From an uncultured Clostridium sp. (GTDB lineage: Bacteria > Bacillota > Clostridia > TANB77 > CAG-508), in NCBI GenBank assembly GCA_948467495.1, contig CAOKEO010000004.1, forward strand, positions 185-64,184: a stretch of DNA of 64,000 bases, in the 5' to 3' direction. The notes beneath the pieces were generated by a model. That model was not told the origin of the DNA, did not search any database, and was given only the letters and a program-made list of their open reading frames with translations. A program made the translations under genes and the position numbers. Of the stretch, positions 1 to 64,000 are shown one piece after another (position 1 is the stretch's first letter; every line of letters begins with the position of its first letter).

Positions 1-230
1 CAACCCTTTACTTTCTTTTTCCATTACTATCACATCCTAAAAAATATTACCTTATCCTTTTTAGATAAACTTTTTAACATTTCTCACCTTCATTTTTTTC
101 GATTTTATCAATTAATTTTTTAAGATTTTAGATATAATTTGCAAATTCACTAGACATTTTTTCATATTTTGTGATATCATATTAAGGAACAAAAGAAATC
201 AACCAAATTGGTTTTAGTGGAGGGAAAAAT

Positions 231-623
231 ATGAACAAAACAAAAAAAATAATTCTTATTTTTATAATGATGCTTTTTTTATTTACTTATCATTTCTGTT
301 ACGCTGTTGACTTAGATATGACAGATGATTTAACAAATGGTATAAACTTAACAAATAATACATCAGATGATGAAGATGAAGATGTGGAAGAAAATTCTGT
401 TACAGATAATACAGAAAATAATACAAATTCCACATCATCAAATGTTACCAGTAATTCTACTTCCAACACAAATACTACAAATTCATCTGCTACCGTAAGT
501 AACGTAAATTCAAATACTAGTTCTGGTTTACAATTATCCAATATTCTTAACATATTATTAATTGTGATTGGCATATTATTAATCTTATTATCAATAGCTA
601 TTCTTATTCGATTAAAAAAATAA
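231..623 (+). CDS. small secreted/membrane-anchored protein with an Asn/Ser/Thr/Asp-rich low-complexity core
   Basis: ATG follows a GGAGGG RBS. N-terminal hydrophobic signal-like segment and C-terminal TM helix ending in KK. Hairpin terminator follows. Confidence 0.5.
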   Translation: MNKTKKIILIFIMMLFLFTYHFCYAVDLDMTDDLTNGINLTNNTSDDEDEDVEENSVTDNTENNTNSTSSNVTSNSTSNTNTTNSSATVSNVNSNTSSGLQLSNILNILLIVIGILLILLSIAILIRLKK

Positions 624-630
624 ATTGTTA

Positions 631-658
631 AAAACTCTCATTTTTGAGAGTTTTTTTG
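631..658 (+). terminator. rho-independent terminator
   Basis: aaaactctca / tgagagtttt stem with a 4-nt loop and a T-run. Confidence 0.6.
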
Positions 659-775
659 ATATTTTTGTAGGTATATTTTACTCTTTTTTTTTGAATACTA
701 TTCATAGTATTTAATTTTCATATTTTATATGAAAACTAATAAGCTTATTAAAATTTTAAATAGGAGGATAATTTT

Positions 776-1225
776 ATGTACAAAAAATTATTAATTAGTG
801 CTGCTCTTCTTATAATTGGTATCTTCTCTTTTACTATTTGTTTTGCAAATAATGGTTTACAAGATGCAGCAAATGGCGTAAGAGACGTAGTTGGTGGTGC
901 TGAAAATGCTGTGGAAAATGCGGCTAAAGATATGTCAAATGCTTCTAAAGATGCTACCGGTAAAATGGAAGAAGGCGCTAACAATGTAGGAAATGCTGTT
1001 ATGAATAACCACAACAACAATGACAATAACAATGATGCTAGAACAGGTACTGCAAACAATAATTATACAGCAACTAGAACTGCCGCAACAGATACTACAT
1101 TCATGGGAATGACTGCTACTGCTTGGACTTGGCTTATTATGGGAATTGCTGCTATTGCCATTGTAGCTTTAGTTTGGTATTATTCAATGCAACTTCGTTC
1201 ATCTGATACAAATGGAAGAGATTAA
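776..1225 (+). CDS. small membrane-anchored protein, Asn-rich, function unknown
   Basis: AGGAGG RBS. N-terminal signal/TM segment and C-terminal TM helix. Terminator follows. Confidence 0.5.
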
Positions 1226-1233
1226 TTGATAAA

Positions 1234-1267
1234 GTTGTTAAAAGCTATACTTTTAACAACTTTTTTC
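1234..1267 (+). terminator. rho-independent terminator
   Basis: gttgttaaaag / cttttaacaac stem followed by TTTTTT. Confidence 0.6.
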
Positions 1268-1335
1268 AAGTTTTTCTTTTGTTCTTTCTAAATATGTGTT
1301 ATAATAAACGAAATTTAGAAATGAGGTATCCATCA

Positions 1336-1791
1336 ATGAATATAAAACTAATTGCAAAAAATCCAACTGCGTGCCATAATTTCCAAATAGATGATAAAAT
1401 AGAAACTGGTATTGTTTTAACAGGTACAGAAATAAAATCGATTCGAAGCGGAAAAGTCAATTTAAAAGATTGTTATGCCTATGTTAAAAACGGTGAAGTT
1501 TTTATCTGTGGCATGCACATTAGTCCTTATGAACATGGAAATATCTTTAATAAGGACCCTTTACGCACAAGAAAATTATTGTTACATAAAAAAGAAATCA
1601 TGAAACTTATTGGTTTAACCAAACAACAAGGCTATAGCCTTGTTCCTATTAGCTTATATTTTAAAGGAAGTTGTGTAAAAGTTGAATTAGGTATTGGTAA
1701 AGGAAAAAAACTTTATGATAAACGCCAAGATTTGGCAAAAAAAGATGCTCAAAAACAAATTGCAATTCATCTAAAAAATAAACAATATTAA
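1336..1791 (+). CDS. smpB: SsrA-binding protein SmpB
   Basis: MNIKLIAKN...[13 protein letters not shown]...ISPYEHGN...[12 protein letters not shown] is typical SmpB. The start was moved to the internal ATG at 1336, which gives the normal length. Confidence 0.9.
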
Positions 1792-1843
1792 TTGCAAAAG
1801 TACCAAAAGGACTGTTCTTTTTGAATTTTTCCAAATCATTAAT

Positions 1844-1965
1844 AAAAGGTTATTATCATTTTTATTTACAACTCTTAGGCATGACACAGTCTGTAAAATG
1901 TTTAACAGACCCTATCTTGTTGATTCCCCCTGAAATGTTGCTTCATAAAAAGTATAATAACCTTT
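1844..1965. repeat. dispersed MITE-like repeat, family 3 copy (acagtctgtaa...aacagac core, 13-bp terminal inverted repeat aaaaggttattat)
   Basis: About 65% by-eye similarity to the copies at 57792..57972 and 25710..25811. Intergenic between smpB and fba. Confidence 0.45.
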
Positions 1966-2022
1966 TCATAAATACAAAATATCTAAATTGCCAAAAAGAA
2001 CCATCTTCTTGGCAATATATAC

Positions 2023-2952
2023 TTAAATCTTATTGCTTGAACCGAAAACATCCACCATTTTATGTTTTACTGTCTCTTTGATTAATTCTCTTGCAGGTTT
2101 TAAGTATTTTCTAGGATCAAAAGCATTTGGTTCTTCTGCTAAAACTTTTCTAATTCCTCCTGTCATAGCTAAGCGTAAATCAGTATCTACATTTATTTTA
2201 GATACGCCAGAATTACTTGCTTGATGCAATATTTCATCTGGGACTCCTTTTGCTCCTGGTATATCTCCTCCATATTGATTACACATTTCTACTAATTCTG
2301 GAATAACCGTAGAAGCTCCATGTAATACGATTGGTGTATTTGGTATTCTTTCTTTTATTTCTTTTAAAATATCAAATCTTAGTTTTGCTTCTCCTTTAAA
2401 TTTGTACGCTCCATGACTGGTTCCAATGGCAATAGCTAAAGAATCACAACCTGTTCTTTCTACAAATTCTTGTGCTTGTGCTGGGTCTGTGTACATAGCA
2501 TCAGAAGCATCGACATTGACATCATCTTCTATCCCTGCTAATTTTCCAAGTTCTGCTTCCACTACCACTCCTTTACTATGAGCATAGTCTACTACTTTTT
2601 TGGTTAGTGCTACATTTTCTTCAAAATCATATTTGGAACCATCTATCATAACCGATGTAAATCCATTATCAATACACATTTTAGCAGTCTCAAAATCTGG
2701 TCCATGATCTAAATGAATGGCAATTGGAACTTCTGGATGTTCCTCTACTGCTGCTTCTATCATTTTCATTAAATAATTAACTCTTGCATACTTGATAGCA
2801 CTAGCAGAAGCTTGCAAAATAACTGGTGATTTACTCTCGTGAGCTGCATCCACAATGGCTTGGATTATTTCCATATTGTTTACATTAAAGGCACCAATAG
2901 CAAAACCTTCTTTCATTGATTTTTCAAACATTTCCTTGGTTGTTACTAACAT
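2023..2952 (-). CDS. fba: class II fructose-1,6-bisphosphate aldolase
   Basis: MLVTTKEMFEKSMKEGFAIGAFNVNNME...IHLDHG...VMIDGS...GTSHGAYKF is the class II FBA signature. Start at 2952 sits behind an AGGAGGAG RBS. The longer ORF in the track is an upstream extension. Confidence 0.92.
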   Translation of the reverse strand: MLVTTKEMFEKSMKEGFAIGAFNVNNMEIIQAIVDAAHESKSPVILQASASAIKYARVNYLMKMIEAAVEEHPEVPIAIHLDHGPDFETAKMCIDNGFTSVMIDGSKYDFEENVALTKKVVDYAHSKGVVVEAELGKLAGIEDDVNVDASDAMYTDPAQAQEFVERTGCDSLAIAIGTSHGAYKFKGEAKLRFDILKEIKERIPNTPIVLHGASTVIPELVEMCNQYGGDIPGAKGVPDEILHQASNSGVSKINVDTDLRLAMTGGIRKVLAEEPNAFDPRKYLKPARELIKETVKHKMVDVFGSSNKI

Positions 2953-3061
2953 ACTTATCTCCTCCTTTTTTGCTATTGTATTTCTATTTTTACGAAATGT
3001 CAAGTACCTTGTATGTAAAAGAGATAAGACAGAATCTCCTCTTATCTCTTGTTCTTTTTTT

Positions 3062-3229
3062 CTATTGTTCATCAAATTTGTAACTTGCACACATTGATTC
3101 GTCTGCTGTTTCTGTATTAACATCTTCCATTGGTGCTACATGAATTGCCTCTAATGTACATTTTGACTTTTCTTGATTATTGTATTTACAACTTGTGACT
3201 GTACAATTTATTTTTTGATTCTCTTCCAT
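3062..3229 (-). CDS. small Cys-rich DUF1540-like protein (55 aa)
   Basis: Not in the ORF track (under 60 aa). GGAGGT RBS plus ATG. Translates as MEENQKINCTVTSCKYNNQEKSKCTLEAIHVAP...ESMCASYKFDEQ, with the C-x-x-x-x-C...C pattern of DUF1540. Confidence 0.55.
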   Translation of the reverse strand: MEENQKINCTVTSCKYNNQEKSKCTLEAIHVAPMEDVNTETADESMCASYKFDEQ

Positions 3230-3292
3230 TTTGTACCTCCCACTTTTTTTATATGTTTAGTATGTGCAAATTTTATAAAATTATTTTCAAAT

Positions 3293-3769
3293 TTAATGAC
3301 ACTCTTTTTTTCTTTCTCCTAATTTTTTACTATCTTCTTTTTGTATTAGACATTTTTCTGGTGGTTGCTGAAAACTTAAATACCAAGATATTCCATTTCT
3401 ATTTTTCTCAATTTCTTCCTTTCTTTTTTGTAATTCTGCAAAAGTCCTTGGCGGAGGAACAATCACTGGCTGACCTGGCATCCAGTTAGCTGCTGTGGAA
3501 CCCTTACTACAATCTGCCATCTGTAAGGCTTGCACAGTTCGAATAATTTCTGGAATAAAACGTCCAACATTGAGTGGATAAATTAAAATCGTTCTTACGA
3601 TTCCTTTATCATCAATAATAAAAACATTTCTTACTGTTTCTGTATTGCTAATATCATTAGCAATCATTCCATATTTTCTGGCAATTTGACCATTTCGGTC
3701 TGCAATAATGGGGAATGATACTTTCATTCCTGTTTTACAATAAATATCATACATCCAAGCTAAATGGGA
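3293..3769 (-). pseudogene. peroxiredoxin (AhpC/TSA, Prx6-like), 3' segment of a gene split into three pieces
   Basis: ...SH|LAWMYDIYCKTGMKVSFPIIADRNGQIARKYGM...NVFIIDDKGIVR... is the C-terminal two thirds of a peroxiredoxin. The frame is closed by TAA just upstream of the junction. Confidence 0.8.
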
Positions 3770-3846
3770 AGCATTGCGAATTTTACCAACTTAAAATCAT
3801 ACTTATTATATCAATTTCTAGGTTTATTATATTTTAATAGTAGTAA

Positions 3847-5436
3847 TCATGCACTTTGTATGATACATAGGTCATTTAACTGTTCATTTATGATATTCAG
3901 TTCTGAAAAATTAAAATAAATATAAATATTTTTATATTCATCTAATTCCACTCTGTCTATTAACTCATATAATATTTTCTTACTTGGTTTTTCCATCTCT
4001 AAAAATGTATCAATGACATTTTCTATTTCTTCATCATTTTCATGATTTTTTTGTTTGTTTTTTAATGTACTCATTTTATTTTCTGTATTCGATTTTTCTT
4101 TTTTTAGTCTTTCTCTTTCTTCGATAAAATCTTTTGAATACCTAAAATAATCCTCATTTGTTATCATTCCATTTACACTATCTAAATACATTTTATCAAT
4201 TTTTTTCGATACATCTGCTATTCTATTTTCTATCTCCTTTAAGTGAAACATTTCTTTTTCCATCAAAGTTTCATAGTTATTTTTGCATTTTTCGTATATA
4301 TGTTTCAATTCGTTCTTATCTGCATAGGTTTTACATATTTGCCTAATAATATACAAAGTTTTTTCTTCAAATTTGTTATAATTATAATTGCAAGTCTTAC
4401 ACTTTCTATCTTTTCCTCTTGCTAAACTACAGTCTATGTATCCTATTTTAGTGTTTTTACCTCTATAACATACTCTAGATTTTCTGCCACAATTATGACA
4501 AAATAGCAAACCTTTCAATAGAAAATCATGTTTTGTTGTTGATAAAGTTTTTTTACTTTTCATAATCTCTTGTACTTTAGCAAACAATTCTTTTGAAATA
4601 ATGGCATCATGCGTATTTTCCACTCTAATATATTCTTCTGGTGTTTTCTTCCTTTTCTTTTTGATTTTATAAGAAATAGAAACACACTTATTTTGAACGG
4701 TATTTCCAATATAGGCTTCATTTATGAGTATTGCTCTTATACTTTTCGGATTCCAAGTTTCTCTTTGATGACTCATGTTCCTATATTGACTTGGTGTTTT
4801 TATATTTTCTTGATCTAATATGGTTGCTATTTTTTGAAATCCATTTCCTTCTGAATATAATTCAAAAATTTGCTTCACTATGTAAGAAACATTGGTGTCA
4901 ATTTCTAGTTTGTTTTTTTGTGTTTTGCTTTTTTGATAGCCATAAGGTGCATAGCTTCCTAGATACTCACCTTTTAGTTCCTTTTCTTTTAGCACTCCTT
5001 TAATTTTTTTCGATATATCTTTGGCATACATATCATTTATAATTGCTTTAAATGGTGTTACATCATTATTAGTTGTATCAAAATAAGTATCTATTCCATC
5101 TAATATAGAAACATATCGAATATCGTTTTCTGGAAAATAATTTTCTATGTAATAACCTGTTTTTATATAGTCTCTACCAAGTCTTGATAAATCTTTGGTA
5201 ATGACCATATTAATTCTTTTTTCTTCTATGTCTGAAATCATTCTTTTAAATTCTGGTCTTTCAAAGGTTGTTCCTGAAATTCCATCATCTACATATTCAT
5301 CTATAAGAATATATTCATTTTCTTTGATGTATCTTTGCAATATATTTCTTTGATTTGATACACTTTCACTTTCTAATTTATCTCCATCTTCACGAGATAA
5401 ACGTATATAAATTCCTACTTTAAAAGTTTTATTCAT
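3847..5436 (-). CDS. large serine recombinase (resolvase/invertase N-domain plus recombinase and zinc-ribbon domains)
   Basis: VGIYIRLSREDGD...SVSNQR...DDGISGTTFERPEF...DLSRLGRD catalytic domain. Cys cluster CHNCG...C...CKTC. 529 aa. Confidence 0.9.
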   Translation of the reverse strand: MNKTFKVGIYIRLSREDGDKLESESVSNQRNILQRYIKENEYILIDEYVDDGISGTTFERPEFKRMISDIEEKRINMVITKDLSRLGRDYIKTGYYIENYFPENDIRYVSILDGIDTYFDTTNNDVTPFKAIINDMYAKDISKKIKGVLKEKELKGEYLGSYAPYGYQKSKTQKNKLEIDTNVSYIVKQIFELYSEGNGFQKIATILDQENIKTPSQYRNMSHQRETWNPKSIRAILINEAYIGNTVQNKCVSISYKIKKKRKKTPEEYIRVENTHDAIISKELFAKVQEIMKSKKTLSTTKHDFLLKGLLFCHNCGRKSRVCYRGKNTKIGYIDCSLARGKDRKCKTCNYNYNKFEEKTLYIIRQICKTYADKNELKHIYEKCKNNYETLMEKEMFHLKEIENRIADVSKKIDKMYLDSVNGMITNEDYFRYSKDFIEERERLKKEKSNTENKMSTLKNKQKNHENDEEIENVIDTFLEMEKPSKKILYELIDRVELDEYKNIYIYFNFSELNIINEQLNDLCIIQSA

Positions 5437-5497
5437 AATTGTTCCGATTGCTAAAAACCATAATTCATCATCCCCAATTCTTAGATTGGAAAAGAAT

Positions 5498-5593
5498 TGG
5501 TCTTTTGGCTAGGCAAATGAAATTTTAATTTATGAGGCGTACTTTTGTACGTTGATTAAATTAAAATTGAAATTTAACGACGCCAAAAGTCAA
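5498..5593. repeat. long imperfect palindrome (nested inverted repeats) upstream of the element A recombinase
   Basis: cttttggc...gccaaaag, aaattttaatttat...attaaattaaaatt, and ggcgtac tttt gtacgtt at the centre. Confidence 0.45.
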
Positions 5594-5640
5594 TTATTTT
5601 TCAATCTTTGTTCCTAGCAATCACCTGCTTAGGAAACATT

Positions 5641-5787
5641 CTAATACTTTTGCCTATTCTTTTCAATTTCTTCTTTTGTTTGTATTCCTTCTTTTATATA
5701 TATTTCAAATGCTTTTCCCATTTTCTCATATATATCTTCTTTTTCTGAATTAAATATACAATATACTTTATCTTTTTGTTCCTTCAT
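5641..5787 (-). CDS. small hypothetical protein (48 aa)
   Basis: AAGGTGA RBS plus ATG. Translates as MKEQKDKVYCIFNSEKEDIYEKMGKAFEIYIKEGIQTKEEIEKNRQKY. Below the ORF-track size cut-off. Confidence 0.3.
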   Translation of the reverse strand: MKEQKDKVYCIFNSEKEDIYEKMGKAFEIYIKEGIQTKEEIEKNRQKY

Positions 5788-5927
5788 ATTTCACCTTCTT
5801 TGAAATTGTCTTGTTATAGATATATTAAAAATCGTACAAAAAAATAACAAGTTTTTATTTTACTTGTTATTTCATAAAATTTGTATTTATTTTTAGACAC
5901 AATAATCCCTTTTAGATATTAGAATTT

Positions 5928-6869
5928 CTAGGTATCACTTGAGCAATTTTTAATATACAATATATTTTTATTTTGCAAACCTAATTTTATAATTTCCTTT
6001 CTAAGCCAAACGTTATCTAATTTCATAATCTCATTTTGAAACTTTTCATGAAATAATTTTTCCATATTGTTCTGCACTTCTAAATCTTTTGCCAACAAAT
6101 AACTTTTCCCCTCTTTTAAACAAATAAGATTCAGCATCCATTTTGTCCCAATACTATTTAATGTTTCATATATTATTTTTTTATTTTCTAATATGCTATC
6201 TTTATCCCATATTGTTACTTGTGCAAAAATTGGTGGCAAAATGTCATTTACATTTTCTATCTTTGTATCATTTTCTATTGCTTTTTTTAAATTATGATTA
6301 ATTGCTAATTGACATTCTTTAAAATACTTTTCTGGATATGTTTCATCCTTAATTATTTTTTCTAATTCTTTATAAGCAATAATATCTCTTTTCGTTGTTA
6401 TTTTTGCTTTTAAATTTAATGTATTATCTAAAATTGCAGACATAAGTAAAACTGCTAAATCCTCTGAAATTTGTCCAATCATGTGTTCTTTTTCAAATAA
6501 TTCAACTATTATGGTTGCTACTGAACCTATAAATTCTATTTGCGCTTTTTCTTTTAATTTATCTTTCCAATATATTTCATATCCTACATGGTGGTCTATG
6601 ATTCCAATTATCTTTTCTTCTTGTACAAATGTATCAAAATAATCTTTATTTGATACATCTATAATCACATACTCATCTTCTTTATCTGGTTTATATTCAT
6701 CTAATTTAGAAGCTAATTTCATAAGACTTAGGGTTATACTTTCATTTAATTTTGCTGTTGAAATAGCTTTTGCTTTTATCCCTTTCAAATTTAATAATTT
6801 AGCATAGGCAATACAACCTGCATAAGCATCTATATCTATGTATTTTTTTCCAGAGGTTACCACTACCAT
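5928..6869 (-). CDS. DHH/DHHA2-family phosphoesterase, similar to family II (PpaC-type) pyrophosphatases
   Basis: IDIDAYAG..., IIDHHVGYE (DHH motif), GSVATIIVE, LLMSAILDNTLNLKAKITTKRD. Last gene of a tight operon. Confidence 0.65.
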   Translation of the reverse strand: MVVVTSGKKYIDIDAYAGCIAYAKLLNLKGIKAKAISTAKLNESITLSLMKLASKLDEYKPDKEDEYVIIDVSNKDYFDTFVQEEKIIGIIDHHVGYEIYWKDKLKEKAQIEFIGSVATIIVELFEKEHMIGQISEDLAVLLMSAILDNTLNLKAKITTKRDIIAYKELEKIIKDETYPEKYFKECQLAINHNLKKAIENDTKIENVNDILPPIFAQVTIWDKDSILENKKIIYETLNSIGTKWMLNLICLKEGKSYLLAKDLEVQNNMEKLFHEKFQNEIMKLDNVWLRKEIIKLGLQNKNILYIKNCSSDT

Positions 6870-6870
6870 T

Positions 6871-8049
6871 TTATATTATCTCCTTTTCTTGTTCCTCTAA
6901 TCTTAATAAACGATTATACTTTGCAATTCTATCGCCTCTTCTTGGTCCTCCAATTTTTATATAGGTAGCATTTAATGCTACTGCTAAATCACACATAAAA
7001 GTATCTTCTGTTTCAATACTTCTTTGCGAAACACATGTTGTCATATTTTCTCTTTTTGCTTTACAAAAAGCATTTATGGTTCCTGTTAAAGTTCCTACTT
7101 GATTCATTTTTATTATGATACCATTTGCCAATTCACTATTGATGTATTTATCTCGTGTTGCAAATAAATCATCTCCTACAATACTAATAGTTTTATACTC
7201 TGATTTCATCTTTTTCCAATATGCTTCATCTTTTGAATCAAATGGGTCTTCTATATAGGTAATATTATATTTTTCAATATATTGATTTAATATATCATTT
7301 AGTTCGTTTGATTGTATTGTTTTACCTTGATAGATATAAATTTCATCTTTAAAAAAATGTTCTGCTGCTACATCGATTGCAATGGTTACCTTATTTTCAT
7401 AGTTTAAGGTTTTTATTGTATTTAATACCATTTCAAATTTTTCATCTATTGTCATTTCTTCTACAATCATTCCACTTGATGAACCATAGGCTATTAAAAT
7501 ATCTTTTTTCTTTAATTCATTTTCTATATAAGAATAAATGTCAGTAATTGCTTGTATGGCTTTTGAAAATGGGTGAATATCAACGGCGAGCATTATATTT
7601 TGAATGGAACCTTTTTCTTTTTGATTATGTACTCCACCAGAAAATGTCGCAATTAATGGAATTGGTGATTTCCTGTATTTCTTATAATTTGCTACCTTTT
7701 CTATATATTCTACCAATGTTAAATTTTGAATTTGTGCCATTATTCTTGCAAATGCTAATGAAAATGGCAAACAAATGTTAGAACCTAATTCATGCATATA
7801 ACTATCTAATATAGAATCAAATTCTTCTTGATTTTTTAGCTCTCTATTGCAAACTTCATATATCATCTCATTTAATTTGCTTTCGTTCACTTTATTGGTT
7901 GTTATTACTTCCCTTTTTCCAGGTATAATGGCTGATGGAGATGAACTAATGGCTCTTATATTATAATCTGTTCTTATTTCCACTTCTATGGCTTTTTTTC
8001 CAACTGAATTTAATATTTCTCTTATTTTAATTTCTTCTATTTTTATCAT
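6871..8049 (-). CDS. divergent enolase-family protein in which several catalytic residues appear substituted
   Basis: Enolase motifs IDVAAEHF, IEDPF, VGDDLFAT, IIKMNQVGT, SQRSIETED, IKIGGPRRGDRIAKYNRLLRLEE. QNIML replaces QEFMI and GSSSG replaces GDEGG. Confidence 0.75.
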   Translation of the reverse strand: MIKIEEIKIREILNSVGKKAIEVEIRTDYNIRAISSSPSAIIPGKREVITTNKVNESKLNEMIYEVCNRELKNQEEFDSILDSYMHELGSNICLPFSLAFARIMAQIQNLTLVEYIEKVANYKKYRKSPIPLIATFSGGVHNQKEKGSIQNIMLAVDIHPFSKAIQAITDIYSYIENELKKKDILIAYGSSSGMIVEEMTIDEKFEMVLNTIKTLNYENKVTIAIDVAAEHFFKDEIYIYQGKTIQSNELNDILNQYIEKYNITYIEDPFDSKDEAYWKKMKSEYKTISIVGDDLFATRDKYINSELANGIIIKMNQVGTLTGTINAFCKAKRENMTTCVSQRSIETEDTFMCDLAVALNATYIKIGGPRRGDRIAKYNRLLRLEEQEKEII

Positions 8050-9316
8050 TCAAAATCTCCTTTGTAATATAGGGAAAAATATCAATTGCTTTTTCGATTG
8101 GTAATTTTCCTTTACTAGCATTTTCTTCATCAAATTTTACACTTCCATCATTTTGCACATTTCCTCCTGCGATTAAGACTGGTACTTGATCCGTAGAATG
8201 AATTTTTAGTTCACATGGTGTAGCATGGTCACATGTTACAATTACAATATCATCTTCTTTTATGTCTTTTATTAGATTCGATAAAAAATATTGATCAATC
8301 AATTCAATTGCTTCCACTTTTTCTTTTGGTTTATTATCATGACCTGGCTCATCTGGTCCTTTTATATGAATAAATTTAACATCTGATTCATCTGCTACTA
8401 AAATTTTTTCAGCATTTATTAAAAATTCTTTATCTAATTGTAAATCTAAAGATTTAGAAAAAGTAAATTTGGCACCAATTAACTTTGCTATTGCATTTTC
8501 AGCTGGCAATTGACCATACATGGAAAGTGTAAGTCCAAACTTTTCTTGAAATTTTGGCATTTGCTTAGGTTCTTCTCCACCATCTCTAAAAATCAAATAA
8601 TTAGCTGCTAATTCACCTTTTTCTATTCTTTTTTTATTTACTTCGTTATTTGCTAAAATTTCACTTGACTGTTCTATAAAATCATTAACCATATTAGCAG
8701 TTAGTTTACTTTCTTCTTTTTCATCTAATGAAAAACACCTCAATGGTTTTGGTTCATAATTTTTTACAGGTGCTCCCCATACTCCATTTTTTCTAAATCC
8801 AGGGTCTGTGTTAGATACATTACCAGATAATTTTTCTGTTTTAGTATAAAAAACTAATATGCCTCTATGGTGTCCAAATGCTAATAATTTAAAGCTAACA
8901 TTATAGTTAGATAAATCCACATTTTCTGTTATATCTTTAGCTAAAGTTTGTAATTCTTCATCTTCTAATCCTCTAGCAGTTCTTCTATCTAAGGTTCCTA
9001 ATTTTTCATCATAAGAGGCAAAATTGACTCGAAAAGCTACATAATTGTATTCTTCTGGAATAAAGCCTGTTCCTAATCCTTCTAGTGTTCCTCTTCCTGG
9101 ATAATAAACTTGAGGGTCATAAGAAAGTAGCGCCATACTTCCTGAATCAGACTCTGGCGTTATACTTTTATCTATTACAGTTACTAATGCTTGTTTACCC
9201 TTTTTAACCAATGCATCTAATGCTGGTGTATTTGCAGCTTCTAAAGGCGTTTTATTGCCAAGCATTTCTATCTTTCTGTCTGCTGCCCCATCTAATAGAA
9301 TCATATAAATTTTCAT
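8027..9316 (-). CDS. archaeal-type cofactor-independent phosphoglycerate mutase-like metalloenzyme (ApgM family, alkaline-phosphatase superfamily)
   Basis: MKIYMILLDGAADR...GNKTPLEAANTPALDAL...PESDSGSMALLSYDP...GRGTLEG...IKGPDEPGHDN...CDHATP. Start taken at 9316; an alternative ATG lies at 9349. Confidence 0.7.
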   Translation of the reverse strand: MKIYMILLDGAADRKIEMLGNKTPLEAANTPALDALVKKGKQALVTVIDKSITPESDSGSMALLSYDPQVYYPGRGTLEGLGTGFIPEEYNYVAFRVNFASYDEKLGTLDRRTARGLEDEELQTLAKDITENVDLSNYNVSFKLLAFGHHRGILVFYTKTEKLSGNVSNTDPGFRKNGVWGAPVKNYEPKPLRCFSLDEKEESKLTANMVNDFIEQSSEILANNEVNKKRIEKGELAANYLIFRDGGEEPKQMPKFQEKFGLTLSMYGQLPAENAIAKLIGAKFTFSKSLDLQLDKEFLINAEKILVADESDVKFIHIKGPDEPGHDNKPKEKVEAIELIDQYFLSNLIKDIKEDDIVIVTCDHATPCELKIHSTDQVPVLIAGGNVQNDGSVKFDEENASKGKLPIEKAIDIFPYITKEILNDKNRRN

Positions 9317-9320
9317 ATTA

Positions 9321-9902
9321 CTATCTTCCCTTATTTTCATTTTCTTCATCTAAAAAACTTTTTATTCTTTGATCCAAGCTATGCTCTTTAATATAATGAT
9401 AAACAAATTTAGGAACAAATTGTTTCCATTCTTTTTCTTCTTGAATGCATTTTCTAATATCAGAAGCACTTATTCCTTTTTCTTCTAATGTAACTCTCCA
9501 TAAAACTTCAACATCTAATTTTAAATCATTTTGCAAAGATTTTAGTTTTTCTTCTCCCCATTCATCATAGATTGTCATATAATATTTTGCATCTAAAGGG
9601 GCATAATTAAAAATTTTGTCTGGGAAATTAATTGGAAAAGGAACAATATCAAATTCTTCTTGTTTTACTCCCGCTTCTATCATAGAATATTTAATACATT
9701 CCATCCTTTCAAAATAAGTAAGTGGATTAGAACTTTTCTTTGATCTATGAGGATTGGCATCTGTATATTTCGTTAAATCCACTTCTGGATTACAAATTCC
9801 TATTATTAAATGTTCACATCGCTCTTTTCCTGCTAATAAATATTTCATATGATCATTATGTAATAATTGAAATCTACCATGTATAACGCCTACTTTATCC
9901 AT
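9321..9902 (-). CDS. cytidylyltransferase-fold nucleotidyltransferase, NadM (archaeal NMN adenylyltransferase)-like
   Basis: GVIHGRFQLLHNDH (GRFQxxHxxH motif), LIIGI, and the C-terminal ISASDIR...WKQFVP pattern resemble archaeal NMNAT. First gene of the operon. Confidence 0.65.
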   Translation of the reverse strand: MDKVGVIHGRFQLLHNDHMKYLLAGKERCEHLIIGICNPEVDLTKYTDANPHRSKKSSNPLTYFERMECIKYSMIEAGVKQEEFDIVPFPINFPDKIFNYAPLDAKYYMTIYDEWGEEKLKSLQNDLKLDVEVLWRVTLEEKGISASDIRKCIQEEKEWKQFVPKFVYHYIKEHSLDQRIKSFLDEENENKGR

Positions 9903-10021
9903 CTTTCAAGACCTTCTTTCTCAAATATTTTATTGATTATATAATATTATGTTTAATATGTAAAGAAGTTCCTGAATATAATTTTTCTATAAATTGGGGT
10001 TAACTATCTTATTTCTCATTC

Positions 10022-10056
10022 AAAAAAACACCCTAGATTTAATTCTAAAGTGTTTT
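10022..10056 (-). terminator. candidate terminator after the HEPN gene
   Basis: Short aaacac/gtgttt stem followed by a T-run on the minus strand. Confidence 0.35.
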
Positions 10057-10078
10057 GGATTTTTATTTATATTTATCA

Positions 10079-10498
10079 TTATAAAATTTTCTTATTAATA
10101 TATTCTTCTACAAGTTTTATAAGTTCTTTTGCTGTTTCAATTTGAAGTAATGTATTATCTGGGTTTACTATAAATTCATCATCATAATCACTATCTTCTC
10201 GAACTTGACTTGCTCTTGCAATTCTTCTTCCCATTTTTCTTGGAAATATTTCTGTATTAATATAATTTTTATTAAAATAAGCTATCACATCTTTATGTCT
10301 TTTAAAATCTATTGGTTCTAAAGCTAATACACTTCTAATTGAATGAAAAATTGCATAGTAAGCTCTATTATTAGCTGATTTATATAGTTTTTCATGATAT
10401 AATACTTCGCATGCTTTGATATCTTCTTTTGCTTGTTCTAATCTGTGCAAAACTAATTCTTTTGATACTTTACACTCCATATAATACAACTCCTTCAT
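10079..10498 (-). CDS. HEPN domain protein (toxin half of a HEPN/MNT pair)
   Basis: Helical about 140 aa protein with ...YYAIFHSIRSVLA...ASQVREDSDYDD. Overlaps the upstream MNT gene by 29 nt. Confidence 0.7.
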   Translation of the reverse strand: MKELYYMECKVSKELVLHRLEQAKEDIKACEVLYHEKLYKSANNRAYYAIFHSIRSVLALEPIDFKRHKDVIAYFNKNYINTEIFPRKMGRRIARASQVREDSDYDDEFIVNPDNTLLQIETAKELIKLVEEYINKKIL

Positions 10499-10829
10499 TT
10501 TGAACGTTCCTATAAAAAGGTAATGCTTCTAACCAATAATTAAATTTATCAATATTTTTTATTAATGGAGAAATCAATACATCATTTTCTAATTCAATAT
10601 CATAAGCAAAATCCCATATTTTTTCACTATATTCTACTATTTCTTCATCTGTTAAGTCTGTTAGTATCATAATATCAATATCAGAGCTTGTATTAAAATC
10701 TCCTCTTGCATAAGAACCATAAAGGATGATTTTTTTTGCTCTATCTCCAAACATCTTATTTGCTTCCTTTAAAAATTCTTCAATAGATTTCTTTATTTTA
10801 GGTGGAATTTTCTTCTTCATATCTTTCAC
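10470..10829 (-). CDS. minimal nucleotidyltransferase (MNT) domain protein, antitoxin-type partner of HEPN
   Basis: LYGSYARGDFNTSSDIDIMIL is the pol-beta-type GS...DxD motif. Confidence 0.8.
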   Translation of the reverse strand: MKDMKKKIPPKIKKSIEEFLKEANKMFGDRAKKIILYGSYARGDFNTSSDIDIMILTDLTDEEIVEYSEKIWDFAYDIELENDVLISPLIKNIDKFNYWLEALPFYRNVQNEGVVLYGV

Positions 10830-10959
10830 CTCATCTTTATTTCCTTCATTTTATACAATTAGTATATCACTTTTAATTCTATTTTTCTACTAATTTTTAA
10901 TATTTTATACAGGTGATTGCTAATTTTATTCTTTTGTTGGTAAAATCTGGTATGTTTCA

Positions 10960-11064
10960 TGAGAACTATTACTATCAACACTTAAACCTAAAAGTTCTGT
11001 ATTCATTTCTTTAAAATATGTATGTGCCCTTGTAAAAGCTATCATTTCTGTTGTACACACTGGG
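10960..11064 (-). pseudogene. peroxiredoxin, middle segment (peroxidatic Cys region)
   Basis: The minus strand reads ...[37 protein letters not shown] and then leaves the family and stops. It lies between elements A and B. Confidence 0.75.
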
Positions 11065-11091
11065 GTAAAGTACACTTCTTTGAATGTGTTT

Positions 11092-12394
11092 TTATATTAT
11101 ATTTTCAATATTTCCTATACTATATAAAGGTATATTAATAAGCCAATCTTCTTTTCTATAATCAGACATTGATGTTCTGACATTTACTTTTGTGTTATAT
11201 TTCTTTACAAATGATTTTAAGCTTTTAGCTTTTAAATTTTCTTCTGATTTAACTTCTATTGGAACTACATTTATTCCTAACTGTACTATAAAATGCAGTT
11301 CAGCTGTAGCTCTTTCTGCACTCCAATAAAATACTGGTATGTCTTTATTAGATTTTAATTCAGTTAATACAAATTGCTCTGTAAAAGAGCCTTTAAACTC
11401 TGTAAATATTTCATTTCCTTCCAATAAAATTTTGGCATCTATTCTGGTCATAGCACCTAAAAGTCCAACATCTAGAATATAAAGCTTAAAAGCACTTGTA
11501 TCTTGGTAGGCTATAAGTGGAATATTAGGTCTGTTTACTCTGTCAATTTTATATATTAATCCACAGTCAATTAGCCATGCTAAAGCTAATTCATATTCTT
11601 TTGCTCTTGCGCCTTCTTTAATTAAACCATATATAAACTTTTTATTTTCTTTTGCCAATTGTGCTGGAATACTATTCCATAACATTTTTAGTCTAGGAAC
11701 AATTTCAGTAGGTGCATGTTTAGAAAAATCCTCTTCATATGCTTGCAATAATTTTAGTTGAGTTTTTCTAACTTGTTTATAATCTTTTGTTTCTATATAC
11801 TTATTTACTGCTGAAGGCATGCCACCTATAAAATAATATTCTCTTAAATAGGAAATAAATTTGTCTTTAAAAACATTGATTAAATCCCAATCATTTGCAT
11901 TTAATATTTCTACTAATTTTTCTTCTCCGAATAGCAAGTAAAAATTCTTGAAAATTCAATGGATATAAATCCATAAAATCAACTTTTCCAACTGGGAATG
12001 AAGTACCTTCATGTAAAGCAACTCCTAAAAGTGAACCAGCTGCTATAATATGATATTGCCCTGCATTCTCACAGAAATATTTAAGGGAAGTTAATGCTTT
12101 TGGTACTTCTTGAACTTCATCAAAAATGATTAATGTGTTTTCTTGATCAATATCAATATCCGCTTCCAATTTTAACCCTTTTACAATTCTATTTATATCA
12201 TAATCTTTTTCAAATAACCTTTTCATTCTATCATTGCCATCAAAATTTATGTAAGCAACATTTTTATAGTTATTTTTCCCAAATTCTTTCATAATCCATG
12301 TTTTTCCTACTTGTCTAGCCCCTTTTATTATTAGAGGTTTTCTATTTGCTGATTCTTTCCATTCTTCTAATTCTTTGATTTTATCACGATACAT
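11092..12394 (-). CDS. AAA+ ATPase with C-terminal DUF4143 domain; frame changes +1 at in-frame CGG 11927..11929
   Basis: Walker A GARQVGKT and DEVQ. ORFs 11891..12394 and 11092..11937 join as ...[18 protein letters not shown] when the C is skipped. Confidence 0.75.
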
Positions 12395-12578
12395 ATTTTT
12401 TACCTCCTTATGCTATTATATGTATATTATAACACATTTATACAAAAATACAAAGGATAATTTTATTATTTTTACATTTATTCAAAGGATTTTATGATAA
12501 AATAATACACTTTTTCAAACGAATTTTTATATTATGCTACACATCTTAGAAGAACATCTTGAAAATGATTACATTTTT

Positions 12579-14160
12579 TCAAACGAGTTTTTCAATATCA
12601 GTTTTTAAATCAAATCTAATAATTTTATCTTTGTCTATAAAAATTTTATTGATAATCATTTGTAATATCATTCTGTTAGGCTTCCCGAGTTTCAATAATT
12701 TCGTCAAAATAATCTGTTGCATTTTTCAATTTCTGAACTTCATCTTTAGTATTTTTCCTTTTATCACTTTCCATTAAAGAAGTTAAATATGATATACTAT
12801 TCATTTTTTCCTTTTCCAATTCTTTGTATGTATTTTCAATTAATTCTCTTTGTATAGAATTTGTCGTACATGCCAACTCTTTTATTTTTTGACTAACTAA
12901 CATTTTATATTCTTCGTTTGCTATATTTAATTTGTTTTGGAGCTTATGTTTATTATCTTCTTTTTTATCTTGTTTTATTTCAATTTTAATATTTTGTATC
13001 TCTTTTAAATATTGCTTTTTGGTAAATTTCAGAAATTCTTTCAAATGTATTAGTATATCCTTTTCTTTTACCTCGTGGCAATGACAAGCTTTCGTACTAA
13101 ACTGTCTATATTGGGAACAATCATATCCTTTTTCTTTTACTTTTCTTTTAATCATTATACCAGACATTCCTGAACCACAATCTGAACACTGACACATTCC
13201 TGAAAAATAATAATCTCTTTTGGCATTTGTACCTGAAGTATTTTGTTCTTTCTTTTTCTTTCTTATTTCTTGTGCTAAATTGAATATTTCTTTTGAAATA
13301 ATTGGCTCATGATGATTTTCAAATATAAAATGTTCTTCTTTTGGTAATTTTACAGCTTTTCCTCTAATATTTATGGTTTGCTTTTTATGCGTAATTAAAG
13401 TACCTGTATAAATTTCGTTTTTTAAGATATTACTTACCATATCTTTTGTCCAAGATGCTTGTACTTTATGCTTATACACTCGTCCTCGTTCTAAATGTTT
13501 CATTCTGTAATATGCTGATGGCGTTGGATAATTATATTTTGCATTTAATATTTCACTGATTTTTTGAAATCCATATCCCTTTTCAACATATAATTTAAAT
13601 ATTGTTTCAATAGCTGGTTTTAGTTCTTCTATGATATACAACATAGGAATATCATCTTTAAAAACCTTTTCATAACCATAGTAATTTCCCATAATTAGTC
13701 TCGCTGTTTTTTGTTTGGAATACATATGATCTCTTGTTTTCCTAGAACAGTCTTTTACATATCTTTCATTAAACCAAGTAGTAATTCCAATGCAATCATC
13801 TCTATCATTTAGCACATCATAGCTCCCACCCATTTCAGAAACTAATATTAAGTTTTTTTGCATATTTTTGAATTCATCGATAAGAACCAAAACTTTCCCA
13901 TTATTTCTTCCTATTCTTGATAGGTCTTTTGCTATAACTACATCAATTTTTCCTCCTTTTACTTTTTCTATCATTTTTGAAAATCGAGGTCTATTTAAAG
14001 TATATCCCGAAACATTGTCATCTATGTAGAAGTCATTATCTGATATAATCCAGTTACGAGTGGTAGCATATTCTTTGATGATTCTTTTTTGTTCTTCTAT
14101 GCTTGCATAATTTTCTCTGTCCTCGTCTCTGGACAATCTACAATATCCTACAACTGTCAT
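12579..14160 (-). CDS. large serine recombinase; C-terminus continues in the +1 frame after in-frame CGG 12685..12687
   Basis: VVGYCRLSRDED...DDNVSGYTLNRPRF...DLSRIGRN, and CQCSDCG zinc ribbon. The +1 continuation GKPNRMILQMIINKIFIDKDKIIRFDLKTDIEKLV resembles the usual C-terminal tail (compare recombinase A, KKILYELIDRVELDEYKNIYIYFNF). Confidence 0.85.
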
Positions 14161-14239
14161 TTTAATCTCTTTCCTTTCTCAAAGCATAATTTTAGGTTAC
14201 TGCTTCTCACATGACCTGATATTGCCTATGCATTGTATG

Positions 14240-14479
14240 TTAGCATACATTGTCTGTTAATTCCACTTGTTTCATAACTATTTTTTTAAGAAGCTCGGGA
14301 TAATTCTCTTTTCCTGTTATGAAAATAGCTATATGATATTTTTCTTTTTTGTATTTTTCAATTATTTCTTTTGTCTCCTGTTTTTCTAGTTCTTCTTCTG
14401 TTAAATAAATTTGCCTATATTTTGTATTAGAAATTTCATTAGAAGTAATTTGCATTCTATTTAACTCCTTCGCAATCAT
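14240..14479 (-). CDS. hypothetical protein (79 aa)
   Basis: ORF only. Lies upstream of recombinase B on the same strand. Confidence 0.4.
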   Translation of the reverse strand: MIAKELNRMQITSNEISNTKYRQIYLTEEELEKQETKEIIEKYKKEKYHIAIFITGKENYPELLKKIVMKQVELTDNVC

Positions 14480-14672
14480 TCTCTCTAAATATTATGCAAA
14501 AAGTAATAGCATTTATTTCTTTTCGTCTAAAAATGGTACATTTTTATAAAATTTATATATCCTTCAATATATAAAAGTCCATTTTTCAATTAGATGTTGC
14601 ATTTTAGAAAATTTATCTTTTTTTATTTCTTATATGTGAATATTGTTACTATACTATTGATAAAATAATACA

Positions 14673-14722
14673 ACACGAAGTAGTTGAAATAAATGATATT
14701 TTCAACTACTTCGTGTTTTTTT
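14673..14722. terminator. strong hairpin (17-bp perfect stem) with flanking T/A runs, bidirectional terminator candidate
   Basis: acacgaagtagttgaaa ... tttcaactacttcgtgt followed by TTTTTT. Confidence 0.6.
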
Positions 14723-14739
14723 CTCGTTTTCTCTCTCCT

Positions 14740-14967
14740 TTAGATATCTTTATTGGCTAAAAAAGTAACAAATTCTATAAACCAATCATTTCTAAAAGTA
14801 GCAGAACCCGTATTGACTGGAACACCGGGAAAAGTTTTAGTATGCCATTCTTCATACAATTTTGTAAATGTTACAAAATCGCAATTTAATTCCCCGTAAT
14901 CTTGCAAACTTCTTAATAATTGCCGTAGATCAATTTCTCCTTTAGGATAAAGAGTAAATGCTTTCAT
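14740..14967 (-). CDS. hypothetical protein (75 aa); contains an in-frame CGG (14923..14925) that does not break the ORF
   Basis: AAGGAGG RBS 8 nt before the ATG. No recognisable family. Confidence 0.5.
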   Translation of the reverse strand: MKAFTLYPKGEIDLRQLLRSLQDYGELNCDFVTFTKLYEEWHTKTFPGVPVNTGSATFRNDWFIEFVTFLANKDI

Positions 14968-15197
14968 TGGAATACCTCCTTTATGAAATCTATGTTATCG
15001 AGTTTCTGTCTATATTATATTCTTGTATTTTGTATTTTATGTCTAATAAATTATTCATGGTTTAAAAAATTCATTACTAAATCTACTATTATCTTTTTTT
15101 CTTTTGGATTTGATTCCGCTATTAATAGAGTTAATGCCGTTAATATATTATTATCAGGCATTTCGTTTATTCATCCAAAGATGTAGACTTTACGGGA

Positions 15198-15343
15198 GTA
15201 AAATCACCTGGATGAGAAAACAAAACCAACCATTTTCCTCGATAATCCTCCAATCGAATTTCTCCAAAAGTAGTCTCAGCTTCAAAATCAGGTGCCTTTT
15301 GTCCTATTTTTACATTACCATTTGTTAATAATTCATAATCCAT
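15198..15343 (-). pseudogene. peroxiredoxin, 5' segment
   Basis: [60 protein letters not shown], then it diverges (KSTSLDE*) where CTTE is expected. Confidence 0.8.
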
Positions 15344-15399
15344 AAAAAAACTCCTCTCATTTTTCATTTTTATATTGTATGAGAGAAGTTAATGGAAAG

Positions 15400-16668
15400 T
15401 TACCTTGACTTTTTATGTTTTCGTTTCTTAAAAAAACCAATAATTGCAAAACCAGCTAAGATAAATAATCCCATCCAAGGGAGAAAATTTCCATACTTTT
15501 TAGTTTGTTCTGTTGTAGCTTGTTCCTGCACACCATCTAAATCACTACTTAATTCCTGTATTTGATAAGCTTCTTCTAATTTATCTTTATTTTCAGCCTG
15601 TTCCTCTTGATATATTTTTTCTTCTTGTAGATTTCTTCGATAAACATTCACTTGATATTTCTTCTTCGTAAAACCATTTGGAGCAGTTACCAATACAGTA
15701 ACTAAATTATTTCCTTCCTTCAGATTTTCTTTTCCTGTCACTTCTACACTTGCTCCTTCATTTTCTGGTACTGCTAAAAGATGAATACTTTCTATTTCTT
15801 GCGACACTTCAGCTTTATAATTGGTTTCAGAAATATCAAAAGGTGGCTCTAATAAAGCATTTTCAATTGCTAATATTTCTAAGTTCGTATTAGCTAGTTC
15901 TGGGTTAGCTGTCTTGGTCACATGAATTATATAATTATTATTTTGTACCTTATCTTCTGAAATAACATGAATCGTAATGTCATTTAATCCTTCTTTTAAA
16001 TCAGTATTTCCCTTTATTTCAACAGTAGCTTTCGGATTTTCAGTAATTGCCAATACTTCTACATCTTGGATATCATTTGACAAGGTCAAATAATACTCAT
16101 GAATATCTTTATCAAAATTAGGCGTTAATCCTTCTGTACCTAATCGTAAGGCTTGCAATGTCGCATTGCTACTTTGCAAATTGTTTCCCTGTTCTCCTTC
16201 TGCTTGTTTTTGCAAAACGCTTTCTTCTTTCCCAATTTGCACTTGTTTTTCTTTAAAATCGGTTTGTATCAATTGTGCCTTCTCATTATAAAATTCCCCT
16301 TGTATCGTAAAAGTAACGAATCCATCTTCCTTAGTCTTAAACTTAAATTTAGCCAATTCCCCCTCTTTTGCACTTTTTCCGCCTTGCCTGTCATACCAAA
16401 CAAAAATGATATGATTATCCCTTATATTGGTATTTTCTAGTTCAGACACATACTCTAGTTTTGAACTATCAAAATAAAGAGATAGATTGAAAGCTGCTGT
16501 TTTTCTACTTTCTATATTGACCGTTATTTCTATTTCCTCACCTTTTTCTACGATATCTTTACTGCTAGATAAATAGACTGTTGCTGTGTTAGAAGCATAG
16601 CTGTGGTTTAAGAACCAACAACAAGTCATAATAAAAATTAAGATAATTAAAATTCTTTTATTTTTCAT
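15400..16668 (-). CDS. membrane-anchored surface protein: cohesin-like domain, cadherin-like beta-sandwich repeats and a C-terminal TM anchor
   Basis: Signal peptide. VYLSSSKDIVEKGEEIEITVNIES...LSLYFDSSKLEYVS is cohesin-like. NATLQALRL...LTPNFDKDIHEYY and LEILAIENALLEPPFDISETNYK are cadherin-like. C-terminal hydrophobic helix plus KKRKHKK. Start at 16668. Confidence 0.65.
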   Translation of the reverse strand: MKNKRILIILIFIMTCCWFLNHSYASNTATVYLSSSKDIVEKGEEIEITVNIESRKTAAFNLSLYFDSSKLEYVSELENTNIRDNHIIFVWYDRQGGKSAKEGELAKFKFKTKEDGFVTFTIQGEFYNEKAQLIQTDFKEKQVQIGKEESVLQKQAEGEQGNNLQSSNATLQALRLGTEGLTPNFDKDIHEYYLTLSNDIQDVEVLAITENPKATVEIKGNTDLKEGLNDITIHVISEDKVQNNNYIIHVTKTANPELANTNLEILAIENALLEPPFDISETNYKAEVSQEIESIHLLAVPENEGASVEVTGKENLKEGNNLVTVLVTAPNGFTKKKYQVNVYRRNLQEEKIYQEEQAENKDKLEEAYQIQELSSDLDGVQEQATTEQTKKYGNFLPWMGLFILAGFAIIGFFKKRKHKKSR

Positions 16669-16685
16669 AAACATCTCTCCTTTTG

Positions 16686-16927
16686 AGATATGGGACATGG
16701 GACGTAGATAATGTCCCAATTATAAATAATATGAAAACTAATGTATCATCTATTATTTTTTTACACCTTGTGTGTCGCAACCTTCAGATTTTAATGTCAT
16801 GGGTTGCTCCAATCGCACTCGCTTTTGCTCGTTTGGTCGCTTACGCGGTGTTACAAAAATAATAGATGATACATTAAGTTAGCAATTTTAAGTGTTTAGG
16901 ACATTATCTACGTCCCCATGTCCCTAT
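16686..16927. repeat. family 1 MITE-like element, full-length copy (about 240 bp, long hairpin, TIR GGGACATTATCTACGTCCCCATGTCC)
   Basis: Near-identical copy at 50972..51230. Its right end overlaps the TAG stop of the upstream GH73 gene. Confidence 0.7.
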
Positions 16928-19179
16928 CCACCTTGTTGTATAATTTGCAATCCTAAAATATGTCTTTGAATTAATAGTAAATCCACAGAGGTTGGCTTTT
17001 TGCCACTTTTGTTAATATTACTAGCTTTTCTAAAAATAGCATCCATTGGTTCTATTTCTAAAATATGTCGTTGTAAAACTAATAAATCCACACTCGTAAT
17101 TTTTCCGTCGCCATTGGCATCTCCATACAAGATAACTTGATATTGTCTTAAAATCTTGCCATCCTCTTTTACACGTATTTTGCTACCTGTTCCCACAAAA
17201 TCGGTATCTTGTAAAATTTCATTTTTGTAATTCACTATTTCAATTTCTAAATCAGTTGTAATTTTTTGTTGGATATCTGCAACCGTATTGTTATTGACAT
17301 CTATCCCACTAATTTCTAAACTATTTACCGTTAAAGAACTATCAAAATGAATTTCGGAATCGTCCATAGTTCTTACAACAAATAGTTTACATTGTGCTTG
17401 AATGCTTGAATTTTCCTGAGAAATAGCTAATAAATTGGTTTCTCCTATTTGTTTGGCTGTGATAATTCCTTTTTCTTGTATGGTTGCTATTTGTGTATCA
17501 CTACTTTGATAGACAATGGTCTGATTATTGGCATCTTCTGGTTCAATCGTTCCATGGATTTGAAAAGTATCTCCCACTTGCATATAAATTTCACTTTGGT
17601 CTAATTTAATTCCTGTTACTTTACTATATACTGTTATCGTGATTTGATTTTGCACATTATTTTCTTCTGCTTTAACACAAATGGTTGCCGTTCCAGAACG
17701 AAGAGCCTGTATATTTCCTTTGTCATCAACAGTTGCAATAGTGGGTGCGCTAGAGGTATATCTTATCTTATGATGACTGGCTTCTGCTGGCGAAATTTTT
17801 ACTTGCAATTGTTTTTTCTCTCCTTTTTGTAAGGTGGTATTATCGAGACTAAGTTCAATCTTTTCTATCTGGACAGGGGGTATTTCTGTAACATAGGTCT
17901 GATAAATAAAACCAACCATTCCATTTTCGAGTATTACTTTATCCCATCTTTCCCCTGATTGCCTCCCTTTTGCAATTCTGGTCATTTTCTCCTGCTGATT
18001 GATAGTGGTAATAATTTCATAAGAAGTAGAAGGACCAGTTCTTACATTTACATTGTTTCCATTGCAATATACCTTGGTATTATCTTGATTAAAATCATTG
18101 GGATTGATATTAGGACTTTGTGTCGGAATCGTTGGCATATTATGATAAATGGGTATAATAAATGACATAGATGTTTCTAATAATCCACTTTTTTGATAGC
18201 CATTGTAAATAGACTTAGACTCACTATAAGGAGCTAATACATTGGTCATATATTGATGCCAAAACAAATCATTTCCTTTGTCATCATTGACATCAAACTT
18301 TTGCAAATAAATGGTATTTTGCCCTATATTAATATAACTAGAACCAATAAAAATCCCACCACCTGTAATGGCTCTTTCCTTGGTATTCCAAGGAATTAAG
18401 TATTTATCTTTAGTTGCTTGGCTTGCCCCTTTTCCATCTTTGGCATATTGTAAACCATTCTTAATTGCCCCCATCGGTTCTGCTGAACTGGTAGCCCCAA
18501 TGTTATAAAAATTGTACAAGCCCTTAAAACCTTCTACCCTTCCACTAATGGAACTATGTGATAAAAAAGGTCCTACCTCTTGTTTAATACGAGATGCTAA
18601 ATGATAGGGACTTACCTTTGATGTTTGTCCCCCTCGTAAAATCAAATCAGCATATTTTTCATTCATAGAAATCGTATTCCCATTACTGTCTAAATAGGAC
18701 ACTTTTGTTTGATAAAATTCAGTTCCATATAAGATTTTCTCAATTCCATCCAAATGGTTTGTATGTTCATCATAAGACAAGCCCTCAAATTGAAAAAGGC
18801 GAACTTCATTTAAAAAATTTCTAGGATCCATACAATATTCTACTGCTTGTCTGGAACTATCTACCCAACCGCTGTCTACCTCTACATTATATTGACCTGG
18901 TGTCGTATTTTTCCATCTGTCGGAATAATTTTTAGGAACTAAATTTTTGCCAAATACATTTTCCTGATTGATAACATGATTCCAATCTAAATTAGTATAT
19001 AAAGCTGTAAATTTCCAATTCGGATGTTTTTTGGCTAGTTCTCTCAAATACGGCTGATAACTACTAGGAAAACTATCAATTCCTTCTAATTTTGTAGATG
19101 CTATTACTTGAAAATAGAGAAATAAACTTACTAACATCAGCAAAAATGAAATACTAATACACAACATTTTCTTTTTCAT
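16924..19179 (-). CDS. secreted peptidoglycan hydrolase: GH73-like N-acetylglucosaminidase, SH3b, two Big_2 domains and a C-terminal dockerin
   Basis: Signal peptide. ...GQNTIYLQKFDVNDD...WHQYMTNVLAPYSE is GH73-like. VNVRTGPSTSYEII...GFIYQTYV is SH3b. LSLDNTTLQKGEKKQLQV is Big_2. YGDANGDGKITSVDLLVLQRHIL...KPTSVDLLLIQRHILG is the dockerin duplicated segment. Confidence 0.75.
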   Translation of the reverse strand: MKKKMLCISISFLLMLVSLFLYFQVIASTKLEGIDSFPSSYQPYLRELAKKHPNWKFTALYTNLDWNHVINQENVFGKNLVPKNYSDRWKNTTPGQYNVEVDSGWVDSSRQAVEYCMDPRNFLNEVRLFQFEGLSYDEHTNHLDGIEKILYGTEFYQTKVSYLDSNGNTISMNEKYADLILRGGQTSKVSPYHLASRIKQEVGPFLSHSSISGRVEGFKGLYNFYNIGATSSAEPMGAIKNGLQYAKDGKGASQATKDKYLIPWNTKERAITGGGIFIGSSYINIGQNTIYLQKFDVNDDKGNDLFWHQYMTNVLAPYSESKSIYNGYQKSGLLETSMSFIIPIYHNMPTIPTQSPNINPNDFNQDNTKVYCNGNNVNVRTGPSTSYEIITTINQQEKMTRIAKGRQSGERWDKVILENGMVGFIYQTYVTEIPPVQIEKIELSLDNTTLQKGEKKQLQVKISPAEASHHKIRYTSSAPTIATVDDKGNIQALRSGTATICVKAEENNVQNQITITVYSKVTGIKLDQSEIYMQVGDTFQIHGTIEPEDANNQTIVYQSSDTQIATIQEKGIITAKQIGETNLLAISQENSSIQAQCKLFVVRTMDDSEIHFDSSLTVNSLEISGIDVNNNTVADIQQKITTDLEIEIVNYKNEILQDTDFVGTGSKIRVKEDGKILRQYQVILYGDANGDGKITSVDLLVLQRHILEIEPMDAIFRKASNINKSGKKPTSVDLLLIQRHILGLQIIQQGG

Positions 19180-19274
19180 GTTTTTTCTCCTTTCATGAAT
19201 TTGGGGATGCCCTTAGCTGTGCGAGCATGAAGCGAATTTACAGATAGTAATACCTTTAGGTACAGAGGAAAAAA

Positions 19275-19940
19275 TCATGCTTCTATCTCTTTTGCTTTTA
19301 CGATAATTCTTTTTTCAGAATCAGTAGTACAAGTAATCAGTGTTACCTCACGTTTTCCATTGGTTTCTTGGGACAAACAACTCACATCTTCTGGTTTTAC
19401 CATATAGATGTCATAAATTTGATATTCTACTTTTCCGATGGAAGCATCAGAAAGAGTCAATTGATTTCCTATTTTCAGATTTCTTAAATTATGAAACATA
19501 TTTTTATTTTGAAAATTGTGTCCTGCTACACAAAAGTTTCCAATTTGATTTGGGTCTGCTCCCCAAAACTTGGTAACTGATAGGTTTAAAGCATTTTTAG
19601 AATATTGTTTCAAGATATAGGTTTCTAGATTGATTTCTGGAATTTCTAATTTAGCTATCACAGTATAGCCTTTATATTGTTTTGGAATTTCTTCTTTAGG
19701 ATACTCTTTGGCTAATCCTGTTATCACTGGATTGCTTGTATTTTCCTCCTGTTGCTTCTCATGATATTGTGTACCAATATTTTGTGTATGGTAGGAGGAT
19801 TCTGTTTGTGCTATTTTTTCCTTTTTTACTTGAATATCCTTATATTCTTGGACACTAAACCATATCATAATACTTAATGTTGTACCTATCATAATATAGT
19901 TAATTATTCTTTTTTGTTTTTTTCTTTTGAATTCTTTCAT
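19275..19940 (-). CDS. sortase (cysteine transpeptidase)
   Basis: N-terminal TM, VAGHNF..., TLITC catalytic motif, downstream R. Confidence 0.8.
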   Translation of the reverse strand: MKEFKRKKQKRIINYIMIGTTLSIMIWFSVQEYKDIQVKKEKIAQTESSYHTQNIGTQYHEKQQEENTSNPVITGLAKEYPKEEIPKQYKGYTVIAKLEIPEINLETYILKQYSKNALNLSVTKFWGADPNQIGNFCVAGHNFQNKNMFHNLRNLKIGNQLTLSDASIGKVEYQIYDIYMVKPEDVSCLSQETNGKREVTLITCTTDSEKRIIVKAKEIEA

Positions 19941-20018
19941 CTTTCATTTTTTCTCCTTGTATATGTAATAAGATGTTTTGTAAATTTAACAAAAACATCT
20001 TATTTAATTTTGTTTTAT

Positions 20019-21044
20019 TTATTTTTTCTTATTAAAATAAACATACGAACTAACCAAAGCTATTAAAACAACAATAACTGGTACATAAATATTGTTACCT
20101 GTTTTTGGCAATTTTTTTGGTGTTTCTTCAGGATTTACTTCCTCTATTTCTGGTTCTTCTGGAGTTGTAGGTTCTGGATTTTCTGGTGCTACTGGAGTTG
20201 CCTCTTCTAATACGGTAAATGGAAAAGCTTGTTCTGCAATTACTTGGTCAGAATTGTCTCTATCAATTAATTTTAAAGTGATAGTATAATTTCCAGCTTG
20301 GCTAAAAATTGCTTTTGTTTGTAATACTTGTGAAACATCTTTTCCTCCTATTTTATAACCTTGTGCATCTCCCCAACCGCTTTGGATAATATCATGTTCT
20401 AAGTTAGCTTGGTCTGTTGCTAATAATTGAACAGTTGCTCCTGCTGGTGTTGTTGCTTCTGCAATTAATCTAGCATGTTCATAATAACGTCCCATTGGGG
20501 AAGCATAAGAAAGTGTCATTGCTTTTTCTTCTGTTTTTACAATTTCCCCTGCATGTTCTAATTTAATAGTATAATCTACATATACAGGTTCTACTGTTAC
20601 GTTTTTAACAATTGGTGTGGTAATGTCATCAAATTGTACAGAAGCATCTGCATTGGCTAATCCTTCTGCTGTAATGGTAAATTCTGTTGGGTTAGAGGTT
20701 GTAATATCTGCCTTGGCACGGAAGGTTACACTCATATTAGTACGTGGGTTTGTACCTCCTGTTGCATCATGGTAAACAACTCTTACTTTGTCTGTTGTGT
20801 CATTTGCTGTTCCTCCTTCTGCTGATACATAATCAAAAATCTTGTTGTCATAGGTTACATCAAATGTATAAGCTCCTAGGTTTTGTCCAAATTCAACAGT
20901 TACTTTTACTTCTTCTCCTGGTCTTACCGTTGTTTTGTCTGTTTGTACATCAATGGTATCTAAAGCAGCAGCATAACTGGCACCAGTAAAAATAAGTACT
21001 GTTAATAATGTTACAATAGCAAAAATGCTAATTACTTTTTTCAT
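20019..21044 (-). CDS. LPXTG-anchored surface protein with an N-terminal cohesin-like domain
   Basis: Signal peptide. IDVQTDKTTVRPGEEVKVTVEFGQNLGAYTFDVTYDNKIFDYVS. C-terminal LPKTG, then a hydrophobic helix, then KKK. Confidence 0.7.
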   Translation of the reverse strand: MKKVISIFAIVTLLTVLIFTGASYAAALDTIDVQTDKTTVRPGEEVKVTVEFGQNLGAYTFDVTYDNKIFDYVSAEGGTANDTTDKVRVVYHDATGGTNPRTNMSVTFRAKADITTSNPTEFTITAEGLANADASVQFDDITTPIVKNVTVEPVYVDYTIKLEHAGEIVKTEEKAMTLSYASPMGRYYEHARLIAEATTPAGATVQLLATDQANLEHDIIQSGWGDAQGYKIGGKDVSQVLQTKAIFSQAGNYTITLKLIDRDNSDQVIAEQAFPFTVLEEATPVAPENPEPTTPEEPEIEEVNPEETPKKLPKTGNNIYVPVIVVLIALVSSYVYFNKKK

Positions 21045-21174
21045 GAAAAAATTCCTCCTTTTTTGTTTTATATTTCTATTATGTCAATTTTTCTTTTCAA
21101 TTATGAAAAAAACATAATAGAAATTTTTTCTATTATGTTCTTTTTAATTTTTTACTTAGTGTATAAAGATTTTA

Positions 21175-21747
21175 CTATGCATTTTTACCACATAATCTTT
21201 TTTGCACTTCTTTTAAATGTTTTACTCCATCACTTTGTTCTTTTATGATGGAATCGGCAATCAATTTTAATCTTGGGTCAATACGATATGACAATAAATT
21301 TTCGCACATGGCAATGGCTCCTAGATGATGTGGTATCATTTCATTGGTAAAATTCAAGTTAATATTGACACATCTAGGAGTATTTTTCATTTCATCAATC
21401 ATATTTCTAGTAATTTCTAAATACTTTTGCCTATAATTCTCTATCACTTGCTGTGTATTGGGAAAACCATAAGTAGTTTTACAAATTTCTTCCATTTGTT
21501 TCATTCCTTCTGTTTGCATTTTTATGATGTTTTTTGCTATTTCCTGTAATGGTTGATACCTTGTATATTCTAATAAATTTTCAGACATATAGATAGCAGC
21601 TTGATGATGTGGTATCATGCATTCAATAAAGTTGATAGTTACACAATTAGTCACGTTTTGCGATAACATTTTTTCTGCCATTTGATTTACGATTTCATCA
21701 TAACGATATAGATATTTCTTTGCTCGAACAATTTGCATGTTTTGCAT
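21175..21747 (-). CDS. DUF305 family protein
   Basis: Two repeats of the MIPHHxxAI motif (MIPHHQAAI and MIPHHLGAI). Confidence 0.7.
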   Translation of the reverse strand: MQNMQIVRAKKYLYRYDEIVNQMAEKMLSQNVTNCVTINFIECMIPHHQAAIYMSENLLEYTRYQPLQEIAKNIIKMQTEGMKQMEEICKTTYGFPNTQQVIENYRQKYLEITRNMIDEMKNTPRCVNINLNFTNEMIPHHLGAIAMCENLLSYRIDPRLKLIADSIIKEQSDGVKHLKEVQKRLCGKNA

Positions 21748-21855
21748 TTCGTACCCTCTCCTTTTACTTTTTCTATATCATATATGATTTATTTTAAAAA
21801 TGTTACTATTGTCGCATTGTAAAGATAGGTATATTACCAACTTATAAAACAATAG

Positions 21856-22461
21856 CTATTCATCTTCCAAAGTCTCATCATACTCAAACTCGAAAGTCTC
21901 ATCCAATTCTGGTTCTTTCTTTTTTCTTACTTTTTTCACTTCTTTTTCAATTTTTTTCTCAATTGCCTTTTTATCTTCTTCCTCCTTCTTCATACTTTTA
22001 TTATGTTTATTTTGCATTTCCCTTAATATCTTTTTAGTTTCTTCGTCTTTATTTTTTATACAATGATTCATCATATTGTTAGTTTTCTCCAATAAATCTG
22101 GGATATAATCTAACAATTTGTCCAAAGAAGAAGTATGATTGACTGGCATTAATTTCACATTATCACCATGAATTACAAGAAAAGCAATTGGATTAATTGT
22201 CACACCAGCTCCGCTACCACCGCCAAAAGGCAATCGATATTGAATCTCTTCCTCTCTATCTCTTTTTGTATATTCATCTATTGTTTCCCCTTTAAATTCG
22301 CTACCACCTGCTGCAAACCCAAATGATACTTTTGATATAGGAATAATAACAATATTATTGGAAGTTTCAATTGGTTCACCAATAATAGTATCCACATCTA
22401 TCATATCTTGGATACTATTCATAGCTGTAACCATAAGACCTTCTATGGGATGTTCGCTCAT
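21856..22461 (-). CDS. ytfJ: sporulation protein YtfJ / GerW family, with an acidic/lysine-rich C-terminal extension
   Basis: HPIEGLM...IIGEPIE...VIIPISKVSFGFAAGGSEF...FGGGSGAGVTINPIAFLVI. Confidence 0.8.
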   Translation of the reverse strand: MSEHPIEGLMVTAMNSIQDMIDVDTIIGEPIETSNNIVIIPISKVSFGFAAGGSEFKGETIDEYTKRDREEEIQYRLPFGGGSGAGVTINPIAFLVIHGDNVKLMPVNHTSSLDKLLDYIPDLLEKTNNMMNHCIKNKDEETKKILREMQNKHNKSMKKEEEDKKAIEKKIEKEVKKVRKKKEPELDETFEFEYDETLEDE

Positions 22462-23041
22462 ATTCCTTCACTCCTTTTTTTTCTTTTTTATGAAACATAT
22501 AAATAACATTTATAATATGGCTCATTTTTATTTCAAATATACCTGAAACAGATATATTTACCAAATTTTGATTTTGATATACAGGATGAATAACAAATAC
22601 TTGATGTTCAAAATCTTTTATATTTTTACGTAATATAATCGCAATAACTGTACTTAAAGCTGGTACAAGAATTGCTGTCAAACTTGCATTTTCTGTCCCA
22701 ATCTCAACATATAATTCAATTTCTTTAACCATAATATCTATTTTTCTAATAGCTATTAAAATCTTTTTATCTAATTTTTGATTATCTTTTAATTCACTAA
22801 AATTAATATTTTTTATTTTTTCTTTTAATTTCATTTTTTCTAATTTTGATTTCGTAATATTAATTTTAAAAATAGGAATAAAACTAAATACACATAGTTT
22901 TATTTTAATTTCATAATCTTTATTGAAATGTCTTTTTGTTCTAGAACAAAATTTAAAATCAACAACCTCTATTTTTATTTTTGCAAAAATCAAACTAATG
23001 AACAATAAAATAATAGCAATACATACAAAAAGAAAAACCAA
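22415..23041 (-). CDS. DUF2953 (YtfI-like) sporulation-associated membrane protein
   Basis: N-terminal TM and a typical position directly upstream of ytfJ. TTG start behind GGAGG. Confidence 0.55.
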   Translation of the reverse strand: MVFLFVCIAIILLFISLIFAKIKIEVVDFKFCSRTKRHFNKDYEIKIKLCVFSFIPIFKINITKSKLEKMKLKEKIKNINFSELKDNQKLDKKILIAIRKIDIMVKEIELYVEIGTENASLTAILVPALSTVIAIILRKNIKDFEHQVFVIHPVYQNQNLVNISVSGIFEIKMSHIINVIYMFHKKEKKGVKEYERTSHRRSYGYSYE

Positions 23042-23105
23042 TCAAACCGCCTCCTTTTTGAAGCTCTCTATTAGTTTTTCCATTTTTTTCTTTTTTAAAC
23101 ATTGA

Positions 23106-23861
23106 TTAACTTATTTTCTTACTCTTTTCTACTGTAATGTCACCAAATATCTCCTTTTGGCTCGTTTCCACCTTACTCCTTCTAGACAATTCCAATAATC
23201 CAGAAAAAGCAGTAACTACTTCTTGCCTATCATGCTTTTTGGTAGAAAATAATTGATTAAAAACAAATTTCTTTTGTTTCACTAAAACCTTAAACATCTC
23301 TCTTACTTTACTTGCAACTGTATAATTATCAGTAATTGCAATTTTCTCTATATTTTTAGCATTTTGGTTTAACTTCACACGATTTCTATCAACTAACTTT
23401 TTATAAATCTCTGGTATCAAATTACTCTCATAATCTTTCTCAAGTCTCTGTTTTGGCAATTCAATTCTATCCTGTTCTTTGAAATATCTCCTAGAAAAAT
23501 CAAGATAATTTTCCTTGAACACTTTGCTCATTTCCTTAAACTTCTTATACTCAATAATCCTACGAATCAATTCTTCTTCCGTCAATTCCTCCTCTTCTTC
23601 CTCTTGCTTTGGCAACAAATTCTTAGACTTCAAATATAATAAAGTAGAAGCCATCACTAAAAATTCGCTAGCAATCTCTAAATTCAACTTTTCTTGTTCT
23701 TTTAAATAATCAAGATACTGATCTGTAATTTCACTTAGATGAATATCATAAATATTCATCTTATTTTTATCAATCAAGTGACACAATAAATCTAGCGGTC
23801 CTTCAAAATTATCTATTTTAATTGCATATTTCTTCGTTTCTAAAGCTAAAATTGCCATCAT
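23106..23861 (-). CDS. scpA: segregation and condensation protein A
   Basis: IKIDNFEGPLDLLCHLI...MNIYDI.LSEITDQYL...EIASEFLVMASTLLYLKS. Start trimmed to the ATG behind GGAGA; the longer ORF runs into a repeat. Confidence 0.85.
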   Translation of the reverse strand: MMAILALETKKYAIKIDNFEGPLDLLCHLIDKNKMNIYDIHLSEITDQYLDYLKEQEKLNLEIASEFLVMASTLLYLKSKNLLPKQEEEEEELTEEELIRRIIEYKKFKEMSKVFKENYLDFSRRYFKEQDRIELPKQRLEKDYESNLIPEIYKKLVDRNRVKLNQNAKNIEKIAITDNYTVASKVREMFKVLVKQKKFVFNQLFSTKKHDRQEVVTAFSGLLELSRRSKVETSQKEIFGDITVEKSKKIS

Positions 23862-23870
23862 TCTTTCTCC

Positions 23871-23936
23871 TTTTGGGGGGGTGTTTTTTGGGACAGGCAC
23901 CAATTATCCCTAAAGGTGCTTTCTGGGACAGGTTAC
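23871..23936. repeat. family 2 short intergenic repeat (consensus about ACCTGTCCCAAAAAACACCTnTAGGGATAATTGGTGCCTGTCCCAAAACGCACCC), reverse orientation
   Basis: One of 7 copies seen in the window. Confidence 0.7.
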
Positions 23937-23986
23937 CTAATTCTTTCACTTAAATAGAATGAGAACTGCCCAAATGGTCCCCATTT

Positions 23987-24439
23987 CTAATCTTCTATTG
24001 CTTTGTTAATATTTTCTAATCTATATCCTTTTTTCAATAAGTATTGCTTTATTTCTTCTTTTTCCAAGGATACTGATTTTTTGTATAATATATTTTCTGC
24101 TGATTTTATTTCATATTGTTCTAATTCTTCTTTGTTTTCATACAAATAATCTTCTATTTCATCTTTTGGCAAACCCTTTGCTATTAATTTATATTGAATT
24201 TCTTTTATGGATAAATTTTTTAATGCTATAAAGTTATTGATTGCTTTTTCTATAAATTCGTGGTCATTGATATATTGGGCTTCTTTTAAATAATCTATAA
24301 TATCCTCTAACATGTTCTCATCCATCGTCGCTGAAAACTTTTTACGTACTTCCTGTTCTGTTCTTTTTTTGTATAGAATATATTTTAGTACTTTTGTTTT
24401 TTGTTTATCAAATTCTTCTATTGTGCTCATATATCCCAT
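23987..24439 (-). CDS. recX: recombination regulator RecX
   Basis: About 150 aa helical-repeat protein directly downstream of recA, with a RecX-like pattern (ALKYLSYKKRTE-type N-terminus). Confidence 0.75.
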   Translation of the reverse strand: MGYMSTIEEFDKQKTKVLKYILYKKRTEQEVRKKFSATMDENMLEDIIDYLKEAQYINDHEFIEKAINNFIALKNLSIKEIQYKLIAKGLPKDEIEDYLYENKEELEQYEIKSAENILYKKSVSLEKEEIKQYLLKKGYRLENINKAIED

Positions 24440-24486
24440 TTTCCTTTCTTTTCTCCTTTTATTTTACTATAAATAATGAAAAATAG

Positions 24487-24540
24487 CAAGAAAAGACTAA
24501 ATAAACCATATGTATATAATTACATATCATTTATTTAGTC
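24487..24540 (-). terminator. terminator downstream of recA
   Basis: 11-bp stem gactaaataaa/tttatttagtc followed by a T-rich run on the minus strand. Confidence 0.5.
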
Positions 24541-24557
24541 CCAAGAATGTAACTGTT

Positions 24558-25610
24558 TTACTCTTTTTCATCGTCTTCTTCGTTATTTGGTATTTCTTCT
24601 CCAAGGCTTTGCTCAAAAGCCTTAGCAAAGTCTTCTCTTACTTTTTCTTCGACTTCTTCTAAAATTTTTGGGTTTTCTTTTAGGTATCTCTTGACATTTT
24701 CCCTACCTTGACCAATTCTTTCACCATTATAGCTAAACCATGAACCAGCTTTTTCTATGATGTCTAAATTAACAGCCATATCCAAAATATTTCCTGCTTT
24801 GGATATTCCCTCTCCATAAACAACATCAAATTCTGCTTCTCTAAAAGGTGGTGCTACTTTATTTTTTACTACTTTAACACGTACACGACTTCCTTTAAAT
24901 TCTCCATCTTGTTTGATATTTTCAATTTTTCTAATATCCATTCTAACAGATGCGTAAAATTTTAATGCCCTACCTCCTGTTGTAGTTTCTGGATTTCCAA
25001 ACATAACTCCAATCTTTTCTCTTAATTGATTAATGAAAATTAAAACTGTTTTCGTTTTATTTAAGGCTCCTGCTAATTTTCTTAATGCTTGTGACATTAG
25101 TCTTGCTTGTAATCCCATATGTGAATCACCCATATCACCATCAATTTCTGCTTTTGGTACTAACGCAGCAACTGAATCAACTACAATAACATCCAATGCT
25201 CCACTTCTTACCAAACTTTCTGTAATTTCTAATGCTTGTTCTCCTGTATCTGGTTGGGATACAATTAGATTATCAATATCTACTCCTAACTTCTTGGCAT
25301 AAACTGGATCTAAAGCATGTTCTGCATCAATAAAAGCTGCTTCTCCTCCCATTTTTTGTGCTTCTGCTACAACATGTAATGCTAATGTTGTTTTACCAGA
25401 AGATTCTGGTCCATAAACTTCTATAATTCTACCTCTTGGAACGCCACCAATTCCTAATGCAATATCTAAACTTAATGCTCCTGTTGGTATGGATTCTATC
25501 TCCATTGCTTTAAATTCTCCTAATTTCATAACAGACCCTTTGCCAAACTGTTTTTCAATTTGGCTCATAGCCATCTCCAATGCTTTCTTTCTTTCTGTAT
25601 TTTCTTCCAT
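24558..25610 (-). CDS. recA: recombinase RecA
   Basis: [66 protein letters not shown]. Confidence 0.97.
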
Positions 25611-25632
25611 ATTTTTTCCTCCTTAAATATTT

Positions 25633-25644
25633 GAACTTTTGTTT
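25633..25644. promoter_or_regulatory. candidate LexA/DinR (Cheo-type) box upstream of recA
   Basis: GAACTTTTGTTT has one mismatch to GAAC-N4-GTTC. It lies about 25 nt upstream of the recA ATG. Confidence 0.3.
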
Positions 25645-25709
25645 GATATTCTTATTATATATCAAAAATTTGTTTTGTCAAGTCTTTTTCTGTTTTTTTA
25701 TTATTTTTT

Positions 25710-25811
25710 AGGATGTAACAATTCCTGGAGCACAGCAAAATTACAGACTGTTTGCAGCTGGGAGTTACAAAAAAATTTTATTCCCAAAAAGCAAAACGTT
25801 TGAATCGTTAC
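25710..25811. repeat. family 3 MITE-like repeat, partial copy
   Basis: gatgtaacaattcc...acagactgtttgcagctgggagttac...aaaacgtttgaatcgttac matches the reverse complement of 57840..57972. Confidence 0.55.
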
Positions 25812-25844
25812 ATTTTTTATTCCATAATACCTATATTAACTATT

Positions 25845-27428
25845 TTACTTATACCATCCTTCTATGCCATAAAATTGATAAAACCAATTTGGAGTAATTT
25901 CTCCTACTAATCCTGAATTATAAGCGACCATGTATTTATTATTATACAAACTAATATAAGGAATATCATTTTTATAAATTTCAGATAGTCTAGCATATTT
26001 TTCTTTCAAAATTTGCTCATCTGTTGTATTTTTAACTTCATTCATAATAGAAGAAACTTCTTCATTTGAATAATTGGCCAAATTACCCTCACCAAAATAA
26101 GTGGTAAGATTTGGACTTGGTGAAAGAGTCATACTGCACAAAGCGATATCATATTTTTTAGTATTCATACTATTATTATATTGTTCATTAGATGCTTGGA
26201 CAATATTAATTTTGATTCCTTGATTTTCCCATTGTTGCTTTAAATTTTCAGCAACAGCAACTTTAGAATCATCACTAGCTCTTACTAAAAGATTTAATAT
26301 AATAGCTTGTGTTTTGCGATTTTCTGTTTTTTGCCAAGTTCCAGAACGATATCCCCATCCATTGTCTACTAAAACTTGTTTTGCTTGCTCCAAGTTATAG
26401 CCACTGCTAGCATCTTGTCCTTGTGATAACCAACTTCCATAATCCAATGGAAAACTGCTGATAAAACTTTTATTATGAAATATACTAGATACAATATTTT
26501 CTTTATCTATGGAATATGCTATGGCTCGTCTAACTTCTTGTTTCGATAAAAAATAATTTTGTGTATTCAGTGCTAAAAAAGTATGTTCTCTTCCTTTTAA
26601 TTCTTTTGCACTATATCCAATTGTTCCAATGTATTCTTGTAAATTATCATTTGTAGTGGCTATCAAATCAATGTTTCCTATTTTGAAACTATTATATAAT
26701 TCTCCAATTGAAGAATATAAATTTACCGTAATTTTCTCAATTGTTAGATTAACTTGTTTATTCCACCATCCTGCATTTTTTTCCAAGACAATAAAAGATG
26801 GTTGCACATCTGCAATTTTATATTTTCCAGTACTTACAGGTGATTTATTTTTTTCTGTATTGACAAAATCTTCTGCTTGATAATAGTCTCTTGATAAAAT
26901 GGGAAAGGTCAATTGATATTCAAAAAAAGGTATTTCTCTATCTAAATTAATTTTTACAGTATAATCATCAATAATATCCACACCTGTTACATATTGCACA
27001 TGGTAAGAATAAATCGAATTCACTTCTTTTAAGCGGTCAATGGTAAATCTGACATCTTCTGCTGTAAATCTTTGTGCATCAGTCCATTTCACATTTTCTC
27101 GCAATTTAATAAGATAAGAATTATCACTCTGTTTGGCCCATTCCGTTGCTAAACAAGGTTCTGCTTTATAATCTGCGGTTAAAGTAATTAATGAATCATA
27201 AATCAATTTTGAAATGTCTTGTACATTTTTATGTTGACTAAGAATTGGATTGATAGTATCGAATTCAGCAATTCCTAATGTCAGTTCTTTTACTTTTTCT
27301 TCTTGACTAGCTGTATGTTCTAATTCCTGCTGCTTTTCTTCCTCTTCTTGTCTGATTTTAAAAATGGCAAATAATAAAATACTGATTATAAAAATGATAA
27401 AAACATATTTTATCCAATTCGATTTCAT
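25845..27428 (-). CDS. ABC transporter substrate-binding protein, family 5 (peptide/nickel type), N-terminally membrane-anchored
   Basis: About 527 aa with an N-terminal TM. ...LTADYKAEPCLATEW...NVKWTDAQRFTAEDV.FTIDRLK pattern of SBP_bac_5. Confidence 0.75.
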   Translation of the reverse strand: MKSNWIKYVFIIFIISILLFAIFKIRQEEEEKQQELEHTASQEEKVKELTLGIAEFDTINPILSQHKNVQDISKLIYDSLITLTADYKAEPCLATEWAKQSDNSYLIKLRENVKWTDAQRFTAEDVRFTIDRLKEVNSIYSYHVQYVTGVDIIDDYTVKINLDREIPFFEYQLTFPILSRDYYQAEDFVNTEKNKSPVSTGKYKIADVQPSFIVLEKNAGWWNKQVNLTIEKITVNLYSSIGELYNSFKIGNIDLIATTNDNLQEYIGTIGYSAKELKGREHTFLALNTQNYFLSKQEVRRAIAYSIDKENIVSSIFHNKSFISSFPLDYGSWLSQGQDASSGYNLEQAKQVLVDNGWGYRSGTWQKTENRKTQAIILNLLVRASDDSKVAVAENLKQQWENQGIKINIVQASNEQYNNSMNTKKYDIALCSMTLSPSPNLTTYFGEGNLANYSNEEVSSIMNEVKNTTDEQILKEKYARLSEIYKNDIPYISLYNNKYMVAYNSGLVGEITPNWFYQFYGIEGWYK

Positions 27429-27588
27429 ATTCCACCTCTATTCTTTTGCTATCATATCTTAAATGAAAAAAATTTTCAAGATATTTTTTGTAATTTTTTT
27501 GTGAAAGAGTAACTATGGGGAAGACTTCCTCTATATATGAAAAGGAGCAAAAGGAAACGTTCCTATTGCTCCACATTTATTTTTAATT

Positions 27589-27852
27589 TTATGCTCTTGA
27601 TTCTACAATTAGCTTCATACCAGTTCTGTCTTCTCCTTCTACTTCCACTTCTGCAAATGCTGGTATGCAAACTAAATCCACTCCTGCTGGTGCAACAAAC
27701 CCTCTTGCTATTGCCACTGCCTTTACTGCCTGATTTAATGCTCCTGCTCCGATTGCTTGCATTTCTGCTTTACTTGATTCTTTTACTAATCCAGCGATTG
27801 CTCCTGCTACTGAATTAGGATTTGATTTAGATGAAATTTTTAAAACTTCCAT
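27589..27852 (-). CDS. spoVS: stage V sporulation protein S
   Basis: MEVLKISSKSNPNSVAGAIAG...AIGAGALNQAVKAVAIARGF is near-canonical SpoVS. Confidence 0.92.
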   Translation of the reverse strand: MEVLKISSKSNPNSVAGAIAGLVKESSKAEMQAIGAGALNQAVKAVAIARGFVAPAGVDLVCIPAFAEVEVEGEDRTGMKLIVESRA

Positions 27853-28004
27853 TTTTCTTTTGCCTCCTATAATTTTATTTTTTGTTGCAACTTTTACGAT
27901 TGTTATTTTATATCATATGGAAAAATTTGTAAATAGTTTTTTGGAAATTTTTAGGTAATTTCATCGCAAACTTTTTCTTATTTCGACACTCATCTTTCTA
28001 TCTT

Positions 28005-28775
28005 CTATCCATTCCATCTTTTTATAGCTTTTACCCTATTATTAGCATCTTCTACCTCAAATATAACTGCATTTAACATACCCTCTCCTGTTGCTATTTT
28101 ATACCTTTCTGGTAAAGTAGTTTCAAATCTTTTTAAAGAAACTGAAATGTCCATTCCGATTACAGAATGTTTTGGTCCAGTCATGCCAATATCAGTTATA
28201 TAACCTGTTCCCTTTGGTAAAATTTTTTCATCTGCGGTTTGTACATGGGTGTGGGTTCCATACACTGCTGTTACTTTTCCATCTAAAAAATATCCCATCG
28301 CTATTTTTTCAGCGGTTGCTTCTGCATGAAAGTCAACAAAAATCATATCTACTTCTTGTTGCAATTTTTCTACTAATTCTTTTGCTTTGATAAATGGATT
28401 TTCAGAAAGTACATTAATATCAACTCGACCAATTAAATTAATAACCGCTATTTTTTTGTTTTGGCAAGGATAAATGTTATATCCTTTTCCTACTACTCCT
28501 TTAGGGTAATTGGCTGGTCGAATTAATTTAGGATGATCTATTAATTTAAAAATGTCCTTTTTTCCCCAGGTATGATTTCCCATTGTGATAACGTCTACGT
28601 CTAAAGCTAAAATGTCATGAAAATTTTGCTGCGTAATTCCCATTCCTTCTGCTGCATTTTCTCCATTTACAATCACAAAATCAATTTGTTCTTCTTGTCT
28701 TATCTTTCCTAATTGCTTTTTCAATTCTTGAATTCCACTATTCCCAATTAAATCTCCTATTGCTAAAATTCTCAT
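28005..28775 (-). CDS. ymdB: YmdB-family metallophosphoesterase (2',3'-cyclic-nucleotide phosphodiesterase-like)
   Basis: MRILAIGDLIG..., VNGENAAEGMGIT, TMGNHTW, VDFHAEATAEK, GTHTHVQTADE. Sits in the conserved rny-ymdB-spoVS context. Confidence 0.85.
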   Translation of the reverse strand: MRILAIGDLIGNSGIQELKKQLGKIRQEEQIDFVIVNGENAAEGMGITQQNFHDILALDVDVITMGNHTWGKKDIFKLIDHPKLIRPANYPKGVVGKGYNIYPCQNKKIAVINLIGRVDINVLSENPFIKAKELVEKLQQEVDMIFVDFHAEATAEKIAMGYFLDGKVTAVYGTHTHVQTADEKILPKGTGYITDIGMTGPKHSVIGMDISVSLKRFETTLPERYKIATGEGMLNAVIFEVEDANNRVKAIKRWNG

Positions 28776-28945
28776 ATTTTATCCTCTCTTTTCTATTTAT
28801 TTATCTTTTTTATCATACTATATATTTGGAAATTTATCAATTACTATTTTATTTTATTGCTTTTTTATTCTATTTTTGTTGTACTTAACGTAATGCCATT
28901 GCAGTAACTTTAAAATGGTAAATACCAATAAGGAGGTTTCCACAA

Positions 28946-29242
28946 ATGGAGTTTAGACGGATAATTGAAGCAGCAGGGATTGATTCAAATAATTATCCCA
29001 TCATGGCTAATGCAGCCGTCAAAGTAACCATTTTAGAAAATCGTGACTTGAATTCCTTAGATTGTGCAACTCCTATATTTGCACAAAATGCAACTTCTAA
29101 AGAGGAGTTCGAAGAATTCCTGAAAAAGTGGGAAAATATTGGTAGCTCTCCCATTAACATGAGAGTGAAATTAACGGAAAGATATGTTATTATCTTTCTT
29201 TATCCCAAACCTTCACCAGAGCTGTTGTTGCCAAGAAATTAA
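28946..29242 (+). CDS. hypothetical protein (98 aa) on the opposite strand between ymdB and rny; CGG at codon 5
   Basis: Strong AAGGAGG RBS. No recognisable family. Codon choice looks more GC-rich than in the neighbours. Confidence 0.5.
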   Translation: MEFRRIIEAAGIDSNNYPIMANAAVKVTILENRDLNSLDCATPIFAQNATSKEEFEEFLKKWENIGSSPINMRVKLTERYVIIFLYPKPSPELLLPRN

Positions 29243-29263
29243 TTTACGATTTCAGCAGAAAAG

Positions 29264-29298
29264 AAAAAAGGGAACTTTTCCAACAGTTCCCTTTTTTC
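29264..29298. terminator. bidirectional terminator between the 98-aa ORF and rny
   Basis: aaagggaac / gttcccttt stem flanked by A-run and T-run. Confidence 0.6.
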
Positions 29299-30846
29299 TT
29301 ATTTTGCATAATCAATCACTCTAGTTTCTCTAATTACATTAACTTTTATTTGTCCTGGATAATCCATTTCGCTTTCTACCTTTTTAGCCACATCTCTTGC
29401 CAAAATTGTCATTTTATCATCTGATATTCTATCTGGTCTCACAATAATTCTAATCTCTCTACCTGCCTGAATAGCAAAAGATTTTTCAACACCATCAAAA
29501 GAATCTGCAATTTCCTCAAGATTTTGCAATCTCTTGATATAAGCTTCTACGGTTTCTCTTCTTGCACCTGGTCTAGATGCAGATATGGCATCTGCTGCCT
29601 GTATTAAAACTGCTTCTAGTGTTTTTGGTTCTACGTCTCCATGATGAGCCTCTACTGCATTAACAACAATATCATTTTCTTTATATTTTTTAAGAACTTC
29701 CACACCAATTTCAACATGAGTTCCTTCCATATCATGATCAAGTGCTTTACCAATATCATGTAACAATCCTGCTCTTCTAGCTAATTTGGGATCTAACCCT
29801 AATTCTTCTGCCATAATTCTTGCTAAATTAGAAACTTCAATGGAATGATTTAAAACATTTTGTCCATAACTTGTCCTATACTTCAATTTTCCAATTAATT
29901 TTACGACATCTGGATGAAGTCCAATTACGCCAGTTTCCAATACTGCTCTTTCCCCTTCTTCTTTGATAGTTGTATCAACCTCTTCTTTTGCCTTTTCCAC
30001 CATTTCTTCAATCTTAGCTGGATGAATTCTTCCATCATCAATCAATTTTTCTAAAGCAATTTTAGCAACTTCTCTTCTCAATGGGTCAAAACCTGATAAA
30101 ACAACTGCTTCTGGTGTATCATCGATAATTAAGTCAATTCCTGTCAAGGTTTCCAAAGCTTTTATATTTCTACCTTCTCTACCAATAATTCTTCCTTTCA
30201 TATCGTCATTTGGAAGTGCTACAATAGATACTGTCGTTTCTTGTGAATGATCTGCTGCACATTTTTGTACCGCATAACTCAAAATTTCTTTTGCATTTTT
30301 AATCGCTGTCTCTTTGGCTTTTTGTTCTTTTTCACGAATTAAAGCTGCTTTTTCAGCTGTTAATTCTTTATCCATTTCTGATAATAACCTAGCTTTTGCC
30401 TCATCTTTTGTTAGGGACGCAATTTTTTGAAGTTTTACCATTTCTTCTCTATGTAACTGAGAAATTTCCTCTCTTTGTTGTTGAATTGCTTGTAACTCTC
30501 TTTCCATTTCTCTCTCTTTTTTCTCAAAATTCCCTTCACGTTTTTCTAGGTTTTCTTCTTTTTGCATCAATCTAGACTCTTGTTTTTGTACTTCGCCTCT
30601 TCTTTCTTTAATCTCTTGATCTAACTCTTTTCTACTGCTCATGATTTCTTCTTTTGCTTTGAAGATTTCTTCTTTTTTCAAATTCTCTGCTTCTATTTTT
30701 GCTAAATCAATTAGTCTTTTGGCTTCATTTTCTGCTCCTTGTATTTTAGACTCTGCAATTTTTTTACGATACGCCATTCCAAATAGCGTTCCTATTGCTA
30801 ATGAGATTAAGCAAGTGGCGATAATGATTACTATGTTCATAATCAT
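29299..30846 (-). CDS. rny: ribonuclease Y
   Basis: N-terminal TM, coiled coil, KH domain ([11 protein letters not shown]) and HD domain (LLHDIGKA...HH). Confidence 0.93.
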
Positions 30847-31086
30847 ACACCTCTTTCTTATTTAATTTTCAATGTTCGAATAAAATATATATCCATGTTC
30901 TTTAACAATATATTTTTTCCTTCCTCTTCTATTTTATCTTTATTATTGTAAACTGTCAAGTGATTTTAAAGAAAATCTAATCACCTTAAAAATAATTGTT
31001 ACAATTCACAGTTAAATTACTGGATAAGAAAAGCGTCTCCTAAAAAATGTGAAAAATCAAGCGAATGTAGAGTAATCAAATTAGAA

Positions 31087-31131
31087 ACCTCTTTGGGGAT
31101 AATTGGTGCCTGTCCCAAAAAGTACCCAAAC
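31087..31131. repeat. family 2 short intergenic repeat (partial)
   Basis: ggggataattggtgcctgtcccaaaaagtaccc. Confidence 0.6.
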
Positions 31132-31174
31132 AAAAAATACCAAAAAGTCAATTCTTTCTGGTATTTTTGTATTT

Positions 31175-33058
31175 TTATTTATTTTTTTGAACATTAATGG
31201 CTAATATCTCTTCTAGCTCTTGTGATGTAATCTTTTCTACCTCTCGAATTTCGAAATCTACCACAGTGTCATCTGAAATTTCTGACCATAAATATCCCGT
31301 TTTATTTTTAGTTGTATCATCTCCTAACATATATTCATATGAAAATTCTGCTTGATTAAAGGTTCTTCCCTTTACTTGTATAGTTTTGATATCTGATAAA
31401 ACAACATTTTTATAGTTTGATTCTTTTTCAAAATATTCTTTCTTTTCTTGCAAATCTTGATAATATTCGTCTTTATTTGCATAGGCAGTCGCTATTCTAA
31501 TAGAAATATCTCCTTTTTCAATGGTTTTATAATTGTCAGAAATATAATTTAACTTATATCCAGATGGCACATTAAATGTTATTTTTTGACTATCATCATA
31601 GGAAATAATTTCGTTTTTGGTTTCATTATTCTCTTTTTTGTTATCGTTTTCATCTTCCTTTTCTTGCCTATTATCTCTATCATCATCTTTATCCTCATCA
31701 TACTCGTTGTCCCCCATTGTTGTTTGCTCCATAAAATTCAAGGGACTTCCACCTATAAAGTCATTTATTAATTCAAATAATTTTGATTTTTGAAGATTTG
31801 TCATGAATGTTTGTTGGTCATCACTTGTTAATTCTTGTGTTTTAACACTATTTTCGGTATTGATTTTCTCGATGTTTTCATTGAAATTTTGATTATATTC
31901 GATGTTTAAATTTACTTTTCCAAAATCCTTTACATCCATTGCTAGTGAAAGCATTCCTTCTTGTTTATTTTTTTCTTCTACCTTTACGGTTCCTTTACCT
32001 GCCACATTGTCTTTGTCAGAAATCTCAAAATCATAACTATCTTTTGCTGTATTGGTAACTGCTATGGTAACTGTCTCATCACTTGGTTGACTATAAACTG
32101 TTAGTGTAAACTTTTGTATTTTTTTCACGAAACCTGTCGTGTATATAGCCATTTCTATTGTTGATTTTTCATCCTCTTCTAAATCTTCTATTTGTTCCAT
32201 AAAACGTTCTAAAAAATCTGATACTTTATCCTTTTCTTCAAAGCAATTAATAAATTCTTGATTATCTTTTAAATTTCTAAAAACAGTTGTCAATTCTTGT
32301 TTTAATTGCTTTTCATTCATTTTTATTGTATTCTTAGTAGTCGCAATCGTCTTTCCATTAACAGTAATATCTTCTTTTTCAGCAGTACAATATTGTTCTT
32401 TTATTACATTTGTTACTTCTTTCTTGAAAATGTTCATTGCTTTTTCTAGGGATTTTTGTTGCTTAGCTGTCATTTTTTGTTTTTCTAAAACTTCTTTAAA
32501 ATAAGTATAAAATTCTTCATCCATATCTTCAATTTCAATATATTTATCGAAGAAATTTTTTAATTGCAGATAAGTTTTTTCTTCTTTTACATTAGAATAC
32601 ATTTGAATATCTAATAAATCTTCTTTATCGTAGTCTGCTTTCACATTCATGATAAATTGCTGACTTTCATTATCAGTTTGTACATCCATTCCTATATTGA
32701 TTTTGTTAATTAAATCTGTTACCTTCTTATCAATTTTATCAGTATCAACATTTGCACTTAATTTTAAAGATGTTTTTGAAGTTTTATTATTCATGTTTTT
32801 CATTTCATTGGTATAAGAATCAATTGTACTTCCTACTAATTTTTTATACACTTTTTCTGGTTTATTATTAATCGTAAAATAATAGACAAATCCTGCTATA
32901 AGTGCCACCATTAATACAATGGCAACGATTAATAACGCTATTTTATTTTTTCCTTTCTTTCCATCATTTCCTCCTGAAGTTACATTAAAGTTAGTTTCTT
33001 GCCCATTGAAAATCTGATTTTGGTTTAGGTTTGGTTGGTTTTCTTCTCCCATTTTCAT
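31175..33058 (-). CDS. large membrane-anchored hypothetical protein (627 aa)
   Basis: Single N-terminal TM after a Gln/Asn/Gly-rich head. Acidic D/E/K-rich insert near residue 450. No family recognised. Confidence 0.6.
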   Translation of the reverse strand: MKMGEENQPNLNQNQIFNGQETNFNVTSGGNDGKKGKNKIALLIVAIVLMVALIAGFVYYFTINNKPEKVYKKLVGSTIDSYTNEMKNMNNKTSKTSLKLSANVDTDKIDKKVTDLINKINIGMDVQTDNESQQFIMNVKADYDKEDLLDIQMYSNVKEEKTYLQLKNFFDKYIEIEDMDEEFYTYFKEVLEKQKMTAKQQKSLEKAMNIFKKEVTNVIKEQYCTAEKEDITVNGKTIATTKNTIKMNEKQLKQELTTVFRNLKDNQEFINCFEEKDKVSDFLERFMEQIEDLEEDEKSTIEMAIYTTGFVKKIQKFTLTVYSQPSDETVTIAVTNTAKDSYDFEISDKDNVAGKGTVKVEEKNKQEGMLSLAMDVKDFGKVNLNIEYNQNFNENIEKINTENSVKTQELTSDDQQTFMTNLQKSKLFELINDFIGGSPLNFMEQTTMGDNEYDEDKDDDRDNRQEKEDENDNKKENNETKNEIISYDDSQKITFNVPSGYKLNYISDNYKTIEKGDISIRIATAYANKDEYYQDLQEKKEYFEKESNYKNVVLSDIKTIQVKGRTFNQAEFSYEYMLGDDTTKNKTGYLWSEISDDTVVDFEIREVEKITSQELEEILAINVQKNK

Positions 33059-33177
33059 TCCCCTTTCTTATTTATCTATTAATGATATATCATAACGTGT
33101 ACTATTTTTCAATCGTTTGTGTCATTTTATTTACTTATTTCAATTTTATGCTACTTATGGTACTTTGTAAATCATAG

Positions 33178-33236
33178 ACCTGTCCCAAAAAACACCTCTA
33201 GGGATAATCTGTGCCTGTCCCAGAACGCACCCAGAA
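33178..33236. repeat. family 2 short intergenic repeat
   Basis: acctgtcccaaaaaacacctctagggataatctgtgcctgtcccagaacgcaccc. Abuts the ileS stop. Confidence 0.7.
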
Positions 33237-33242
33237 TCCACC

Positions 33243-36200
33243 TTAGCATACTTTCATATCCATTTTCAAACTTTCTCCATTAATATTGGTTTCTGCATAG
33301 GTGTTTCTATCTTGATTATAAATTACTTCAACAGCTAGTGTATCATGTTTGATTAATGATTCGTTCTTTTGGATGATGTCTTCTAACATAGTATTTCCTG
33401 CTACATAAAGATGGATATGGTCTAGTACTTCAAATCCTTTGTCTTTTCTCATGTTTTGTACTTTGGATAAAATTTCTCTTACATAGCCTTCTTCTTTTAG
33501 TTCTGGAGAAATGTGAGTATCTAATACGACACCGATTTCGCCTTCTCCACTAAAGGCAAATCCTTCTTTTCCTTGCATGGTGACTAATAAATTTTCTGCA
33601 TTTAGACCGATTTGTGTTTCGTCTATTTCGATGTATTCTACACCACCGTTTTTTACCGTATTGGCTAAATCCATTTGATTTTTGTTAGCAATTTCTTGTT
33701 TGATTTTTGGAATTAGTTTACCATATTCTTTTCCTAATACTGGTAAGTTTGGCTTGATTTCAAAATTAACATAGTTTGACATTTCGGCTCCTAGGTTAAT
33801 TTCTTTTACATTTAATTCTTCTTTTACAATGTCTGCATAATATTCTGGTAACGTGTCAATGGAAATTAGCATTTTAGAAAGTGGTTGTCTGTTTTTGATA
33901 TTGGCAATATTTCTTGCTCCACGTCCTAATTTTACGATTTTATAAGCTAAATCCATCTCTAGTTCTAGGTTTTTGTCAATTTCTGTTTGGCTTACTTCTG
34001 GCCATAAGCATAAATGCACGCTTTCTGGTGCTTGTGGATTTAATCCTACTACTAGATTTTGATAGATTTCGTCTGCCATAAATGGTACAAATGGTGCGAC
34101 TACTTTTACTAAGGTTGTTAATACACGATATAAAGTACAGTAAGCTCCAATTTTTTCGTCATTTAATTCTTGTGCCCAAAATCTTTCTCGATTTCTACGC
34201 ACATACCAGTTAGAAAGTTGATCGGTAAAGGCTTCTATTTGCAAGGCTGCAGCTGTAATGTCATAATGTTCTAATTTCTCATCTACCTCTTTTATTAACG
34301 TATTTAATTTTGAAAGAATCCATTTGTCCATGATATTGATTGGCTTAAAGTCTTGATATTGCAATGGATTGAATTGGTCAATTTCGGCATATAGCACATA
34401 GAAAGAATAGACATTCCATAAGGTACTTAAAAATCCTCTCTGGGTCTCTTGTACATTGTTTAATCCCAATCTAGTTGGAAGCCAAGGGGCACTTACGGTA
34501 TAAAAATGCCATCTGGTTGCATCTGCTCCTACGGTATCTAGTAATTCCATTGGGTCTACACCATTTCCTTTGGATTTTGACATTTTTTGTCCTTTTTCAT
34601 CTAATACATGACCTAATACGATACAATTTTCAAATGGAGTTCTGCCAAATAAAGCCGTTCCAATGGCTGTTAACGTATAGAACCAACCTCTGGTTTGATC
34701 AACTGCTTCTGATATAAAACCAGCTGGAAAATTGTTGTCAAACATTTCCTTGTTTTCAAATGGATAATGCCATTGGGCAAAAGGCATGGAACCAGAGTCA
34801 AACCAACAGTCGATTACCTCTTTGGCTCTGTGCATTTTTTTGCCACATTTTGGACATTTTAAATCTACGTTGTCAATATATGGTTTGTGTAATTCAATAT
34901 CTTCTGGTACATCAATTCCTTTTTCCTTCAATTCTTCAATGGAACCAATGCACTCTTGATGATGGCAATTTTCGTCTTCACAAATCCATACTGGTAGTGG
35001 TGTTCCCCAGTATCTATCTCTTGAAATTCCCCAGTCAATTACATTTTCTAAGAATTTTCCAAATCTTCCTGTTCGGATGGTGTCTGGATACCAGTTTACC
35101 TTATTGTTGTTGGCAACTAATTCCTCTCTTAGTTTGCTCATGGCAACAAACCAACTTTCTTTTGGATAATAAAGAAGCGGTGTATCACATCTCCAACAAT
35201 GAGGGTAAGCGTGTAAATGTTTTTCTTTGCTGAATAATTTGTTTTCTTCTTTTAACCATTTGCATATATCCTCGTTGCAATCTCTTACAAATCTGCCAGC
35301 CCATGGTTCTACCTCTTTTACAAACTTTCCTGCTTTATCTACTAAGTTAATGAAAGTAATGCCATTTTGTTTGGATACCAAACTGTCATCTTCTCCATAT
35401 GCTGGTGCAATATGAACAATTCCTGTACCATCATCTAAATTGACATAGTCGCCATGAATTACTTCAAAGGCTTTTCCTTCTACTGTTCCAAAAGGCATTA
35501 GTCTTTCATATTTGGTACCAAGTAATTCTTCTCCTTTAAAGGTTTTCATGATTTCATAAGGGGTATCCTTTAAAACAGTTTCTAGTAAGTCTTTTGCTAA
35601 AATGTAAGTCTCAAATTGTGGTTCATCTTCTGTTCCTATATTAGCTTTTACCTCTACATATTCATAAGATTGGTTGACGCAAAGTGCTAAGTTTGATGGT
35701 AAAGTCCATGGTGTTGTTGTCCAAGCCAAAATATATTTATCTTCATTTACCACTTTAAATTTCGCAATACAAGTTAAATCTTTGACATCTTTATACCCTT
35801 GTGCTACCTCATGGGAAGATAAAGCTGTTCCACATCTTGGGCAATATGGCATAACTTTGTGACCTTCATATAAAAGTCCTTTTTCCCACATTTGTTTTAA
35901 TGCCCACCAAACGGATTCAATGTATTCATTGTGATAGGTGACATATGGTTTTTCCATGTCTACCCAAAATCCTACTTTGTTTGTCATTTCTTCCCACATA
36001 GAAACATAAGTAAAGACACTTTCTTTACATTCTTTGACGAACTTTTCTACCCCATATTCTTCAATTTGCTCTTTCCCTGAAATACCTAATTTCTTCTCAA
36101 TTTCAAGTTCTACTGGAAGTCCATGGGTATCCCAGCCAGCTTTACGGATTACTTTGTAACCTTTCATCACTTTATATCTTGGGATAATGTCTTTCATAAC

Positions 36201-36386
36201 TCTTGTTTCAATATGTCCTACATGTGGCTTCCCATTGGCTGTTGGCGGTCCATCATAAAAGGTGAAATGCCTTTTTCCTTCATTCATGGCAAAATTCTTT
36301 TTGATGATGTCCTTCTCCTTCCATGTTTTGGCTACTTCTTTTTCCATTCCTACAAAGCCATTTTTAAATTCTACTTTTTTGTACAT
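33243..36386 (-). CDS. ileS: isoleucine--tRNA ligase (long, type 2-like form)
   Basis: [11 protein letters not shown] (HIGH), KMSKSKGN (KMSKS) and the editing-domain motif [10 protein letters not shown]. Start at 36386 behind GAGGAGG. Confidence 0.95.
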
Positions 36387-36420
36387 CTTTCTATTCCTCC
36401 TCAAATTCTTTTTAACTTAA

Positions 36421-36483
36421 TGTATTATCTATTATTTTGCAACACCGCATAAGCGATTAAACGAGCCTACGCCCCCTGTGTCC
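36421..36483. repeat. family 1 repeat, internally deleted remnant
   Basis: tgtattatctattattttgcaacaccgcataagcgattaaacgagc plus a degenerate TIR ctacgccccctgtgtcc. Confidence 0.5.
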
Positions 36484-36729
36484 TTATTGGTTTACACTTT
36501 CAATTTCTTGTAATTCAAATCTATATTTTTGTTTTACGTTCGGATATTTTTCATGGTCTACCTCTGATAAAAACATATCTAATGGTCTGACACATAAAGA
36601 ACCGTCTCCATATAAATGCCTATATACTACCATTTTTTCTTTGGTTTCACTATGATAAGCAATGTCTTCTACTAAATAGTAGTCTCCTTTGAAATGTTTG
36701 TAGATTCCTTTGATTTTTAGTTCTCTCAT
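36484..36729 (-). CDS. DUF1653 domain protein
   Basis: [46 protein letters not shown] is the characteristic DUF1653 pattern. Confidence 0.75.
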
Positions 36730-37634
36730 TTTTGTTCACCGTCCTTTCTTTTTAAGTTATATTCTGCTTGAAAAAGATTTTCTTGCTCTTTTGGGCTAAT
36801 GTATATTTTTTGATTTTTATCATCTATATAAAAATACTTATTTTCATAAAAGTCAAATTGAATTTCTTTTTTATCTTTTGTTTTTTCTTCTAAATTAACC
36901 TGTAAAATCTCTATTATATTATGATTGATATTAAAAATCGTAGCATAGGCTAAATATTTTTCCCATAAATAGATTTCTAAAATTTCTCTTTTATCAATTA
37001 AGGAATAGTCTTGTAAATATTTTTTTAACCCCTTTAGTCTTTCTTTTTCTTCTTTTGCTTTTGGCGTATATATATCAATGTTTTTGAATTTTTTATCCAA
37101 ATAGATACCTATGATAGTAAATAAGCATAAAACAAGTAAAGAACCGTATAAATCACCCACTCCAATTCTTACTATAAAAAATAAAATCATTAACAAAATC
37201 ATTATCATCATTGTATTGAAATATTTTTCTTTTAATTCTAATTTTTGTTTATCGATATATTCATCTTCTATTGTTTCCTCTATTATCAAGTCTTTTAATT
37301 GTTTTTTATGGTTGTAAAAAATTCGATTATTGTTTCTAGTGATTTCCTCTAATTTCAATTGGCTATCTTTTTCTATATCACTTTCTTTTAAACATTTGAA
37401 TATCAATTTTTCTGTTTTCTTTAGTGTTTCTTTTGCATTTTGTATTTGTATGATTACTTTTCCTTTTTCATCTTTATTGAATTGGATGTATTGTTTCAGG
37501 TGTAATTGTAAGATTGTACTTGTGATGATTCGATTCATTACCTTTTTATCCAAAATTTTTTCATCACATAGGAGCGATACTTCACCCATCGAAATTTTTG
37601 AATTGACTTCATCTCTGACATATTCCGCTTCCAT
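36726..37634 (-). CDS. membrane protein resembling the C-terminal half of DUF2207 proteins
   Basis: ...[16 protein letters not shown]..., two or three TM helices, ...[12 protein letters not shown].... The ATGA overlaps the next gene. Confidence 0.5.
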
Positions 37635-37667
37635 TGTTTCTCCTTTTCTAACATTTTATATGTTTCC

Positions 37668-37960
37668 ATCAAAAAAACTCCTCGTCCTAAATTAGGACGA
37701 AAAGTTCTTTCCCTTCCGCGGTACCACCTATTTTAGCAAATTTATATGAAAAAACAAATTTGAGAATTTCTAACGCATAACTTATCCGTAATTCGCTAAT
37801 GCTCCTACGGTTAAGAAATCTAAGCGGTGACAACCGCAAAGAAATTCTAGAAATTTGCATATTTATCTTCTACAGAAAGTTATCATGCTATGATAACTTT
37901 CCTAGAATATAAAAATTATACAATCCACTCTCTCCATTTTCCTTTAACGCAGGTGATACG
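37668..37960 (-). promoter_or_regulatory. T-box riboswitch leader with terminator/antiterminator
   Basis: The minus strand contains AATAGGTGGTACCGCGG (T-box sequence, + coordinates 37716..37732). This is followed by hairpin cgtcctaaattaggacg (37683..37699) and a U-run. A GGAGAGAGTGG (AGAGA-box-like) element lies upstream. Confidence 0.6.
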
Positions 37961-38221
37961 GTTAAACTTAGTCTTTTATTCATTTCAGTTTAACAACAAA
38001 CTAAGGTGATAATAAATAACTTTTACTTACCAAAATCACAGCATTCTTTGGCTCTCTTTAAGATATTACATTATTTATCTTATCCTTGTTATCGTTTTAT
38101 CTTTTTTTATTGCTATTATTATACCACATTTATTCACTTTTGCAACACTTTTTTTCTCTTTCAGTTTTGTTTTTGGTAAACTCATTGGAATATTCCTTTT
38201 TATCTCTTTCTATTTTGTCTA

Positions 38222-38890
38222 TTATACTGCTGTGAATTCCCCCATATCAAACTGTTCTTTCCATTCTTCTATGCGACTAATTCTTGCATTATAAAAATTA
38301 AGTCTTCCCTCATGAGCACAAACTAGCTTTTTGAATTCAGCATGTTCCATATCATTTACTTTTTGTGAAATAAACACCTTTTCAAATTTAACATCAAAAT
38401 ATTCTTTCATTTCGTTAAATTGATTGCTAATACTTTTTTCCATAGTATCTAAGATATCAATTAAGTCTAATCTATCTTTTTTACGTCCTTCTTCTAAAGC
38501 AATTACTCTTTCATTTATTCCTGCTAAAATTTTTGTGCTTTCCTTCCACTTTTTATCATTTGCTTCCCATTTTTGGTTATTTGCTATCCAAAGTTGTTGG
38601 TTTTCATTCCATCTCTTGTTGTTTTCCTCCCAACGTTTCTCATTGACCTCCCATTTTTGGTTATTTGCTATCCAAAGTTGTTGGTTTTCATTCCATCTTT
38701 TGTTGTTTTCTTCCCAACGTTTCTCATTTGCCTTCCATCTTCTGTCATTTTCCTCCCAACGTTTCTCATTGGCTTCCCATCTTCTGTCATTTTCCTCCCA
38801 ACGTTTCTCATTGACTTCCCATTTTTTGTTATTCTCTTCTCTAAACTCTCTCAATTCCATCAATATCACATTTGCCATCGTATCTTCCAC
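38222..38890 (-). CDS. hypothetical protein with about 13-14 consecutive Trp-containing heptads (N-x-x-x-W-x-x) and a helical C-terminal domain
   Basis: NEKRWEE NDRRWEA NEKRWEE NDRRWKA NEKRWEE NNKRWNE NQQLWIA NNQKWEV.... Includes an about 75-bp near-perfect DNA duplication. Confidence 0.6.
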   Translation of the reverse strand: MEDTMANVILMELREFREENNKKWEVNEKRWEENDRRWEANEKRWEENDRRWKANEKRWEENNKRWNENQQLWIANNQKWEVNEKRWEENNKRWNENQQLWIANNQKWEANDKKWKESTKILAGINERVIALEEGRKKDRLDLIDILDTMEKSISNQFNEMKEYFDVKFEKVFISQKVNDMEHAEFKKLVCAHEGRLNFYNARISRIEEWKEQFDMGEFTAV

Positions 38891-39040
38891 TTTATCACCT
38901 CCATTCTATTTTCATTAAATTTAAGATATCTTTAAATTAATATGTAAAACTTTACTTTGTCTATATCTTGGTCAACATTTAATCATAAGTTCCATATAAT
39001 GTCAATAGAAAAAACAAAAAAATTTAAAATTTCTATAACG

Positions 39041-39293
39041 ATTCAGAGGTGATACCTTTCAATTAGAAAGTTTCTATATTTTTTATGATGTGCCTCTTTC
39101 ACGTTCAACTGCAAATTCCTATATTGGTAATAAATAATTCGGTTTCCTCCATAAAACAAGAAATTCTAAGATTATTTTTTGGCACCCTTCCATCAATAGA
39201 TGAACTCTTTCCAAAAAATAATCTAAGAATTTCTAATTTTATTCCAGTCACATTCATTATTTATTACCAATATAGGAATTTGCAGTTGCCTTA
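39041..39293. repeat. composite repeat: family 3 end (ataacgattcagaggtgata...) joined to an about 200-bp nested palindrome
   Basis: caactgcaaattcctatattggtaataaataa ... ttatttattaccaatataggaatttgcagttg. Inner arms are aagaaattctaagattattttttgg / ccaaaaaataatctaagaatttct. Confidence 0.55.
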
Positions 39294-39358
39294 AACATCC
39301 CTCATTTTATTTTATACAAGGTATATTCTGAAGCTTGATTTCCCCCTATAAAATTACG

Positions 39359-41107
39359 CTATCCAACTAATCCACTATAATAAGCATGATACAACTTACT
39401 ATAATAACCATCTGGTCGATTAACTAACTCCATATGATTTCCTTCTTCTATCATCTCACCTTGATTTAGAACAATAATTTTATCCACATTCACAATAGTA
39501 GACAATCGATGAGCAATAAAAATTGAGGTTTTTTCTTTTGAAATTTTGTCAACAGACTTTTGAACCAATTCTTCTGTTTTGGTATCAATGTTAGCCGTTG
39601 CCTCATCTAAGATAAAAATAGAAGGATTATGAGCAAAAATTCTAGCAAATGCTAATAACTGTTTTTGCCCAGAAGAATAAGAATTTCCCCTTTCTTGTGA
39701 AATCTCATCTATGCCATTTGGTAAACTATTGACAAATTCTTCTGCTGATGCCAATTCAATGGTCTTATGAATATATTTTTCTGAAAAACTTTTATTTAGC
39801 TGAATATTGTCCCTGATACTTCTTGCAAAAACAAATGGATCTTGCAAAATAATACCAATTTTCTCTCTTAAAGAACGCAAATTAATGTCTTTAATATTGA
39901 TACCATCTAACAATATTTCACCTTTTTGTATTTCATAAAATCGATTGATTAAATTCGTAATGGTTGTTTTTCCTGAACCTGTTTTTCCAACAAAAGCAAC
40001 ACTTTGACCTGGTTCAATCGTAAAACTAATATTTTTTAATATCCAGTTTTCTCCTTCATAAGCAAACCAAACATTTCTAAACTCAATCTTGCCTTCTACT
40101 TTTTCTAATACTTTTCCATCTTCAAAATTCTCTAAATATTCTTTCTGTTCTAATATATCATAAATTTTATCTATGGAAACCATTGCCTCTTGAATGGTTT
40201 CAAAATTTTCAACTAATCGATTGATTGGGTCAAACATCTGCTTCATATAAGTAACAAATACATAAACTAAACCAACATCGATAGACATTCCTACCCATTG
40301 ATTGATACATGCCCATACAATAATAGCAACTCCTAAATTTTCTAAAACGGTCATAATACCTGGTAAGATAGCTGCTGTAATTCCAACAGGATTTCTAGTT
40401 TTCCAATGCTTGGTACACAATTTTACACATTCTTTTTGTTTTTCGTATTGTCGGTTAAATATTTTGATTAGTTTTACACCATAAATAGATTCTGCTAAAA
40501 ATACATTTACTTTTGTTTTTGCTATTTTTGATTCTTCTTTAAGTTTTTTACTAATTTTTGTAACAATAACCGATGATATTATAACCAAAGGAATTACTAT
40601 AAAAGATAAAAGACCCAATTTATAATTTAATGTTAGCATCATAATAATAAGAACAACAATAATCAAAATATCTTTTATAAAAGTCGTAATAACCTCTTTA
40701 AATAAAGTAGTAATATCTTCTACATCACTTGTTATTCTCACAAAAAGTGTACCAGCTGATGTTTTATCATGAAATGAAATATTGGCATATTGTATGTATT
40801 TATATAATCTATTTCGAATCGAATAAATTACATTTTCTCCCATCATGCTAGTAGCTGTTGTAACAATAAAATTTAAAATATTTCCTACTATCACGATAGC
40901 AATATAAATAGCACCTATCATGCCAATTGTCATTATTCCTTTTTGATATAAATTAGCACTTAAATAATCATCAATAACCGTCTTAATTAAATATGGTTTT
41001 ACTACTTCACCAATATTAATGAAAATGGCTAAAATGGATATGATTGCTATGGATTTTGCTTGTGATTTTAGCATTTTATAAATTCTTTGTAAGGTTCTAT
41101 TTTTCAT
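39359..41107 (-). CDS. ABC exporter, fused permease/ATPase (MsbA/multidrug type)
   Basis: Six-TM N-domain, Walker A GKTGSGKTT, signature SSGQKQ, Walker B ILDEAT. Confidence 0.85.
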   Translation of the reverse strand: MKNRTLQRIYKMLKSQAKSIAIISILAIFINIGEVVKPYLIKTVIDDYLSANLYQKGIMTIGMIGAIYIAIVIVGNILNFIVTTATSMMGENVIYSIRNRLYKYIQYANISFHDKTSAGTLFVRITSDVEDITTLFKEVITTFIKDILIIVVLIIMMLTLNYKLGLLSFIVIPLVIISSVIVTKISKKLKEESKIAKTKVNVFLAESIYGVKLIKIFNRQYEKQKECVKLCTKHWKTRNPVGITAAILPGIMTVLENLGVAIIVWACINQWVGMSIDVGLVYVFVTYMKQMFDPINRLVENFETIQEAMVSIDKIYDILEQKEYLENFEDGKVLEKVEGKIEFRNVWFAYEGENWILKNISFTIEPGQSVAFVGKTGSGKTTITNLINRFYEIQKGEILLDGINIKDINLRSLREKIGIILQDPFVFARSIRDNIQLNKSFSEKYIHKTIELASAEEFVNSLPNGIDEISQERGNSYSSGQKQLLAFARIFAHNPSIFILDEATANIDTKTEELVQKSVDKISKEKTSIFIAHRLSTIVNVDKIIVLNQGEMIEEGNHMELVNRPDGYYSKLYHAYYSGLVG

Positions 41108-41218
41108 CTGTTCTTCCTTTCTTTGATACTTTTGAATCAGTCAAAGTAGCTATATGCTATTTGTACTCTATTATTTTTTACACCTTGATTTGAAAGCATC
41201 AGCACTACCCTTCCTTAT

Positions 41219-64000: not shown

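Follow-up and report, generated by a model that had tools for sequence, protein, structure and literature searches.

A peroxiredoxin gene of an uncultured Clostridium, split at two sites by unrelated large serine recombinase elements, is most likely a new target of sporulation-excised DNA elements

What keeps a peroxiredoxin gene in three pieces, and could such a gene be put together again? The question is raised by a 64,000-nucleotide stretch of DNA from an uncultured Clostridium sp. (GCA_948467495.1, CAOKEO010000004.1:185-64184; hereafter the window), in which two intervening elements divide the gene prx. A preliminary description had recognized three minus-strand prx pieces, and its placements were off by no more than a few bases: piece 1 (15191..15343) comprises codons 1-51 and ends in ...GDFTPV, piece 2 (10959..11057) codons 52-84 (CTTEMIAF...SVDSNSSH), and piece 3 (3293..3763) codons 85-240 (LAWMYDIY...KKECH) with the stop codon. 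Element A (11058..15190, ~4.1 kb) occupies site 1, FTPV/C, and element B (3764..10958, ~7.2 kb) site 2, SSH/LAW, the slash marking the crossover; prx, its promoter, its downstream neighbor and both elements with their genes all lie on the minus strand. Stop codons shortly past each junction had also been reported, and indeed the frame of piece 1 enters element A and terminates after KSTSLDE, whereas that of piece 2 enters element B and terminates after 10 further residues. Joining the pieces in silico restores the frame precisely, as had been claimed, and yields one 240-aa 1-Cys peroxiredoxin. The joined protein matches the Pfam domains AhpC-TSA (4.9e-37) and 1-cysPrx_C (1.6e-06) and the NCBIfam peroxiredoxin NF009668 (273 bits, cut-off 211), and it aligns to PDB 5ovq (2.7e-62) unbroken over both junctions, including DFTPVCTTE and SVDSNxSHxAW. 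Prx6-type (1-Cys) peroxiredoxins are defined here by an AhpC/TSA fold, a peroxidatic cysteine in PxxxTxxC and a C-terminal 1-cysPrx_C domain, features that Pfam, NCBIfam and the 5ovq alignment together locate in the joined protein. Intact orthologs, at 68-92% identity, occur in hundreds of metagenome-assembled genomes of gut Clostridia and share the gene order prx, DUF1540 gene, aldolase gene.

An assembly artifact can be dismissed as the source of the three-piece arrangement: the window is matched at 99.5-100% identity by 15 independently sampled contigs, and for 13 of these the identity is at least 99.9%. Chance fragments, mis-assembly, or an old pseudogene with seemingly fitting junctions are refuted by these contigs, by the match of the in-frame join to solved structures and by the occupation of the same sites in many other species; with nothing beyond two frameshifts in element A in its favor, we give this explanation next to no weight.

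One large serine recombinase (LSR) per block, in the same orientation, and two independent elements had been proposed, and the sequences bear this out: Pfam domains are found in each block, both LSR genes lie on the prx strand, LSR1 (element B) and LSR2 (element A) are only ~34% identical, and the att sites differ. An LSR carries an N-terminal resolvase catalytic domain with a nucleophilic serine, a recombinase domain, and a zinc ribbon with a coiled-coil insert. Resolvase and Recombinase exceed the Pfam cut-off in both proteins, Zn_ribbon_recom passes in LSR2 (30.7 bits, cut-off 25.3) and scores sub-threshold in LSR1 (20 bits), and the motifs YCRLSRDED and YIRLSREDG are readable. LSR1 (3847..5436) is full-length with 529 aa, matches a PHROG integrase at 4.7e-98, and has homologs of 522-542 aa that align from end to end. 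The attachment sites also conform to this class, which is characterized by an imperfectly palindromic attP, crossover at a central dinucleotide, absence of target duplication, and attL and attR that are B-P'/P-B' hybrids: both rebuilt attP sites are palindromic, with their centers in the short attL/attR overlap. For element A, attP reads gtgtacTTTA..(6 nt)..TAAAgtctac, and the 12-nt attR overlap (TTTACTCCCGTA) lies within prx piece 1 (15202..15191); for element B, the arms gttggtaaaat...attttaccaac are 28 nt apart and the center (CA) falls inside the shared TCYCAT.

Assigning one LSR to each element was right, but a 1-nt insertion in LSR2 (T, ~12688) had been overlooked. LSR2 (12579..14160; Pfam Resolvase, Recombinase, Zn_ribbon_recom) has an uninterrupted ORF of 494 aa (12676..14160), compared with homologs of 522-546 aa; the insertion shifts the frame and displaces the conserved final 33 aa (GKPNRMILQMIINKIFIDKDKIIRFDLKTDIEKLV), a tail that holds invariant residues, to another frame (12579..12680). 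A sister strain (locus L214, 98.9% identical) is free of this recent insertion. In the present strain, where LSR2 is without its conserved last 33 residues, element A may have lost the ability to excise and prx may be permanently split, so that rebuilding of the gene is doubtful. The second frameshift affects an AAA_14/DUF4143 ATPase gene (11092..12394), which consists of two overlapping ORFs with the shift near 11891..11937. Its homologs are single ORFs in L033, where both halves abut in one frame, and in L151, judged from the in-frame offset of its two matches, and the split is apparently common to the window and L214.

Both sites are in use well beyond this strain. The integration hotspot considered in the preliminary description is more pronounced than had been suggested, each site serving one LSR family as a dedicated attB. 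Relatives of LSR2 sit in prx at FTPV/C on ~85 contigs; the family, 65-90% identical at this site, is found at prx codon 51/52 in loci L123-L128, which share the site-1 arrangement throughout, and in all those metagenome loci among L134-L213 whose sequence extends far enough. A complete prx 3' part lies behind the LSR at 60 loci, namely the window, L124, L126, and L127 together with 56 of the 80 metagenome loci (L134-L213). At SSH/LAW, relatives of LSR1 were found in four other elements, inserted at prx codon 84/85 (L125, L129-L131, L132/L133; 70-82% identical). L125, from another species, displays the same double split of prx, whereas its sister contigs L123, L124, and L126, with flanks 99.8-100% identical, lack the site-2 element. 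Comparison of relatives had been suggested as a way to define attB, and such near-identical strains with an empty or filled site 2 (L123 versus L125) allowed attB, attL, and attR of this site to be read directly. The right end of each element is a constant core, in which a conserved small ORF precedes the LSR gene, and the cargo is variable and non-phage; among the relatives are 2.5-kb cassettes reduced to the core.

The crossover sites lie in the two most conserved prx motifs, which would also suit plain insertional inactivation, with the most conserved stretches of a widespread but dispensable prx serving as landing site, prx being lost in carriers, excision serving horizontal transfer only, and no developmental program playing a part. 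Other elements use tRNA genes as reliable landing sites. Decay is visible as well, in the frameshifts of LSR2 and the AAA ATPase gene, the degraded state of a tandem LSR copy in L127, and a frameshift in the prx 5' piece of L123. Against inactivation, minimal 2.5-kb cassettes devoid of transfer functions persist in many genomes, and no stop codon interrupts any of the 60 split prx 3' pieces across ~40% protein divergence, with omega at 0.18 in split versus 0.125 in intact alleles, a test that cannot separate a long-standing from a recent split because synonymous divergence is near saturation. In further support of split alleles staying intact, distances between LSRs and between prx genes correlate (Mantel r = 0.52, reached in 0 of 2000 permutations). 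LSR divergence does not strictly track that of prx (window versus L123: 86% identical in LSR, 72% in prx), a point in favor of inactivation. Taken with the promoter and host evidence below, we hold inactivation to be possible, if rather unlikely; the split prx is most likely a new target gene for a known class of sporulation-excised DNA elements.

Neither element resembles a prophage. Searching the 10 element proteins against PHROGs returned no capsid, tail, terminase, or lysis genes; matches besides integrase were an unknown-function family (enolase-like protein) and weak cytidyltransferase-type families (nucleotidyltransferase). IMG/VR contains no relatives of LSR2, and those of LSR1 there are at most 41% identical. 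Element B is ordered attL, MNT/HEPN pair, PhpF-like, PhpG-like, enolase-like, DHH, orf48, LSR1, attR. The MNT nucleotidyltransferase (10470..10829) and HEPN (10079..10498) genes form a toxin-antitoxin-type cargo pair (10079..10829), followed by a cargo operon (5928..9902) of genes for an NMNAT-like nucleotidyltransferase (9321..9902), a PhpG-type phosphoglycerate-mutase homolog (8027..9349; NCBIfam NF038358 PhpG, 591 bits, cut-off 545), an enolase homolog (6871..8049), and a DHH Mn-pyrophosphatase-like protein (5928..6869), all assigned via Pfam. The conserved small protein orf48 (5641..5787; ..VYCIFNSEKEDIYEKMGKAFEIYIK..) is encoded upstream of LSR1, as are homologs of 45-50 aa upstream of LSR1-family genes in L125, L129, and L132; it matched no known family in Pfam or PHROG and is a candidate directionality factor of element B. 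Element A is ordered attL, orf75, orf71, LSR2, AAA/DUF4143 ATPase, attR. Whereas orf75 (14740..14967) is a small ORF without family match, orf71 (14240..14455; MQITSNEISNTKY...) encodes a conserved small protein directly upstream of LSR2, with a homolog in the same position in 80 of 80 metagenome loci and likewise in L123, L125, and L127. It has no match in Pfam or PHROG and is the candidate recombination directionality factor of element A. A conserved CATAAYATTTA box lies ~41 nt upstream of orf71, and 34 of 49 unique, mutually related sequences have ATA ahead of the box at N16-18, an enrichment over the background of 0.12. The resulting ATA-N16-18-CATA order is a sigmaE-like arrangement.

The expression signals of prx point to sporulation. 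A putative sigmaK-type promoter (15373..15403) with a -35 GTAAC (15403..15399), a 17-nt spacer, and a -10 CATACAATA (15381..15373) accounts for the one occurrence of GTAAC-N15-18-CATANNNTA within the 64 kb of the window. Across orthologs the motif keeps a fixed distance from the prx ATG, and when 1.43 Mb of loci were scanned, prx promoters made up 26 of the 41 matches. It fits the sigmaK consensus of C. difficile, a consensus match only, and the region also reads weakly as sigmaA (GTAACA-N17-TAnAAT). Intact alleles and 12 of the 15 unique upstream regions of split alleles keep AC-N16/17-CATAnnnTA, and this retention of the promoter by split alleles argues against insertional inactivation. The promoter spacer (AACTTCTCTCA, 15390..15380) pairs with the Shine-Dalgarno region (TGAGAGGAGTT, 15359..15349) in a covarying helix, with compensatory changes in 9 of 10 pairs and a score reached by 0 of 500 shuffles; this anti-Shine-Dalgarno helix could mean that transcription starts further upstream.

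Directly downstream of prx lies a gene for a 55-aa, Cys-rich protein (3062..3229; Pfam DUF1540, 3.7e-10), probably co-transcribed with prx and also its neighbor in L127, L129, and L132. DUF1540 also occurs in CdeA, an exosporium protein of C. difficile, and this neighbor links prx to the spore surface. The window also contains the spoIIIA operon (spoIIIAA, AB, AE, AF, AH; 58310..63809) and ytfI/ytfJ (21856..23041), by which we identify the host as an endospore former. In C. difficile, CotE (CD1433) is a spore-coat peroxiredoxin-chitinase produced in the mother cell from a mapped sigmaK promoter (PMC3789822). Given its sigmaK-type promoter and CdeA-like DUF1540 neighbor, prx therefore resembles the peroxiredoxin part of CotE, a likeness drawn from the shared 1-Cys peroxiredoxin domain type; CotE differs in its chitinase fusion and has no known interruption. 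The view of prx as a non-sporulation redox gene is thus probably wrong, because spoIIIA, the promoter, the DUF1540 neighbor, and sigmaK-dependent CotE all speak against it. To judge from these sequence features, late expression of prx in the sporulating mother cell is very probable in this clade of gut Clostridia, and by analogy the prx product may be a coat protein.

Could prx instead be a reversible on/off switch in growing cells ("active lysogeny"), with excision and reintegration driven by oxidative or other stress? Both reactions are open to an LSR that is paired with a directionality factor. Near-identical strains differ in whether they carry the site-2 element, and the conserved small partner ORF of each LSR has its own upstream hairpins and boxes, both of which would suit a switch. 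However, all 15 assemblies of this strain are fully integrated, Pfam and PHROG reveal nothing in either element that would replicate or maintain an excised circle, and promoter type and neighbor gene indicate sporulation rather than stress. We therefore consider a switch very unlikely.

Excision during sporulation has well-described precedents, and the comparison with skin in sigK made in the preliminary description is apt. The skin element is served by SpoIVCA in B. subtilis, and in C. difficile skinCd has CD1231 and the directionality factor CD1234, a small protein controlling cell-type specificity (PMC5025042). As in skin, an LSR-bearing element splits a gene of an endospore former, the frame is precisely restorable, and the recombinase gene lies at one element end; unlike in skin, the target is a peroxiredoxin and not a sigma factor, two elements share one gene, the cargo is non-phage, and excision is something that we infer. 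The non-prophage element gin in gerE of B. cereus ATCC 10987 (GirC/GirX) likewise combines an LSR with a very small partner (GirX, ~6 kDa) and an overlap sequence at both junctions, its target being a small mother-cell gene of the sigmaK period (PMC5595907). However, gin is a single 28.6-kb insertion with three recombinase genes, whereas the elements here measure 2.5-7.3 kb with one LSR each and form two families with separate sites in one gene. SPbeta in spsM (SprA/SprB), vfbin in spoVFB, vrin in spoVR, and yin in yabG similarly interrupt mother-cell sporulation genes, which are rebuilt during sporulation by an LSR and a directionality factor (PMC4191935; PMC10747680); those are prophages or remnants, whereas our elements have no phage genes or close IMG/VR relatives. 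Interruption elements of heterocyst-forming cyanobacteria (nifD, fdxN, hupL; nifBHDK in 13 parts in Calothrix NIES-4101) also split genes of terminally differentiated cells, may be little more than a recombinase gene, and can occur several per gene cluster (PMC4874684, PMC11249958), but in another phylum and differentiation type and with tyrosine as well as serine recombinases. In our literature search, no publication described two elements within a single gene of an endospore former.

A host with sporulation genes and a mother-cell-like target are the known setting for element excision, which again disfavors insertional inactivation. Our preferred reading, with a probability of roughly 55%, is that elements A and B are intervening elements of the skin/SPbeta/gin type that are excised in the mother cell and rebuild prx. 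The gene is the dedicated attachment site for two unrelated LSR-element families, family A crossing over inside the FTPV/C codons of the peroxidatic-cysteine loop and family B inside SSH/LAW. In our reading, both elements would be inherited via the germ line (the forespore), where a split prx would cost nothing. In the terminally differentiated mother cell, the presumed site and time of excision, each LSR and its small partner protein would recombine attL with attR and release a circle, and prx would be rebuilt only after both excisions. Against this reading, neither an excised circle nor a rejoined junction turned up. An exact search of ~15 billion proteins returned no joined or half-joined prx protein, with split pieces on 20-26 contigs, and this absence of a rejoined prx is a point for insertional inactivation.

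Under a further, tentative and on balance unlikely proposal, prx would be a two-lock developmental gene, in which both pairs of LSR and directionality factor must fire in the mother cell for the coat peroxiredoxin to be made. Early mother-cell (sigmaE-like) promoters would drive expression of the candidate directionality factors, the hairpin would insulate the prx promoter by silencing read-through transcripts, and only transcripts begun inside the hairpin, post-repair, would be translated. If this proposal were true, the minimal 2.5-kb recombinase-plus-partner cassettes would amount to DNA-level introns, complete in themselves and widespread among spore formers of the human gut.

The 1-Cys peroxiredoxin gene prx lies in three minus-strand pieces comprising codons 1–51 (15343..15191), codons 52–84 (11057..10959), and codons 85–240 (3763..3293). 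Reading frames of the first two pieces enter foreign DNA and stop a few codons later (piece one with KSTSLDE before the stop), and in silico joining of all three, fused at short overlaps, yields an unbroken protein of 240 amino acids. This product matches Pfam AhpC-TSA (4.9e-37) and 1-cysPrx_C, passes the NCBIfam peroxiredoxin equivalog NF009668, and can be aligned gap-free to the peroxiredoxin structure 5ovq (2.7e-62) across both junctions, DFTPV/CTTE at site 1 and SNSSH/LAW at site 2, confirming the preliminary description of the pieces as a single peroxiredoxin. An assembly artefact is excluded as the cause of the split arrangement by 15 contigs of independent metagenome assemblies with 99.5–100% identity to the window (99.9% or above for 13 of them). 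Intact orthologs (68–92% identity) with the same downstream genes were found in several hundred gut “Clostridium/Clostridia” MAGs. In several relatives (L002, L004, and L006), ~3 kb of extra DNA separates the prx stop codon from the downstream aldolase gene. The upstream neighbors at 15400..21044 (minus strand) form a cell-surface gene cluster encoding two cohesin/cadherin-like proteins, a sortase, and a 751-aa SH3/Big_2/dockerin protein, which is not conserved in relatives, unlike the downstream side.

Element A (~15190..11058, 4.1 kb), inserted at site 1, carries orf75, orf71, the large serine recombinase (LSR) gene LSR2, and an AAA_14/DUF4143 ATPase gene, while element B (~10958..3764, 7.2 kb) at site 2 comprises an MNT/HEPN pair, a four-gene operon, orf48, and LSR1. 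Both recombinases contain Pfam Resolvase and Recombinase domains, with a zinc-ribbon match above the Pfam cut-off for LSR2 and below it for LSR1. As each insert encodes one LSR and the two proteins are only ~34% identical, the inserts are indeed independent serine-recombinase elements. The orientation shared by all genes reflects a window-wide strand bias. Searches of both elements revealed no genes for phage structural proteins, and a phage origin was not borne out by IMG/VR scans, which returned no relative of LSR2 and only relatives of at most 41% identity for LSR1.

At the sequence level, the junctions of both elements have the anatomy expected of LSR att sites. In element A, TTTACYCCMGTR is common to attL and attR, the hybrid ends of the insert, and the rebuilt attP reads gtgtacTTTA-cccccg-TAAAgtctac. 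The corresponding common stretch of element B is TCYCAT; its attP has arms gttggtaaaat and attttaccaac, 28 nt apart, with the center (CA) located within the overlap. Excision of element A is expected to create the attB1 junction CATCCAGGTGATTTTACTCC[C/A]GTGTGTACAACAGAAATG and, in the circle, the attP-A junction AAGAAGTGTACTTTACCCC[A/C]GTAAAGTCTACATCTTTGG. For element B, the expected products are attB2, GATAGTAATAGTTC[T/C]CATTTAGCTTGGATGTATG, and the circle junction attP-B, TTCGCAATGCTTC[C/T]CATGAAACATACCAGATTTTACC.

The cargo of element B at 5928..9902 (minus strand) resembles the PhpF/PhpG/PhpH steps of phosphinothricin biosynthesis. Its phosphoglycerate-mutase homolog scores 591 bits (cut-off 545) with the NCBIfam PhpG equivalog, CMP-5'-phosphonoformate--3-phosphoglycerate phosphonoformyl transferase, and is flanked by an NMNAT-like nucleotidyltransferase, an enolase homolog, and a DHH Mn-pyrophosphatase-like protein. 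The PhpG-cargo trio is also present in the related locus L005 (7153..9928; 78–87% identity), just upstream of an intact prx and with recombinases absent nearby. In two samples (L088, 79..1453, and L089), the left portion of element B, MNT/HEPN pair included, is exchanged for sequence unmatched in the window, which includes an rve-family transposase gene.

Both sites are used repeatedly in relatives. Homologs of LSR2 with 85–86% identity interrupt prx at the same codon in contigs of other species (L123–L128), and a metagenome scan with the LSR2 family alignment identified 80 further loci at 65–90% identity. An orf71 homolog is located directly upstream of the recombinase in all 80 metagenome loci. 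In 56 of these 80, as well as in the window, L124, L126, and L127 (60 loci in total), a complete 3' part of prx comes after the recombinase, and ~30 LSR2-family loci contain the 5' piece, too. Minimal site-1 elements of ~2.5 kb consist of orf71 and the LSR alone (L158, L159, L161, L170, and L182). At site 2, LSR1 homologs (70–82% identity) were found in L125, L129–L131, and L132/L133 with variable cargo, each preceded by a conserved ORF of 45–50 amino acids. The contig L125, from another species, displays the same double split as the window, and its sister contigs L123, L124, and L126 harbor the site-1 element only. The flanks of L123 and L125 are 99.8–100% identical, constituting a natural empty/filled pair for site 2. 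This pair yields the site-2 attB ...aatgcatcacat/ttagcatgg... with a 12-nt overlap and attP arms ttggtaac...gttaccaa. LSR1-family elements are absent from all 80 LSR2-family metagenome loci, so that the double state, although recurrent, is rare. Collectively, the integration hotspot suspected earlier is borne out and sharpened, each site being the dedicated target of its own LSR family.

Further traces of recombination were observed at site 1. In three other species, prx codons 1–51 are duplicated upstream of an intact prx (L071, 9605..10153; L009, 608..780 and 8051..8223; L014, 1..130 and 10006..10135), at distances of 372 bp, 7.4 kb, and 10 kb, respectively. The extra copy is followed by an LSR2-family left arm (P') without a recombinase, and these copies resemble scars left by former site-1 insertions, with an intact gene regained afterwards. 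Contig L127 (2244..9629) harbors two LSR2-family elements in tandem, the upstream recombinase being decayed, separated at ~4123 by an intact attP-like P-P' junction (cacattgtaaGACTTTACACCCgtaaagtctaaatc). For a subset of LSR2-family elements, the match to prx downstream of the recombinase begins at residue 34–39 instead of 48 (right-hand junctions of L145, L154, L156, L163–L169, L193, L200, L205, and L209), so that extra prx-like codons lie on the element side of attR, which suggests captured flanking prx sequence.

Split alleles show signs of constraint. None of the 60 prx 3' pieces following an LSR2-family gene contains a stop codon, and pairwise NG86 omega is 0.18 for split alleles vs 0.125 for 60 intact ones. 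LSR genes are likewise constrained (omega 0.20), and LSR and prx distances correlate (Mantel r = 0.52, 0/2000 permutations). These values fit a split prx kept functional over long co-residence with its LSR, in a test that is supportive but not decisive, because synonymous sites are almost saturated and there is evidence of some horizontal movement. With dS of ~0.9–1.3 for both LSR and prx, synonymous divergence is saturated and does not date the insertions.

In the strain at hand, LSR2 comprises 494 amino acids compared with 522–546 in its homologs. DNA comparison with the sister strain L214 (98.9% identity) pinpointed a single inserted T near 12688, GAAAC[T]CGGG, which shifts the frame and leaves the last 33 residues in another frame. 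The lost tail holds P490, L495, I499, I502, F512, and K515, invariant in 64 homologs. As L214 lacks the insertion, the mutation is recent. A frameshift in the AAA/DUF4143 gene (11891..11937, at att-c-gga) appears common to both strains, and of the two frameshifts in element A the LSR2 insertion alone is confined to the window lineage. A similar extra base is present in prx of L123 and L014 (cca-C-gga). Regarding the last 33 residues, neither a PDB sequence search with intact LSR2, which matched the catalytic domain alone, nor an AlphaFold model of the intact allele (mean pLDDT 57) was informative. Element B looks intact.

The presence of spoIIIAA, AB, AE, AF, and AH at the window edge (58310..63809, minus strand), together with ytfI/ytfJ, identifies the host as an endospore former. 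The window also contains recA, rny, and ymdB (24558..30846). Upstream of prx, orthologs share the motif GTAAC-N16/17-(T)CATAnnATAtA at a constant distance from the ATG. Its strict form occurs once in the window and 41 times in 1.43 Mb of related loci, where 26 of the 41 matches are prx promoters, and it is kept in 12 of 15 unique upstream regions of split alleles. The motif fits the C. difficile sigmaK consensus, with an AC in the -35 box and a -10 box common to sigmaE. A sigmaK promoter has been mapped for cotE, encoding the C. difficile coat peroxiredoxin-chitinase (PMC3789822). Directly after prx, a DUF1540 protein is encoded, a domain of the exosporium protein CdeA whose family is statistically tied to endospore formers (PMC7677010, PMC2955703). 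The premise that prx is a non-sporulation gene is thus probably wrong, given the spoIIIA operon, the sigmaK-type motif, the DUF1540 neighbor, and the cotE precedent; at the level of consensus motifs, prx is probably a sporulation gene. The few non-prx genes behind the same motif have no family match and so provide no independent confirmation of the sigmaK reading, and no usable example of a mother-cell promoter was obtained from the sequence preceding spoIIIAA at the window edge.

The same upstream region (15349..15390, minus strand; alignment A2) contains a covarying helix, in which the spacer between the -35-like and -10-like boxes pairs with the Shine-Dalgarno sequence. Compensatory changes occur at nine of ten pairs, and covariation is 0.40 compared with 0.23 in shuffles (0/500 reach 0.40) and at most 0.19 in slid controls. 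One possibility is a promoter embedded in a hairpin that would silence transcripts reading through into prx, comparable to fold-back inhibition in IS10, or the helix may act as a translational control element. Alternatively, the start of prx transcription may lie further upstream, and the motif would then not be the promoter.

Regulated excision of both elements is plausible by analogy and context. An exact look-up of the fully joined Prx, both half-joined products, and alternative starts gave no match in ~15 billion proteins, a collection that contains split fragments from 20–26 contigs. Such an absence would follow from excision restricted to mother cells, a minority population that is later degraded, and just as well from a complete lack of excision. 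Inspection of contig breaks for excision gave no evidence, as L095 breaks off 17 nt short of the site-2 core. Upstream of orf71 (~14456..14560, minus strand), 49 unique sequences revealed two conserved hairpins. The first is terminator-like (AAAAGAGA..TCTCTTTTT) and precedes orf71, making self-timed excision, in which read-through from the prx promoter would drive orf71 and the LSR, unlikely. The second (CATAAYATTT..AARTRTTATG) displays compensatory changes and ends exactly at the ribosome-binding site. In 34 of the 49 sequences, there is a CATAAYATTTA box with ATA 16–18 nt upstream. An Rfam search of 2000..17000 identified no RNA family.

A small number of cultured Bacilli and Clostridia are known to carry elements that are excised from sporulation genes, with sigK, spsM, gerE, spoVFB, spoVR, and yabG as targets. 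We classify elements A and B as probable additions to this class of sporulation-gene intervening elements, the closest systems being skin in sigK, SPbeta in spsM, vfbin in spoVFB, vrin in spoVR, yin in yabG, and, closest of all, gin in gerE, a non-phage element with an LSR and a tiny partner protein. Genes interrupted several times are documented in heterocyst-forming cyanobacteria, and prx is interrupted twice. Our literature search found neither a peroxiredoxin gene as target of such an element nor two independent elements in one spore-former gene. Unusual within the class are the two independent locks, the minimal cassettes, and the high gut-microbiome prevalence. The prx case would contribute a new target, namely an antioxidant enzyme gene probably encoding a coat component; two new recombinase families whose attB and attP sites are clean and naturally validated; and very small elements made up of a recombinase and a partner ORF, nothing more. 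For genome-engineering toolkits, the sets of LSRs, att sites, and candidate recombination directionality factors (RDFs; orf71 and orf48) provide ready-to-use parts. Such elements are frequent among uncultured Clostridia of the human gut (more than 80 contigs in one scan), and this abundance suggests that, compared with the picture from cultured models, programmed DNA repair during sporulation is more widespread across the microbiome.

Follow-up and report, generated by a model that had tools for sequence, protein, structure and literature searches.

The enzymes PhpF, PhpG and PhpH belong to the biosynthesis of phosphinothricin tripeptide (PTT, bialaphos) (NCBIfam NF038358; PMC4748306; PMC6697681), and in Streptomyces the trio builds a look-alike of phosphoenolpyruvate (PEP) for the herbicide phosphinothricin. 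PhpF, a member of Pfam family PF01467, is established as a CTP:phosphonoformate nucleotidyltransferase and its assays include added pyrophosphatase (PMC6697681), and phpH is annotated as carboxyphosphonoenolpyruvate synthase (PMC4748306). The same concept, an enzymatic PEP analogue derived from a phosphate analogue, is found in the AroA-type arsenoenolpyruvate synthase clusters of Streptomyces, although the enzymes are unrelated, theirs being an EPSP-synthase homologue.

In the current study, a window of 64 kb (the whole stretch of DNA analysed, 64,000 nucleotides from an uncultured Clostridium sp.) was compared with these systems. The window carries a quartet of translationally coupled genes on the minus strand at positions 5928-9902, listed here in the direction of transcription:

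9321..9902, minus strand: PhpF-like nucleotidyltransferase, 193 aa (Pfam CTP_transf_like; HxxH motif GRFQLLHNDH; ISASDIR motif; family-specific NPHRS loop)
8027..9316, minus strand: PhpG-like phosphoryl-group transferase, 429 aa, of the ApgM/alkaline-phosphatase fold (an upstream ATG at 9349 gives 440 aa)
6871..8049, minus strand: PhpH-like enolase-fold enzyme, 392 aa (Enolase_N and Enolase_C)
5928..6869, minus strand: DHH/DHHA2 phosphohydrolase, 313 aa, family II pyrophosphatase-like with an altered metal site

Judged by their sequences, the nucleotidyltransferase, the ApgM-like protein and the enolase-like protein are homologues of PhpF, PhpG and PhpH, respectively. We read the operon, with confidence slightly better than even, as a PhpF/PhpG/PhpH-type module for the synthesis of a PEP analogue, accompanied by a dedicated phosphoanhydride hydrolase. 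The window shares with the Streptomyces trio the three adjacent families, a PhpG profile that is passed and the PhpH-specific substitutions, and presumably the chemical logic as well: an NMP-activated P-anion is transferred to phosphoglycerate and converted into an enolpyruvyl product. It differs in its low-GC gut Clostridia host, in the dedicated DHH hydrolase, in being mobile-element cargo or LysR-linked, in the NPHRS loop of the nucleotidyltransferase and in the change of H373 to Q in the enolase-like protein. Unlike in the PTT cluster, PEP mutase, Ppd, a phosphonoformate-forming enzyme, CPEP mutase, P-methylase and NRPS are all absent.

The first-pass annotation had described the same four minus-strand ORFs at these coordinates, and its observation was confirmed in the gene junctions (9321/9316, 8049/8027, 6871/6869), the motifs (GRFQLLHNDH, LLDGAADR, ESDSGS, GPDEPGH, CDHATP, IIDHH, GSVATI) and the four folds (CTP_transf_like; PhosphMutase and Metalloenzyme; Enolase_N and Enolase_C; DHH). 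The tight coupling was borne out and the set is indeed not ordinary glycolysis. Its interpretation was only partly supported: the combination had not been recognised as a described pathway, and a nucleotidyltransferase with an ApgM homologue and an enolase homologue is that of PhpF/PhpG/PhpH.

The four genes form one operon, a single transcription unit. Only 4 nt lie between the stop of the nucleotidyltransferase gene (9321) and the start of the mutase-like gene (9316), the mutase-like and enolase-like ORFs share 23 nt (8027/8049), and a single base separates the enolase-like stop at 6871 from the DHH start at 6869. The mutase-like ORF may be read as 8027-9349 or 8027-9316; the 9316 start is the likelier, with a ribosome-binding site, AAGGGAAG, located 8 nt upstream, and this start is used in public gene calls and gives the N-terminus MKIYMI seen in relatives. 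Since all four ORFs are long in DNA of 24-31% G+C, are under purifying selection (dN/dS 0.04-0.32 against three relatives) and have conserved adjacency, the four genes are far beyond chance. The following candidate signals flank them:

9936..9964, minus strand: candidate sigma-70-like promoter, TTTACA-17-TATAAT, 11/12 matches, within the 176-nt gap that precedes the nucleotidyltransferase gene
5834..5873, minus strand: candidate intrinsic terminator of the operon, an A+T-rich hairpin followed by a T-run (deltaG -10 kcal/mol, z -2.8)
10025..10056, minus strand: hairpin and T-run after the HEPN gene (deltaG -13.2 kcal/mol, z -4.7)

The promoter scan as a whole did not rise above chance (78 found, 83.7 expected), and therefore the evidence for the promoter is positional only. 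The terminator scan was G+C-biased and overlooked the 5834..5873 hairpin. The 10025..10056 hairpin would set the transcription of the HEPN/MNT genes apart from the operon promoter.

A link to PTT biosynthesis was provided by the mutase-like protein, which scored 591 bits with the NCBIfam PhpG model NF038358 (cut-off 545). An authentic PhpG and the mutase-like protein formed one clade in 100/100 bootstraps, in which the trio-linked mutase-like proteins, authentic PhpG included, were separated from 80 ApgM-type homologues. The Ser nucleophile and the metal-ligand motifs are invariant across the family. Authentic PTT-type clusters were present in two metagenome loci (L039, L041), in which PEP mutase, Ppd, PhpK-family P-methylase and PhpG all exceeded their cut-offs; the PhpG of these clusters is 46% identical to the mutase-like protein. 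Glycolytic ApgM (archaeal-type iPGM) and enolase share with the window proteins the folds, the metal and nucleophile motifs and, in the enolase-like protein, Lys345, Lys396 and the Mg ligands, whereas the mutase-like protein stands in the separate clade described above and E168, E211 and Ser39 are missing from the enolase-like protein.

The nucleotidyltransferase is 44-46% identical to the PhpF of PTT-type clusters and shares with PhpF an NMNAT-like fold with a family-specific inserted loop; the substrate loop is NPHRS in the window and LERG or PNRG in PhpF. Its likeness to archaeal NMN adenylyltransferase, proposed earlier, holds at the level of fold: an AF2 model (pLDDT 88.9) matched archaeal NMNAT best (TM 0.71/0.81). 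All NMNAT/NadD models gave scores below cut-off (57 bits against 127), authentic PhpF gives the same sub-threshold hits, and the loop bearing the NMN-stacking (nicotinamide-stacking) Trp is deleted.

The enolase-like protein, at 231 bits, fell under the 300 cut-off of the eno model, as do the authentic PhpH proteins, to which it is 32-34% identical (L039, L041). It retains the Mg ligands, K345, K396, R374, S375 and H159; the S39 loop has become AIIPGKRE, E168 is Q and D210-E211 is S-S. The loop AIxxG(K/R)RE, E168Q and the replacement of D210/E211 by (A/S)S are common to this protein and authentic PhpH, while H373 is Q throughout the window's enolase-like clade, which departs from authentic PhpH. 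The protein had been called a degenerate enolase; the substitutions are instead a conserved PhpH-family signature in a gene under purifying selection.

The DHH protein aligns over its full length with Bacillus subtilis PpaC (PDB 1k23), the Mn-dependent family II pyrophosphatase, and shares the two-domain DHH/DHHA2 architecture. It retains D13, D15, D75, H97, H98 and the substrate-binding residues K205, R295 and K296. It differs in scoring 92.6 bits with the PpaC model (cut-off 283) and in belonging to a subfamily that is tied specifically to PhpF-like nucleotidyltransferases, by linkage or by fusion. In this subfamily, K, S, T, Y or N takes the place of the metal ligand His9, and motif IV has the sequence LDNT, not SD(S/T). 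The earlier proposal of a pull by PPi hydrolysis is plausible, and the protein retains K205, R295 and K296, which bind PPi. With His9 lost, motif IV altered and the PpaC model failed, however, the protein may not be a pyrophosphatase, and fusions of histidine-phosphatase and HAD domains to the nucleotidyltransferase could instead mean a phosphomonoesterase partner.

The gene-neighbourhood check proposed by the first-pass annotation demonstrated that the homologues do occur together. Among 47 related loci, the enolase-like gene was adjacent in 45 and the nucleotidyltransferase gene in 40, whereas either partner was adjacent in only 1/81 loci with an ordinary ApgM-type gene. Some relatives (L002, L010) have retained the mutase-like and enolase-like pair alone, and frameshifted members were present in several MAGs. 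The nucleotidyltransferase is fused to the PhpG-like protein in some cases (L038, P0263, P0371) and to DHH(-DHHA2) in others (P0262, P0347), the latter proteins also showing His9 loss and the LDNT motif IV. The partners of the trio differ among low-GC loci: the modified DHH/DHHA2 hydrolase as in the window, SelD with NifS, or a histidine phosphatase. The SelD-type sister operons have, besides a NifS-like desulfurase, a dedicated SelD (TIGR00476, 238 bits against a cut-off of 125), and their nucleotidyltransferases are 60-62% identical to that of the window; no SelD was found in the window's operon or elsewhere in the 64 kb. A dedicated SelD, which feeds SenB, is also known from the SenC/SenB/SenA (selenoneine) cluster, but no SenB- or SenA-type enzyme accompanies the trio, and the selenium literature searched does not mention the trio. 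Neither PEP mutase nor phosphonoformate genes were found beside the trio in any low-GC locus; therefore, the trio of gut Clostridia probably makes an unknown metabolite.

For this product, the following route is proposed. The nucleotidyltransferase would join an NTP (CTP by precedent) to X-PO3, a small phosphate-like anion, with an NMP-X mixed anhydride and PPi as the products; X must come from elsewhere in the cell, the anion in Streptomyces being phosphonoformate. The DHH/DHHA2 protein would hydrolyse PPi, or a closely related anhydride, and so pull this unfavourable step. The Ser and metal centre of the ApgM-like protein would then shift the X-phosphoryl group from NMP to the 2-hydroxyl of 3-phosphoglycerate. 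Finally, the enolase-fold protein, with its base Lys and Mg ligands retained, would take the C2 proton and expel the leaving group at C3, yielding X-enolpyruvate. With Gln and Ser in place of the acidic residues needed to protonate a leaving hydroxyl, the 3-phosphate is the most likely leaving group. Our best guess is that X is shared with the SelD-linked sister operons and is selenophosphate. The details of the PhpG and PhpH reactions reportedly go back to Blodgett et al. 2007, and also rest on the NCBIfam product name.

What such a product is for is a separate matter, and a role in conflict or defence, with a toxic nucleotide anhydride or PEP analogue directed at phages or at rival bacteria, is an unlikely alternative. 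It bears on what the operon does for the cell and does not conflict with the PEP-analogue chemistry proposed here. The genomic context is as follows:

3767..10958, no strand assigned: element A, a serine-recombinase element of ~7.2 kb, inserted in a peroxiredoxin gene, the middle piece of which lies on one side and the C-terminal piece on the other
3847..5436, minus strand: large serine recombinase of element A, 529 aa (Pfam Resolvase, Recombinase, Zn_ribbon_recom)
10079..10829, minus strand: HEPN (10079-10498) and MNT nucleotidyltransferase (10470-10829) genes (Pfam HEPN, NTP_transf_2; PADLOC candidate family PDC-S09)

The quartet does lie inside element A next to the HEPN/MNT pair, as had been noted. 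It is constant cargo of this element, and 19 contigs or more, as well as a sister-species locus (L011), repeat the layout. The accessory slot is variable: the HEPN/MNT pair fills it in the window, an Abi_2 gene in L011. Elsewhere, the trio has conjugative or ICE contexts and defence-type neighbours, namely IetA (L120, 237 bits), a protein with a TIR domain (L030) and a Roc-COR-LRR protein (L033), and nucleotidyltransferases of the family are fused to TIR, NB-ARC and STAND domains (P0306, P0312, P0325). Against this, PADLOC recognised none of the four quartet proteins, so that of the defence reading put forward earlier the context stands and the role is guilt by association only. Mobile-element residence holds for the window but is not obligatory: in related Clostridia, at least ten loci have this quartet at a conserved chromosomal site, with a LysR-type regulator gene on its upstream side and spoIIID on its downstream side, like an ordinary regulated metabolic operon. 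No relatives were found on viral contigs, phages and plasmids have only distant ones (at most 34% identity), and no self-resistance gene is evident.

A different order of reactions is less probable still. The first-pass annotation proposed a nucleotide-linked phospho-acid made by a mutase, then an enolase-fold step, then nucleotidyl transfer. In a reading of this kind, the nucleotidyltransferase would act last, on glycerate- or enolpyruvate-phosphate, to give an NDP-glycerate or NDP-enolpyruvate donor (cf. EPPG in F420 synthesis) for a cofactor or cell-surface decoration. Some SelD-type loci do lie within capsule/teichoic-acid-like clusters (NeuB, CMP-transferase, LicC with choline kinase, Wzz, CpsB). 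The PTT precedent, however, places nucleotidyl transfer first, then the mutase-like and enolase-fold steps, and this order is supported by the nucleotidyltransferase-mutase fusions, in which the nucleotidyltransferase is N-terminal. Further, no donor-consuming transferase is conserved beside the quartet.

It is also improbable, and somewhat more so, that the operon is a fragment of a genuine phosphonoformate/phosphinate pathway, the phosphonate being made elsewhere in the genome or gut-derived and the operon serving salvage, detoxification or a split cluster. The PhpG equivalog score and the active-site signature shared with authentic PhpH would fit, but the flanks of the 44 low-GC loci contain none of the PEP mutase, Ppd and CPEP-mutase families, whereas PepM is present in 3/3 actinobacterial loci; the NPHRS loop is not that of PhpF, and the sister operons recruited SelD, not phosphonate enzymes.

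Spare housekeeping paralogues (NMN/NaMN adenylyltransferase, cofactor-independent phosphoglycerate mutase, enolase, pyrophosphatase) are very improbable: public records do name relatives 'nicotinate-nucleotide adenylyltransferase' and '2,3-bisphosphoglycerate-independent phosphoglycerate mutase', and the mutase-like protein passed the apgM subfamily model (332 bits, cut-off 320), but it clusters with PhpG and the other three proteins lack, as shown above, both the model scores and key residues of such enzymes.

Element A itself resembles intervening elements that large serine recombinases excise, such as the skin element with SpoIVCA: a large serine recombinase gene lies at one end, a chromosomal gene is interrupted, and the junctions, read after the peroxiredoxin pieces were found by tblastn, have only a few duplicated residues. 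The target differs from that of the skin element, being a peroxiredoxin gene and not a sporulation gene, and it is split into three pieces by two independent elements, of which element A is one.

This study provided evidence that the quartet is a PhpFGH-type module standing outside phosphonate biosynthesis, combined with a dedicated, modified DHH hydrolase and carried on a serine-recombinase element. The four minus-strand ORFs reported by the first-pass annotation are present in the sequence, its four fold assignments agree with Pfam, and all four genes are under purifying selection (dN/dS 0.04-0.32 versus three relatives). The operon as an observation was confirmed; the interpretation attached to it was only partly supported. 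The features concerned are as follows.

Features of the quartet and of the elements around it (window coordinates)
9321-9902, minus strand: nucleotidyltransferase ORF, by ORF reading
8027-9349, more likely 8027-9316, minus strand: mutase-like ORF, start chosen by ribosome-binding site, relatives and public gene calls
6871-8049, minus strand: enolase-like ORF, by ORF reading
5928-6869, minus strand: DHH ORF, by ORF reading
9964-9936, minus strand: promoter candidate TTTACA-17-TATAAT, in the 176-nt gap upstream of the first quartet gene
5873-5834, minus strand: A+T-rich hairpin with T-run after the last quartet gene (deltaG -10 kcal/mol, z -2.8)
10056-10025, minus strand: stronger hairpin at the end of the upstream HEPN gene (z -4.7)
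about 3767-10958: element A, with recombinase A, the quartet and the HEPN/MNT pair
about 11070-15190: element B, with a frameshifted AAA_14/DUF4143 ATPase, recombinase B and two small ORFs

The 9316 start of the mutase-like gene has a ribosome-binding site (AAGGGAAG) 8 nt upstream and gives the N-terminus of its relatives, MKIYMI; public gene calls also choose it. With this start, the first and second quartet genes lie 4 nt apart, the second and third overlap by 23 nt, and the third and fourth are separated by 1 nt. Since the promoter scan overall was not above chance, the quartet promoter counts as positional evidence only.

The mutase-like protein passed NF038358, the NCBIfam model of PhpG (591.2 bits; cut-off 545), on which the authentic PhpG of a phosphinothricin tripeptide (PTT)-type cluster scored 665.7 bits; its apgM-model score of 332 bits is far under its PhpG score. 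In a neighbour-joining tree, the trio-linked mutase-like proteins, authentic PhpG included, split from 80 ApgM-type proteins in 100/100 bootstraps, and those of low-GC hosts were not monophyletic relative to the actinobacterial ones. Identity to ordinary ApgM-type proteins was at most 42%. The authentic PTT-type clusters were recovered by our metagenome scan as loci L039 and L041 (69% G+C), which encode PEP mutase, phosphonopyruvate decarboxylase, PhpG and a PhpK-family P-methyltransferase, each above its curated cut-off, together with a homocitrate-synthase-like gene and an ORF called NRPS-like from its N-terminal sequence only. The window proteins are 44-46% identical to PhpF, 46% to PhpG and 32-34% to PhpH of these loci. 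On these comparisons the homology of the trio to PhpFGH is secure, and its genes belong to exactly the PhpF, PhpG and PhpH families. For these three genes, the combination that the first-pass annotation did not recognise as a described pathway is that of PTT biosynthesis. In that pathway PhpG acts between PhpF and PhpH, with 3-phosphoglycerate as its acceptor according to NCBIfam naming.

PhpF itself is an NMNAT-like CTP:phosphonoformate nucleotidyltransferase of Pfam family PF01467 (PMC6697681). The nucleotidyltransferase of the quartet failed every NMNAT/NadD model (TIGR01527: 42.8 bits versus 181; PRK01153: 57.1 versus 127), and the best match of its AF2 model (pLDDT 88.9) was archaeal NMNAT (TM 0.71/0.81, 18-20% identity). 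Relative to NMNAT, both it and PhpF carry an inserted loop with an invariant Arg and have lost the nicotinamide-stacking Trp loop through a deletion of five residues; its identity to the PhpF proteins of L039-L042 is 44-46%. The inserted loop reads NPHRS in window-type and SelD-linked proteins and LERG or PNRG in PTT PhpF. Of the earlier NadM-like assignment the fold was retained, whereas the specific models failed and the NMN-binding Trp loop is gone. The public name of the relatives, 'nicotinate-nucleotide adenylyltransferase', looks like a misannotation, and the public records likewise name the other two trio proteins phosphoglycerate mutase and enolase. Homologues of the nucleotidyltransferase at E<=1e-10 form 456 clusters at 50% identity and 2,134 at 90% identity, a set that also includes more distant nucleotidyltransferase-only proteins. 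In the representative protein library, PhpF-like domains occur in six fusion proteins (P0306, P0312, P0325, P0247, P0274 and P0260), whose partners are TIR with NB-ARC/STAND, Pycsar/CBASS-type TIR, PPDK_N with PEP-utilizer dikinase, and radical SAM domains. These fusions hint at wider roles of the PhpF-like family, including roles in immune-type proteins.

The DHH protein can be aligned from end to end with the B. subtilis family II pyrophosphatase PpaC and retains D13, D15, D75, H97 and H98 as well as the PPi-binding residues K205, R295 and K296 of the DHHA2 domain. Whereas PpaC has the full ligand set (H9, D13, D15, D75, H97, H98, D149), that of the DHH protein is incomplete: the His9 ligand is K in the window and S, T, Y or N in relatives, being kept in none of the trio-linked subfamily, and motif IV reads LDNT, with D149 shifted by one position. 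It also failed the PpaC model NF003877 (92.6 bits versus a cut-off of 283). The description as PpaC-like was therefore upheld by the alignment and the PPi-binding residues, but not by the model or by the H9 and D149 positions. The same DHH subfamily is fused to the nucleotidyltransferase in two library proteins (P0262, P0347), which ties its function to the nucleotidyl-transfer step. As PhpF assays require added pyrophosphatase, removal of PPi is the simplest role, and by this analogy the DHH protein most likely removes PPi. The protein may instead be a monoesterase, because the nucleotidyltransferase is also fused to histidine phosphatase and HAD domains. In L007/L008 the DHH gene is broken by a frameshift, for which decay and assembly error are both possible.

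The phpH product has been described as an enolase homologue annotated as carboxyphosphonoenolpyruvate synthase (PMC4748306). When the enolase-like protein was aligned with M. jannaschii enolase (PDB 2pa6), it was found to retain the three Mg ligands, the base Lys345, Lys396, Arg374, Ser375 and His159. The replacements are in the Ser39 loop, where GASTGxxEA has become AIIPGKRE (Ser39 = Ile), at Glu168 (Gln) and at Asp210-Glu211 (Ser-Ser), and the protein failed the enolase model TIGR01060 (231.5 bits versus a cut-off of 300). The same replacements are present in every trio-linked enolase homologue, authentic L039 PhpH included, and they are therefore a PhpH-family signature rather than decay; the site common to the window protein and L039 PhpH comprises an AIxxG(K/R)RE loop, E168Q and E211S, with the Mg ligands, K345 and K396 intact. 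The change of His373 to Gln is confined to the window's clade, in which it is shared by each of the eight proteins compared, namely that of the window and those of seven relatives. Given the family-wide conservation and a dN/dS of 0.20-0.29, the proposal of a degenerate enolase or pseudogene is ruled out. Because the lost residues are those that act on the C3 hydroxyl as it leaves, we infer that another group departs here, an anion, for which the simplest candidate is the 3-phosphate of a 2-substituted 3-phosphoglycerate. Such a leaving group would fit the acceptor named for PhpG.

The neighbourhood check bore out the co-occurrence of the homologues. The census group took in loci with 44% or more identity to the window in the mutase-like protein; there the enolase-like gene adjoins in 45/47 loci and the nucleotidyltransferase in 40/47. 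In the comparison group of lower identity, a nucleotidyltransferase or enolase-like neighbour was found in one of the 81 loci. Many of the loci counted are repeated samples of the same place. The trio operons, classed by partner gene, have the following architectures.

Architectures of the trio operons
DHH type: the window; also, in at least 10 loci, a chromosomal order of LysR-type regulator gene, quartet and spoIIID
DHH-type variants: L120 and L038, the latter with a nucleotidyltransferase-mutase fusion
Histidine phosphatase, protein without family and Roc-COR protein: L033
SelD, NifS-like desulfurase and membrane-anchored protein: L025 6857-13147; L030 6940-13011; L118 4809-11011
SelD type with the membrane-anchored protein fused to the mutase-like protein: L028 7384-12932
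PPDK_N-type dikinase and SelD: L116 5278-12868
PTT type with PepM: actinobacterial loci

Several loci depart from these arrangements. A mutase-like and enolase-like pair stands by itself in L002 (9338-12449), where the position of the nucleotidyltransferase ahead of it is taken by an HD-domain protein, and in L010 (10019-12458), where it lies between dapF and murE, so the two-gene core may work, or at least survive, when the DHH protein and the nucleotidyltransferase are absent. Quartet genes are frameshifted in L001 (3087-4263), L004 (3534-4707), L012 (980-2156) and L126 (10809-11952), a contig of the window's own population, and the mutase-like gene is broken by a frameshift in L013, with decay or assembly error both possible. 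In these metagenomic sequences, either the operon is dispensable and decaying in some lineages or the frameshifts are assembly errors.

PTT-type clusters contain PepM, whereas the low-GC trio operons are without phosphonate genes. PepM and Ppd were found only in three actinobacterial loci (L036, L039 and L041); Pfam annotation of the flanks revealed no PEP mutase, Ppd or other phosphonoformate-supply gene in the window or any low-GC locus, and no PEP_mutase-family protein that could represent the CPEP phosphonomutase PhpI in any low-GC flank. Phosphonoformate is therefore unlikely as the substrate of the low-GC trio. Annotated by the NF038358 equivalog, the mutase-like protein would receive the name phosphonoformyl transferase although its hosts give no sign of making phosphonoformate.

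By analogy with the PhpF precedent, the nucleotidyltransferase would first turn a phosphate-like anion into an activated NMP anhydride, the mutase-like protein would move the activated anion onto phosphoglycerate, and the enolase-fold protein would yield an enolpyruvyl ester, while the DHH protein would take away PPi. A Streptomyces arseno-organic cluster was rejected as a homologous precedent, since it uses an AroA homologue and not enolase or phosphoglycerate mutase homologues. The chemistry of PhpF, PhpG and PhpH has so far been regarded as peculiar to actinomycete phosphinothricin biosynthesis. The same trio is widespread in gut Firmicutes and stands there entirely apart from the enzymes of C-P bond chemistry, so that production of at least one undescribed PEP analogue by these bacteria is probable. 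Compounds of this kind are well-known inhibitors of MurA, EPSP synthase and enolase. The operon could provide a regulated metabolite, an antimetabolite or a conflict effector.

The only lead for the anion comes from sister operons with their own SelD. SelD, usually accompanied by a NifS-like desulfurase, is embedded in at least five distinct sister architectures. With scores of 238 and 202 bits, the SelD proteins exceed the TIGR00476 cut-off of 125, and their Cys-x-x-Lys motif is intact. A membrane-anchored protein without family (P0390, L030 9045-10004, and homologues) occurs in SelD-type and histidine-phosphatase-type operons, and in L028 (9543-11750) it forms one polypeptide with the mutase-like protein. 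In its AF2 model (pLDDT 76) the C-terminal domain is PLD-like (Zucchini, Nuc, PPK1) with no HKD motif, and proteins of this type have four invariant cysteines. We counted as hints of selenium the recurrent SelD, the 60-62% identity of the window nucleotidyltransferase to the SelD-linked ones, their common NPHRS loop, absent from authentic PhpF, and the Cys-rich PLD-fold partner. No SelD, NifS or PLD-fold protein is encoded in the 64-kb window, and the selenium literature searched contained nothing relevant on the trio with SelD or selenophosphate. We give a low probability to one specific proposal: that the low-GC trio is a new route from selenophosphate, or another chalcogen or phosphate-analogue anion, to a seleno-PEP-type intermediate, and that the window operon uses the housekeeping SelD and spreads on serine-recombinase elements. 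If correct, this route would open a new way into selenium-containing small molecules for gut Clostridia. With SelD recruited repeatedly, a new selenium metabolite is a concrete possibility that can be put to the test, and the operon is a good lead for enzymology and metabolomics.

Regarding the genomic setting, tblastn with a peroxiredoxin consensus located the prx gene in three minus-strand pieces (about 15367-15191, 11069-10959 and 3766-3293). The middle fragment rules out a single insertion and indicates two separate serine-recombinase elements. Resolvase, Recombinase and Zn-ribbon recombinase domains are at the element end, the target gene is interrupted, and the prx junctions have only a few duplicated residues (FTPV; SH). 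The same composite with an identical nucleotidyltransferase was found in at least 19 contigs from several samples. In the sister species represented by L011 (dS about 0.3), the three-piece prx is also present, and the HEPN/MNT slot of element A holds an Abi_2 gene and a gene without assignment; the quartet is therefore the constant cargo beside a variable toxin/abortive-infection slot. The retention of the three-piece prx suggests that elements A and B are long-standing and possibly excisable intervening elements in a non-sporulation gene. A phage or plasmid origin was rejected, as tblastn of phage and plasmid collections gave only distant ApgM-type genes (at most 34% identical) and a scan of viral contigs found no relative.

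PADLOC-DB 2.0 gave no defence-model match for any of the four quartet proteins; matches were confined to the neighbouring HEPN/MNT pair (PDC-S09) and AAA_14/DUF4143 ATPase (PDC-S01). Some relatives do have defence genes beside them, as L120 has IetA, and TIR or STAND fusions occur among the nucleotidyltransferase homologues. The ATPase gene (11092-12394, minus strand; 354 and 260 bits) reads as two overlapping ORFs, and does so again in each of the six related places compared, which represent the 19 contigs read, so the split is a real frameshift or a pseudogene and not a sequencing error.

Within the element, the Rfam search for riboswitches and known RNAs returned two sub-threshold, chance miRNA matches and nothing further. 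A 48-codon ORF of no family (5640-5786, minus strand) with a good ribosome-binding site lies between the operon terminator and the recombinase hairpin; the gene calls of every related contig include it. This hairpin of about 180 nt (5446-5622, minus strand; deltaG -50 kcal/mol, z -4.9) immediately precedes the start of recombinase A (5436) and has no Rfam match. Conservation in L011 and L004 extends to its outer arms; its inner 110 nt or so are a palindromic insertion present in the window's lineage only.
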